Assembly: GCA_030704615.1 (NCBI GenBank) | Contig: CM060731.1 | Coordinates: 51,584,001-51,648,000 of the forward strand | DNA from: Takakia lepidozioides | Lineage: Eukaryota; Plantae; Bryophyta | Length of the DNA stretch: 64,000 nt | Direction: 5' to 3' | Shown here: positions 1 to 64,000 of the stretch, in pieces | How positions within the stretch are numbered: the stretch's first letter is position 1 | Layout of the letters: every line of letters begins with the position of its first letter | The notes under the pieces: model-generated | Seen by the model: only the letters and a program-made list of their open reading frames with translations | Told to the model about the DNA's origin: nothing | The model's database searches: none | Made by a program: the position numbers and the translations under genes

Positions 1-696
1 CATGAGCTTCTTGCGTGTCTCATTCATCGTAAACTTCATGGCTTCCGCCACTCCGTTGGACGATCTCATTCCCTCTGGGTTTTTCAAATAGTACTCTGTT
101 TTTCCTCTCTCTCCAGCTTCGGCTATTTCTTGCTGCAAAACCTAATCCGGAATGAGATCACTTATTACTGACAATCACAACAGACAATGCAAGGCCAGAG
201 CGATGGAATACTTACCGTGTACATGTACTCCATGAATGCTTCCCTCGTCAGCTTGTACCAGGTGTCTGACGTTTTGGATGTCAAGCATTTCTTGAAGGAC
301 TCCGCACTCAGGAAGCTCTTGAATGAATTGAGGGGCATCTAACCGATATTCTAGATCTTGAATAGTGTTTGAAGCAGGTTCGTTGTCACATGGGCGGTTT
401 CAGTTCCCCCTATTACATACAGTGGTATGTCATCAGTCAGTGCTAAAAGCGAACAGACAGACATGGGAAAAAGTCAGACAATAAAGGGTGAAGAAGACAC
501 TTACTTGTTAACGTCATGCATTGTCGTCAATAGTGCAGTGATGTTTCCCTTGGGATCCAGCACCATTGAGGCCACAGAGTAGTGTCACTCCTCCTCGGTG
601 CTATGATATCTCTCGATCATGTTCCTCCAGGCAAGCAATCGGTGGTTGCCATCCCAGACATGAAACATCTTGCCTGAGAAAGGCTGGGTGACGAGC
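1..696 (-). pseudogene. Intron-containing ParB/Sulfiredoxin-like (DGNHR) gene, decayed; runs off the left edge
   Basis: Minus-strand exons ~696-505, ~409-216 and 141-1 have AG/GTAAG boundaries. They translate to KMFHVWDGNHRLLAWRNMIERYHSTEEE*HYSVASMVLDPKGNITALLTTMHDVNK / TETAHVTTNLLQTLFKI*NIG*MPL...EYMYT / VLQQEIAEAG... The DGxHR motif matches ParB-N/Srx, and in-frame stops indicate a pseudogene. Confidence 0.6.
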
Positions 697-770
697 CTGT
701 AGATGCATATATTGGTACATTTTTCTTTTCAGATCGTTTTTTATCATAAAACAAACGGTTTCAGCATTGT

Positions 771-1494
771 TGTCGCACACCTCAATTCGGTAAACTCCCC
801 TTCAAGTCATAGTTACTCGCTTTGATGCGCGCGCCTGACTCCCAACCTGGCCGCCGGGCCAACTTGGAGTTTCGGCTGCTCACCGGGACATAACGGTCCC
901 CTTCCGCTTCCCTCTAAACCCTCCACCTATTTGGGACTAGGAGAATTCCCTTTGGTAGATGGCAGTCCGGAACAACTCCCCACTCTTTGGTCGCTTTCCG
1001 GCTCGCTCGCTTACTCACTAGTTTTTGGTCACCAACGGGCTTGCACCGTTCTCGGGGTTACTACTCCCTATATATACTTCTGTAGCTGTCCGCGGGGGTT
1101 TCATAACCAGCCATGCCATTTTATGGCGAACCACCACGAAAACCCTCGACTCCCGGGGGTGAGTCGCGGTGAGTCTTGGCCCACTCACCGCGGCCCCAAT
1201 GGACCGTGATGAGTCCCAAGACTCCCCACGACTCCCACCTCGAGGTCTCCACCCCATGGTGAGTCCTATGCCACCCCCACTAAGTCCCACTAAGCTACCA
1301 CCACCCCTTGTGGAGCCACCTCCACCGCAACCCGGTGTGCGGGGCTCCACCTAGTGAGCGCCTCCGCCTCCTTGAGTGCCTTGGGCACTCAAGGGTGCTT
1401 CAGCCCCCCATACCTATCGCTGCCGCTGCCCCCACCACAGGGGCAGCCCCTCATGTGTCCCGACCCCCTGCCCTCAAGGCAAAGGGCCGCGACA
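771..1494 (-). repeat. 3' LTR of chromovirus
   Basis: Near-identical to 7019-7742 (only two substitutions noticed); TG...CA ends. Confidence 0.96.
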
Positions 1495-1508
1495 CACACC
1501 CCTACCAA
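1495..1508 (-). other. Polypurine-tract-like plus-strand primer site
   Basis: Minus strand reads TTGGTAGGGGTGTG directly before the 3' LTR. Confidence 0.6.
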
Positions 1509-2400
1509 CAGGGAGTCGATGTCCTCATCGACTTGTCCATTTTGTAGAAACGAACATCCAAGTTGTGGCGTCCCACATCAAGGAGTTTGTTTCCGTACCA
1601 TGGCGTCCCATGGCAAAGAACCAAACCCCACACTTGACTCCACTCTCCACTAGCTAGTTCGGCCGACTTCCTCCAAGTCCCGGCCAAGGGTGGAGCCTCT
1701 CCAGCTCCTCCCAGTGCACTCTTCTTGGCCTACTTCAAGGCCAAGGAACGATCCTCCCCGAGGATCGAATCGCCTTACTGCAACAACATTGCTTGCGATC
1801 GCTCATGATGCCGCTTTTGGCATCACCTTGAGCAAGGGTTCACCTGGAACCCTCTTTGACTAGGAAGATAACCTTGAACCAACCGTGCGCCCCAATCACT
1901 ACAATTGGGTCCGCCTTGGAATGCTGGCCTGAGGTACGGGAACACGCCGAAGCCGCACTACGACTTCGTCCCGAGGCTACACGATTATAGTACGTGAACG
2001 GAAGCACGTAGCTTCCGCGTTAGCCCGCACTACAAGGCAACCCCCTCGGTAGCGCAGTTATAGTACGCGCACGCGCCAGGTGCGCACTAGCACTTGAACT
2101 CCCAAATAAGGCGCAAGTTTCCTTGCCCCTTGGATGGGAGTCACCCGATTTCGGCACTGCGCAAACACACGATTAACCCAATTTACCTCTCCCACTTTTG
2201 TAAGCTAGCATGCATTCTACACACCAGCCAACCACACCATGCATCACCATTCCAAACACAATAGGACGCACAATATTTGGAACCCATTTCCTTTATCACA
2301 AATTTTTGTACAATACAAGTTTTTGCAATCGGATTCCTGAGCTAGCTAAACCGGGCTAAGCATGCATTTCCTCCCCCACGCTCCAAGGTTGATGTCCCCA

Positions 2401-5400
2401 TCAACGCTTCTTCCGCTTTTGAGGTCGCCCTTCGAACGCTGCAACTGCCTCGGATGCGTTTCCCATTTCTGAGGCACGCACCCAAGATGCCTCCACAAGA
2501 TGATAGCCCTTCCATTTGACGAGATACTCCGTTTCTCGGTTCTTGAACCTCCTCGACTTAAGTATTGCCTCCACCTCGTACTCGGGTTCATTTTCATGAT
2601 CCAACAGCATAGGTGGCGGACGCAACACTTGCTGCCGATTCGGACGTGCTTCATCTTTGAAGTAAGGCTTCAAAAGGGAGACATGGAATACTGGGTGCAC
2701 CTTGCTGTTTGCTGGCAGCTCCAATTCATACACATCCTCATTCATAACCCTCCGAATGCGAAAGGGACCCGCATACGGAGGTACGAACTTCGGACTCATT
2801 TCCGGAGGTAGTCGAAAATTCTTGATGTTCAACCAGACCTCTGTGCCTGCCTCAAACTTCACTTCCCTCCGCTTCCGATTCGCCTGCCTTTCATACCGTT
2901 TCCTAGCTTTGGCAATGTTGTACTTTGCGAGCTTCAACAAACGCTCGCGTTCTTCCAGTACCGCCGCTACTGCCGGTTCCTCAACGTCCTGGGCGGCCCA
3001 ACTTGTCGGCACCAGAGGTGCTTTTCCATAGACCAACACAAAAGGGGAAACTCCCGTCGCGGAGTGTTCTGTGTTATTATAACAGAACTCTGCCGCGTCT
3101 AAGTGTTCCATCCAGTCTGATTGGTCTGCCGACACGTAATTCCGCAAGAATTGCTTCACTACGGAATTCACTCTTTCCGTTTGGCCGTCCGTCGTAGGTC
3201 GGAAGGCGGTGCTCATCTTCAGCCTCGTCCCCATCTTCTTCCAAAGTGCTCTCCAGAATTTACTCGTAAACTTTGGGTCGCGGTCCGAGACAATATCCTT
3301 CGGGACTCCATGATGCTTTAAGACGTGGGCGAAGTAAAGTCGCCCTGTCTCCTGCGCAGTTGCCGTCTCCTTGGTGGGGATGAAATGGGCCATTTTACTG
3401 AACCTATCTACCACCACCATGATTGCATCGAATCCTTTTGACAGCGGCATAGCAGTCATGAAATCCATCGAGACGCTTTCCCAAGTCCCCTCTGGAATCG
3501 GCAAGGGTTGTAACAGCCCCGCTTGCTTTTTATACTCGCTCCGGTTTTGTTGGCATGTGGTGCATGTCTTTACATACTCCTCTGCCTCCTCCCTCAGTTT
3601 GGGCCAGAAATACTCTTTCTTCAAGAGTGCCGCAGTGCGCTTGGCTCCACCGTGGCCCGCAAGCGGGCTATCATGGCATTCTCTCAAGAGACTATCCCTG
3701 ATCCCTCCCTTTGGCACATAGAGACGTTTTTGCTTATACCGGAGCAGTCCGTTTTGCAAGTGGAACTGCGATTTAACCCCCATTCTCAAGTTCTGCATCA
3801 CGCACTTTGCCAGCTCATCCTTCCGGCAAGCCTTCCGGATCTTCCTTTGGAGCGCCGTCTCGCCCTTGTACACCAACAAGAGCTGCTGCTTTCTACTTAA
3901 AGCATCGGCCACCACATTGTCCCGTCCCGGTTTGTACTGGATATCCACGTCGAACACTGCCAAAGTATCTTGCCACCTAAGTTGTTTTGGGGACAACTTG
4001 GGCTGCGTGGCAAAATACTTCACCGTGACATTGTCCGTGAACACCTTCACTGGGTTGGAACCAACATAGTGGCGCCAGAGTTCAAGGCAATGTACCACCG
4101 CCTTCATCTCTTTTTCGTGCGTCGGCCACCGTCGCTCCACTTCATTCAGTTTCTTACTTTCGTAAGCCACTGGACGTCCATCTTGCATAAGTACACCCCC
4201 AATTGCGAAGTCCGATGCATCTGTATGAATCTCAAACGGACGATCGAACTCCGGGATTTTTAAGACTGGAGCTTCCGTCATCCGCTGCTTCAATTCAGCA
4301 AAAGCTTGGCCACAAAATGTGTTCCATACCCAGACTTTGGATTTACACAGAAGGTCCGACAGCGGCCCCGCGATCTTGGCGAAATTTCTCACATACTTCC
4401 GGTAATAGGAGGCGAGTCCTAGGAAGGATCGCACTCCCGAGACCGAAGTCGGAGGCTCCCAGTCCAAGATCGCCCTCACCTTTCTGTCATCCATTTTGAT
4501 CCCATCCTGTGTAATCACGTGCCCCAAGAACTCCACTTTTGTGACCCCGAATTCGCACTTTGAAGCTTTGGCATACAGCTTCCCTTCTCGCAATTTTTGG
4601 AACACCCTTTTGAGGTGCTCCAGGTGCTCCTCCTTTGTTTTCGAGTACACCAAGATGTCGTCGATGTACACGATCACAAAGTCATCCAACCACTCCTGGA
4701 AAAGGCTGTTCATCAGCGTGCTAAATGTCGCTGGTGCATTGGTGAGCCCAAAAGGCATCACCAAGAACTCATATGAACCATACCTTGTCCTGCACGCGGT
4801 CTTCTCCTCATCTCCTTCCGCCACCCGAATTTGGTGATAGCCGGAGCGCAAGTCGATCCGGCTGAAATACTTCGCTCCTGCCAACCGATCGAAGAGGTCG
4901 TCGATCCTTGGCAAAGGGTACCGGTTTTTGATAGTCACCTTATTCAGAGCCCTGTAATCGACACACATCCGCAGCGTCCCATCCTTCTTGTCTGCAAATA
5001 GCACCGGGGCTCCGTAAGGTGACTTACTCGGCCGGATGTACCCCTTTGACATTAGATCTTTGAGCTGAGTCTTCAGCTCGACCAACTCTTTGTGGCTCAA
5101 CCGGTAGGGCGCCTTGGCAGGCGGTTCCGATCCCGGTATCACCTCAATTTTGTGGTCAACTCCTCTTCGCGGTGGCAAGCCGCTTGGTAAATCCTCCGGC
5201 ATCACATCCTGGTATTTCTCCAAAATCCCCTTGATCCAATCTGGGCTCGGCTCCCCATCGCCTTCTCCTTTCACTTCTCTAATGTAAAGCAAAAACTGGG
5301 ACTCGTGTGTCTCCTCCACGGCCCACTCCTTTGCTGATAGAAGGTTTATTCGCCCTCCCACGGATTTGGGCGTTTCCGACACTCGTAAAACCTCGCCACC

Positions 5401-6963
5401 ATTCCCACATGGCAGCGTGACTACTCTCTTGCGGCCATCTATGACCGCTCCGGATTTGCTCAAAAAGGTCATTCCCAAAATGAGATCCACTCCATCGATC
5501 TCGCAGATAGTGAAGTTCTCACGTCCCTCCCAACTCCCCAGTTGAAGAGGAACATCAAACGCCAACCTTGTCGCCAACTGAGGTTCTCCTTTGGCAGAGC
5601 GCACCTCAATAGAGGCCCCCACGTCACTTGTCGGGAGTCCCAACTTTCGCGCCGCCGCCGGCGTCATGAAGGAATGCGACGCTCCTATGTCCACCAACAA
5701 CGACACATTAGTTCCGGATATTATCCCATCCACGAACAATAACTGACTCCCTTTTCGTAAGGCGCCAGTTTCCTGATATAACTCACAAGAAAATTTGCCT
5801 ACCTTGCAAGTCCTGGCGACCACCGCTCCCACCAAGCGACTGATGGTATCTTCCGACAGCTCTGTGGTCGCCCGAATCATGTTCAATTGCCGGGGCTTCG
5901 TGCACTTCTTGGCCATGTGCCCGGGCTCCCCGCAATTGAAACACACTCCATCAAAGGTCGCCTTCTGTCCGCCATAAGTCGCTCCACCCGCTTTTCCTTT
6001 CGAAGCACCGGGTGCCGCCTTGACGTGTGAAGGACCTCCCTTCGATTTCCACGTGCCATTTTCACCGCGTGGCCTATCCCACTTCTTTTCCGGTCGGGAG
6101 GAGTCACCTTCCCGCCGGGTCTTCTTGTGGTTCAGCTCCGTATGGCCTTGTCTCTCACCCCTAGGGACATCCGAGAAACATTCAGCTCTCTCAATTGCCT
6201 CGTTCAAAGTCTTGGGTGGCTTCTCCTCCAACTTCCGCCTAGCCCATGGGGCCAGTCCCGCCACAAAGTTGAAGACCATTTCTGGTTCTGCCATGTCCGC
6301 GACTTCGAGCAACAGCACATTGAAAGCCTGGACATACCCCCGAATGTCATCTGTTTGCTTCAAATTCCTTATCTTGTCCCGGGCAAGCCAGGATGCGTTG
6401 AGGGGCACAAACTGTCTCTTCATCAATTCCTTGAACTCACTCCAGTTCAAGGTTTCCGGGCTTGGGCCTCGGTCGTGAAGGCGTTTCTGCCACCATTGTT
6501 GAGCATAGCCCCTCAAATAGGTGGGAGCCACTTCCACCCGATCCTCGTCACTCAACTTGGCCGCCCGGAAGTACTGCTCTAGCTCCAGGAGCCAGGTGTT
6601 GAGTGCCTTCCGGTTTCGAACGCCCTCGAAGGTGCCGGGTTCCTTAGGCTTCACCTTAAACTTTGCCTTGGTGGAAGTGGCATTAGCCGCCTTCAACACG
6701 TCTTTCAACGTCCCGCCAAACTGCGCCAACAACCCTTCCCAAAAGGCTGCCGGCATGGGAGGCATCTCTTGGTTTGTCGGAGCTCTCAAAGATTCCTCGG
6801 GCTCCGACTCCTCGGATTCCTCCCGCTCCTGAGCGGCCTCGTTTTCGGAAACATTAATCGCTTCCTCAAACGGCCGCCTCGGTGACACGTCGCCCCCATC
6901 GGGCTCACCGGGATCATCATCTTTTGGGCCGTTCCGCTTTCGCTTCGGCTTGCCCGACCCCAT
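2401..6963 (-). CDS. Gag-Pol polyprotein (Gag, CCHC knuckle, protease, RT, RNase H, integrase, chromodomain)
   Basis: Uninterrupted ORF, with a likely ATG at 6963 (MGSGKPK). Motifs: [14 protein letters not shown] knuckle; LVDIGAS protease; YIDD RT; TDAS RNase H; HHCC and D-D-E integrase; GPF; C-terminal [20 protein letters not shown] chromodomain. Confidence 0.95.
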
Positions 6964-7004
6964 GATGAGGCCAATCCCAAGGACGATCGCGTACTGAACT
7001 CTAA

Positions 7005-7016
7005 GCTCTGATACCA
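7005..7016 (-). other. Primer binding site for tRNA-iMet
   Basis: Minus strand TGGTATCAGAGC, 2 nt inside the 5' LTR. Confidence 0.93.
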
Positions 7017-7018
7017 AG

Positions 7019-7742
7019 TGTCGCACACCTCAATTCGGTAAACTCCCCTTCAAGTCATAGTTACTCGCTTTGATGCGCGCGCCTGACTCCCAACCTGGCC
7101 GCCGGGCCAACTTGGAGTTTCGGCTGCTCACCGGGACATAACGGTCCCCTTCCGCTTCCCTCTAAACCCTCCACCTATTTGGGACTAGGAGAATTCCCTT
7201 TGGTAGATGGCAGTCCGGAACAACTCCCCACTCTTTGGTCGCTTTCCGGCTCGCTCGCTTACTCACTAGTTTTTGGTCACCAACGGGCTTGCACCGTTCT
7301 CGGGGTTACTACTCCCTATATATACTTCTGTAGCTGTCCGCGGGGGTTTCATAACCAGCCATGCCATTTTATGGCGAACCACCACGAAAACCCTCGACTC
7401 CCGGTGGTGAGTCGCGGTGAGTCTTGGCCCACTCACCGCGGCCCCAATGGACCGTGATGAGTCCCAAGACTCCCCACGACTCCCACCTCGAGGTCTCCAC
7501 CCCATGGTGAGTCCTATGCCACCCCCACTAAGTCCCACTAAGCTACCACCACCCCTTGTGGAGCCACCTCCACCGCAACCCGGTGTGCGGGGCTCCACCT
7601 AGTGAGCGCCTCCGCCTCCTTGAGTGCCTTGGGCACTCAAGGGTGCTTCAGCCCCCCATACCTATCACTGCCGCTGCCCCCACCACAGGGGCAGCCCCTC
7701 ATGTGTCCCGACCCCCTGCCCTCAAGGCAAAGGGCCGCGACA
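7019..7742 (-). repeat. 5' LTR of chromovirus
   Basis: Copy of 771-1494, adjacent to the PBS. Confidence 0.96.
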
Positions 7743-8418
7743 ATTGTACTGCCAAAACAGGTAGAAATCGTTGATAAAGCACGTAGGAAATTAGACAGTG
7801 TCTGTGACGACCATGGAGTGGAACTCTGGCATCAAGATGACCGTAGGAAGCTGCATCGACAACAGATTAGGCTGCCAATTCGGTACCAGAAACGGTGAGT
7901 TAATCATGTTCAAACAATACAGAACGACTGTTTCAGTCCCAGATTGCGATCTCTCTTTTCTCCCGCCTTTCAAGTCCAGTAGGAACACACAACAAAGAGC
8001 TTGGCAATTGGTGGAAGCGACATGTATAGCGATGAAATATCGCAACAAAGCAATTGGCCGCATCGGAATGACAGCAGGTCAAGACGACTTCAAACGGCGA
8101 AGCGTGGACTTGTTAGCGGTGCGGGACAACTGGAGGGGACTCCAGACAACCTACGACTCAGTGGCAGGGTCAAAGACCCCAAAGCCATCACCAGGGATTT
8201 GATTTCCAAAAATACCACAAAATATGTGTAGCGAAAATACGACGAATGGCGAGAAGCGCAACTTTTTACCACCGATGGAGCTGAGAATTTACAGGCTGAT
8301 ACAAGGTATATAATTGTAGTTTGTCACCAAGTTTGGTGATTTATGGAGCTGATTAGCAGCAGGGCCAAATTATTGAGTTGACGGCACTGACCAGGCTTAT
8401 TATTTGCATTTCTACTTC

Positions 8419-8548
8419 TTGGATGGATGAAAAATCCTGGAATTCGCCTTGAGGAGCTGGATGGATGAAATAACAACTCGTGCCAACTGGTCATCCAATT
8501 GGATGGATGAAAAGTCAGCTTTCATTTGCCTCCTAGACTTTTCATCCA
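8419..8548. repeat. Cluster of TGGATGGATGAAA motifs, possibly DNA-transposon subterminal repeats
   Basis: Three direct copies (~8420, 8458, 8500) plus inverted TCATCCA copies. Confidence 0.5.
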
Positions 8549-8549
8549 T

Positions 8550-9990
8550 GTGAAATAGTATATTATAGATCCTCCAAGGAACAATAGTTTAATGAATATT
8601 TTCCCTTAAACTATTAGGCACAACAACAGTATAAAAGAGGGGACAAGGCTTCTCTTGTTCTTCATCTAGCTCATTTGCTTAGTTTCCTCTTGCTTGTTGT
8701 TGTAGTGCTTGCTAGTTTTTGGCTTGCGGAGGGGCTAGATCCTAGGGAGTGGAGTTTGAAGCTCCGTAGTTAGGTAGGATTCTTGTAAGCTAAGGCAAGT
8801 GGCCTAGCTTTTGGGCCTTTGAGCCATTTTCATTTGTGAAGGAAGAGGGCAATTTCATGTGGAGGAAAGTGACTTGAGGACGAGTATGAGGGGCTGGTAT
8901 GAACTTATGGACGAGAGCCCATGTGGAGGCCGCATAGATACCATTACTTGAGTCGATAAAGCATCCCAAGCACTCTCGCATAGAAAGGTTAATCTCATCT
9001 TACCATTTCACCATTTGTGTATGTGATTCATTTATTTTCCAAGCAAAGCTTGAAGTTGAAAATCTGATTTAGACTCTTCAAAAGAGGAGAGTGCATTGTG
9101 GAGTCCCATTATTTCATGTCTAGAAGTGACAAGGGGAAGACCCCTGTAGTCTATTGGGAAGGGCACCAATAGATGCTTGTATTTGAATTGTTGGAAGAGA
9201 GAATCTTTGTGTTTGATTACTAATTTGAAATATAGCCAGCTCTGGCCAAGGCAGGCCAGTAGGCTGGATCTATGATATAATGCCACTATAAGGCCCCTAT
9301 GTGCTAATTTTTTCCCCCCCACTAGCAAGCCATGGAGGCCTAGGAAAGGGTGGGTTGTATTTTTTGTCTTGGGGTTTGGGCGGGCTAATTTCGCTTGACA
9401 ACAGCTGCCCCAAAGTCGCGAGCAACCTGGGAGGAGCCCGGGTGCTGCGCCTAGAGAGTAGGGACTCGATTATTAAAAGCGTGGAGGCAGTCGTGGCCCA
9501 GCCACGACGTACGGGAGTGGGGCCCCAGCGCTGACCTTAAGGCGTACTGAGATCGAGTACATCAGCCGCGTGGCTCAGGCGTGAGGCCCTGAAGCGTGCG
9601 AGCAGGGTGTGGGTCTTTACCCACTGGATAACCAAAAGTTGAGACGGACCGGCGGACGCTGGCGTAAACCGCAGTGGTCCACGGTTTGGACCGCTACGTG
9701 CGGATCTGCGCCCCGCCACGTGGCAGGGGCATTTTACCCAGCGGGCGATGCGTCTGCAAATTCCCTTAAAGGAGAGTATTCTTACCTTTAGCTATTAGAT
9801 TCAATTTATACCCCTCTAAGGGTTAGGAGCCATTATCTAAGGCGCCAGTGGTAGATAAAATCTAGGATTTTGGGAGGACGTAACCTTGGAGGGGAGCGTT
9901 CTTAGGACTCTAAGAGAGAGCCAAGCGGGCCTAGGAGCAGTGAGCTAGAGGCAAGGAGAGAAACTACACTGTCCTAAAAACTCGGCTACA
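8550..9990. mobile_element. Probable LTR-like or other non-coding TE fragment
   Basis: No credible ORF. It has a TATA-like TATAAAAG at ~8630 followed by a pyrimidine tract, and a PBS-like TGTCAGAGC at ~10002. No partner LTR or TSD was found. Confidence 0.3.
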
Positions 9991-10139
9991 GTGAGCCTTT
10001 GTGTCAGAGCCCAAGGTAGAGGATGATTTTTTCCACAGAGGAAAGCGCACCAGCACCTTAAAACAATGTAAAGGGGATGAAATCTGGCTTGGACCCACCA
10101 GTGGTTATTTTATTATTTACGCGTGCATGTTTTGGACTA

Positions 10140-12892
10140 ACAAATGTAGTGGCAGGGATGAGCTCTCAGCGAGATTCATTCATCCAATAGAGCCGCGACA
10201 GTTCCCCGTGGCAGGGAACGGTTCTCGGGTGTTCAAAATGTCCACGTGTGGACCTGGCAGCGGCGTCGAACTGGTCGACAGGATAACGAGTGGGGACTTG
10301 TCAAACAGTTGGGTCATGTTCGACCATATCAAGCGAATTACAAATCACCAGTGGGTGACAATGGGTGCACATGTCTACGACACCCACTGCAGGATGCTAA
10401 TGACAATTGCTATTTGTGAGATGAAAGGAGATGACACACAATCGGAGATGCTTCTTTGGCAGGGAATAAACAAACAGATGGCCAAGGCGGGATTGCCCCC
10501 TCCAAATTTCCGTGGTTTCATGGCGGACAACGCACAAGCAAATTGGGCTGTCATCCGAAGGGTGTACGGGCAAGACCCCAATGTTCCCATGGAAGGCAAG
10601 GAGAGATCTTGTGGGTTCCATTTTCTGCAGAGCCTTTCGCAGTACACAACCAGGCTCGTGGCGCCAGATTTCAGAGAGGAGCACCGTTCCATGTGTCTTG
10701 CGTGGAAGCGCGCTCCCACCTTGGATGATGCAGAGACACAGTTTGCATGTATACGGGCTTGGTGGACATCGTCAGGTGCTGTAAGGAAATCAGACGAGGG
10801 AGCAATGGTCAGTTGGCTAGCATGGTGGCATTATTGTTTCCTCCAGTTCGGCGACTATATGCGGGAGGTGAGTTGCACGAATTCGCATCCCGTTGAATAT
10901 TATTCTTGGCATTATTTGTAACTTGCTTGTAACCTCAACATGTGCTTGTGCAGGAAATGTGTCTCGACTCCGACACCGACATGCCCACGACAAACATGGC
11001 CGAATCAGTGCATTCTTCCTGGCGTGCCTCCTCTGCGGCGCATCTGGTGGACATCCTCACTGCCACAACGGAGGACATTGTGAGGTCAAGCAATGCAGGT
11101 ACAACGAGTTCTTGAAAGGGAAATAGTGGGGCTTGGGGCCGGACAGGCAGGAAATGCTGATGCGGACTGCCTCCAGATCGAAGAATCCTCGGAAGTGGGC
11201 GGCGGCCTTGCGAGAGGGCCTTCGGGACACGCCATTGCTTTGAAGAGGCCAACATTTGGAAGGAGATGTTCATACCCGTCCAGTGAGACGAAGATTTGAC
11301 GAGGCACCTGGTGGGGAAGAGGATTCATGGCGAGCTGACAAGAATATTTGCACGCTCCCTCGTGGTCCCGTGATGTTGCCCGAGGAGGTCTTGTCGAGCA
11401 CCGCAAAGTCCTGCACGTTCAAGATCGCCATCTCCTTTGAGCACAGGGCACGTGCCCGAGGAACATAACGAGCCATCTGTAGTAACGCAGTATGGAGACA
11501 AGAGCCATTGGAGATCAATTCCTTCTAGGCCTTCACTGGATGACCGGAGTTGGTGCCACCATTAGCTAGCTGACTACTCCCTTCACTTTAACAATGGAGA
11601 AAGGCATGAAGTAGTGGTTCCCTTGAAAGCAATGAAGATCAAGGTTGGGTCTGCTACAGCCAATCTGTCCAGAGTCCAAGCCCTGGTAAAGGAGGTATAG
11701 CAGAACTCTCACTCCAACCTCAATTGGAATGATTTCTACAAGTTTCAGCCTGATCTTCAACTCTTATATCAGTGGCATGTTCCTGGTGCTAAGGAAAGAA
11801 CAAGGGTGCCCATAGCTATTCCAAAGAATTCTACTCTAATTCGTGCACCTCTCAACATCACCATCCCTGCCTTGACCCAAAGGGTGGTCAAGTCTAGTCT
11901 GGCTTTCTTGTGTCCTGCTGCTCATTTCCTAGAAATTGAGGGTTGGAGGAGATTGACTGCTCTTAAGCACTGCCTGGTGGCCACTGGTGTTCTTGATAGA
12001 GGATATAGACAGGAGGTTAAGATCCTGATTGCTAATCCTGAACGCTTCCCTGTGACGGAGTCACAGTGGAGAATTGCAAGGAAATTGCCGGCATTTCGAG
12101 GGAAGTGCTGCGCCATTCAGGTGGATACGAGAGCACGCTGTGGTGAGATGATTCGGAGGAACCCACACGGTGCTGTACCTGCACCTTGTTTCAGCGGCAG
12201 ATTTTTGACTCCCACATTTGCTCACGCAGACGTTTTGGTTCTGTAGGCACGACATAATGACCTATGTATTTGGCAAGCCCAAATACGGGATTCAGGGAAT
12301 GCCGGAGCCTCCAGGCGTCTGGCCTGTTGCACCGGGTTGCAGCCTCTCTCAAAATGAGGCGGATGCTCTATCTGCAGCATGATTTCGAATGGTGCAATGC
12401 ACAGACGTCCCGGCCCACGCATTTCCAGTTCCTCAGACCCAGCCATTGCAGACTGCTCGGTCCAGTAGAGACGGATTGGACAATTCTGCACATCCCACAA
12501 TGCGATTCGGAAGAATGAAGAGACGACACCCCCCCAACAAGTTGAATGAGACTCGGATTGCCAATGCCCTTGGGATGGCTTGCACTATTCAGAGCTCCGT
12601 GGACGTACCTCCACCCGGCCTTGGGCGTGTTTATCGGATGGCAATGGCCGGCTCGGCTGTACGCGACGATGTATACACAATTACGATTGGAGTGGAGCCG
12701 ACTTGCAATTGTACGGACTTCTCGTTGATGGAAGCAAAGAAGGGTTCAAAGTATTATCCGTGCAAACATCTATATTACATTTACCTGAAGAGGTTGAGGA
12801 TGAACGTGACTATTGATGACTTTATTCATGCACCGGCGTTGAGCGTGAACGAGCTGCACAAACTCCTCCTTAGGGATTCCAGAAATCATTGA
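10140..12892 (+). pseudogene. Mutator-like (MULE) DDE transposase with C-terminal SWIM zinc finger, decayed and interrupted
   Basis: Motifs WVMFDH (D1), FMADNA (D2), CGFH (CxxH), an intron at ~10868-10953, then TTNMAES (E). SWIM motif CNCTDF...PCKHLY at ~12704-12775. Frameshifts and stops present, with a foreign insert at ~11507-12040. Confidence 0.75.
11507..12040 (+). mobile_element. Retroelement pol fragment: protease C-terminus followed by a dUTPase-like domain
   Basis: FLLGLHWMTGVGATIS resembles the retropepsin LLGxxW end. Further on, LIRAPLNITIPALTQRVVKSSLAFLCPAAHFLEI...VATGVLDRGYRQEVKILIAN matches trimeric dUTPase motifs 1-3 (GVIDxDYRGEIxVxxxN). Confidence 0.6.
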
Positions 12893-13048
12893 TGGGGCAA
12901 AGGGAATCCTCCATATGGATATTTTCAATTGCATTTCCATGTATCAGACTCTTTTTTGCAGTGTAATGACATGCACCCCAAAACTCCTGGAATGAGGCAA
13001 TATTCCATTCAAACTGAGATCCAACAGAAGCAGTTGTGGGGCCATTTC

Positions 13049-13533
13049 TGGAAAAATGGCGCCGAATTTCTCTATTTTGGGCCGAAAACTGGCTAAGTCC
13101 CAACATGCACTGGTACCCATGTGTCTGGAAAAATGGCGCCGAATTTCCCTATTTTGGGCTGAAAATTGGCTAAGTCCGAACATGCTCGGGAACGATGTCT
13201 GGAAAAATGGCGCCGAATTTCCAGTTACATGGCCCAGAACTGCCCAACATTTGTGCAATCCCCGGCACCATGTACCGAAATACGGCGCCACATTTCCAAA
13301 TTTTGGGCTTACACACCTGTTATGAGGGGACCTATAGCCGCGGAATTCGGCACCATTTTTCGCCAGAGAGACCTATTACCGCGAAATACGTCGCGATTCT
13401 TTCCGGTTACGGACCCTATTACTGCGAAATTCGGCGCCATTTTTGCACATGTCGCTGGGAATTGGCATGAGCGGAAGACGAAATATCATGAGCACAACTC
13501 TCAAAACTACAATTTCCCCTTCAAGGTGCCGAA
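13049..13533. repeat. Direct and inverted GGAAAAATGGCGCCGAATTTC repeats (transposon subterminal array)
   Basis: Direct copies at ~13050, 13127 and 13201 (the first two within ~77-bp units). Inverted copies at ~13280, 13343 and 13426. The array lies directly downstream of the MULE transposase. Confidence 0.75.
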
Positions 13534-13752
13534 TAATATATTTGTTTTTTCTGACACATTCCATTAAATTAATGTTTTATAATGTTTTTTATTTTCAAAA
13601 TTTGTACTTCTGCTCATGAAAACCGATTGTCTTGCTACTCCGCTCATGCCGCTCATGCTCATGAAATAGCTAACCTCCTTTGCAACCTAGTATCAAAGGA
13701 TATGCTATCCAAATTTGGGAGTGTGGCTCTTGATCCTGAGCTAGACATACAC

Positions 13753-14307
13753 TCACTGTTGTGCTGATGAGGATTCTCCTACCTCAGCCTGTACTAAAGG
13801 ACCTATATTACCTTGAACAACCATGTCAAGAATAAACGAGGTCAGATTTAAATACCTTCCATGGAACCTTGGCGATGGAGGCACGTCAGTGTGCAATCTA
13901 TGGTGCATTAAAGGATACCCAATGGGCCACGGTCCTTCACAATGCGAGCATTCTGATCGGAGTATGAGATGCTGGAGTGCGAAGAACTGACAAGACTCAC
14001 AGTGAGTAAAGAAATCAACTTGCCACCTTAGGTGGGCTACAAACGACGACCTCGAGTGTAATGCGCCTACATAAATGCCTGGACAGGAACAACCCGAGAA
14101 TACAAATCTATCTGGACACCAGTAAAAATTCTGAGTGGTGCCGTCGGGTAGAGTTCGGGTGTTCCAAACTCGTTCGTCGATCCAACGTTTCTTATGCACC
14201 TTCTTTTCACCCAGGTATCGAATATATTCTTCGATCCGTTCTCGGGTAGACCGTGGTGTATGGAAGAACCGGTGCCGGATGCGTTTCACTTTTTCATCAA
14301 AGGACAT
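13753..14307 (-). CDS. Hypothetical 184-aa Cys/His-rich protein (TE accessory ORF?)
   Basis: ATG-initiated open ORF with CxC, CxxC and CxxC clusters; no recognisable family. Confidence 0.4.
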   Translation of the reverse strand: MSFDEKVKRIRHRFFHTPRSTRERIEEYIRYLGEKKVHKKRWIDERVWNTRTLPDGTTQNFYWCPDRFVFSGCSCPGIYVGALHSRSSFVAHLRWQVDFFTHCESCQFFALQHLILRSECSHCEGPWPIGYPLMHHRLHTDVPPSPRFHGRYLNLTSFILDMVVQGNIGPLVQAEVGESSSAQQ

Positions 14308-14501
14308 CCCAAATGGTGTTCTATGCTAGTTTATCAGTGACCCACTTCTACACTTGTGTTAGTCTTGTCATAAGCAATCATACCATATAACGGTGCTGGT
14401 TTGGTACAATGGTGCTCAACCGCACGCCACTACCATACTCCTCAGCACTCCAAGCAAATGAGGTCCGGACCCCTCTAGTAGGAGTTCCACGAACAAAACC
14501 T

Positions 14502-15413
14502 CTAATCTGACTCCCTAGGACGGCTACTGGTGGCAGGATTGTCCCCTTCCTCCTCCGAGGAAGTGTACTCAGTAGGTCCACCCGGGGCACTCTCTACTGA
14601 AGAGGTGGCATGCCGGGGCGGTAAACGAGGCAACTGCGCCAAAGGGACTCTCAGACCAAAAGGAAAAACTACTAACCAAACTGGGACCGGTGGTAGTGTC
14701 CTACGAGTTACAACATGTGATGCAACAAAAGAACTCTTTGCTGGCCGATCTCTAACTGTGCCTAGCAGGGTTAATGAACCGGATGAAATCAACTCACGAA
14801 TAAGGGCTGATGGCGTGGTTCCCCGGTGATAGTACCGAGGAGGCAAGAATGGTCGGCAGGCCCTCCTCGGGTGGGGGAGGTGCTCACTCTTGACTCCGTC
14901 CTCTCTTGGGCCGACTCCAATCAACCAATCCACGAAAGCGGGGTGACGTCCGCAAATAGTGCACCCCACACACTCCCTCAACGGAGCGGAATGCCTAGCG
15001 ACCCTACTGCGCGTGTACAGCAGGGTGTCGGTGATGGTGCAATACAATGCACAACAAGCCAAGTAGGCCATGCCACCTGCCACGCAAGATGGACCTCAAG
15101 GGCCGGATCAAAATGAATATACGCAAGAAAGGGGTGGCTGACAACAGCCTGACCAACGAGTGTTGAATAGAAAAAATGTAGCAATAGGGGCCGTCCGAGC
15201 TCCTGGGCCTCAGGGTCCAACTCGAGCAGAGATCCAATACTCTCGATACTCCTCTACAATGGTCAGGATGCATCGTCACATCAGCCTGCAAATCACTATG
15301 GCTTCGGGGCCAGGTACATCTTCAGTCCTGGTGCTGGAAATGATGTGATAGAGTCCGATCACCTGGTACTCAAAGGAATGCTCCCGACGAGGGAGTGCCA
15401 ATGGTGCAGCCAT
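14502..15413 (-). pseudogene. Decayed ~300-codon Cys/Arg-rich ORF
   Basis: The ATG at 15413 (MAAPLALPRREHSFEY...) is in frame with ORF 14502-15083 and is interrupted only by four TGA codons, consistent with CGA>TGA changes. Confidence 0.45.
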
Positions 15414-17227
15414 ACTGCCATTCAAAATTCTGCATGTGGTTAGCTCTGTGCTTAACTCAAATGCGAGAAATCTATCTAGATGTACCTAATGGTTCACTTG
15501 GTCTTCTCCTGTCCGAGTCAAAACATAAAACGTCAGTTAAAAATGAAAGAACAAAAATCCCAAAGGAGAATGACAAAGGTCCAATTTTCCTTCTATTCAA
15601 AATACAAGGAGTCCTCACTATTCACTTACCTCCCGGCAGACGCACCATTCATATGACGAGCCCTGAACGTGCGTGGTCGAGGTGACGGCATAGTAGTCTA
15701 GGGGGGCCAAGGTAAGTTGCGGTGTAGGTTGGGCTCACTGAACCGCCGACCCGACTACGGTTAGTGCAGGGGGTCCGTGGTCGGACATGGTGGCTATGAT
15801 CACTATCTAAGTCCTACCGGCAAAGAGAAATCACGTACTCCTCTTCACAGGGCGAGTTTGCGTTTCTAAGTCCTACGGTATCCTACAATCTACTTAGTAA
15901 CTGCCTTCCAAGTCTTTGCGTTTTATTGTCTAATTCCTACTGCCTAGGCCCCCGAGCCGCCTATAGCCGAGACATGTTTTAATCCCTTCACAAGGCACCT
16001 GCCGAGCCTAGGGAGAAGAGAGAAAATCTTCCTCTCCCAATGCCCCTCCTTCACCGAGGGCTTGAGTTCAAGTCACCTTTAAATGGAAGGGCCAACACTT
16101 CCTACCCCAGTGCCTAAATATTTTGTTTTAGCAAAGGAGTGGCCAAAATGCCTATCGTCATCCAATAGGTTCACTAAATTCAATAAGGTGGTTCTAAGCC
16201 CCTTAACTCAACAACTTCAATCAGTTTAATCAACGCCCTGCAGGCTATAACGAGCACCACGTGCATCTATCCTATTTAAGCAATTTTGCAAATCAGAAAT
16301 GCTGGAAAATAAAAGAAATTAAGAAAATCAGAAAAAATACCTCCCCTATGGGAAATCATATGGGGAATCCAAAGATACCCTTGGCGCCTAAAGATGCCCT
16401 TGGGAACCCTATGGGAACCACACTTGGAAAGCATGCTCCACACATGCGCCACAAGCTTGAGGAGAGCTAGAAGGTGAAGTGATCAAGTTCATTCCTTGTG
16501 TATGAGGTGGTGCATGTTGTGGAAGAAAAGCCAAGGAGCTACATAGGCTAGGGCTTGAAGACAATAAAAGCAACCACTTGGAGAGCATCACAAAACTCAA
16601 GATGACTCCAAAGGGAAGCATGTGGGTGAAAATTCTATCCATGATGATGTGAAACCAAGCCTATAGTATTGAAGAGCTTGGAGCACATGTGGGAGATCAT
16701 TGGAGGTGGTCTTCATGAAGAAATGAGATTGTGGCTCACGGCATGCATAGCAACTTCAACCATACATTAGCATGTGACAAGACAAGGAAGGGGAAGGTGA
16801 AGCTCATGTATTCATTCCCTTTTTTTGCTTGGTTTTGTGGTGGATGGTTGATCAAGTAAGTGATGCTTATTTGGAGCATGCTCTTTAGGGCTTGTGACTT
16901 CAAGTTAGAGAAGATGAGCTCTTGAATAGAGGTGTGGATACACATTATGATAAATGAAGAGAACACCTAGGTCAAGAGGTGGAAGTGTGTGTGACTAGCC
17001 CATGCAAGGGAAAGCACATGGAAGATGGCATACAAAACTCAAATTCAAGCAAGGCTTGGCGCTTGCCATTGGGCACATTAGCTTGCTATGAGTTCCAAGG
17101 AGATTAAGAGGAACTTGTCAATTTGGGATGAATGCATTGCAAACTAAGATAATGCAATTTTGCGTGCATGTTAGGGGGGAAGATACCATGAAGAAGGTGT
17201 TTCTTACTATACTCTACAAACCCTAGT

Positions 17228-17480
17228 CTCCATACTCTTCAAGAAACTGTGTATGGGCTCCCTCTGCCCATCATACACTTTTGTGAACAGTGTATGGAAC
17301 CCCTCTGCCCAACATACACTTTTGAGAACAGAGTATGGGCCCCCTCTACCCAACATACGTTTTTTTGAACAGTGTATGGGCTCCCTATGCCCCAGCATAC
17401 TCTTTTGTGAACAAAGTATGGATACAAGTGGAGAGACTTTGCCTACCATACGTTTTCATTAAAAGAGTATGACATCTAGG
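17228..17480. repeat. ~41-bp tandem repeat with internal GTATG/CATAC inverted motifs
   Basis: Four or more copies of GTGTATGGGCTCCCTCTGCCCAnCATACACTTTTGTGAACA. Confidence 0.85.
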
Positions 17481-17499
17481 GTGTATGTGGAGGAGTATT

Positions 17500-17830
17500 G
17501 CCTTTGGAGGATCTTTGGGGGGTCCTTTGAGGAGCTTTTGTAAGACACTTGAAGAGCTCTTGAAGGGGTGTTTGGAGGACTGTTTGGAGGACTATTGGGG
17601 GTCCTTGAAGACCAATATTTGGCAAACATTTGGAGCCTTTGGAGGGCTATTTGGAGGACTATTTTGGGGTCCTTGGAGGCTAATATTTCGCGAGCTTAAG
17701 GAGTCTTTGGCAACTTGTTTGAAGGACTTTTTGGGGTCCTTGAGGGCCAAGATTTGGCAGGCTTTGGGGGCCTTAGTGAGATTGTTTGAGAGACATCTTG
17801 AGGGCTCTTGGAGAGTTATTTGAGAGACCA
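17500..17830. repeat. Degenerate short tandem repeats (TTTGGAGG / TTGGGGGTCCTTGA)
   Basis: Repeated motifs seen directly. Possibly part of the upstream LTR/leader of the adjacent Gypsy element. Confidence 0.55.
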
Positions 17831-18440
17831 TGGAAGGTAATTATGTCTGTTGGTCATGAGCAAGAGCGTTTAGAGATAGGGGGAGACTAGTGGGATGAGA
17901 GCATTCTGGGACTAGGAATTGCTTTAGTCTCTCTTCCTTGTAGTCTTCCACCCTCTATGTAGGCCAAAACCTTTCCGTAGGTGGAGGCAAGAGTCAGTCC
18001 GGGTTTGGGCTGGGGTGTCCTTGCAGGAGCGACACTGTGGAGTGTTTTTTTTGGTGTGGGGGAGTTACTGTCTTGATTTTCTTGTGTTTGGATCCCCCCC
18101 ACACCTGCATGCTTGACTGTGTGCCATGCCAATTTTGTGTGGGCATTTGTTTTCATAGGAGATTGGTCCGCATTTGATCACCGGCCAATCCTAGAGCATG
18201 CTGTCGGTGCTGAGGCTAGGGTGATGACCAGTCAGACCATCATTGTTTCTGTTATGATGAGGCTGGGTTGATGACCAGCAGACCATATGAGTGCTTGCGG
18301 TGGATGCAGGTGCAGGTTTATGTTACGAACCTAGTAGTCTAAGCCATAAGCTGCAACAGGTTCTCTACCCGGTTACCTTGTGGAAAGGGGGATTAGAGAC
18401 AGGTTTACAACAGATGTGGTTGTGAGTTTTCATCACGGAG

Positions 18441-19790
18441 GTGCCACCAGTTGCTGAGGAGAGTGCCGGTACGAGCACCAGCGATACTAGTGGGTATACA
18501 AGACGAGGTGTGCGGTTCAGGCCACCAGTGTCTTCTGAGGAAGGTTCAGACTCAGAGTTGGGAGGATTCTCGCCGAGGGTGCAAGCCATTTCCATGCCAT
18601 TGTTGTGGGATACGATGGAGGAAATGTATGGAGCTACTAAGGGGCCACGTCGGTACTCTGGAGCTGTGGGCACCATTGAGCTTGATGATTTCATACAAGA
18701 GTTTGATAGTTGGTGTGATTTGCAGTAGATGCGCAATCCACAACTGTTTACGCCTTGGGGTTGTTTTAGCACCTTGAGGGGCTACCCATGGATGATTACC
18801 ATTAGATTAGGCGGGGACATGAGGTGGAGATTGAGGAATGGCGGGTGTATTGGTCACCTGACTATGTCTCCATCACTAGAGGCACAAGGGCAGTGGTGAC
18901 ACCGGCAGATACACCGGCAACTTCTATAAGCAGCAGTGGGACGTCAAGTGGAACAGAAGCTAGAAAGTCCACCCAAGCTCCTGCTGCAGCACCAACACCC
19001 ATGCCTGCCTTTAACCCAGTTGTGGAGTTCTTCGAGGAGTTAAGGAGAAACTACCAAGGGATAATGACAGAGAAGTTACGGAGCTTGCAAGAGTTCCAAC
19101 GAAGGTCTAATGAGAGTTTGAGGGAGGCTTACACTCGCATGAGGCGCTTGATAAACGTAACCCAAGGGGTTACAGAAGCTCAAGCAGTCCAGTTCTGGTA
19201 TGGGATCATGGACAAGGAGTTGAGGAGAAGGGTGCGGGATGCAACTCTCCTACAAGTGGACCAACCCACCTCAGCAAATGTGTTTTTGCTGGCAGAGCGG
19301 ATAGAGCTCAATATGGTGTGGTCATGGTGGGGTTTGGTAAGGAGACACAACGAAGTGGGGCTCTTGGCCAACAACAACCACTACCCCATCGTGCTCAAGG
19401 CAACAAGGGGGCTCAGGCGAAGCCCAGGGAAGGGCCGAGAGGATCTCAATTGCAGAGGTCACTTCCTTCATTCTCAGGCCAACAACAGTTGGGTGTGACA
19501 TGTTGGGATTGTGGAGGACCCCATGTTAAGAGAGATTGCCCGGAAAGAGGCAAAGGGACGGCACAGGCACAGCCTACACAACTACAATGTGGGCATTGTA
19601 GCAAGTATGGGCATGAAGAGGCCCATTGTTATAACTTGCATCTTGAGCTACGGCCAAGCCAGTTCCAAGGGAACAATGGTGGCCAAGGACGAGGCAATGT
19701 AGTCCAGAGAGGGTAGAGGAGGCAGAGGTCGGGGTGGAGGACGTAACCAAAACCAAGGAACATAGGGTCAAGGTCAAGGTCATGTCCAAG
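18441..19790 (+). pseudogene. Gag with two zinc knuckles
   Basis: LDDFIQEFDSWCD and LQEFQRRSNESLREAYTRMRRL (Gag core); knuckles CWDCGGPHVKRDC and CGHCSKYGHEEAHC; frameshifted. Confidence 0.8.
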
Positions 19791-20499
19791 GTATGGTGGA
19801 TAGACTTGCCCAGCTAGAGCAACATCTTGCTGCCATGGCCACTACTCATGTTGCGCCAGCTCCAAGGCTTGAGGTTCAAGCCCCACCTGCACAACCTCCT
19901 ATGCCTAGGAAAGACCAGATTGGTATGGGCTTCATATGTAGAGCTGCACTTGCAGGATCATGGCATATGGACTCTGTAGCTGCTGTCACTCGAGCAACAA
20001 TGTGTGCTCCTGAGCCAAGATGAGCGGATGTGGATTTTGATCCACAAATAGGGGAAGCAAGTCGGCAGACAAGGCTTCCACAGTCTTTCACATTGGCTGA
20101 GACAGTGCCAACTATGCCATCGATGGCACCCACTCGCCCAAGTGTGTCAGAAGTAGAGCCACGAGTGTCATTAGGGAGAGTTGGTATGGCTCGGGAAATG
20201 CCAGTGGGTGGTACTGCAAAGCAAGGTGCAGCCAGTACATTGTTGGGGGCGGCTACGGCAATTTTCCAAGCTCCATTGTTTTCTGCCACGACAATTGCAA
20301 TGTCGGGGATGCGGCCAGTTGCAGTGTTTAGACTGGCAGCTGCATCTGTGAGAGTGGTGATGCATCGGCACTATCTGCAGGGATAACGGATCAGGTGTAG
20401 TGCATGGATGCCTTGGATTCAAGGGTGAAAACAGCCACAACTGCGCCATGGCAAGCGGCAGCTGCAAGATTGCAGGAATTGCCAGCTATACTAGCTATT

Positions 20500-20960
20500 G
20501 CGCGTAGTATGGTGACTCCTGGGGTAGTCTTGGTGGACAATCAGGATGGTGTGTTTCAGTTGGGTGGGCTAGCCGGGAGGAGGTATAGGCCACTGCGGGT
20601 CTTGTTGGACTCGGGAGCACAACCATTGATGTTGGGGAGAGCAGCAATTGCAGGCTTGGGCCTTACAGAGGCGGATTTGGAGCCTTGTCCTTTCCAAATT
20701 CAAACATCTTTGGGCAGTTTAGAGAAGACATGATGGATTACACGCCATGAGCTCTTCATTCGATTGCAGCCAGATCATCCTACAGATGGTTCATGAGAGC
20801 TAAAGCCATTGTTACGGATGCAATGTCTTATGATGTGCTTTGTTGGTGGGGCTGTGTTATACCCGATGGGCTTTACTTTGGACTTTTGGGAGGAAACGAC
20901 ATCCTACAGGCCGGAATGGCAGTCAGGGGATGGTCGACGTGCACTGCTCCCAGTGCGGTT
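20500..20960 (+). pseudogene. Aspartic protease domain
   Basis: LRVLLDSGAQPLMLG active site and YDVL/VGG C-terminal motif across a frameshift. Confidence 0.85.
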
Positions 20961-21309
20961 TATTGGGAATGTAGCGGTGGATCATAGGAACATGATGCCC
21001 ACATTAGCTGCATTCTCAAGGGTGGTGGCTTGGGGTGGTGAGCTCTTGGAGGGCAATAGCCATGCAGATGATAGGCCACCACCTGATGAGGACAAACAAT
21101 TGGCATACAAGGCTGATTTGCTTCCTCATGTGTCTGTTCATATTCCACTATGGGGTACAGTTAGGAATTTGCATCGAGTAGCAAGCGAGTGTGTGCACCA
21201 AGCATGGTAGGAGGCCTATCCATTGGTGAGTGAGGGGAGTTCAGTGACATCACCTCGACCTCCTCAGTTAGCTCCTTTGGATATAGTGCCCATTACCTGA
21301 CAACCACCT

Positions 21310-22280
21310 GACTCAGGGATTTGTTTGCTAGACCTGTTTGGAGGCATGAGCACTGGGCTTGCAGGAGTGTTGCAAGCTGGGATTAAAGTACGCAAGTACT
21401 TGTATGTGGAGAAGGATGAGATAACTCGGCGTATTTCTATGCGCCACATCGCCTTGCTCACACACCGGTATCCTGAGTTGTTGCCTCTCTCAGCAATTCA
21501 AGGGTATCAAAAGGCCTTGCCAGCAAACATTACCTTGCTGGGGGCGGATGATTTGGACTGGCATGGTGCCATTGACTTGGTGATAGCTGGATGGCCTTGC
21601 CAATGACACTCTCCCGCAGGTCATGGGAACGGCTTGCATGATGCACGATCACATTTGTTTTGGGAGATGTTGAGAGTGTTGCGTGACTTGCAGACGAGGC
21701 AAGTGCAATCTCTAGCCTATATCTTGGAGAATGTTCCTCTTATGGGGGACTCTCGAGCTAGGGTTATGGCCAGTGTGCATCAGGTGCAACCTTGGATTAG
21801 ATCGGCGGTGCTATTGGATGCAGCAGCGGTGGGATCACGAGCGCATCGACCTCGATTGTGGTGGACCAATGTTGCACCACCAGAGCTGGTCAAGAGAGCA
21901 TACGATTCCATTCAACGGCCACCCAATCTCACAGTTGAGGGCATTTTGGACCAAGGGAGGCAACCACAGAGGGGGCGACATGATGACCATCCACCTCTAA
22001 CAGTGGTAAATCAAATGGGGCAGCCACGTGCGGCCTTGCCTACGCTCATGAGCTTTCCCTCGTCTCATGCTTTTTCGAGACAATGGTCCTGGGTTGATTT
22101 GGGACAGTGTGCTATAGCAATTGGTGGAGCCCAATGCAGATGAGCGAGAGCGGGCAATGGGATTTGCCACGGGTACTACAGCTGTGTCAGCTCTGTCAGA
22201 GGCATCACGCCGATATGTGTTGGGTCAAGCAATGGATCTAAATTGCTTGACATGGGTCATTGGCTTGTGCATGGCTGAGC
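21310..22280 (+). pseudogene. DNMT3-like C5 cytosine DNA methyltransferase domain within pol
   Basis: All motifs occur in order: I LLDLFGGMSTG; II YVEKD; IV DLVIAGWPCQ; V GLHDARSHLFWE; VI YILENV; VIII DAAAVGSRAHRPRLWWTN; IX EPNADERERAMGFATGTT; X RRYVLGQAMD. There is a stop at 21604, a frameshift at ~22075 and a second stop shortly after. Confidence 0.92.
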
Positions 22281-22801
22281 AATGGAGGTTGCAGACAGTG
22301 GTGGCTACTTCTGCACTCCCATTTGGTATTGTATCCCCTCTGCCAACCGGGACGGTTGAGGCAGTGAGTGGGGGCGGGCACAGGATCATGGGGTGCAAAC
22401 ACCCATGGCAGATGTGGGATGAGATGCGGAAAGAGAGAGTCCTTGGATCTCTCAAGCAGCAGTATGAGGAGTGGGGAGAGCCATACACTGAGGATCAGTT
22501 GGAGGCCAAGGTGGCCAATGTTTTTGAAGAGGTTGAGAATCTTTCTTCCCCAGAGGATGTTCTCAAGGTGGTTATGGCAGAACAAGTGGAGGCTACGCCA
22601 CAGTCAGATTGGGCGGACAAGGCCCAAGAGGTTTCTATGTAGCAACCAAAGGATTCGTCTCCTACCTCCAAGCCTGATGTACCCAAGGTTGCAGTCACTG
22701 AGAACAATTGGGAACCAGATGTTGGACCTACAGTCACCGGAGGAGAGAGACGGAGGATCCAACGATTTCTAAGGGCTTATAGAAATTGCTTTGTCTTCGG
22801 T

Positions 22802-24208
22802 TTGAAGGATTTGAGGAGTTTGAAGGGTCAGGAGATTCGTATTGATTTGGCAAGTGACACGCCAATCTTTCGAAGGCCCTACCGGTATAGTGACATGGAG
22901 AGGTCATTGATCCAGTCACGGACTATGGAGTTGTTCGAAGCTGGATTGGTGGAGTTGTCAGGCGGGGAGTATGCCTCGGCAATGGTGATGCTAGCTAAGA
23001 GGGATATCTATGGCAATTGGACAGAAAGAAGGATGTGTGGGGACTATCGTCCTGTGAACCATCAGACTAAGTCCGATAGATATGCCATGCCAACTCCAGA
23101 GGAAATCTTTGATGCCATTGGGCATGCGAAGGTGTTTAGCACATTGGACTTACAATCCGGTTACCACCAGTTACCAATCAAAGAGGCTGACAAGCAAAAG
23201 ACGACATTTTGGGGGATTGACCAACATGGGAAGGATTGTTTGTACCAATGGCGCTTCCTACCATTTGGGTTGAAGAATGCTCCTGTAGAGTTTCAGAGGG
23301 TTATGGATAGGATTCTCGCGGGGCTAGACTTTGCCCGGTGTTACATTGATGACATCATCGTCTTTAGTGCTACGGTTGAGCAGCATGAGAGACACCTTCA
23401 GGTGATGTTTGAGCGCTTCAGAGCGCATGGGTTGAAATTGCACCCTGGGAAGTGCAAGTTCTTCCACAACCAGATTTTGTCTCTGGGCCACATGATATAC
23501 CCTGGAGGATTGGGTGTTCAAAAGACGAAGGTGGAGGCCATTACACGCATTCCACGCCCCATAGATGTTAGCAGAGTTCGTGCTTTCATGGGGTTGACAA
23601 ACTACTATCGACGGTTTGTTAAGGGATTTAGCAGCATTGCAAAGGCTCTTACTAAGTTGACCAAGGTGGGTCAGGAGTGGCAGTGGGAGGAGGAGCTGGA
23701 GGAAACCTTTGAGGAACTCAATGCTCGATTGACTTCTGCACCTATTCTGAGGCGGCCTATTCGGGGGCGGCCTTTCCAGCTACATACGGATTGGAGAATG
23801 CTGGGGATTGGAGCAGTGCTCACACAGAGGGATGATGAGGGAAGAGAGTTCGTAGTGGCATATGCTAGCCACTCAAACAATGATGTCGAGGCGAATTATA
23901 GTTCATATGAAGGGGAGTGTCTAGCTGCGGTATGGGCAGTGACACATTTCAGATGCTACCTCTATGGCAATCTCTTCACCCTTGTCACGGATCACCAACC
24001 ATTGAAGTGGTTGATGGAGTTAGACAAGCTAACAAAGAAGCTTGCACGGTGGGCACTAATGCTTCAAGAATACGACTTTCAGGTGGTGCATCGAGCCGGT
24101 ATTGTCAATCGGGATGCAGATGGATTGAGTCGTAATCCATGCACAAGCGAGCATGATGATACTGGAGCTCGGTGGCATGGTGAGACGGATGAGGAGATGG
24201 TGCCATGA
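22802..24208 (+). CDS. Reverse transcriptase + RNase H (Gypsy)
   Basis: RMCGDYRPVN, LPFGLKNAP, YIDD, LHTDW..GIGAVLTQ, YEGECLA, TDHQPL, ADGLSR. Confidence 0.93.
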   Translation: MKDLRSLKGQEIRIDLASDTPIFRRPYRYSDMERSLIQSRTMELFEAGLVELSGGEYASAMVMLAKRDIYGNWTERRMCGDYRPVNHQTKSDRYAMPTPEEIFDAIGHAKVFSTLDLQSGYHQLPIKEADKQKTTFWGIDQHGKDCLYQWRFLPFGLKNAPVEFQRVMDRILAGLDFARCYIDDIIVFSATVEQHERHLQVMFERFRAHGLKLHPGKCKFFHNQILSLGHMIYPGGLGVQKTKVEAITRIPRPIDVSRVRAFMGLTNYYRRFVKGFSSIAKALTKLTKVGQEWQWEEELEETFEELNARLTSAPILRRPIRGRPFQLHTDWRMLGIGAVLTQRDDEGREFVVAYASHSNNDVEANYSSYEGECLAAVWAVTHFRCYLYGNLFTLVTDHQPLKWLMELDKLTKKLARWALMLQEYDFQVVHRAGIVNRDADGLSRNPCTSEHDDTGARWHGETDEEMVP

Positions 24209-24487
24209 TGGCATGCATCTGCCTTTTTGTGCATCCTAGCAATAGGAGCTCAAGCTGGTCCATCCCATAGCATTGGTCATGTAGATGGTGTGCATGACGA
24301 TCCGGAGATCAGTGAGGAGCTTGGTGGTGCTAAAGATGTGCATGAAGATGCAACAGTGTTGGTCTACCTTCGTATTAGAGAGACAGCAACTAGTGTGACT
24401 GCTAAGGAGAGAGATCGGATCCTACAACGAGCTAAGAGGTTCAAGTGGGAGGGGACTCACCTACTCCGAGTATGGGAGGATGGATGA

Positions 24488-25786
24488 GTGAGGATTGTGC
24501 CTCATCCAACACAACGAGCGCGATTGGTACGCCATGCCCATGAGGAGTTGGGACATTTTGGGGTGCGACGCACTCATAGTTTGCTGCAAGGACAATACTG
24601 GTGGCGGGGCATGCACACGGATGTGCAACAGTTAGTGGCAAGGTGCATGGTGTGTGATAGAGTGCGAGCTTCTTTCAATGCACCTACTCCACAATTGCAT
24701 CCTTTACCCATTATGGGTTTGGGCTATCGTTGGAGTCTTGACTTCGCAGGCCCATTGTCACTAACGATTCGCCATAACAAGTATGTGCTGGTGATGGTGG
24801 AACATTTCTCCAAGTGGATTGAACTGGTGGCATTGCCTGACAAGGCAAGTGAGGGGGCTACGTATGCATTCTTAGATCGAGTGCTTAACCAATTTGGTGC
24901 TCCAGCCGAGGTACTCACGGACCAGGGGAGAGAGTTCTTGGGGGAGTTTCAGGCTTTGTGTGAGCAAGCCTTGATAGATCACCGCACTACTTCTCGGGAT
25001 CATCCCGAGGCTGATGGCCTGGCAGAGAGGGTTGTACAAACAGTCAAGCGAGGCTTGCGCAAGTATGGCTTGCAGAAGGGACACTTAGGAGATTGGGACC
25101 TTCAATTACCTTGGTTGGCCATGGGCTACAAATTTAACAAACAAGCATCACTTGCCTCGTTCTCGCCTTATTTCCTTCTCTGTGGCCGAGAGCTTGATTT
25201 GTCTGCATCTATTCGCAGGGAGACTGCAGTAGTTCTCAACCTTGATGATCCGGATGTGTGGACACAAGCACGTGCCCAACGGGCAGAGTTGTTCAAGAGA
25301 GTCATGCCTATGGCTTTTGAGAACCTTGCTATTGCCCAACACCGAGACACATTGAGGTACGCCACTATACGTGGAGGTGGATATCGGCTAGGTGTTCGGC
25401 GTTTCCACCCTAGGGACTATGTGTATCTGCAGCAGACAACGCCTACGACTTTGGATGTCACAGCAGGGCGTGTGATTCTAAGGGTCCAGGAGGTGTTGCC
25501 TTCAGGAGTGTTGATTCTGGAGGGTCGAGATGACATGGTATGGAAGGACCATGTGCGCCATTGTGCGCCATGTCACCTTCCACATGTGGATGGGAGGATA
25601 GATCCCAACCTTGCAGTGGTACCTGCAGGGTTGCGTTGCATGCTATGTGGGCATGCTGGTGGTGCCGCGACCATGTTGGTGTGTGACAAATGCTCAAAGG
25701 GGTGGCACATGGGATGCTTGACACCGCCACTTGAGGAGGTTCCTAGTGGAGAATGGTTGTGTCCACGATGCCTTGGACATAGGTAG
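24488..25786 (+). CDS. Integrase with C-terminal PHD finger
   Basis: HAHEELGH...CMVC zinc domain; SLDFAG/TDQG/LAER DDE; C4HC3 PHD CMLC...CDKCSKGWHMGCLTPPLEEVPSGEWLCPRC at ~25636-25770. Confidence 0.92.
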   Translation: MRIVPHPTQRARLVRHAHEELGHFGVRRTHSLLQGQYWWRGMHTDVQQLVARCMVCDRVRASFNAPTPQLHPLPIMGLGYRWSLDFAGPLSLTIRHNKYVLVMVEHFSKWIELVALPDKASEGATYAFLDRVLNQFGAPAEVLTDQGREFLGEFQALCEQALIDHRTTSRDHPEADGLAERVVQTVKRGLRKYGLQKGHLGDWDLQLPWLAMGYKFNKQASLASFSPYFLLCGRELDLSASIRRETAVVLNLDDPDVWTQARAQRAELFKRVMPMAFENLAIAQHRDTLRYATIRGGGYRLGVRRFHPRDYVYLQQTTPTTLDVTAGRVILRVQEVLPSGVLILEGRDDMVWKDHVRHCAPCHLPHVDGRIDPNLAVVPAGLRCMLCGHAGGAATMLVCDKCSKGWHMGCLTPPLEEVPSGEWLCPRCLGHR

Positions 25787-26126
25787 TGGGCATGACAATG
25801 GTGGAATTGACAAGTGATCCAAGGTCTAGCTGATGGGAGCTCAACGCCATGGATATTTAATTGAAGATCATGGATTGCAAGAAGGCGAGTAACGATGGGG
25901 CTACTTTTGCACCCGGCCTCTTGATCTATTGACTTTAGATACTGGGACATGTGCGATTGAAGACCAAGCGATGATTTTATTGAGATGGATACTTGTCAGC
26001 TATCCGGTGTTAGAGGGACCTAATCACCAGCTAGGGGGGCGATTGTGGCATAGCTTTCTAGGATTGTGTGCTTAGAATGTATGGTGGACAGCGATGTATG
26101 TTGTGGCACGATGCTTAGGTGCATGA

Positions 26127-27898
26127 CAAGTCCATTGCCGCATCCAACCGCCCTGCACGGCCAAGAAGGTCCACCATACAACCGAAATGCTCCACTGAAG
26201 GAGTTAGATGATGGTCTCGACTCATGGCATGAAAGTAATGAAGACCTTCATGTTCTAGGTCAATTTGGCTACATGCTGAGAGAAGAGATGTGAAAGTGAT
26301 GCCATTTGGCTTGAAACCTTCCTGATGCAATTGTTCAAATAGTCGCACGGCCTCCCTACCACCCCCATGCTGAGCATATGCTGCGATCATGGCATTCCAT
26401 GAGACCATATCTCGTTTAGCCATATTGTTGAACACTTGACGTGCATCCTTTACACTCCCACATCTAGCATACATGCTAATAAGTGTATTATCCAGATTTA
26501 CGTATGACGTAATTCCAGCTTTCATTATATCGGCATGGACTTCTTTGCCTTTTCTTAGGGCTCCTATGTTGGCACACACATTGAGAACACAAATGAATGT
26601 GATTCTATCGGGCACCACCCCTTCCTGTTGCATTAGCTCATAGATCTCAAAAGCCTCCCTACCACATCCATGCTGTGCATATCCTGCAATCATGGCATTC
26701 CATGAGACCACATCTCCTTCAACCATATTGTCAAACACTTGATGCGAATCCTTCATGCTCCCACATTTGGCATACATGTCCAGCAAGATATTCTCCTGAA
26801 TGATATCTCGCACAATCCCACTTTTGATGATGTCAGCATGGACCTGCTTGCCATTTTCGAGGACTCCCAGGCTGGCACATGGATTCAAAATGCAAGTGAA
26901 TGTGACCCTGTCACGCATCACCCCTTCCCATTGCATTTGCTCATACACCTCAAATGCTTCCTTGCTGCACCCATGCTGAGCATATCCTGCGATCATGGCA
27001 TTCCACGAAAACACATCTCGTTGAGCCATACTGTCAAACACCTGGCGTGCATCCTTCATGCTCCCGCATTTGGCATACATGTCAGCAAGGGCAGTCTCCA
27101 GGACGCACACGCACTGAGAAGGCAAAGGAACATCACCCTATTGGGCATTACCCCTTCCCGATGCATTTGCTCATAGATTTTAAAAGCCTCCCTACCATGT
27201 CCATGCTGAGCATATCCCGCAATCATCGCACTCCATGAAACCACATCTCGTTTTGCCATATTGTCAAAGACTAGGCACGCATCCTCCATGCTCCCACATT
27301 TGGCATACATGTCAACAAGGGTATTCTCCAAAATGATGTCTACACGAATTCCACTTTTAATGATGTCAGCATGGACTCTCTGCCTTTCTCCATTGTTCCA
27401 TGACTCGCACATGCATTCAGAATACAAGTAAATGTAACCCTGTCCGGCATCACCCCTTCCCATCACATTTGCTCATAGGTCTTGAAAGCCTCCCTGGAAC
27501 AACCATGCTTGGCATATCCTGCTATCATTATAGTCCAGGTAACCAAAGTTCGTTCAGGCATTTTGTCAAACACATCGCGTGCATCCACCACGCACTCCCG
27601 CACTTTGGATTATGTGCGCATGAACCTGCTTTCCCACTGCTAGGGCTTTCATGTTGATGCACTCCTGCAAGAGACATACGTATGTATTGGAGTCTGCCTG
27701 GATGCCTTGTTGGTTCAACGTAAGCAGCGCCTCCTTCAGCCGTCCAGCCTTACATAATGTTCGCACAGCCTCACAAGTGGAAAAAGAGTTCTTGGTGACT
27801 CTTTCAATCCGAGTGGGGATGGTGGGAATCGGACCCTCACTGTCAGTCTGATGTCCAGCAAACAGTGTATGATTCAAGCCCGCCCTCCTGCATGACAT
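26127..27898 (-). pseudogene. PLS-class PPR pseudogene, frameshifted and 3'-truncated
   Basis: Repeated MYAKCGS..DAR.VF..M..RDVVSWNAMIAGYAQHG motifs are split over several frames. The sequence ends at CMVDLLGRAGRL with no E/DYW domain. Confidence 0.9.
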
Positions 27899-30800
27899 GA
27901 CAAAGTTAAGGCTCTTCATTAGAACCTTCACACTTCAACTCACATGGTACATCTCAAAGCTCCTAGGCATTTCCAACCAAGGACAGGAGTCTTGCTACAT
28001 ATTAACAGGATTATGAAATGTCACATATACTGAGGATATATGTAATTCTACCTATTCGATTTGAAACCCTTGAATCATCATTAGAACAATACCCGTTATA
28101 TTCTTGATCTCAGCTAGCTCTGCTGTCAACCAAGGAGGTTTTGACAAACCCTCAATCCAGAGAACCTCCTTTGTGCACTTATGCCTGATGTCTGATGATC
28201 TTCGACTTTTCTGTCGAAAGTGTGAGTGGGTAACTAATTAGCCGTAATTTTCACAAGAGATTGACAGAGACCAGGCACCAACCTCCAAGGCTACAAGCCA
28301 GTATTATATAACAGTAGTCATTTTCTGGAAACAGGGAGTCACTTTTGCCGCTTTCTCAAGGGAAAAGCTAAATCGTCATTGATCGCAGCACATGGAGATA
28401 AAAATCCATTCCATGCCTGAACAGGATCGTTGCTCCACCCATGTTTCCATACTGGTCCAACAAATCTCAGCACTCACCCGCAATACTTGTGTCACAAGTC
28501 CTCCTTGACAAAATCTTTCACGTCCTAAATGAAGATAGCCTCACCTTCTCGAACCCTTTGTCCCACCACTGTGAAGGATTTGAGAAGAAATCTGGCTGCC
28601 TGCGCTCACTGCTGGTCCTGTGTGCAAGAACCGAAAGAACATGATCATTCGTCAGCCTCCAATTTACATCCCTTCCTGTTGAGGAATGCTGCCGTGGTTT
28701 TGGAAAGAATTCTCTCAGTTAGTTTGGGCTCTTTGTGTCATGCACAAAGAAACCACCAACATACCACAATAACTACAGATGCCGCAAAAGATACTAAGGA
28801 ACTTGTTATGCCCAATCCTTCACACCAGGTCGATTGACTTACTTTCCTCCATGAGCTGTGTTGGACAACACTCTGTCCTTCCACAGTAATCTGCAGGCAC
28901 ACCAGATTCTCGTCTCTTGTCTTGAAACTTGACTTGAGCACCAGAAGTCGCTTTAGCAGAGAAGTACTCTGGAATGCATCCATGATCCCATTTTATCCAT
29001 AACCTGCTAGCAACATCTGCTTCCACCCAACTTTGAATTGAAGGTACATCCTTTGAGGGCGGATGTGCTGCCAAAGCAGTTCTGCACTTATTGCTTGGCC
29101 TGCATAAAAACACCACTATAACATAGATGTTTAGCATGTCCTAATTGCATGAGCCTTACTACGGAAAGTATAGGCTCTCAATTAAACTGATCTCTCTTTC
29201 ACTCACTTCGACAAGCATTGCAACAGGCAGGCAGAGCAATCGTCACGTCTGTGTAAGATTGTAGGCCAGAGCACAAGTGCGGGGATCAACATTATCCTTT
29301 CTAGCACGATGTCTAAGTGAAAATTTCATGAACACACATTTTCATGTAACCGGGTAGCCTTTGGTTGAGCTCGAACGAACTATTACGTTTCTAGACACTG
29401 GTGGGTAGAAAACCGACAACCGCCCCCTGTCGAGTCTCCTAGTATGGGACAAGGACAAATCCCTCCAACAGAGATATAGGATGTATGTCCGTACCTTTGA
29501 TCGGTTCGTCTGGTGGCTGGGGAGGCCCGGAGAGCGGATGCCCATTTCAGCTCCACAGCCTGGCTCCTCAATCTTCTAAATCATATGAGGCCTCCCGCCC
29601 TTTCACCGTAAAAATAAGACATGACCTTGAGTATCGCCTCTATACTTATTGTTATTAAATAATCTATTTTTATTTTTATTTTTATTTATTTTTAATATTT
29701 TTTGCTATCAACATATCTCATCAATTAGGAGGAGCTGTTATGCGACGACCCTATTGTTTATAAATGTCACAATATGTGACACTAATATTAAATATGTATT
29801 AAGTGGGAAACCTTGGAGTTCTTGCGAGACCATGAGGCTTTAAGCCTTGAAAGAAGTCCTAAAGTGATGGGGATGAAAATTGACACTTAGCACCAACAAT
29901 AGATTGAGCAAAGGATCCCTACTGGGACCCTACTGGGAGCGTAATTATTTTTTGGAATTCCTTGATACTATCAAAATGATACCATAGTATTGTCATGAAT
30001 TCCAAGGATTGAAGAGTCCATAGAATAAGAGCATGATAGAATGAGTAGGTTGCATGGGAGATTCTTAAAATTCCTAGTAAAAGTCGTCAATGAGGTCCAT
30101 GCTTTTCCGGGACATGCATCAACACTCATCTCTTCAAAGCATTCGCAGCTATTATCGAGTCTGAATTCAAATACTAGAACCATATAATCGAAATTAATAC
30201 ACTAGAGCCACGCAAGCTATATAGAAGATCTCTCTCCTAGCTAGCCCAATATTTAGAGTTTGTTCTCATTTGAACTAAATCCATGTTGCTAATTCAGAAG
30301 TTGTCTTGATGGGCATTAATATCTTTAAATCTTTGATTTCATCGTGAATTCCACTACTGAGTCTTGATATATATTGTTTGGTCATGTAGGACAAAACAAT
30401 TTAATTAGTTTGCAAATGGTAATGTAGGATGTGAATATAATTGTTATCCTAGAATGCATTTTTGTAGAACAAAACAACTAGGTCTTTTATTTATAAACAC
30501 ACTAGCGCTTCATGGGTAGGTATGATGTTTGATAGTTAACATCGATGTGAGATATTATTACTTTGACATGCACCAAACTGGACTTATCATCAATTACTAC
30601 ATGGTATCTCTTTATTTGTTGTATTGTTCTCTAATATCTCTCCTATTGATAGAATGAAATCACTATTAACTTTTAGAGACCTGGAGGGCTAGGTGTTGAA
30701 ATACTTTACCTACATTTCCTCCTAATGCCTTTTCTCACAGTTACAAAATTATACTATATATTGATCTACAACATAGTGACTAATTGTTTGCAAGAAATAT

Positions 30801-31651
30801 TTTCACTAGTGATATTCTAAACAATATCCAAAACATAAATATATTTTAGTACACAATCTGATGCGAATAACATTAATACTTGTGTCTCTAAATAGTTTAA
30901 TTTACATGTGCTACTTATACAAATTTTGTGTTGCAAAATGGGTATGAAAAGAAGAACTTTATACGGTTGTGGAGAAAATATCTCCTTTTCCAAACTTGCC
31001 TTCTTACAATGCATGCATAGGTCTTGCTCATGCATAAGCCCAAACTGTCCTCAACTATAGAATACAGTAATGTGGACAAGTCAGGAGATCATCACTAGGA
31101 TCTCGACTAGATTGTTCCATGGGCAACACTGGACCCCAAGATCCAAAGGTGTGTACATTGACAGTGAATATTGCTACAGACCTTCAAACGTTTTTCAAGG
31201 AGCAATTGTCAATATTAGAAGAGGGAATGTCGAAGAAATTAGAGGTACAATGTACTAATAAATTGGAAATGTAGTTTGGTGTTGTATGCTTCATAACTAT
31301 GGAAGTCGTCAATAGCTATAAATACCTTGTCTGCATGGACCCATCAGACTCATTGTTTGTATGTAGTTTGTTTCAATTCATGTGATACTCCAACCGTATG
31401 CCCCTTACAACATCCAGTGGTGTTTGTCCCTACTCCTGCAAGAAATTTGTGATGCACGAAGCAGTGGTCTCAAGCTATGAGACCTTGAACCTTGTGGACT
31501 CACTATAAATTCATAGACTAATTAATTGACCCTTCATGAGCAACTTCTAGAGGAAAGTGGGACTGGAGGGGAGGGGAGGGGAAGGTGAAACAACAATTAG
31601 CTACCTTGGCAACAACAAAAGCATTCAAGGAAAGAGATGGTGATAAGGGTG

Positions 31652-31874
31652 TCAATGACTGTTACCAATGTTATTTGAATTCCCATTTCCATGAAGCTGG
31701 GTGGAGGCATCGCTGCCTAATGGTGAACTTTGTCCATTCACCATACCTGAGAAAGGATTACTAAGCACAGTTGCTGGGTCTGGCATTTTGTTTTCCAGCT
31801 CACCTAATTCCAGTAACAGCTCATCCAAACGTCCATTCAGGCCTGCCGACTTGTCTGCAACCTTTTCGCAGCCC
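31652..31874 (-). CDS. Putative terminal exon of an unidentified gene
   Basis: AG acceptor followed by GCEKVADKSAGLNGRLDELLLELGELENKMPD...NSH*. Upstream exons could not be resolved. Confidence 0.35.
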
Positions 31875-33288
31875 TGGAACCCACAACTTATGAGCATTTT
31901 CTAGAACCAAATGCCAATCTCAGCCTAGGAGGGATAATGAAGAATAATCAGGGTAGTAACATTCACAACACTAGTTTGCAAGGCGACGATCCAGATAAAC
32001 AACACTTGAGTCCTACTATTCTAGGCAATGTCAATGCAAATATTGGATAATCTTTTAAGTTTGACACGAAAAGTTGTGATAGAAATCCATGGCTTGTCTA
32101 TGTGGAAAATGCTTGTAGATGCATTGGAATATCTCTCTTGGCGTTTGCAACAGATGATGCTTAGGCAGCACTTGTGCCAAGAACATTGTCTTGACATTAA
32201 GAGTTCATCAGTATAAATTACCTGCTTTGGCAAAAGAGAATCCATGTGCAATCACTAGTGCATCTGATAGAGCAATCTTTCTGTGCAAGAGGCCTTCTGC
32301 AAATGTGATGATCAGTAGAGCTCTGCACCAAGTAGCCTTCAATCTAATTTGCAGTGGACTCACTTTTATTTCTTTTTTCCTCCTCTGATTTCCTAATTCT
32401 TCCGCTCCGTCTAATGATGGCTGTGGCTATTTTGTTTCACATTGTATGTCACGATATGAAGTGGATGACCCTCCCGAGAGACAAAGATAGGAGAGAAAGG
32501 AAGTTGTGGCTTGTAACCGCTCATGCCTCCTGATGACCCAAAGCGAAAGGTCCCAAGTATTATTTTCAACATCAACTATTATAAAGTCTGTAGATCAAAT
32601 GTTGCAAGACCAAAGTTCTGATTGGTCAGAAAGCTTTGTTGATATTTCAAAGGCTCTAGTCCTGATTTGACCATTGTGCACAAGGCTGTCTTTCAAGGCC
32701 AAAATCTTGCAATAGAAAGATGTTTAACCATGTTCTCTACATTTGGAGCTTTGCTACAATCCATAAAATCATAGTAATCTTTCAAGAGGATGTAACTAAC
32801 AAGTAGGTGACAAGTCTTCTAACCGCCAGCGTGTACGTTGGGCTTGCTCTATCTCTTTTGTGTTCCCAATTTGTATTAGAATCAGTTCTTGCTTCAGTGA
32901 CAAAAAAGATCCAACTGATCAGTTGAAAATAATTGCCAAGAGGCAGATATGAATGGCCACATGATAATTTGAATTTATTTCTACATCTTTTTCTACCTGG
33001 TTGTGAATGAAATAATGCAGGTCAGTGGGATAATGGCGGAATTTGGAGGTTCACCTTTCCACTAGATCTAGACCCCGCTTCATCAAGTCAGATCCTAGGA
33101 ATGACACCAAGTTCGTCGGGATGTTGAACAGTTCTCCACCTCCGCTTGAACAAGGTTTGTTGCTTAAGCTTTCCTCATATAAAATGGACTCCTTTAATGA
33201 TCTCCCCAACATGTTGATAGCTTACTTTGCATATTACATGTTTTGAGCTCTGACGATATCAAAACTATACAGTACCTCCGGGTATAGA

Positions 33289-33951
33289 ATGCAGTCATCA
33301 TCGCCCAACTACTGGACAGTTTCCAAAAGCAACGCCAATCACACTGGACACACATGCCGCGAATGTCGTGGTACCATCTTTGTCAACGAATCGATCTTTG
33401 TGCGTGATGGACGCAAAATCCGTCTCTTCTATCACGAGAAATGTTTTTCTGGGGACGCAGATCCCCGAACACAGGGGAGTAGCTCCTACAACGATAGATG
33501 GCAGCAAATCAGCAGCGAAGCTCCAATCAACAAGGGATATGGGAAGTGGTGGACAAGCGAATATGGGTATCATGGGGCGCCAACAAACATAAACCCATGT
33601 TCAGTTGGGCCGTCGCCTTCACTGAGAAAGGGGAGTGGGACTTCCAGAGAAGGTAAGCAATTAGCAGAAACACTCCCAATGGATGAGTCAAAGTTCAGGG
33701 GTCCAATAGATAGAATGGAGGGGACTTCAAGGGAGACTGTTTTTGGAAGCAGTAGATCTGTAATAGAGAAATTGAGGAAATCTGGACTTGGTAGTTGTAG
33801 TACGAGTATGAATGAATCCTCACAAAGCTTAGATGATTCTTTGAAGTCTTTAACAATAGACATTACTCCTGTCAGTCTAATTGATCGCAGGGCACCTAAA
33901 CCGGATGTTATAGGGACCATCACCATTTTCCTTGGAGATCAAGAGAAGTAG
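33289..33951 (+). CDS. Stand-alone PARP-type zinc-finger protein (220 aa, single exon)
   Basis: CRECRGTI...DGRKIRLFYHEKCF has the CxxC...HxxC zf-PARP spacing, followed by a low-complexity Ser-rich tail. Confidence 0.7.
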   Translation: MQSSSPNYWTVSKSNANHTGHTCRECRGTIFVNESIFVRDGRKIRLFYHEKCFSGDADPRTQGSSSYNDRWQQISSEAPINKGYGKWWTSEYGYHGAPTNINPCSVGPSPSLRKGSGTSREGKQLAETLPMDESKFRGPIDRMEGTSRETVFGSSRSVIEKLRKSGLGSCSTSMNESSQSLDDSLKSLTIDITPVSLIDRRAPKPDVIGTITIFLGDQEK

Positions 33952-34698
33952 CAACATATTTAGACTACACAAACTCTTACCTTTCGGATTGAATGTCTAT
34001 AGCAGTTTCAGCAATTTTATACCTAGACAGTGGGCCACTGGTGACATCTTCAGTTCAATCATCAATGAGGCTGTTGCCGTGGAAAGAAAGATGGTAATCG
34101 GTCCCATACACTGACTTCAAGTGAAGAAATGTCACTTGAGTGACAACTGCGGGATCTAATCTCACATTCATGTATGTGCCCATCTGTATTCTGCTTACAA
34201 TCCATGAGGTCGATGCATTCCATTTCTTTCCCAGTCCCTTGGGACAATGCTTGGTTCCTCCGCAGGGAGAGGGCAGGGAGACAACCACCCACATTGTAAG
34301 ACAAATCCGAGAAAACGTCTCCCAAGGATTGTTTCTTATCATTCCATGTGGATAGTCTCAATTTCCATGTGATTTGAATTATATGTTTTGTCATTGCATA
34401 ATACTAGAGGGGTAGAACATGGGTTGCTATCTCAGACATTCAACGGCGGATTTGCGTATTTCTTTTCTTCATTGGCTATCCATGGTCGAACCCCATGGTC
34501 AAGGGGTAAGCCCAATGTACAATCTCCTATGTATCCAAGTAAGTCTCCCATGTCAAGGCCCGATTTAATTTATTCCATGAATTTATTGAGTAGTAATAAA
34601 TCCAATCGTTATTGATATATCTCGTCGAGGCTCCAATCATTGTCCCGGGAAAGCCCACTTTGCTATTTTTGCAATCTCCCTTGTCAAGGCTTCATATA

Positions 34699-35246
34699 CC
34701 GTCCCTGGACAACGGATTAGACATTTTTGCGCCTAATAATAAAATCAATCAATCAGAAAATTAGGCATGTTTTGAAAACATTTTCTCAAATTAGGCATCT
34801 TCATGCTATAATTTTTTTAGAATTAGGCACATGAGAAGAGAAAACATTTATTCTCTTAAGAATAAAATTACAAAATAGACACCCAATGCCCATGGGCCTT
34901 CCAAGCTCCAATAACCTTTCATTTCCTTTGAAACCCTAAAAATGCCCCTCTTTGTTGTACGCGGTGCTCCAAGGCTCAAGTTGGTATAGGCAAGCTCTCC
35001 CTTCGCTCTCACACTTTAGGTGAGTTCAATATTGATAGTCCACACTAGTGTAGCCAAGTTGGTACAAGGCTTTGTTACATTGGTCATTGGGTAGGCACGC
35101 TGGTACATGGCTTTGGAATTTTTGGGCATTAGGCACTTTGGTCCCATAATTTCCAACAATTAGGCCAAAATCTGAAAAAATTCACAGAATTGATTAGGCA
35201 CTTTTATTTTGAATTAATTATCGCCTAATCCGTTGTCCAGGGACGG
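34699..35246. mobile_element. Tc1/mariner-type MITE
   Basis: Perfect 22-bp TIR CCGTCCCTGGACAACGGATTAG, TA target duplication and internal AATTAGGCA repeats. Confidence 0.88.
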
Positions 35247-36139
35247 TATTGATGTATCCACTTTGCTATTTTTCGTGAATTTCGAGCGACCAGGAGTACT
35301 TGAAATTCCGGTGTTCGCAGTGCGTTTAGATTTACGGCCCTCTAGGAGGTTATTTTTTCCTCAACTATATCCCCCGTTCCATCAATAAAGTTTTCTCAAG
35401 GCCTCCATCCCCTGTTCTGTAATTATAAAAGAAAATAGAAGAAGAAAAGAGGCACCGCTCTCTAACCAAGGAGAATCACTTGACAATCCTTGTCAAGTGG
35501 AAACGATCAAAAAACATGTGTCATGGTGATCCCAAGTTAATAATCAACTTGGCAGTAGTAAATCTCTTTAGGCCACCACTGAATCAACAAGGTTTTCTTC
35601 GGGCACACATGTTTTAATGGAATGGAGCCCAGAAGCATTGTGACCATATTACCTCTTGGGGTCGTGAGGCGCAATTAGCCCCAATGGACCTCCATGGAAA
35701 TGAGTTTATATTGTTTGCATTGCAATCGAAGAAAGAAAGCGTGACTCCTCCTCAAGGAAGCATAAATTATGGTGTCTCTTGATCCTGAAGGGCTACCTAC
35801 TGCCTTTCGGCTGGAAGGTGGACATTGGACACCATTGCGATACACCCACAACCACTTCCGAGGCGGTATATGCCCATTACCACTGGGCTACAAATTGGTT
35901 GTCCATTTGCGATCACAGCAGGTACAAGTACCCCATCAAAATGGTTGGAAATAATTTTCTGAGGCTTTCGAAAGAGCTGCATAACCTACCGCACTCCATT
36001 GTACGCAAGCCTGCAATGGATTATGTCCTTATCTGTGGGTCAAGAGACACCATAAATTACACTTCCTTCGGGAGGCGTCATATATATATATATATGTCCT
36101 TATGCCCGTAAGCAAGCCAATAGCTTCTCATTTAACAAT

Positions 36140-36722
36140 AATAGGGTCATGAATGCCCGCACATGTGGTTGCGGTAGGGCCCACGTGTGGCAGAGGGGTC
36201 GCGAAGGGGTGGGAGCGCCCCTACCTGGACCCCGCCAATCCCCGCCAGTCTTCTTGTTGGGTTTGCTCGGCAAGTTGGTCTGCTGGGGCCCACAATATGC
36301 ACATAAAGCATTAGTTATTGTAAGGAACTATTGAAAGTGGTAGGTGGTGTGGTGGTTAAGAGCATTGAATGATAAATGCGTGGTGGCAGTAATGTGTATC
36401 ATTAAATATATATTTTGTCGGAGGGTCCAAGCCGGTCTGCTGGAGGGGGGTCTACTTGGAGGGTCTGCTGGTCTGCTCGAAGGGGTCCGCCCAATCTGCT
36501 GGAGAGGTGCTAGTCCGCTCGTCGGTCTGGAGGGTCTGCTAGAAGGTTGGAGTCGGTCTGTTGGAGGGTCTGCCCAGTCCGTTAGAAGGTCCGCCACGGT
36601 AGATTAACAAGGACTTAGAAAAATTTCAGAATCTCGCCGACCCGGTGAATGGGCGGTGGGCTTATGAGCTCACCCCAAGGGTCGTACTGGCGGGGGCCCG
36701 CCCGTGCATTCATGACCCTATT
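36140..36722. mobile_element. Non-autonomous TIR DNA transposon
   Basis: TIR AATAGGGTCATGAATGC, possible 10-bp TSD ATTTAACAAT/ATTAAACAAT and an internal GGTCTGCTGGAGG repeat array. Confidence 0.75.
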
Positions 36723-37281
36723 ATTAAACAATGAGAGGCCAAGCCAACCCTGATATTCGACATAATAACATACACTCCGAGGAGAGAAAACTATGTTGCC
36801 GTGTTCCCTAAACCAGGTTGGTTTTTTTCAATTTTTTCATTAAAATATATTTGTACCCCATTAATTTGAAAAGGGCAAACTTGGCGACACACCTATTTTA
36901 GTGTGGCCCACACTCTTTTACCACCGAGAGTAATTGGGACCCACACTAAACTGTTGTATTAGGTGTGGAGTGTGGAGGTGTAAAAGTCAAAATACTGGCC
37001 ATTATTCCCTGTGACCTAACCCTAATGCAATCCCTCCACCAGGACCTGGATCGACGTTGAATGACCCAATTTTGTATTGCTGAATCTTCATATTCTGTCC
37101 AGTCAACACCTTGAGAGGACCCAACTCCCCAAAAATGCTGTTGGTACCCTCTATCTCCATGCACTTCCCTTCTGGCTTTCATCCCTCTTGTAAAACTGAT
37201 AATCAATCAAATAGAGATAGAGAGATAGATAACACCAACCGGAGTTAGCGTAAATAAGAGCCGCTCCTTGCGGGTATTGAT

Positions 37282-38172
37282 CAGTGTTGTGCGGGTTCTG
37301 CCTTTTTAAGGAACCGGCCCGGTCTGGGTGCGGGTTGTTTTTCGGAGCCAAGTCCGGGTCCGGATCCGGGTTTTTGAAATTTGGAAAATCCGGGTCCGGG
37401 TTCGGGTCCGGGTTTGTCAACACGGACTCGGGTTGGGGTCCGGGTAGTTGTTGGGAAATATTAGCGGGTTCACGGGTTCGGATCCGGGTCCTAATTTATT
37501 GATTAATTAAATTAGAAAATTAAGATTAATTAGGGATAAATTCATTTTTGGCTGGGAAAAACTTTAAATCCTAATAATGAATTTTATTTTAAGAGACATT
37601 CCTTCAAAATATACCATGAATATGAATAATAAGAATAAATTAAAGTTTGAGTTCCATTTTCTATTTTTCAATATCAATTCTTTAAACATGTTAAGAATAG
37701 TAATATGCCTCAAGGGTAGATCACTATGTGTGGGATCTGGCAGAATAATAATATATGACGTCTCCTTTGGGAGGTGTAAATTATGGTCCCAGAGGGCACA
37801 ACTTTGTGACACCGCTCCGGGGATTGAACCCACAATCGCTTTTGAGGTGGTATGTGGGCATTACCACTCGGCTACAACGTGGTGGGGCTGGCTGCTGCTG
37901 CCTATTGCTGCTTGTCCCCTCCACACATATGACAAAACCTACCAGATCTAAGGTGGACCCGGTATAAATTTAAGACCCGGACCCTGACCCGCTACAATGG
38001 CCCATGGGTAGCGGGTTTAACGGGTTCTGGACCCAGCAGGCGGGTCCGGTTCCGGGTTCATTTTAGAAATGAATCTGGGTTAGGGTCCGGGTTTTTTATG
38101 ATAGCACGGGTCCGGTGCGGGTCCGGGTAACCTGGATCCTAACCCGCCGGTTCCCGGACCCGCACAACACTG
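37282..38172. mobile_element. Non-autonomous hAT element
   Basis: TIR CAGTGTTGTGCGGGT, 8-bp TSD GTATTGAT/GTATTGAC and dense CCGGGT/ACCCG subterminal repeats. Confidence 0.88.
37810..37882 (-). mobile_element. tRNA-derived (SINE-like) head inside the hAT element
   Basis: Pol III A box TAGCCGAGTGG and B box GGTTCAATCC at tRNA-like spacing; no clean cloverleaf. Confidence 0.6.
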
Positions 38173-39027
38173 GTATTGACCTCCTTTGGGCTTGGGCTCT
38201 ATATCAATCACACATACATATATGACGCCAACCAAAGCTAGCGTTAATAAGAGCCTCTTCCCCCATATCAATCATACAACACTCCGGATGTGTTACAATC
38301 CCACATATGCATCTCGGATTGGAAATTAACAACAACCCACACACCCAACTACAACCCACACCAAGAAGGAGAGAAGACTCCAGCCAAAGCCGGCGTAACT
38401 AAGAGCCACTGACCCACACCAACAAGGAAAGCAACAAGCAAGGAAGGAGTGCGCATTTCTCCGGACAAATTCACACATGCGTGTTTGTGAGTAGAGAGAT
38501 TCAAACTCCAGATCTCCGGGTTACGGATAGGAGTGAGCAACATATATGTGACCGGGAGTGATCTGGGCCACAGGATGAATTTGGATAGATTAGCAGGTGT
38601 TGTGATTGGGTGGATCTCAAAACCTTTGTGTGGAAAACTGGGTTGGCATATTTCAGAGTTGCGAGCGATCATTGATGCAAACCCACATCACGCATCCTCT
38701 CCACGAACATCACCCCACGCTCACACCATCGATTCTTGCAAGAGACCTCCGACAATCCATCCGCCCAAATTGCTCATTCCGATCCCCACCCACACCCCAT
38801 AGAAAGACCACAAGTTGCACAATACAGCAGCTGGTATTACCTGTAATAAGGTAATAACTTACCTTTTTCGAAGATTTTCTGTCGGAGTTAGGTGTGGGAA
38901 CAGCTTCGGCTTAGGTTGGAACATTTAAGCCCTTGTCTTCTTTGCTGCTCTCTCAGAGTTGTAGCGGCAGAATGTGTGAGAAGGTGGCCAAAGAGAGGAT
39001 TGGGGAGGCAGGAGGAGGGAGACTAAG

Positions 39028-41952
39028 ATGCCAGGAGCTCAAGTTCCCATCACCATCGAGCAGCTGGTTGCTCTGAACCCCTACAGTCCTGATATTCTAC
39101 CAGATTTGGAGGCCTATGTTGACGAGCAGGTATCTTTCGTTCCAACATGTCGCTCAGTGTAGTGAGGGGGATTAGCGTGAATGTAACGAAGGCTGATTGA
39201 GATGAGAGATAGGTTACCTGGACTGCCTTTCAGCCATTGATTGGTCCAATGTGTGGCCGTGGGGCTGTTCGTGATGTTCCTTGCAGGTTGCCTCACAGAC
39301 CTACAGTTTGGATGCCAACCTTTGTCTCCTACGCCTTTATCAGGTTAGTCCCTACCTAGGGAATGTGCCCCTTATGTTTGTATCCTTGTTTCTGTGTTGT
39401 AGTGTGTCCGAGACTTGCTTGACTTAGATTGGCGGGGAGAGGCAATGGAAGGTCGTTTAAGTGGACGATTCATAAATCTTTGAGGGTATGAGAGAGGTGA
39501 ACAGGATGTTCTTTCTTGATACTATTTACCAGAATACTATGAAGTAACGACTGTATCATGCGGGATGGGATGGGGTACAGTTTCAACCAGCTCGATTAAA
39601 TGTGCATGTGGTTGCCAGGATCCTTGTAAAGGTCAGATACATGCCCCAAAAGTTGCATATGGACTTAACCACTAATTCTGATGTTATTTTGTTGGTGGTC
39701 ATATTACCCTCGGCTCGAATCAAACTCTGTTTCTTTTAGTGGAGGTGTAGATTAGAATGTTGCTCCCTATGAAATTATTGGTTTGCAGCTTGTTTCGTAG
39801 TTAGCATTTTTGAGTTTGTGGAAGTTGGCTTTTGAAACTATCAGCCACTGCTTGGTGCTCTTGAGATTTTCCCTTCAGTCCCTGAAAGTAAAGCCGAAGT
39901 GTCTATTGGAGAATAGAGAGAAAATGATTAGCAATGGCAGGCTTTGATGGCGCTACCAGCCACAGATTTCAATTTGTGCATGTTTCTCATCCCAGAGCGA
40001 CTTGTATCCTCTTTAAAAAACAATTAGTTGGGTATGTGTTAGATGCCACCCTTTGGGGATTGCTGATCTTCAATCTCAATTTATTTCTCCTCTTCATTAT
40101 GTGATATACTATCTCCTATGTTTTGTTTGGATGATTTGTCCATCACAAAAGATTTCCTTTACTGCTAGTTATCCAGCAAATGGAGGAGCCTTTTCTGACA
40201 CTTGCCACTCTGGCCCACTTCTTGGAGGTAATTTTTTTTCTTGGATTTCAAAATCACTGTCAGACGTGGAAATTACAGGCATTTTGACTACAACTAGTAA
40301 TGAAGTTTTCACATGTATCTGAGCTTTATGGGTGCTGCATATAGTCATTTTTGTAAAATCAATAGTTGCATCATATAACTGTGGTTAAGTGATGAGCTAC
40401 AAAAGTCGGTCTCTACACACAAATTATGTTGGCTAGTAATTTCTGACTCATACCTCGTCTATTAATATCCTGAAGGGCATCTTACCTCAAGCTGCCTCCT
40501 ATTTCAATTAATTCTGGAGTGCTTCCATATTCTCTCCACATTAACTGCAAGACGCGTGGTGGTGATTCATTTCGTAGCATGGATGGTTTTCTGTAGACTG
40601 CTCGGTTCCGGGAATTTTGGGACGAGGCCAACAGAAATCTGGACATTTTGGAGGTGGTTCCAGGTGAGAAATCCAGTCGTATGCAGTCAGATTATGGTTT
40701 GCCGAAACGATGATGTAAGCTTCCATGAAGAAAGGGCCTCCCTGTCATATTGGTATTCAAGAATCTGCTTCTTTCCCTGAGGTTTTGACCTGCTGACTAT
40801 GCTTTCATCTTGGAAAGCTCTTATGTGCCTTGGATGTGGGTATCTTTTCTTTTCTTTAGTTACCTCTCATATGTGAGTCCGGAGTTACCTAAGCTCTGTT
40901 TGACCTTTTTCTTCTCTAGAAGAAATCGAAATCTTGTGTGTAATCTCTGTTTTTCCTCCCGAAACATCATGATGAGAGGCAGTGAGTGACTATGCTACAA
41001 ATGAACAGCAGAGGGCATTCAACTATCTCCTAACTCGCTGACAAGAGCCATGTGATGACCGTCCAGGGGTATTCCCGTATTGAAACTCTCCCCGACTTGT
41101 CTTGTGCTACAGATTTTAGTGGGCATGGTGCTGACTTCTGATTGATGTGGTTGCCAACAGGGCCTACTCGCAGGCTTTGAACAAGCAATTCAAGGCCATA
41201 GCAGCCATGGGCTCTCCATTACTTACCAGCGCCTTCCTCGCGCTATCCTTGCAGAGGTGAGTCCTTTCCAGCTTAAGTAGCGTCCTTTACATATCTGACC
41301 TTACCTACAGGTGTCAAACATGGCTTGCTCATTGTGTGTATAATGAAGATCAAATGGAGAGTGCAGTGGTCAATGCAGTGTTACTCTCGACTAGTGGTGT
41401 TTGGTGTAGGCTATGGTACATAGCCGGCTTTGCTGAGTACAAGACTTCAAAGTTTCTAGAAGATAGTCATGGTATAAGTGATGGCAAGAGTGGAGGCCTA
41501 ATTTTTCAATAGGGCACTAGTACTTCATAATGGTCCTGGCCAACTCCATTCTTGTCCCAGAAGCCTGTAAGGCTGGTCTTATCTGTATTTGATAAAGTGC
41601 TCCTTGTGTTCCATGCAGGCAATCAATGTTGAAGGGCTGTCGCTGGACAAGTTTCTAGAACACCAAGTCAAGCACAATGGGTGGGCCCTTGAGAAGGGAG
41701 GTCAGGTAATTATGACCGACCCGCTTATGGTTGGTTGTTTAGCACACCAATTGTGCGAGAGCTCTCTTCAGGGTCATGTGGAATGTGGTTGATATACACT
41801 TGCCGACATGTATCTCATTACACGTTTTCTGGTGGAGTTGACAGTTGGTGGTATTGCCCCCGAATGAGGACAATCATCCGGTGCTGAGGAAGAATACAGC
41901 TGACAGCATCCCCCTGGAGCATGTGGCAAAACTGTTCCCTGTGTTAGCTTAA
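39028..41952 (+). CDS. eIF3k: Eukaryotic translation initiation factor 3 subunit K (9 exons)
   Basis: GT-AG exons read MPGAQVPITIEQLVALNPYSPDILPDLEAYVDEQ/VASQTYSLDANLCLLRLYQ/FQPARLNVHVVARILVK/ALMALPATDFNLCMFLIPERL/QMEEPF..LE/TARFREFWDEA..VP/GFEQAIQ..AE/AINVEGLSLDKFLE..GGQ/LVVLPPNEDNHP..LEHVAKLFPVLA*. Confidence 0.93.
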
Positions 41953-43576
41953 GATTTTTTTTTCTACACATTTTTAAAGCTTGGAGGATATCCCATAGTG
42001 AGAGAACACAAGAAAAGATACCCTATTCATTTGCAGTGAGTAGTTATAGCACAATTCGGATTTTTCTTTTTATATGAACGTAGCAGTGAATGGGAAGTTC
42101 TGTGATCCCTTGTTCTGGGGACATCAAATTTGCTTTGAATTTGCTATGTCACCAGATGGCAAATTTAGTCACCTTTGGATTACGGGGTTTGCTAGAAGTT
42201 TTTCAGCTTATGTGTATCATGGTGGTGCAATTGATTTGGCCAGAAAGGTTCACACTCACTAGTTCTGGCGATTGGAGTGGATACAACATACGCCTTCATG
42301 ATACCTACTGCAAAAGCGTCACCCATGATGTGTAACTTTTTAAGCATGAGAGCATTTGGGTTGTGCAAGGACAAGTTGAATTTTCGATAATGCCGTCTTT
42401 ACAATATTTCTCGCATCAGACTTCCACCCATCACTCTGGAATGAAGGGTTGGCAACGTGGCACTAAGCTGTATTGCTATACATGGTCTTGAAGAGAAGTG
42501 ATTCTTATAAGAAGTATATGGAATGGCAATTCTTCGGAGGACGTTGCATATGTTGTGTTTGTGGGGCGCAACAAACTGCAGAAAGAATAGACAACAAGAG
42601 TCACAGTTTCTTGAATACCCACATGTTTTCATCTCAGGAAACTTTCTCTGGGGGGTTTTCGTGGAGAAATTTGGACACTAACATTCGAATCGGTCACAAT
42701 GTGGGGCTGATGGAAATGCTTGCGAGTACCTACCTCCGCCCCCTTCTTGGCAGCCGCTTCCAAGCCTTCAAGAAGTTCCCTCACTGGTATGTGACTAAAT
42801 TCCCCTTCAACCTTGGATTTGCCAAAGAAAGCGAAAAATGCGAGGGTAACAAAGGAAGCCTGCTACGCGAGCAGAGAGAGAAGCCCTGGCTAGAATGCCA
42901 TGGAGCGCTACATAGCAGCAGAGAGGACACGGTCCAGCCAGCTGAAGCAGCCATCGCCTTCAAACTCTGAGATCCACAACAGCGAGGTTCCAATTTGGGT
43001 TTGTTAAGTCAGATTCTTAGGCCTTGGAGGAGCAAGATGGGTGATGACAGGATTGGCTTTTACTGGCACAAGATGCTTGGTATCATCCCAACCTTCACAA
43101 TGTGGGTGTATAGGACTACTCCATACTGAGGATACAAATTGAGAGATTCCACACTGTAGCCCACATGTAAATACTTCACATCACCACTGTTGATGATCTG
43201 TGAAAATTTAGAAATGGACAGTCAAGGGGGAAAAGTGAGAGAGGGAGAGCCTGCACTTGTTTTCACTCCATAACTCAACCCTAGATTGTGACCAACCTGA
43301 TTTGTGTGCATACGCCTATCTTTTGCACTATGTAGGTGGTGATGGCTGCAGTAGACAAGCCACGTGACATTGACTACAAAGGGAAGACAGACCTTGTTAC
43401 AGAGTAATTTTCCCCCGGAATCTATCCTTCCTGACTTCTGTTTTTTTCGAAACCATTTTGACGAGGATATTAATGTATGCATTTTTAGCTTGTAGGTCAT
43501 CAATCTTACCCTGTCAACCACCTACTCTTTCAGCTATGTACTATTGCAGGAGATCTTTCAGGAAGGGATTGCCATT

Positions 43577-44683
43577 TAGGGAATTCCAAAAAGGCCTTGA
43601 TGTGAAATGCATCGCAATTCACTTGATCACCCCCTAAAAGTGCGCAATTCAATTGAACTAACCCTAATTTGCAATTCAATTGAATTGCTGACTACAATTC
43701 AATTGAATTGTAATCTATAATCTTTAACTTATTTTTGTATATAATATATAATATATATGTACATGTATATATTCAAATTATATTTATACACATATAAGAG
43801 AATAAGCTAAAAATACATGTTGCCCGTCTATTCTTGCTGGCCCTCTTTCTTGTGCCCTTCAGGAAATTGTGGAGTTGTGAAACCACCCTCAGCCTCAGCG
43901 AGAAAGGGAGAGCCGGAGACAGATCAGCAGCTTCCTGTGATTCATTGAAACATGGCTGGCTCTGAAAAAAACAGACAAACTCAAACCTGACAATTGATGA
44001 AAGGCTTCCCCTGTATTTCCGTAACACTAGTATCTGGCCCAGGACAAAGAAAACAAAAAATATGTTCATCTTGAGAATTATCAAAAATTTGGATACCCTT
44101 ACAAAGGTATCATGTTGAAGTTGGGATGTGTGTTCTATATAAGTTTAATATATCAAACTCTTACACGTTGATACTCTTACATTGGTATCATGTTTGGTAT
44201 ATGTACATAGCCATATATTGGCACCAACATACACAAAGAGAGACAATCCCGCTTTTACAAGGGCTTCGTGACTTCCCCTCTCTCTCTCTCTCCCTCTCTC
44301 GCTCTCCCTTAGGCCTATCTTGGGCTCAAGCCTTACCACGGGCAAAGGATTGACAGACGGACAGCAAGAATAGACAGGCAACATGTATTTTTAGCTTATA
44401 CCTGTGTATGTATATATGTATAATTTAAATATATATATATATATTATATACAGAAATAAGTTAAAAATTATAGATTACAATTCAATTGAATTGTAGTCAG
44501 CAATTCAATTGAATTGCCAATTCGCAATTCAATTGAATCGTGTGTGTCGACAATTCAATTGAATTGCAAATTAGGGTTAGTTCAATTGAATTGCCCTTGC
44601 AATTCAATTGAATTGCGCACTTTTAGGGGGTGATCAAGTGAATTGCGATGCATTTCACATCAAGGCCTTTTTGGAATTCCCTA
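43577..44683. mobile_element. Foldback-type element with long TIRs in an IMPL1 intron
   Basis: Inverted arms ~43577-43839 and ~44362-44683 contain CAATTCAATTGAATTG palindromes. Termini are TAGGGAATTCC, with flanks TGCCATT/TGTCATT. Confidence 0.85.
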
Positions 44684-45223
44684 TGTCATTCTATTGTTTT
44701 GTCTGAAGGATTGCACTTACCTTATTTTGCTTGAGTCACAATGCTTTTGGTATAGTGGAGGGGTATTATCTTGTTGTGTTAATCTTGATGCTAAATTGGT
44801 AGTTTTTTGGAACTTGGCCATCTACTATCCACCTGGCTTAGAAACAAGTGAGGGTACAGGGGAGCATAACTGTGTGGACTTGCTGTTTACAGCACAGGTC
44901 TTGCAATTTTGGAGATTGTGAGGGAGAGGTTTCCTGGGCATCTCATATTAGGAGAGGAAGGTGGCGTCAGTGGGGATCCAAGATCTGAGTATCTTTGGTG
45001 CATAGACCCTCTAGGTACTCTTCTAAGCTGTAACACGTATTATTATTATTGAAGAGTTTAAACAGGGGGGGGGGTGGACTCTCCCTTTCCTCTCTGCTTC
45101 TGTTTGCTGTTCAAAGGTAGGCTTTCCGCCCTGAGTTTAAATTTCAGTCTAGGGCTTTAGTAAGAGAGAGAAATCAAGAAAGGAACTTAAGATATAGGAT
45201 GTAATCGTAGAGTACTCATAACT

Positions 45224-45269
<46 letters not shown>

Positions 45270-46082
45270 TACTCGTACGGTACTCATAAGACGTTGGGTG
45301 CCATAGCCTTGTGCCATACACCCAAAGAGAGAAAGAGAGTGAAGAGAGGGAGGGAGATCAGGCATGGGATTTTGTGGATATATTGGTTCCCTGATCCCTG
45401 GCTTTTTGTCTGGTATCTCTTCCAATTCCTGGAACCTCTTTGGTCCACCTCTCCTCATCTCACTACCACCACTTGGATCTTAGTCATGTTGGTATCCTTG
45501 GTCTGGCCTTCTATGTCTGCTCTATTTTGGGTCCTGCACCCTAGACTCAATTTGGACTCCAGGTTTCCTTCCTGAATTAGCATGTAGTCTCGGCTTTGGA
45601 CACAAGCCTGCTAGAATCATAGCCTGGATAGGCCTGTTCGTAAAATGCCTTCGTTTATGTTGATCCCCATTGTGTTGATTCTTAGTTGTCAAATACTTAA
45701 TGGACCTCATTCAAGGTTTTGCTGCTAGTGCAGATGGAACAACAAATTTTGCTCATGGGTACCCAAGCTTTGCAGTCTCTATAGCTGTGCTTCATCGAGG
45801 GAGGCCTGCTGTAGCCACTGTGGTAAGTTCTTCTAATTTTTGCAAACTTCTTGTTCTGGATCTGCTGTGCTATCGCTGATGCCTATGGTTACAATTCCTC
45901 CTGAAGCTTTTTAATGTCTAATTCCTTACCTCCATGGGTTTTATGGTGCTGTGACTAGCAGACATATAGTGCCTGTTGAGTAAAGGAGGGTTAGTTGCTG
46001 GTCGCTGGTGTTTTGGACAAAACAGAGAATGTACTCATAACATGTTGACAAGAGAGAGAGAGGGAGGGAGGGAGAGAGAGAG

Positions 46083-47182
46083 ATTGTACTCATAAGATGT
46101 TGTTTGCCGTAGCCTTGTGGCCATTGACCCTGCGCCCAGTTTGAGGGAACAAAAGGGACAGAACCTACCTCTGTCAGGGGCTGACGTTGGTAGTAAGACT
46201 TACTCCATATATAGAATTAATCTGGGTTTTCCAGTATCCTCTAGAAATCCCTTCACAAGCATCAATCTGCTGTGTGTGATTTGCCCAAAACTAGGCCTCA
46301 GGAGGGCCTGGGCTTTTGGCTCAGCCTCGAGACTTTCAAAGTTGGTAAACAGGGGTACAGGCACAATTCCCTTAATAGATTTGAAGAGAGCGTCTCTTTG
46401 GTAAGAGAACCCCGGACAGTGTATCAGAAAATGAATACTGTCTTCAGATTGCCCACACAATGGGCAATTGCACTCTCCCTTTCCTCTCTGCTTCTGTTTG
46501 CTGTTCAAAGGTAGGCTTCCTGCCCTGAGTTTAAATTTCAGTCTAGTGCCGAGAGTGGGTAGACCCTTGAGGTCATCCAAGATGTCCTCCCCCATGTCAC
46601 AGACTGGAAACAAGTTCAGGGAAGTTTTCTGCCTAACTTCATTTTCATCAGACAATCTCATGGCAACAGACATGGCTGAGGACACTACAGCCTCTAAGTC
46701 AGATTTATCCAGCAGGGTCAAGACTTGCGGATCCAGGTCCAGGTCCTTGAGGATCTCTTCTACTCTCTTCTGCCAGGACTTAGCCTGTTTGACAGGGCGG
46801 TCCTGTTTCCAAGATATATAGAGTCGATTAACTTAGGATATCTGGTGTTGGCATATGTTGCAGCTGACCCCACCATCTGACCTTGAATTCATCTCGTCGG
46901 GAGCTTAAGGACGGAATGCCAAACTCACCCGAACAGCCACATTGGCTGTTTTGGAGCATGCTGACATACACTCCTTAAGCACCCCCACTTGAATGGATTC
47001 TAGACTTAGCCTGGTTGGAGTTATCAACCATATAGCAGATCCGTACTCCAAGGCAGGTCTAATAACGCGACAAAGCATGGTTTTCTTAACCTCAGAGTTG
47101 ACCCCTCTGCCAGTGGAAAAATTTTAGTGAGCCCCAGAGCTTTGCCCTTGCCAGTTTGAACAACTTTCCGGATATGTGCATC
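46083..47182 (-). mobile_element. 5'-truncated LINE (post-RT region, CCHC finger, 3' UTR)
   Basis: WDAHIRKV, IRPALEYGSAIW, LRAGSLPLN, CPLCGQSEDSIHFLIHC; both ends abut (GA)n tracts. Confidence 0.8.
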
Positions 47183-47183
47183 C

Positions 47184-47215
<32 letters not shown>

Positions 47216-49649
47216 TTATAACGTCCACACGGAGAGGAGCTAATGCAGTCGTCATGGTTGGCAAGAACACAGGGGGTCCCTTTGCATGGGTAACGCGAAC
47301 ATTCACAGCATCTGCAGGCAACTGCCACTAGTTCCCCACTAGTCAGCCCTCTTCTTCTGCCTTCCTCTTCATGCTCTGCTGCCAGGACTCACTGTTGTCA
47401 TCAATATGTAACTCTCAAGTAGGGTTTTGAGTCCTCCTCTTTTCACACTGGTGTGCGATGTACTCGTCAGGCTCTCTTGATGTATTGTGAGTGAAGTACA
47501 GTGTAGGTAGAAGAAGTGTCCATTGGCAGGGGGGGGAGCATTTTGCAATGGTCAGCGAATTCATGTCAGTAGCACTGACCAGGTACCTTTCCTCAGGGAA
47601 ATTGAGACTAAAAACTTAAAAAGTATTTACTAACTTCTATTGGATTAGAATCTCCTCAATTTGTTCCCACTCTTACTGTTAATGAGTGAAAGTTTTTCCT
47701 GGAATGATGGGTTTTTCTATAGGTGGAGAGATCACTGCTAGTGACGGGGTTTGGATATGAACACGATGAGGCCTGGGCTACCAACAAGGAATTCACTGAT
47801 ATCAGCCGGGTAAGTGACTCTTCCATTTGTATCTTTGTGGTTTGTGTGTCTGTGTGAGAGGGGAAAGGTAGGGGGCCAGGTTTAAACTTCTTAGATAAGT
47901 TCCTCAGCAGGTAGAAAGCCTGTACATGTGCTACCTACATTAATACTGTGCCCAATTAATAAAGCCTCAAGGATGGGAGCTAAAATTCAGCCTCATAATA
48001 TCCATGTGTCTCTCCAAAAGGTTCCATCTTGTGGAATGCTCTGCTTGTAAGACAGCAAAATGAATGAACTCACTAAATGTGAATGGGCAGGGAGTAAGGC
48101 GTCTGGGAGCTGCAGCAGTAGACATGTGTCATGTGGCTCTTGGAGTGGTGGAGGCCTACTGGGAGTATCGCCTTAAACCTTGGGATATGGCATGTCAGGT
48201 GTCTTGCTCTCTGTGATTGCGTGTACTGAAAGTGTGGTCCTGCATGTGAAGATTGTGGAGGAGGCAGGAGGAAAGGTGACTCGGATGGACGGTGGTGATT
48301 TCAGTGTGTCTGATAGATCAGTTCTTGTCAGCAATGGGATTCTACATGATAAGGCAAGTTTCCAATGCTTCATGCTATCATGGCGTCATCATGTGTATGT
48401 GAGAGAGAAAGATTGACTGTGTCTGGGCAGCCTTTTATGTCATATATAAATGTCAAGTGCTTGCCAGCCGGCATTGAGTATCGTCAGGTTTTCTTGGGAC
48501 TAAGCATTTTCCTTCTTGTTTGATGCAGATTCTTGAAAAGGTTAGTCCACCTACTCAGAAGTTAATAGCAGATGGCTTCAATTTCTCCCAATGGTTGAAG
48601 CCCTCTGGTTATGTCTCTGATGTCTAGGCAGAATCTTCCTCTCTGATCCTTCAGGTTTTGACACCGGTAAGCCCCATTATTACATTGTCATTCAATGAGA
48701 GTCCTCATTTAAGTCTCGGAACTACATCCAGTTTGCAACCTGTAGCAGCTTGAAACCCGCTTTGTTGGTCCCAACCACACTGACTCATCTCTCTCTCTCT
48801 CTCCTGCTCTTGCCTCTACGCCATTTCTTCCAGTCCATGCTCAACAGCTGTGGGTCTTTCTAACCATCTTCCACCTCTTGTTTGTCCCTCTCCCCTGTAG
48901 AAATGTCTGGCAGCATATCTACATGAGGCTGTACTACACCATGCAGAATCTCTTGATGTTGAACCTTGAATGATGTATTTTTGCTGCTCAATGAGGGCCC
49001 CAATCTCCTACTTGTATCATACTTTCTTCTGTCTCACAAGTTCTTTGAGTTTCCTTTGGACGTCACAAAGTTCCTCACCTTACCTTTCCTGTCTAAAGCT
49101 TGCATCATGAACTCCCGTATTTGTACTGTCAAATTGACAGATTCAATGGCTCCTGTTGCAAGGGCCTAGACAAGAAAGTTTTCTTATATCACAATGAGAA
49201 GACTCCAAAATATGGATGTATTATTTCGCATTTCGATAGTTTTCTGGGGATTTTGCAGCAGCTATTGAGATTTTGCATCTCATAATTTTGAAGTATCAAA
49301 TTTTGACGCCAGAGTTCTGAAATGTGGTCCGAGCAGGAATAGGATGAGTTGACGATTAAAAGAACTTCAAATTAAATTAAAAAAATCAGAGGACATAAGG
49401 ATTCCCGCAATGCACAATGTCTCTAGTGTCGACAACTCCCCTGCAGAAGGGGTCCCAACGATCTCACTGTTGCTTTTCAATGTTGATACTTGATTGTGAT
49501 CATCCATATACAGGCAGCTACATGAAATTAATGGAAATGATTTCATCTCAGTGACGGTTTGTGGAGAGACATTTCACATTGTACGCCATGCTTCCAATGG
49601 TCTCGGAGGCATTCGGATAGAAACCAATTGCTAAGTGAAAAAAAAATTC

Positions 49650-50096
49650 TCCTAAGAGTGTTTGCCGTCATAGACCCCGCGCCCAATTCGGGCGGAACGA
49701 AAGGGACCAGAAACTATCTTCGTGAGGGGCTCACACCGGTAGTATTACCTTGATACAAACCATTAGTTCGGGCTTTCCAGATATCCTCTAGGAAGCACTT
49801 CACACAAGCATCAATCTGCTGTGTGTGAGCAGCCCAAAAGTGAGACTCCAACAGGGCCAGGGCTGTAGACAGCCTCAACATTTTGAAAGTTGGTGACCAG
49901 AGGTGTCGACACAATGTTCTTGATTGAAGAGGGTCACTCGCTGGTGAGAATATCGCAGACAACCTATCCAAAAATGGATATAGTCTTCAGGTTGCCCGCA
50001 CATTGGGCAATTACAATCTCCTTTTCCTCCCTGCATCTGTTTATCGTTTAAAGGTAGGCTTCCCGCCCCGAGTTTAACTTTCAGTCTAGTGCCAAA
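49650..50096 (-). mobile_element. Diverged LINE 3' fragment related to 46083-47182
   Basis: Shares the AAAGGTAGGCTTCC..TTTCAGTCTAGTGCC and CAAGCATCAATCTGCTGTGTG blocks with the other copies. Confidence 0.75.
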
Positions 50097-50112
50097 GAGT
50101 TAAGTGAAAAGA

Positions 50113-50154
50113 ATGTACTCGTAAGACGTTGTTTGCCGTAGCCTTGTGGCCATT
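50113..50154 (-). mobile_element. 42-bp extreme 3' end of the LINE with a 16-bp TSD
   Basis: ATGTACTCGTAAGACGTTG...GGCCATT flanked by GAGTTAAGTGAAAAGA / GAGTTGAGTGAAAAGA. Confidence 0.75.
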
Positions 50155-50204
50155 GAGTTGAGTGAAAAGAGAAGATTCAATAGACAAAGCAACGGCGGTG
50201 CCAG

Positions 50205-52150
50205 CTACAGGATGATATCTGGCGCAATTTGACTTTTGCTGATGTCAGCATGTATCTGCTTGCCCTTTTTCAGGGCTCCTAGGCTGGCACATGCACTTAG
50301 AACACAAAGAAACGTGACCTTATTGGCTGTCACTCCTTTGTGCTGCATTTGCTCATAGATCTCAAAAGCCTCCCTACCACACCCATGCTGAGTATATCCT
50401 GTGATCATTGTGTTCCATGAGACCACATCTTGTTCAACCATACTATCAAACACTTGTCGTGCACTATCTATGCTGCCACATTTGGCATACATACCAACAA
50501 GTGTATTTCCCAGAATGTTATCTGACACAATTCCACTTTTGCTCATTTGAGCATGGACCTCTTTGCCTTTATCCAGAGCTCTGAGGCTGGCAGACACATT
50601 CAGAGCACAAATGTGTGACCTTGTCAGGAGGCACCCCCTTGCTTGTCATTTGGCTATAGAGCTCGAAAGCCTCCCTGTCACACCCATGCAGAGCATATCT
50701 TGAAATCATCACATTCCACGATACCACATCTTGATGAGCCATATTGTCGACATGCCTCGGTCATGCTCCCACATTTGGCATACATGTCGGTGAGCGCAGT
50801 TTCCAGGATCAAATTTGGAGCAATTCCAGCTTTTATCATGTTAGCATGGACCTCTTTGCTCTTCTCTAAAAGCACCTAGGCTGGCACACGCATTCAGAAC
50901 ACATATGAATGTTACCCTGTTGGGTTTCATCCCTTCCTGTTGCATTTTCTCATAGATCTCAAAAGCCTCTCTTCTGCACCCATGTTGAGCATATCCTGCA
51001 ATCATTGCATTCCATGAGACAATATTTCGTATAGCCATACTGTCAAACACTTGGCGTGCATCCTTCATGCTCCCGCATTTGGCATACATGGATAAGAGCA
51101 GTCTCCAGAATCACATCTAGCACGATTCCGGCGTTGATGAAGTCTGCATGGACCTCTTTGCCCATTTCCAGGGCCCCCAGGCCAGCACATGCATTGAGAA
51201 TGCTAGTGAATGTGACCTTGTTGGGTGCCAGTCTTTCCTCTTGCATTTGCTTATATATCTCAAGAGCTTCCCTACCACACCCATGCTGAGTATATCCTGC
51301 TATAATAATATTCCAGGTAATCATCAGCTATCCATGCCTCAGCCCAAATCATGCATATATCCTTGCCTTGCTGCTAGCAGCTGACATTGACAGCCTAGAA
51401 TTATTCCAGAAAACAACCCAACCCTACTTATCACACTAGTTCCCATGCTGACTTGCGCGATTGAAACGCGGCCTGCTAAAACCAAAGCTGACTTTCCCAA
51501 GAACCTTGTAAACATTAGGAAGAATACCCATGGAGGATTTGACTGACCATGAACCCAAGATGACCTCTTGTGTCTGCTGCTTGTGTTTGTAGTCATGTCG
51601 GATTGGTCTGTGAGAAGCACCACGGTGTAGCTGAGCGGGTGTCAATTGAAACACGGATTGCTAAGACCAACCTGACTCTCCCAAGAACCTTGTAAACATC
51701 AAGAAGAATACCAAATCATGGTACTAACAGGAGCCAATTTTGCGGTGCAGGTTGCATTTTGTCAAGCACTTGGCGTGCATCCACCACACTCCCACATTTG
51801 GAATACATGTTGACAAGGGTGTTCAACAGAAAGATGCTTGGCTTCAATCCACTTCTGAGAATATGGATGTGCACCTGCTTTCCCACTGCTAGGTCTTTCA
51901 GTTTAATGCACTCCTGCAAGAGAGGGATGTAAGTAGTGGACTCCGCCCAAATGGCTCGTTGATTCAGAATGAGCAGCACCTCTTTCAGTTGTCCTGCCTT
52001 AAATAGTGTCCTCACCATCACACGAGTGTCAGAAGAGTCCTCGTTGACTGCCTCTCTTGCTGCTCTTTCAAAACCAGTGGTGATGGTGGAGGTACTACCA
52101 CTGCCGCCAGTCTGATGTCGAAGAAGCTGTGCCTCGCCTACCTCAGCCAT
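50205..52150 (-). pseudogene. PLS-class PPR pseudogene
   Basis: PLS motifs in shifting frames, a non-PPR insert at ~51325-51730 and a truncated 3' end. The N-terminus is homologous to the other two PPRs. Confidence 0.9.
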
Positions 52151-53591
52151 CCTGCATGACTGCAAACTCTTAGTTACCTATCTTTGCAGTTAAACTTACA
52201 CACAATCTCAAAGCTTCCTGATACTTCAGAAAAAAATCCCGATGCACTTGTTGCTACCAGGTTACAAACCTACTGCAACGGTCGATCTCGAGAATAGACA
52301 ATTCTAGCTCTTGAGTTAGAACCTACAAATTATGATCGGCACAAACCTGTTGTATTCTTGGCTTGGAGCTCCAAAGTATACATCAACATCAGAACCACCA
52401 CCAGCTTGGCTCCATCGGGTATCATGGCAGCTAGCCCTGCTTTCACCTGAGGACAGTTTGACCAACGCTTGATCCCAAAGAGCCTCTTTTGTGCACCTAT
52501 ACCAGAAGTCTGGTAATCTTGGCCTTTTCTGCCAAAACCACAGCCAGGCAGCCATAGCTTCACCCACAGTCTTGCATGGACAAGCCTACAGCCACCACAG
52601 CTCCAAGCACAGCACTGAGCAACCTCAAACAAGCTACTGATAGCAACAGCAAGATTTTCTTTTGTGGCTATTTCACGTCAAAGATAAAGCTTACAGCTGC
52701 TGAAAGCATCTTGTAGAACAATCCAGTCATAGAGCATCAGCACGCCAGGCATAGTCACCAGCTTTCCTCAACAGACTCTCTGACATCCTCAATGAAGATA
52801 AACCCACCTTCTCATACCTCCTGTCCCGCAACTATGAAGAGTCTGAGATTGACTCTTGCCAGAGCCGCTGTATGGTCACTGCTTGAGCTGCGTGCAAGAA
52901 CTGTAAGAAGATGAGAAGTTGCCAGTTTCCGATTGGTGCTATGGATATCATTTCTGCATGCATACAATCTCTCTGCCTCATGCACATGAGAAACATAAAA
53001 ACCTAGCAAACCTTACAGATGTTACGAAGGAGCTTGTGGTGGTCAAGGCTAGCCTTCAAGCAAGGCTGATGGTGCATGCTACTCAAGTTCCTCCAAAGCC
53101 TGTATTTGACAAGACCTTGTCCTTAAAACATAATTTGCCATAACACCGAAGTCTTGACTCCTGACTGTAAACTGCGATGGAGCTCTAGCGCGCACATTAG
53201 AATTAGAACCAATCCATCCACCATTTCCTTGTATTCCACCATGTGTACTCCAACAAACTCTGAATCCAAAGGACCTCCTTTTTACACTTATATCTGATGT
53301 CTTGTGACCTTGGAATTCTTTGTGAAGACCAGGAGTGTGCAGCTGAGAAGCCATAGCTTTAACCACAGCCTCACACAGACCAGGCCACAGCTTTGGACAA
53401 ACATACAGGTGGTGATCACAACCAACTTATCCCACAAAAAAAAACCAGTACAATGGGATGGACAACAAAGATCTTAATCATAATTACAGCAACTGAAACC
53501 ACGGTCCAGTCTACAAAAGTACATAACAACAAGCTTGACTTACAAAAGGATCAATGTCATTCTATCCAAGGAATGCAATGATTGGGAAAAG

Positions 53592-54505
53592 ATTGTACTC
53601 ATAAGACGTTGTTTGCCGTAGCCTTGTGGCCATTGACCCCGCGCCCAGTTTGAGCGGGAACAAAAGGGACAGAACCTACCTCTGTCAGGGGCTGACGTTG
53701 GCTGACGTTGGCTGACGTTGGTAGTGAGACTTACCTTCATATATAGAATTAATCCGGGTTTTCCAGATATCCTCTAGAAATCCCTTCACACAAGCATCAA
53801 TCTGCTGTGTGTGATTTGCCCAAAAACTAGGCCTCGGGAGGGCCCGAGGTTTTGGCTCAGCCTCGAGACTTTCAAAGTTGGTAAACAGGGTACAGGCACA
53901 ATTCCCTTGATAGATTTGAAGAGAGCGTCTCTTTGGTGAGAGAACCCTGGACAGTCTATCAGAAAATGAATACTGTCTTCAGATTGCCCACACAACGGGC
54001 AATCGCACTCTCCCTTTCCTCTCTGCTTCTGTTTGCTGTTGCAGATGTTCGTCGTGGACGGAGCTGATGTTGACCACTGCAACTCTCTGATGTGAGAAGA
54101 CTTGCATTGTCTGATTCGTTCGGCAAGCTTGTTTTTGAGTGGTTCTTATTGTTATTGTTTTTGTTCTTATTGTTGGACCAGCCAGTTATAAATCGAAAAC
54201 AGCAGTGAAGTGGGTTTGTTGATGGGGGAGTCTCTGAAGAAGCACCAATATCTGCCCCAGATTTCATAGTAGGCAGGGGAAGAGAAGAAGAAATGGTGTT
54301 CTATTTCCACTTGGCTTGTATTGTAATTTGGGCAATATGCGATATTCTCTGGTGGTGCTGGTCCATCCTCCTGTCTCAATTCACCCACTCAAAGGTAGGC
54401 TTCCTACCCCGAGTTTAAATTTCAGTCTAGTGCCGAGAGTGGGTAGACCCTTGAGGTCATCCAAGATGTCCTCCCCCATGTCACTGACTGGAAACAAGTT
54501 CAGGG
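53592..54505 (-). mobile_element. LINE 3' fragment (same family as 46083-47182) with a ~350-bp internal insert
   Basis: Near-identical 3' UTR and CCHC region. The insert (~54041-54389) sits at GCTGTT^CAAAGG and contains a second LINE-type remnant (VEIEHHFFFSSPAYYEI). Confidence 0.8.
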
Positions 54506-56160
54506 AAGGGACCTGCGTAAATGAAAACCTTCTGAGTAAGAGGGTTGTTAACTACCATCTTGAGGAGCATGGTGTTGGAGATACTACGTTCTGAACATGC
54601 CAATCCTCATTCATGAACGTTGTCAATGTTGCAATATCAGTAATCCATCGTGAAATCTCTATACAATTTGTCGGTTCACCTTCGTTCGCCTCCCCCGTTC
54701 CGAGGTCTATTCCAGACTAGGGACCGGACAAAACACTAAAAATGTGGCTTGCGTCCACCTCCTCGTCCCTTTCAGAGATGCCATGTCATCAAAAAGCCAT
54801 TAGACATCAAAATCGTCACAATCAAAACCATGTGTATCTCTCTCCCTCTTTGCTCTGGATTTTCTGTTGCAGCACAACCTACTCATGGAGCCTTCAGAAA
54901 GAGCTCTCTTTGCAACATCTGCTCTTCACAGATTTGACTGTCGTGAAGGTTATATGAGCTTTGGGAAAACAGACTTGCAAACTTGCCAATACCTGCACGT
55001 GGAGAGAAGTTTTCATGATTCATGGCTTCACACTATAGAGGAACTGCAGAGCAAGGTGGAAGAAGATGGAGGCAAAGAGAGCCGTCAAGAGGCATCGTTA
55101 GATTTTGTTCACTGGAGAAGATTTGGGGCCTGCTATTTCCATGGACCCAAATTTGTTGTGCTTTGTCTGCTGAGGTGCAAAATATAGAGCGATGACGAAG
55201 CACGTTGGGGAAAACCTGTTACTTCGGTGCACTTCAAGTCACAGATTCTTCACAGGGTGTCAGATGAGGTGACTCTCTCTCTCTCTTTTCCCAATCATTC
55301 TGCGGAATGACCTGTGAAGACCCTGTGAAGAATCTGTGACTTGAAGTGCACCGAAGTAACAGGTTTTCCCCAGCGCCCCAACGTGCTTCGTCATCGCTCT
55401 ATGTTTTGCACCTCAGCAAACAAAGCACAACAAATTTGGGGCCATGGTAATAATAGGCCCCAAATCTTCTCCAGTGAACAAAACCTAACGATGCCTCTTG
55501 ACGGCTCTCTTCGCCTCCATCTTCTCCCATCTTGCTCTGCAGTTCCTCTATAGTGTGAAGCCATGAATCATGAAAACTTCTCTCCACGTGCAGGTATTGG
55601 CAAGTTTGCAAGTCTGTTTTCCCAAAGCTCATATAACCTTCACGACAGTCAAATCTGTGAAGAGCAGATGTTGCAAAGAGAGCTCTTTCTGAAGGCTCCA
55701 TGAGTAGGTTGTGCTGCAACAGGAAATCCAGAGCAAAGAGGGAGAGAGATACACATGGTTTTGATTGTGACAATTTTGATGTCTAATGGCTTTTTGATGA
55801 CATGGCATCTCTGAAAGGGACGAGGACGCAAGCCACATTTTTAGTGTTTTGTCCGGTCCCTAGTCTGGAACAGACCTCGGAAGGGGGAGGTGAACGAAGG
55901 TGAACTGACAAATTGTATAGAGACTTCACGATGGATTACTGATATTGCAACATTGACAACGTTCATGAGTGAGGATTGGCATGTTCAAAACGGATCTGTA
56001 GTATCTCCAACACCATGCTCCTCAAGATTGAACAGTTGCTCACACTACAACAATATGCTTGATTGATGGAGTCACACTACGCTGGCATTCTTGTCTGTGG
56101 TTTACGTATGGTAGTTAACAACCCTCTTACTCAGAAGGTTTTCATTTATGCAGGTCCCTT
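54506..56160. repeat. Long inverted repeat (~750-bp arms, ~60-bp spacer)
   Basis: 54506-55258 is the reverse complement of 55320-56160, whose arm has an extra ~78 bp at ~56030-56107. Mirrored ORFs appear in the track. Confidence 0.93.
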
Positions 56161-56341
56161 GCGCTCTGGAGAAAGGAGTCTTGTGGGGGGGGGGGGGGTG
56201 TTTAGGGACTTGATGATCATGTACTACTGGTGTAAGGACAACAATCTTGTTCATACTCCTTGGTTATGAGAACAATGACCAACAAACATTTCCCCCATTG
56301 TGGTTGAAGTGGTGCTCTTTCTTTCAGGCATGCTCCTTGCT

Positions 56342-56670
56342 TCACCAGTAATAACAAGAACAAAACCCGTCCTGGAAGTGGTGAAAGTGGTGGGCATCCT
56401 GTACAATATCTGTTCGACATACAATCTTCGAGATTAACTTGCTGGCGGTGTGGCAGTCACCACACACCCGAAGCTTATTGGTGAAACGATAGGTGTCCCA
56501 CGAGGTGCGCGATGAGCCCAAAAGCAATGGCCAGCTTCTCACTTTGGTGACAAAGAGAAGCTTCTGTTTGCTCCTCCTCCAAGTTGTGCGATACAGTGTA
56601 TATCTCGCACAGACCCAAGCTCCTCCCTTAGCCCAGACAATCTCTTCAGCTCAGCATAGATTTCCTCAAT
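56342..56670 (-). pseudogene. Decayed DYW deaminase domain downstream of the PPR stop
   Basis: [11 protein letters not shown] / [15 protein letters not shown] / [35 protein letters not shown] occur in different frames. Confidence 0.9.
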
Positions 56671-58863
56671 TCAAGGATGCAATGTGTCTCCAACCAGACA
56701 TGTGTGCACCTGGTTGTCGACCTCAATCCAGCTACACCCTGCCTCCTTTCTGACACTGCAGTTCTCCGTCATTTCCTTTAGCTTAGCTTTATCATCCCAC
56801 CTGCCAGCTGCAGCATAGATGCTTGATAGCAGCACATAAGCTGCAGAGTGCTGTGGATCGCTCTCGAGAATGCTTTTTGCAACACGTTCTGCTACCCCCA
56901 CATCGCCATGAACTTTGCAGGCACCAAGCAAAGTCCCCAACACTGTAGCAGCTGGTTTCACTGGCATTTTGTTAATGAAATCCTCTGCCTCATCCAGCCG
57001 CCCTGCACGGCCAAGAAGGTCCACCATGCAGCCAAAATGCTCCACTGTAGGAATAAGCCCATGATCTTCACACATGGAATCATAGTAATGGCAGCCTAAA
57101 TCCACAAGGCCCACATGGCTACATGCAGAGAGAAGGGATACAAATGTGATGCCATCCGGCCGCAAGTTTCCCAGTTGCATTTGTTCAAATAGTTGCACAA
57201 CCTCCCTGCCACACCCATGCTGTGCATATCCTGCAATCATGGTGTTCCATGACACTACATCCCGTTCCACCATAAAGTCAAAAACTTGACGAGCATCCTT
57301 CACGCTCCCACACTTGGTATACATGTCAATGAGGGTATTGTGAAGAATAATATCTGGCACAATTCTACTTACACTGATGTCAGCATGTACACATTTGCCC
57401 TTTTCCAGGGCTCCTAGGCTGGCACATGCATTTAGAACGCATGTGAACACGACCCTGTCAGGCATCATTTCTTCCCATTTCATTTGCTCATAGATCTCCA
57501 AAGCCTCCCTACCACACCTGTGGTGACCATATCCTGCGATCATTGCACTCCATGAGACCAAATCTCTTTCAGCCATGTTGTCGAAAACAGAACGTGCATC
57601 CTTTATGCTCCCGCATTTGGCATACATGTCAACAAGGGTGTTCTCCAAATTAATGTGTGATGCAATCCCGCTTTTCCTCAGGGCAGCATGAACCTGCTTG
57701 CCCTTTTCCAGGGACCCTAGGCTGGAACACGCATTGAGAACACAAGTGAAGGTGACCCTGTCAGGTGTCACACCTTCCTGCTGCATTTGCTCAAACAACT
57801 CCAAGGCCTCCCCACCACACCCATGATGTGCATATCCTGCGATCATGGAGTTCCAGGACACCACATTTTGTGTGGCCATATTGTCAAATACTTTCCGGGC
57901 ATCCTTTATGCTCCCACATTTGGCATACATGTCAACAAGGGTATTCTCCAAATTAACATATGATGTAATTCCGCTTTTCATGATGTCAGCATGGACCTCT
58001 CTGCCCTTTTCCAGGGCTCCTATGCTGGCACAAGCATTGAGAAGACAAATGAATGTGATCCTGTCCGGTCTCACACCTTCCTGTTGCATTTGCTCATATA
58101 ACTCCAAAGCCTCCCTACCACAGCCATGCAGAGCATATCCTGCAAACATTGCATTCCATGAAACCACATCTCGCTCAGCAATGTTGCTGAACACTCGATG
58201 TGCATTCTTCATGCTCCCACATTTGGCATACATGTCGATAAGGGCATTCTCCAAATTAATATATGACGCGATTCCAGCTTTGATGATGTTAGCATGGACT
58301 TCTTTGCCCATTTCCAGGGCTCCTACACTGGCACATGCATTGAGAATGCAAATGTATGTGACCTTGCTGGGTATGACCCCTTCCCCTAGCATTTGCTCAT
58401 AAACCCTTAAAGCCTCCCTACCACAACCATGCTTGACATATCCTGCTATCATTATAGTCCATGTAAACATATCTCGTTCAGGCATTTTGTCAAATAACTG
58501 GCATGCATCCACTAAGCTCCCGCACTTGGAATACATGTTCACAAGTGTGTTAAGTACAAAGACGTTTGGCTTGAATCCACTTTGGATAATGTGGGCGTGC
58601 ACCTGCTTTCCCTCTGCTAGACCTTTGCTGGCAATGCACTCCTGCAAGAGACAGGCATAAGTTCTGGAGTCTGCTTGAATGCCTTGTTGGTTCAAATTGT
58701 GCAGTGCCTCATTCAGTTTTCCTGCCTTACATAATGCCCTCACACCTCCAAAAGTGCCAGAAGAGTTCTTGCTGGCTCCCTTCCCTGGCCCTCTTTCAAA
58801 ACATGTTCTCATGGCGGAAGTCTGATATCCAGCAAACAAATGTGCCTGATTCAAACCTGCCAT
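56671..58863 (-). CDS. PLS-class PPR protein with E1/E2 and PG box (E+-like), putative organellar RNA editing factor
   Basis: 730-aa intronless ORF with five MYxKCGS S motifs, P2-L2-S2, E1 (LLGACKVHG), E2 (AAYVLLSSIYAAAGRW) and KEAGCSWIEV, ending at LHP*. Confidence 0.92.
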   Translation of the reverse strand: MAGLNQAHLFAGYQTSAMRTCFERGPGKGASKNSSGTFGGVRALCKAGKLNEALHNLNQQGIQADSRTYACLLQECIASKGLAEGKQVHAHIIQSGFKPNVFVLNTLVNMYSKCGSLVDACQLFDKMPERDMFTWTIMIAGYVKHGCGREALRVYEQMLGEGVIPSKVTYICILNACASVGALEMGKEVHANIIKAGIASYINLENALIDMYAKCGSMKNAHRVFSNIAERDVVSWNAMFAGYALHGCGREALELYEQMQQEGVRPDRITFICLLNACASIGALEKGREVHADIMKSGITSYVNLENTLVDMYAKCGSIKDARKVFDNMATQNVVSWNSMIAGYAHHGCGGEALELFEQMQQEGVTPDRVTFTCVLNACSSLGSLEKGKQVHAALRKSGIASHINLENTLVDMYAKCGSIKDARSVFDNMAERDLVSWSAMIAGYGHHRCGREALEIYEQMKWEEMMPDRVVFTCVLNACASLGALEKGKCVHADISVSRIVPDIILHNTLIDMYTKCGSVKDARQVFDFMVERDVVSWNTMIAGYAQHGCGREVVQLFEQMQLGNLRPDGITFVSLLSACSHVGLVDLGCHYYDSMCEDHGLIPTVEHFGCMVDLLGRAGRLDEAEDFINKMPVKPAATVLGTLLGACKVHGDVGVAERVAKSILESDPQHSAAYVLLSSIYAAAGRWDDKAKLKEMTENCSVRKEAGCSWIEVDNQVHTCLVGDTLHP

Positions 58864-61720
58864 AATGTAAGAATAAAAGTTTTAGTTACCAATCTCACTT
58901 CAACTTCCAATAAATCTCTTCTGAGAAAATTTGCCTGATATGCACAAGGTTATATTATTACCACAGTCATCTACCCTGAGAATAAACTGGGAAAACTCTT
59001 AAGATGGAATTGTAACCCTTGAATTATCAAAACAATACCCGTCATATTCTCGGCCTGGAGCTTCATGGGGTACATCGACATTAGGAACATCACCAGTTTG
59101 TGTTCGATCTTGTAACATGGTAGTTAGCTCCGCTTCCATCCAAGGAGGGTTCCACCAATTCTCAATCCAAAGAACCTCCTTTGTGCAGGGTTGATGATCT
59201 TGGACTTCTCTCTGAAACTGTAAGTGGAAAGCTGAACACTTTACCCACAGCCTTGGATTAGATTAGGCTTCAACAGTTTCAATAGAGTTTCACAATCATC
59301 ACTTGAATTAATAGGCTGGACACTTTGAAGAAATCAACTGCACTGCTATTGTGGTTATCAATTGTCCTGTTCAACTGTAGGAACACACTGGGGCAGGTGT
59401 AACAGACAAAGACCTTAATTGTGATTGATTACAGCAGCTGAATGGGGTAATGCTACCGGTTTACTCAGTCAGGGACAACGTGCTAGTTATGCTGGGAAGT
59501 AGATGAATGGATAACAATACAAATATCCCCGCCTCATCAACCTCATCAGACCTGTTGCCCCACTGATGCAAAGGGTCTGAGGCGTATTCTTGCCACAGCC
59601 ATTCAATTCTTATTGCTTTACCTGCATCTGCAACTGCTATGTGTACCTTTAGCACCTCAAATTGAGTCTTGTTGGAGGCATGCTAATGTAGGCTTCCCCA
59701 AATCTCTGTCTCTGTCTCTCTCACCCGCACACAGACAGTGTGAATGACAGTGCAGTCACACGTTTGTCCCATCAATGTCAGCTTTGGGGCTGGGCCAGCA
59801 AGTGCAGAATCTATTGGGTTCATCGACATCGCGTTTCTAGCAGATGATGATCCTAGCCTTTCTTCAACCCTCACTCCCTGCAACCTGGACCCAAAAAATG
59901 ACCCGAGGAGTAGCATGTCTGTACCTTCCTTCGGTTCCCCTGGAGGCTGGGGAGAAGTCAGAACCTTCACTTGCAATGGTCTTGAGGCCGGCGTTGCCAA
60001 GCTGGACGCCCAATCCAAAGCCCGGCCAGTTAATCTTCTACATGATATGGTGCTTCCCGTCCGTCCACCGCAAAGAAAAGACAGGGTCTTGGGTATGGCC
60101 TCTCTCTGCGGGCGCAGGAGAGCGCCCGAACATGCTACCATGTCTGTGCATGCGAGACTTATGGCAGCGAAGAAGAGGGCAGCAAAACAAGGTGAAATAG
60201 GATACATGCAACAAAACAAGGATAGAGGCAACTAAGTTGTTTCCTTCAATTGTTCTGCCAGGTTTTCCCTTCCCAACAAATTGTCACGAGATCATCCGTG
60301 AACCGTCCACATCTAGTCTAGTTGGTGTCTGTCAAATCCTCGAGAAGAAGGTGATCACCTAGTGCCCATACTTAGGCCCATGACACACGAGCGGCAGGAA
60401 ATTGTCGCGTTCCAAATACCAAAGGCCAGGAGTTTTGCCTATATATAGGTCCACATCAGCCTACATCAGCGATAAGATCTTGGCTGGCTACATCATACTT
60501 CGTTGGGTTCATAGACGCATACTGACGAGTGGAAAAGTCTTGTTTTGTCCTCCCAATCCGGGCTGTTGCGATATCGGCAGCTGGGCCCATCTCATGGGAG
60601 ACTGTTGCTGACAATTCTTTTCTACTGACCACTGCAGCAGTTCCTTTTAGGTCGCGTTCTTCCTCACGACGGAGCTGTGTCTCTGTTGTCCCTCACACGC
60701 GCATGAAGATTTGAAGGATCCAGATCATTCTAGGATTGTCCATACTTGATGCAGCACGGGAGTAAGACCATGGAGATGATCACTCTGGTGTGTTTTTTGG
60801 GGGGTTTTTTCGGGCAGTTGTCTATCGTTGTCATTCGTTTGCGAGCCATCCTCATACTCACGCACCGCCTGCTTTCTTGTGTTCAGCTCCCGTGATCTGC
60901 ACGCTCTGGTGCGTTCTCTCTTCAATTTCGTGCACCGCCTCTAGGATTTTCAAATGAGCTGCCGTTTGGATGTTCTGAGAGGGTAGTGGTCATGACTGCG
61001 TGAATGTACAGTTGAAGCATTGTCGTCTGTAGAAGGGTCGCATTTCCAGCACCTCGAGTAACGAGAGGGTGACTATTGCCGTGGATACCTGATGATCATC
61101 CAGCACAACAAACCATGGCAAGAATTACTCACAGATTGAGCACCCGTTGTGTTGAAAACATTTCATACATCATTCACGGTGGTCAAATTCAGCTGTGACT
61201 AAGGAGTCTTTAACTCTGGGGGGTCCATGTGAATGCGCAGCTGAAGCGTTGGCTCGCAGACCAAAATGTCTACAAAATTAAAGCCTGGTCAGTATTTGCA
61301 GTCTGGGTTACAAGAAAATGTTAAGGTCATGTATAAGCTCTTTGGACGCAGAACTTCCAGGCCTGAAGATGGTTGCAAATAACTCCAGTGCACACGGTCA
61401 TAGCTTATCGAGTGACGGGTTTTTTCTCATGGATTCAGTCAAAGACATCTTCTTAACATTCCGAAATCTGGGGGATATTGGTCATCGACAGATGATAGGA
61501 GAAGTTACTGCAGGCCAATTCCTTGGCATCCCTGTGGCTTGGGGTCAGAGGCATGGCAGGATCCTTTAAAATCCAACTCAAATGCAGCGTATCAGTACAT
61601 GGGTTTTGGAATAGTTTGTGGCTTCCACAGCATGTTATAGACATGAAATTTGAGAGCCAGGCCTCATGAAAGTGCCAGTTTCTTGACATAGGTCGAGGGC
61701 TTTGCAGAGCTATGTTCCAG

Positions 61721-63891
61721 CGATTTAAGAGCAAGCCTAAGAAAAACCCTCTCAATGAAAGGGATGGCGACACCAGCTCGGAGGAGGAAGAGGAAGAAAA
61801 ACACGAGGAAGGAGGAAATAATAAAATGACAGTAGACAAGGACCTGTGGAATGGTGATGAGAAAGTCCCTCATGCTGCTGAATTGGAAGCTAGAGCTGCT
61901 GTCAAGTTCAGCGGGTGAGCTTTATATGCTATGAAGTTCTCTTTTTTTCCGTCATTTACAAGCATGTCGTCTGTTTAAGAGTGCAGTAGACCAACAAGCG
62001 TTTGTGTGTGGCAGTTCTTTTTAGGGCACTGATCGCATTTATACACTGGCAGGCCTACTTTCTGCAAGGAGCTATTTTACCACATCTTCTTTCCTCTTTC
62101 AGCTCCCCTTATGGTATATCTGGACGGAGGGTGGCTTGCCCTTGTGAATCGTGATTTACAGTCATTCTCAAGTATTTCTCATGGTTTGGCAACTTTTCCT
62201 AGCTGTCTGCTGTAAGTATCTAACAGCACATTAGGGACTCCCTATTCTGTTGTATGTTGAATAGCGACAGTTGGCTGGCCAGTGAAGTCTCATTCAATTC
62301 TCTATGCTGTGTTAACTACTGCATTGAACAGATCAGATTTGGCTAAAACTCATGGACATTGACTCCAGGTTGTTTGCAAGTGCACTAATTATTGGGTTGT
62401 ATGTACTGGTGGGCATATGTACAGTTTTCTCATTCAATACAGTGAGTACATATTACATGGTGGGAGGGAATTACACTAACTTTGTGTACGACATCCTGCT
62501 GGTCGACATCCTCTGGATCATGCGCAACTCGGTACAAGCCATTCCTGTTCTCTCATAGACACCCGTATACTTCTGACATCTTCACAGCTTTTTGTCTCGT
62601 TCATTGCTTGTCTATTCTGCTGGTCAAGTGCAACTCTGGCTTTGTGGTGCACATGTGTGGCTTTCATTCATCCACCCTGGTACAAGGCTTTGCCATCAAG
62701 TTGCCATACTAGTGGTAAGGTCGAAATTCTCACAGTTTAAATATCTTGTAGCTTATCATGGGAAACAGCCAAAGGCGAACCATTGTCCCAGAAATTCATC
62801 TTCTTCACATTGGTGAGTGTGGTTGAGTGGGTGATGGCAGGTGGTTGCAACCAAGTATGCATTTGCATCAAAGGTGCAGATGGAAAAAATGCGGACGGTT
62901 TTGGTGGACCAGACTACGCGACCGCACATGACTGTATGCTCACATTGCCATGCCTCCAGTCACTCACTCAGAGCTACATCCCACAGGATTTATGCTGGTT
63001 AGGTAGGTAGGGGATTTGCTGTTTTGTACAGCCAGATCTTGGCAACAGAGCAGAGGTGGTTTTACCGACTGCGTAAGAGCTAAATGTATCACACTGGCCA
63101 TAGCTGCTGCAATAGGCAGCTTGTGATTGAATGAAAAAAATCTGTCTAGATGTTTGCAGTTTCAGGTGTTTTTCCAGGCATGTAAGATGTACTGTATGGC
63201 TATGGAGGTTGAATAAAACCTGGCAAAAGTTGCCCTAGACAAAGCAACTTTAGTCTGAGATAGTGAGTGTGTATAAATTTAGGAGGTGGTATGGCCACAT
63301 ATCTGAAGTTTGCCACAATGTTGTTTGGTGAAGCTCCTAGGTGGGTGGAATAATCCCCTTCCGCGGAAGGTTTTGAAAGAAGAGCTATTCCTAGCTGCAG
63401 TACGCTGCAGAATGATGCTGCATGCTTCCTCTTTCCAGCTTGATACCAGTACTGACTCATTTGAGGCCATTTCTGACATGGTGACTGACCTCCGTCTCGA
63501 GAAAGATGATCCGCACACGGTTCATACCCTTTCCTGTACACTTTTCTCATATGTCCATGTTGGGATGACATGTCTATGTTGGGATCTGATAATATCAATT
63601 GGAAGGGACTTCCCCTATGGCAGTACGTGAAGCTCTTTTCTTTTCGCGGATCATGGAAAATTGATCTTTCATAGTCTAGCGTCTGCAGCTCTTAACTTTG
63701 ACATGCTTGATTTCCTATCCAGCATTCATCGCTGACAATAATGGAAGAAGCCAACAAATGGTTGCAAGCTGGAAGTGAAGAGTGCCTGGATGTGATGGCA
63801 TTGACAACCCAGGGGGGTATCCTGCGTCCAGGACGCCTGCCTGTACACTTGTATGCAGCACATGTGATCCACCAATCATCAAGCCTCAGCA
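61721..63891 (+). CDS. Multi-exon uncharacterised membrane protein (partial; may start ~61428 and continue past the window)
   Basis: GT-AG exons include an acidic loop EEEEEEK, PTFCKELFYHIFFPLSAPL, hydrophobic LFASALIIGLYVLVGICTVFSF...ILLVDILWIMRNS/VVATKYAF, LLGGWNNPLP and HSSLTIMEEANKW. Confidence 0.6.
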
Positions 63892-64000
63892 GGTTCCTAT
63901 TGACAGTATGCTTTGTGTCAACAGTGATTTGTAGCATGTTGGGAGTCTCAGGTGCCAATTTAAGGGCTGCCTAAATCTTACATCTTCAATCTCTTGTGTG

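Follow-up and report, generated by a model that had tools for sequence, protein, structure and literature searches.

Retrotransposons that carry their own methyltransferase are known from dinoflagellates and from one charophyte alga. The closest described system is KnitGypsy-Dnmt3 of Klebsormidium nitens, a Gypsy element with DIRS-like terminal repeats in the arrangement A-coding-B-A-B and with a DNMT3-like domain described as part of the Pol frame; in the passages cited here it is reported from this single charophyte (de Mendoza et al. 2018, PMC5890265). Its domain produced no methylation in yeast, a result that the authors considered inconclusive, and domains borne by SymbioDIRS elements were found to carry out de novo CG methylation in yeast (PMC5890265). 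SymbioDIRS-Dnmt3 and SymbioLINE-Dnmt of Symbiodinium resemble the element treated here in being retrotransposons with a C5 methyltransferase, but they belong to other retrotransposon orders (tyrosine recombinase or LINE) and are described as independent captures (PMC5890265). A 2019 review, in the section cited, treats transposon methylases as absent from land plants (PMC6338049), and a 2025 paper repeats, in its cited part, the streptophyte and dinoflagellate range (PMC12344493). In the literature searched, which excluded subscription papers, theses and repeat libraries, the name KnitGypsy was found only in the 2018 paper (PMC5890265), and no report was found of DNMT-bearing elements in land plants or of the conserved stop codon described below.

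Two further systems invite comparison. Host DNMT3 genes of non-flowering plants (PpDNMT3a/b) have the same unpermuted DNMT3-type catalytic domain, followed in the cited account by a C-terminal DUF3444 (PMC6453930), whereas the element domain is without DUF3444, intronless and set in a Gypsy frame. In the type I readthrough of tobacco mosaic virus (TMV), an in-frame UAG followed by CAR-YYA stands ahead of the polymerase (PMC3159437, PMC2754532). UAG-CAR-YYA is given as the tobamovirus readthrough consensus (PMC3159437), and readthrough in the TMV-type context is put at about 10% in plants, where UAA in the same context is also read through (PMC2754532). The arrangement proposed below differs in that it parts Gag-PR-DNMT from RT-RH-INT in a retrotransposon, with readthrough as a prediction.

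Here we analyse a window of 64,000 nucleotides from the Takakia lepidozioides genome. It contains a Ty3/Gypsy retrotransposon with the domain order gag, protease (PR), DNA methyltransferase (DNMT), reverse transcriptase (RT), RNase H (RH), integrase (INT) and PHD finger (Table 1), Pfam returning Retrotrans_gag, Asp_protease_2, DNA_methylase, RVT_1, RT_RNaseH, Integrase_H2C2, rve and PHD in this order along 18426-25783. Our reading, to which we give a little better than even credence, is that this element, now decayed, belongs to a long-established Gypsy lineage of green plants, that of KnitGypsy-Dnmt3; that its DNMT3-like domain closes a Gag-protease-DNMT frame, with a conserved and probably leaky stop behind it; and that the enzyme would methylate the element's own cDNA in the particle.

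Table 1. Features of the element and of the host gene at its right end (positions in the window)
Feature	Position	Strand	Evidence or remark
Likely 5' end and leader, boundary approximate	17850..18425	+	inferred
gag, decayed, with two zinc knuckles (19501-19539, 19588-19629)	18426..19713	+	Pfam Retrotrans_gag E 9e-4
Aspartic protease, LLDSGAQ at 20602	20401..20793	+	Pfam Asp_protease_2 E 0.005
DNMT3-like C5 cytosine methyltransferase domain, motifs I-X in canonical order	21301..22290	+	broken at 21604, ~22071-22076, 22115
Variable linker, end of Gag-PR-DNMT frame	22291..22639	+	open in frame
Conserved in-frame stop, predicted readthrough context TAG CAA CCA	22640..22648	+	consensus UAG-CAR-YYA (PMC3159437, cited passage)
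Reverse transcriptase, YIDD at 23342	22709..23600	+	Pfam RVT_1 E 8e-30
RNase H	23684..24073	+	Pfam RT_RNaseH E 2e-34
Integrase, H2C2 zinc finger and core	24506..25300	+	Pfam Integrase_H2C2 E 1e-16, rve E 2e-14
C-terminal PHD finger, CHD4/KDM5/PHF21A-like	25637..25771	+	Pfam PHD E 1.5e-10; best PDB matches
Polypurine tract	26033..26039	+	40 nt match same place in 8 relatives at 85-93%
Single 3' terminal repeat piece (B-type), ends CATGACA	26041..26128	+	lies behind the PPT and ends like its counterparts in relatives
Host PLS-class PPR gene, cut off at element's right end	26129..27800	-	Pfam PPR

The ends of the element were placed by comparison with its relatives. On the left, GGTCATG near 17852 resembles the TGTCATG with which relatives begin, and from the bin at 17904 onward the summed depth of contigs is about 20 times higher. 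Five relatives (L031, L036, L064, L068 and L077, among 24 sequences self-compared, many of them without both ends) have A-coding-B-A-B ends like those of KnitGypsy-Dnmt3 (PMC5890265), and relatives with such split repeats start with TGTCATG and finish with CA. The window copy keeps one B-type piece only, with no direct repeat pair and no second A and B copy after 26128. Another LTR element of green algae, REM1 of Chlamydomonas reinhardtii, likewise combines a PHD finger with terminal repeats of an unusual kind. Across its frameshifts the window gag shows 41-58% identity to the natural protein P0061.

Beyond the right end, the match of the cut PPR gene to its paralog at 56978-57277 begins at 26128; its E/DYW end was not found elsewhere within the window. 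Three PLS-class PPR genes lie on the minus strand in total (26129-27800, 50200-52200 and 56674-58881), the last of which has an E motif and the remnant of a DYW-like tail. At 33247-33948 there is an intronless-looking gene for a PARP-type zinc finger with a patchy range (a moss, liverworts, Vitrella and chytrid fungi), and one gene of the window has its best named matches in Ceratodon, Riccia and Calypogeia. Other mobile DNA is present as well. A young chromodomain-bearing Gypsy element without a methyltransferase occupies 771-7742 on the minus strand, with a 1,542-residue open frame from gag to chromo (ORF 2404-7029) and 724-base LTRs that are 99.7% identical. Transposase-like frames with a SWIM finger at 9995-12889 are likely, on weak evidence, a Mutator-type element, and long terminal inverted repeats (81-451 bases, 94-100% complementary) at 43577-44683 and 54506-56160 likely mark MITE or foldback elements.

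The sequence-only reading of this locus had reported a full, ordered set of C5 methyltransferase motifs on the plus strand between protease and RT, and all of them are there. LDLFGG starts at 21328, VEKD at 21406, GWPCQ at 21589, ENV at 21727, AHRPRLWWTN at 21841, ERERAMGF at 22142 and LGQAMD at 22220, a motif span of 21328-22237 that follows the canonical, unpermuted order and includes the catalytic Cys, Glu and Arg. Pfam assigns the stretch, with X put at the first stop, to DNA_methylase (E 6.5e-11), and its identity to Marchantia and Calypogeia proteins is 62-67%. The DNMT3-type wording of the motifs is supported. Matched against solved structures, the stretch finds DNMT3A first (E 1.4e-10), followed by DRM2 (2e-4) and M.HhaI (8e-4), and the family profile of the domain, searched against the solved sequences, gives DNMT3A at E 1e-25, DRM at 2e-14, M.HhaI at 4e-9 and DNMT2 at 4e-5. 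An AlphaFold model of the natural relative P0095 (pLDDT 82) brings DNMT3A/B/C to the top Foldseek ranks, with a TM score of 0.84 by target. The window domain is thus DNMT3-type by sequence, and the predicted fold of its relative is DNMT3-like. DUF3444 gave no Pfam match in 29 relatives or in the frames of the window.

This copy is dead, carrying stops and one frameshift. A TGA (21604) directly follows the catalytic PCQ; the frameshift and a TAG (22115) interrupt the domain further on, and more stops are found in gag, PR and pol. In contigs from the host's runs, the stop at 22115 and the extra base are missing from many other copies, and most of the differences among copies are transitions whose direction fits the decay of methylated C.

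The proposal that a related system persisted in embryophytes is upheld by families in Marchantia, Calypogeia and Sphagnum and by many contigs from the host's runs. In run X1, 4,964 contigs, whose depth is not copy number, fall on 21280-22800 at no less than 80% likeness; over the host runs, summed depth (likewise no copy number) is lower for DNMT than for RT and integrase. A protein search returned 50 relatives at E<=1e-5, headed by Marchantia polymorpha (many loci, mostly 54-72% identity), with two entries from Calypogeia (Calypogeia fissa), two from Sphagnum (S. troendelagicum and S. fallax) and then one from Closterium. The same order is found elsewhere: all 10 hits of an RT search whose single frame covers both the family protease and RT have the DNMT between the two, and the best 80 of 443 confirmed metagenome loci read gag-PR-DNMT-RT-RH-INT-PHD wherever the contig reaches, bar internal deletions and nested insertions. 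We conclude that this is a land-plant family with many related copies in the host's runs and not a one-off. Most of L060-L080 form a second, distant PR-DNMT-RT subfamily of about 40% identity, from the same metagenome collection and with the same split repeats.

A profile search extended the family to 559 clusters at E<=1e-30, with two layouts, PR-DNMT-RT and RT-RH-DNMT-INT-PHD, among the 150 listed. When 20 clusters were looked up, most of them nameless, the named members with PR-DNMT-RT were Closterium and Klebsormidium. In Klebsormidium, KFL_009030040 reads PR-DNMT-RT-RH-INT; the locus tags of KFL_013780020 (PR-DNMT) and KFL_013780010 (RT-RH-INT) are neighbours, and the contig of each measures 7,497 bases; P0380, and P0172 taken with P0321, are the Klebsormidium proteins that show the PR-DNMT-RT order. 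The second layout belongs to a sister clade of P0037, P0038, P0076, P0119, P0151, P0202 and some 120 other proteins, whose named members are chlorophytes (Scenedesmus, Hariotina and Cymbomonas), and for which no report was found in the literature searched. Outside eukaryotes, viral contigs yielded 1 weak match among 31 candidates, and prokaryote genomes a single strong one, L082, the remainder being weak, partial methylase matches at E 1e-12 or worse. L082 (1-6281) is a whole Gypsy element of the DNMT family; its contig sits in a cyanobacterial metagenome bin but is probably eukaryotic DNA placed there in error. An Atlas search placed a streptophyte DNA-methylase cluster at the top and phage clusters next, an outcome that does not discriminate between origins.

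Phylogenies, with support given as SH-aLRT and built without host DNMT3 sequences, unite the family. All DNMT-bearing elements form one clade in the RT-RNase H trees (100 with 87 rows; 99 with 40 rows under a mixture model), in which the window element groups with Marchantia and the Sphagnum-like family. The PR-DNMT-RT group alone reaches 89 in one RT tree and has no resolution in the other; in the DNMT tree it is one clade at 98, and the window element joins Marchantia, Calypogeia and Sphagnum at 99. Among 54 paired elements, 18/23 strong RT splits recur in the DNMT tree and 19/20 in the reverse comparison, with 0 conflicts, and both layouts likely descend from one capture.

Kinship with the Klebsormidium element, also suggested by the sequence-only reading, stood up in the shared order, in the RT and DNMT trees and in the split repeats of relatives. 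The two have in common a Gypsy body with an unpermuted DNMT3-like domain, the PR-DNMT-RT order, purifying selection and a place in one RT/DNMT clade. Because complete relatives share the A-coding-B-A-B ends, comparison of the sequences assigns the window element to the KnitGypsy-Dnmt3 lineage, surviving in land plants and not newly captured. What sets it apart is its occurrence in liverworts, peat mosses and a Takakia host, where the cited passages of the original description name one charophyte (PMC5890265), together with the position of its DNMT at the end of a Gag-PR frame, before a conserved stop in a readthrough-type context.

The comparison of dN/dS across copies that had been suggested gives 0.09-0.24 between subfamilies and in one close pair (dS being near saturation between subfamilies) and 0.47-0.93 among dead copies of one family, where RT behaves alike. 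For the DNMT of the window against six relatives with measurable dS the ratio is 0.10-0.125, with dS near saturation and three more pairs saturated; for L001 against Sphagnum-like copies it is 0.17-0.24, and for the close, unsaturated pair L068-L063 it is 0.09. Of 154 classified full-length domains, some of them near-duplicates and with 42 unclassified ones omitted, 153 retain the catalytic Cys, all 154 the Glu of ENV and 153 each of the two motif VIII Arg. These patterns indicate that purifying selection has maintained the domain.

A further claim, that the DNMT lies inside pol and is continuous with the polyprotein, did not hold, since a stop at 22640 separates it from RT and is conserved even in relatives. 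Natural proteins of the window's clade are Gag-PR-DNMT, ending 50-117 residues past the DNMT, and RT-RH-INT-PHD is a separate product; both are in one phase in the DNA, with a single stop between them, 23-30 codons before RT. This in-frame stop is present in 37/38 loci of the clade, from five subfamilies; as 33 of the 38 belong to one Sphagnum-like family and some are the same insertion twice, the independent count is the five subfamilies. Its context is TAG CAA CCA in the window and L001, TAG CAA TCA in L082, TAG or TAA followed by CAA CCC in the Sphagnum-like family and TAG TAG CCA in L048, so that three of five subfamilies have the exact UAG-CAR-YYA and the other two are one base off. In the background of fetched loci, CARYYA follows a stop triplet in 66/31,781 cases. 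Since the flanking residues differ between subfamilies, the six bases are conserved in their own right. In L082 the DNMT-RT stop is the sole stop in 6.3 kb, and among the differences listed for the host contigs there are ones at 22634 and 22639 and none at 22640-22648. Decay of a Gln or Trp codon can produce a look-alike in a single copy, as at 22115 and 21298, but not family-wide. Taken together, the conserved stop is likely read through by ribosomes, as the sequence context suggests.

The arrangement is not general. DNMT and RT share an open frame, with no stop at the junction, in 16 loci of the distant subfamily and in many algal polyproteins, for example P0250, P0312, P0323 and, inside the stop-bearing clade, P0308. 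Expression of the DNMT at Gag levels is therefore not needed across the lineage.

Under our reading, most ribosomes would halt at the UAG and release Gag-PR-DNMT, and a minority would continue into RT-RNase H-integrase-PHD. Gag and Pol would be made in their customary proportion, but with the methyltransferase among the abundant products, hence many DNMT molecules per RT or integrase in each particle. The protease would free the DNMT domain, which, packaged with the RNA, would be present during synthesis of the double-stranded cDNA, its likeliest substrate. Methylated before integration, new copies may be marked like host DNA, or arrive pre-silenced and so be cheaper for the host, and host maintenance enzymes could preserve the marks afterwards; through its PHD finger the element would be directed to integrate into chromatin where H3K4 is unmethylated. 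The observed/expected CpG ratio is 0.46 in the element and 0.30 in a host PPR gene; depletion no stronger than in the host gene offers no pointer to self-methylation. In a broader version of this reading, which we hold more tentatively, at somewhat short of even, one DNMT3-like enzyme has been carried throughout by a single ancient Gypsy clade of green plants, ranging from chlorophytes to liverworts and mosses. On this view, the land-plant branch would encode the enzyme together with Gag, ahead of a leaky stop, pack it into particles in quantity and have its cDNA methylated by the time it integrates.

Other explanations were weighed. The same element under the same selection could use its DNMT once inserted or in trans: carried along with the integration complex and directed by the PHD finger, the enzyme would methylate the target site or sister copies and so curb the activity of its own family. 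PHD fingers of the CHD4, KDM5 and PHF21A type are readers of unmethylated H3K4, as is the ADD of DNMT3. The family PHD matches these three, and the residue two before the His is Gly or Ala, not Trp, in 118/121 family PHDs, a pattern that fits such readers; in the chlorophyte clade, moreover, the DNMT directly precedes the integrase. In the window's clade, however, the DNMT precedes the stop, along with Gag, and would be fused to integrase only in readthrough products, and we regard this alternative as rather unlikely, although it is the strongest of the set.

Close behind it, and also unlikely, is an alternative that concerns the expression step only, in which the stop is genuine and RT-integrase is instead produced through splicing or reinitiation. 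The Sphagnum-like family has an ATG two codons after the stop, and TAA in 11 of its loci. A stem 8-11 bases 3' of the stop is predicted in 4/4 folded sequences, but the consensus fold is weak (-5.7 kcal/mol) and the stem is significant in only two of them, L082 (z -3.9) and L016 (-2.6), not in the window (-0.9), so that the stem is no more than a hint. Against this, a single open frame runs on both sides of the stop, the window and L001 are without an ATG before the conserved RT start, exact CAR-YYA recurs in three subfamilies with differing flanking residues, and UAA in the TMV context is still leaky in plants in the cited work (PMC2754532), all of which argue for readthrough.

Less probable again is a role other than DNA methylation, for instance one on the element's RNA, which the domain might methylate or bind within the particle. 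The yeast result for the Klebsormidium domain would suit this, as would Gag-level amounts, which are appropriate to a structural or RNA role, and RNA methylation has been raised for the LINE-borne DNMTs (PMC5890265, cited passages). Sequence and fold are nonetheless nearest to DNMT3A/B (E 1e-25) and far from the DNMT2 profile match (E 4e-5), and the related DIRS-borne DNMT3 domains methylate CG in DNA (PMC5890265). A last alternative, that a host DNMT3 or a bacterial methylase was captured once only or recently, or that the scaffold is contaminated with algal DNA, is largely refuted and very improbable: apart from the bacterial bin of L082 and trees without host DNMT3 in its favour, it is countered by the family range, congruent trees and a dN/dS of about 0.1, by weak, partial bacterial matches with L082 a whole Gypsy element and likely mis-binned, by the absence from the relatives scanned of DUF3444, the partner of host plant DNMT3 in the cited account (PMC6453930), and by flanks with PLS-class PPR genes (E motif) and a gene matching a moss and two liverworts best. 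A bacterial origin of the domain was considered and is not supported, prokaryote genomes having given weak methylases and one whole Gypsy element.

Contrary to the statement in the cited section of the 2019 review (PMC6338049), element families with a methyltransferase are found in Marchantia, Calypogeia, Sphagnum and the Takakia host. A known kind of element is thereby extended to land plants, with a likely readthrough arrangement that was not found in the literature searched; the conserved stop predicts an enzyme made at Gag levels. Copies of such elements are mistakable for host DNA methyltransferase genes in bryophyte annotations. In Marchantia, natural unbroken Gag-PR-DNMT frames are annotated as hypothetical genes and methylation mutants exist, so the question is testable there. 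If the proposed working is true, land-plant genomes would receive pre-methylated insertions from a transposon-encoded writer.
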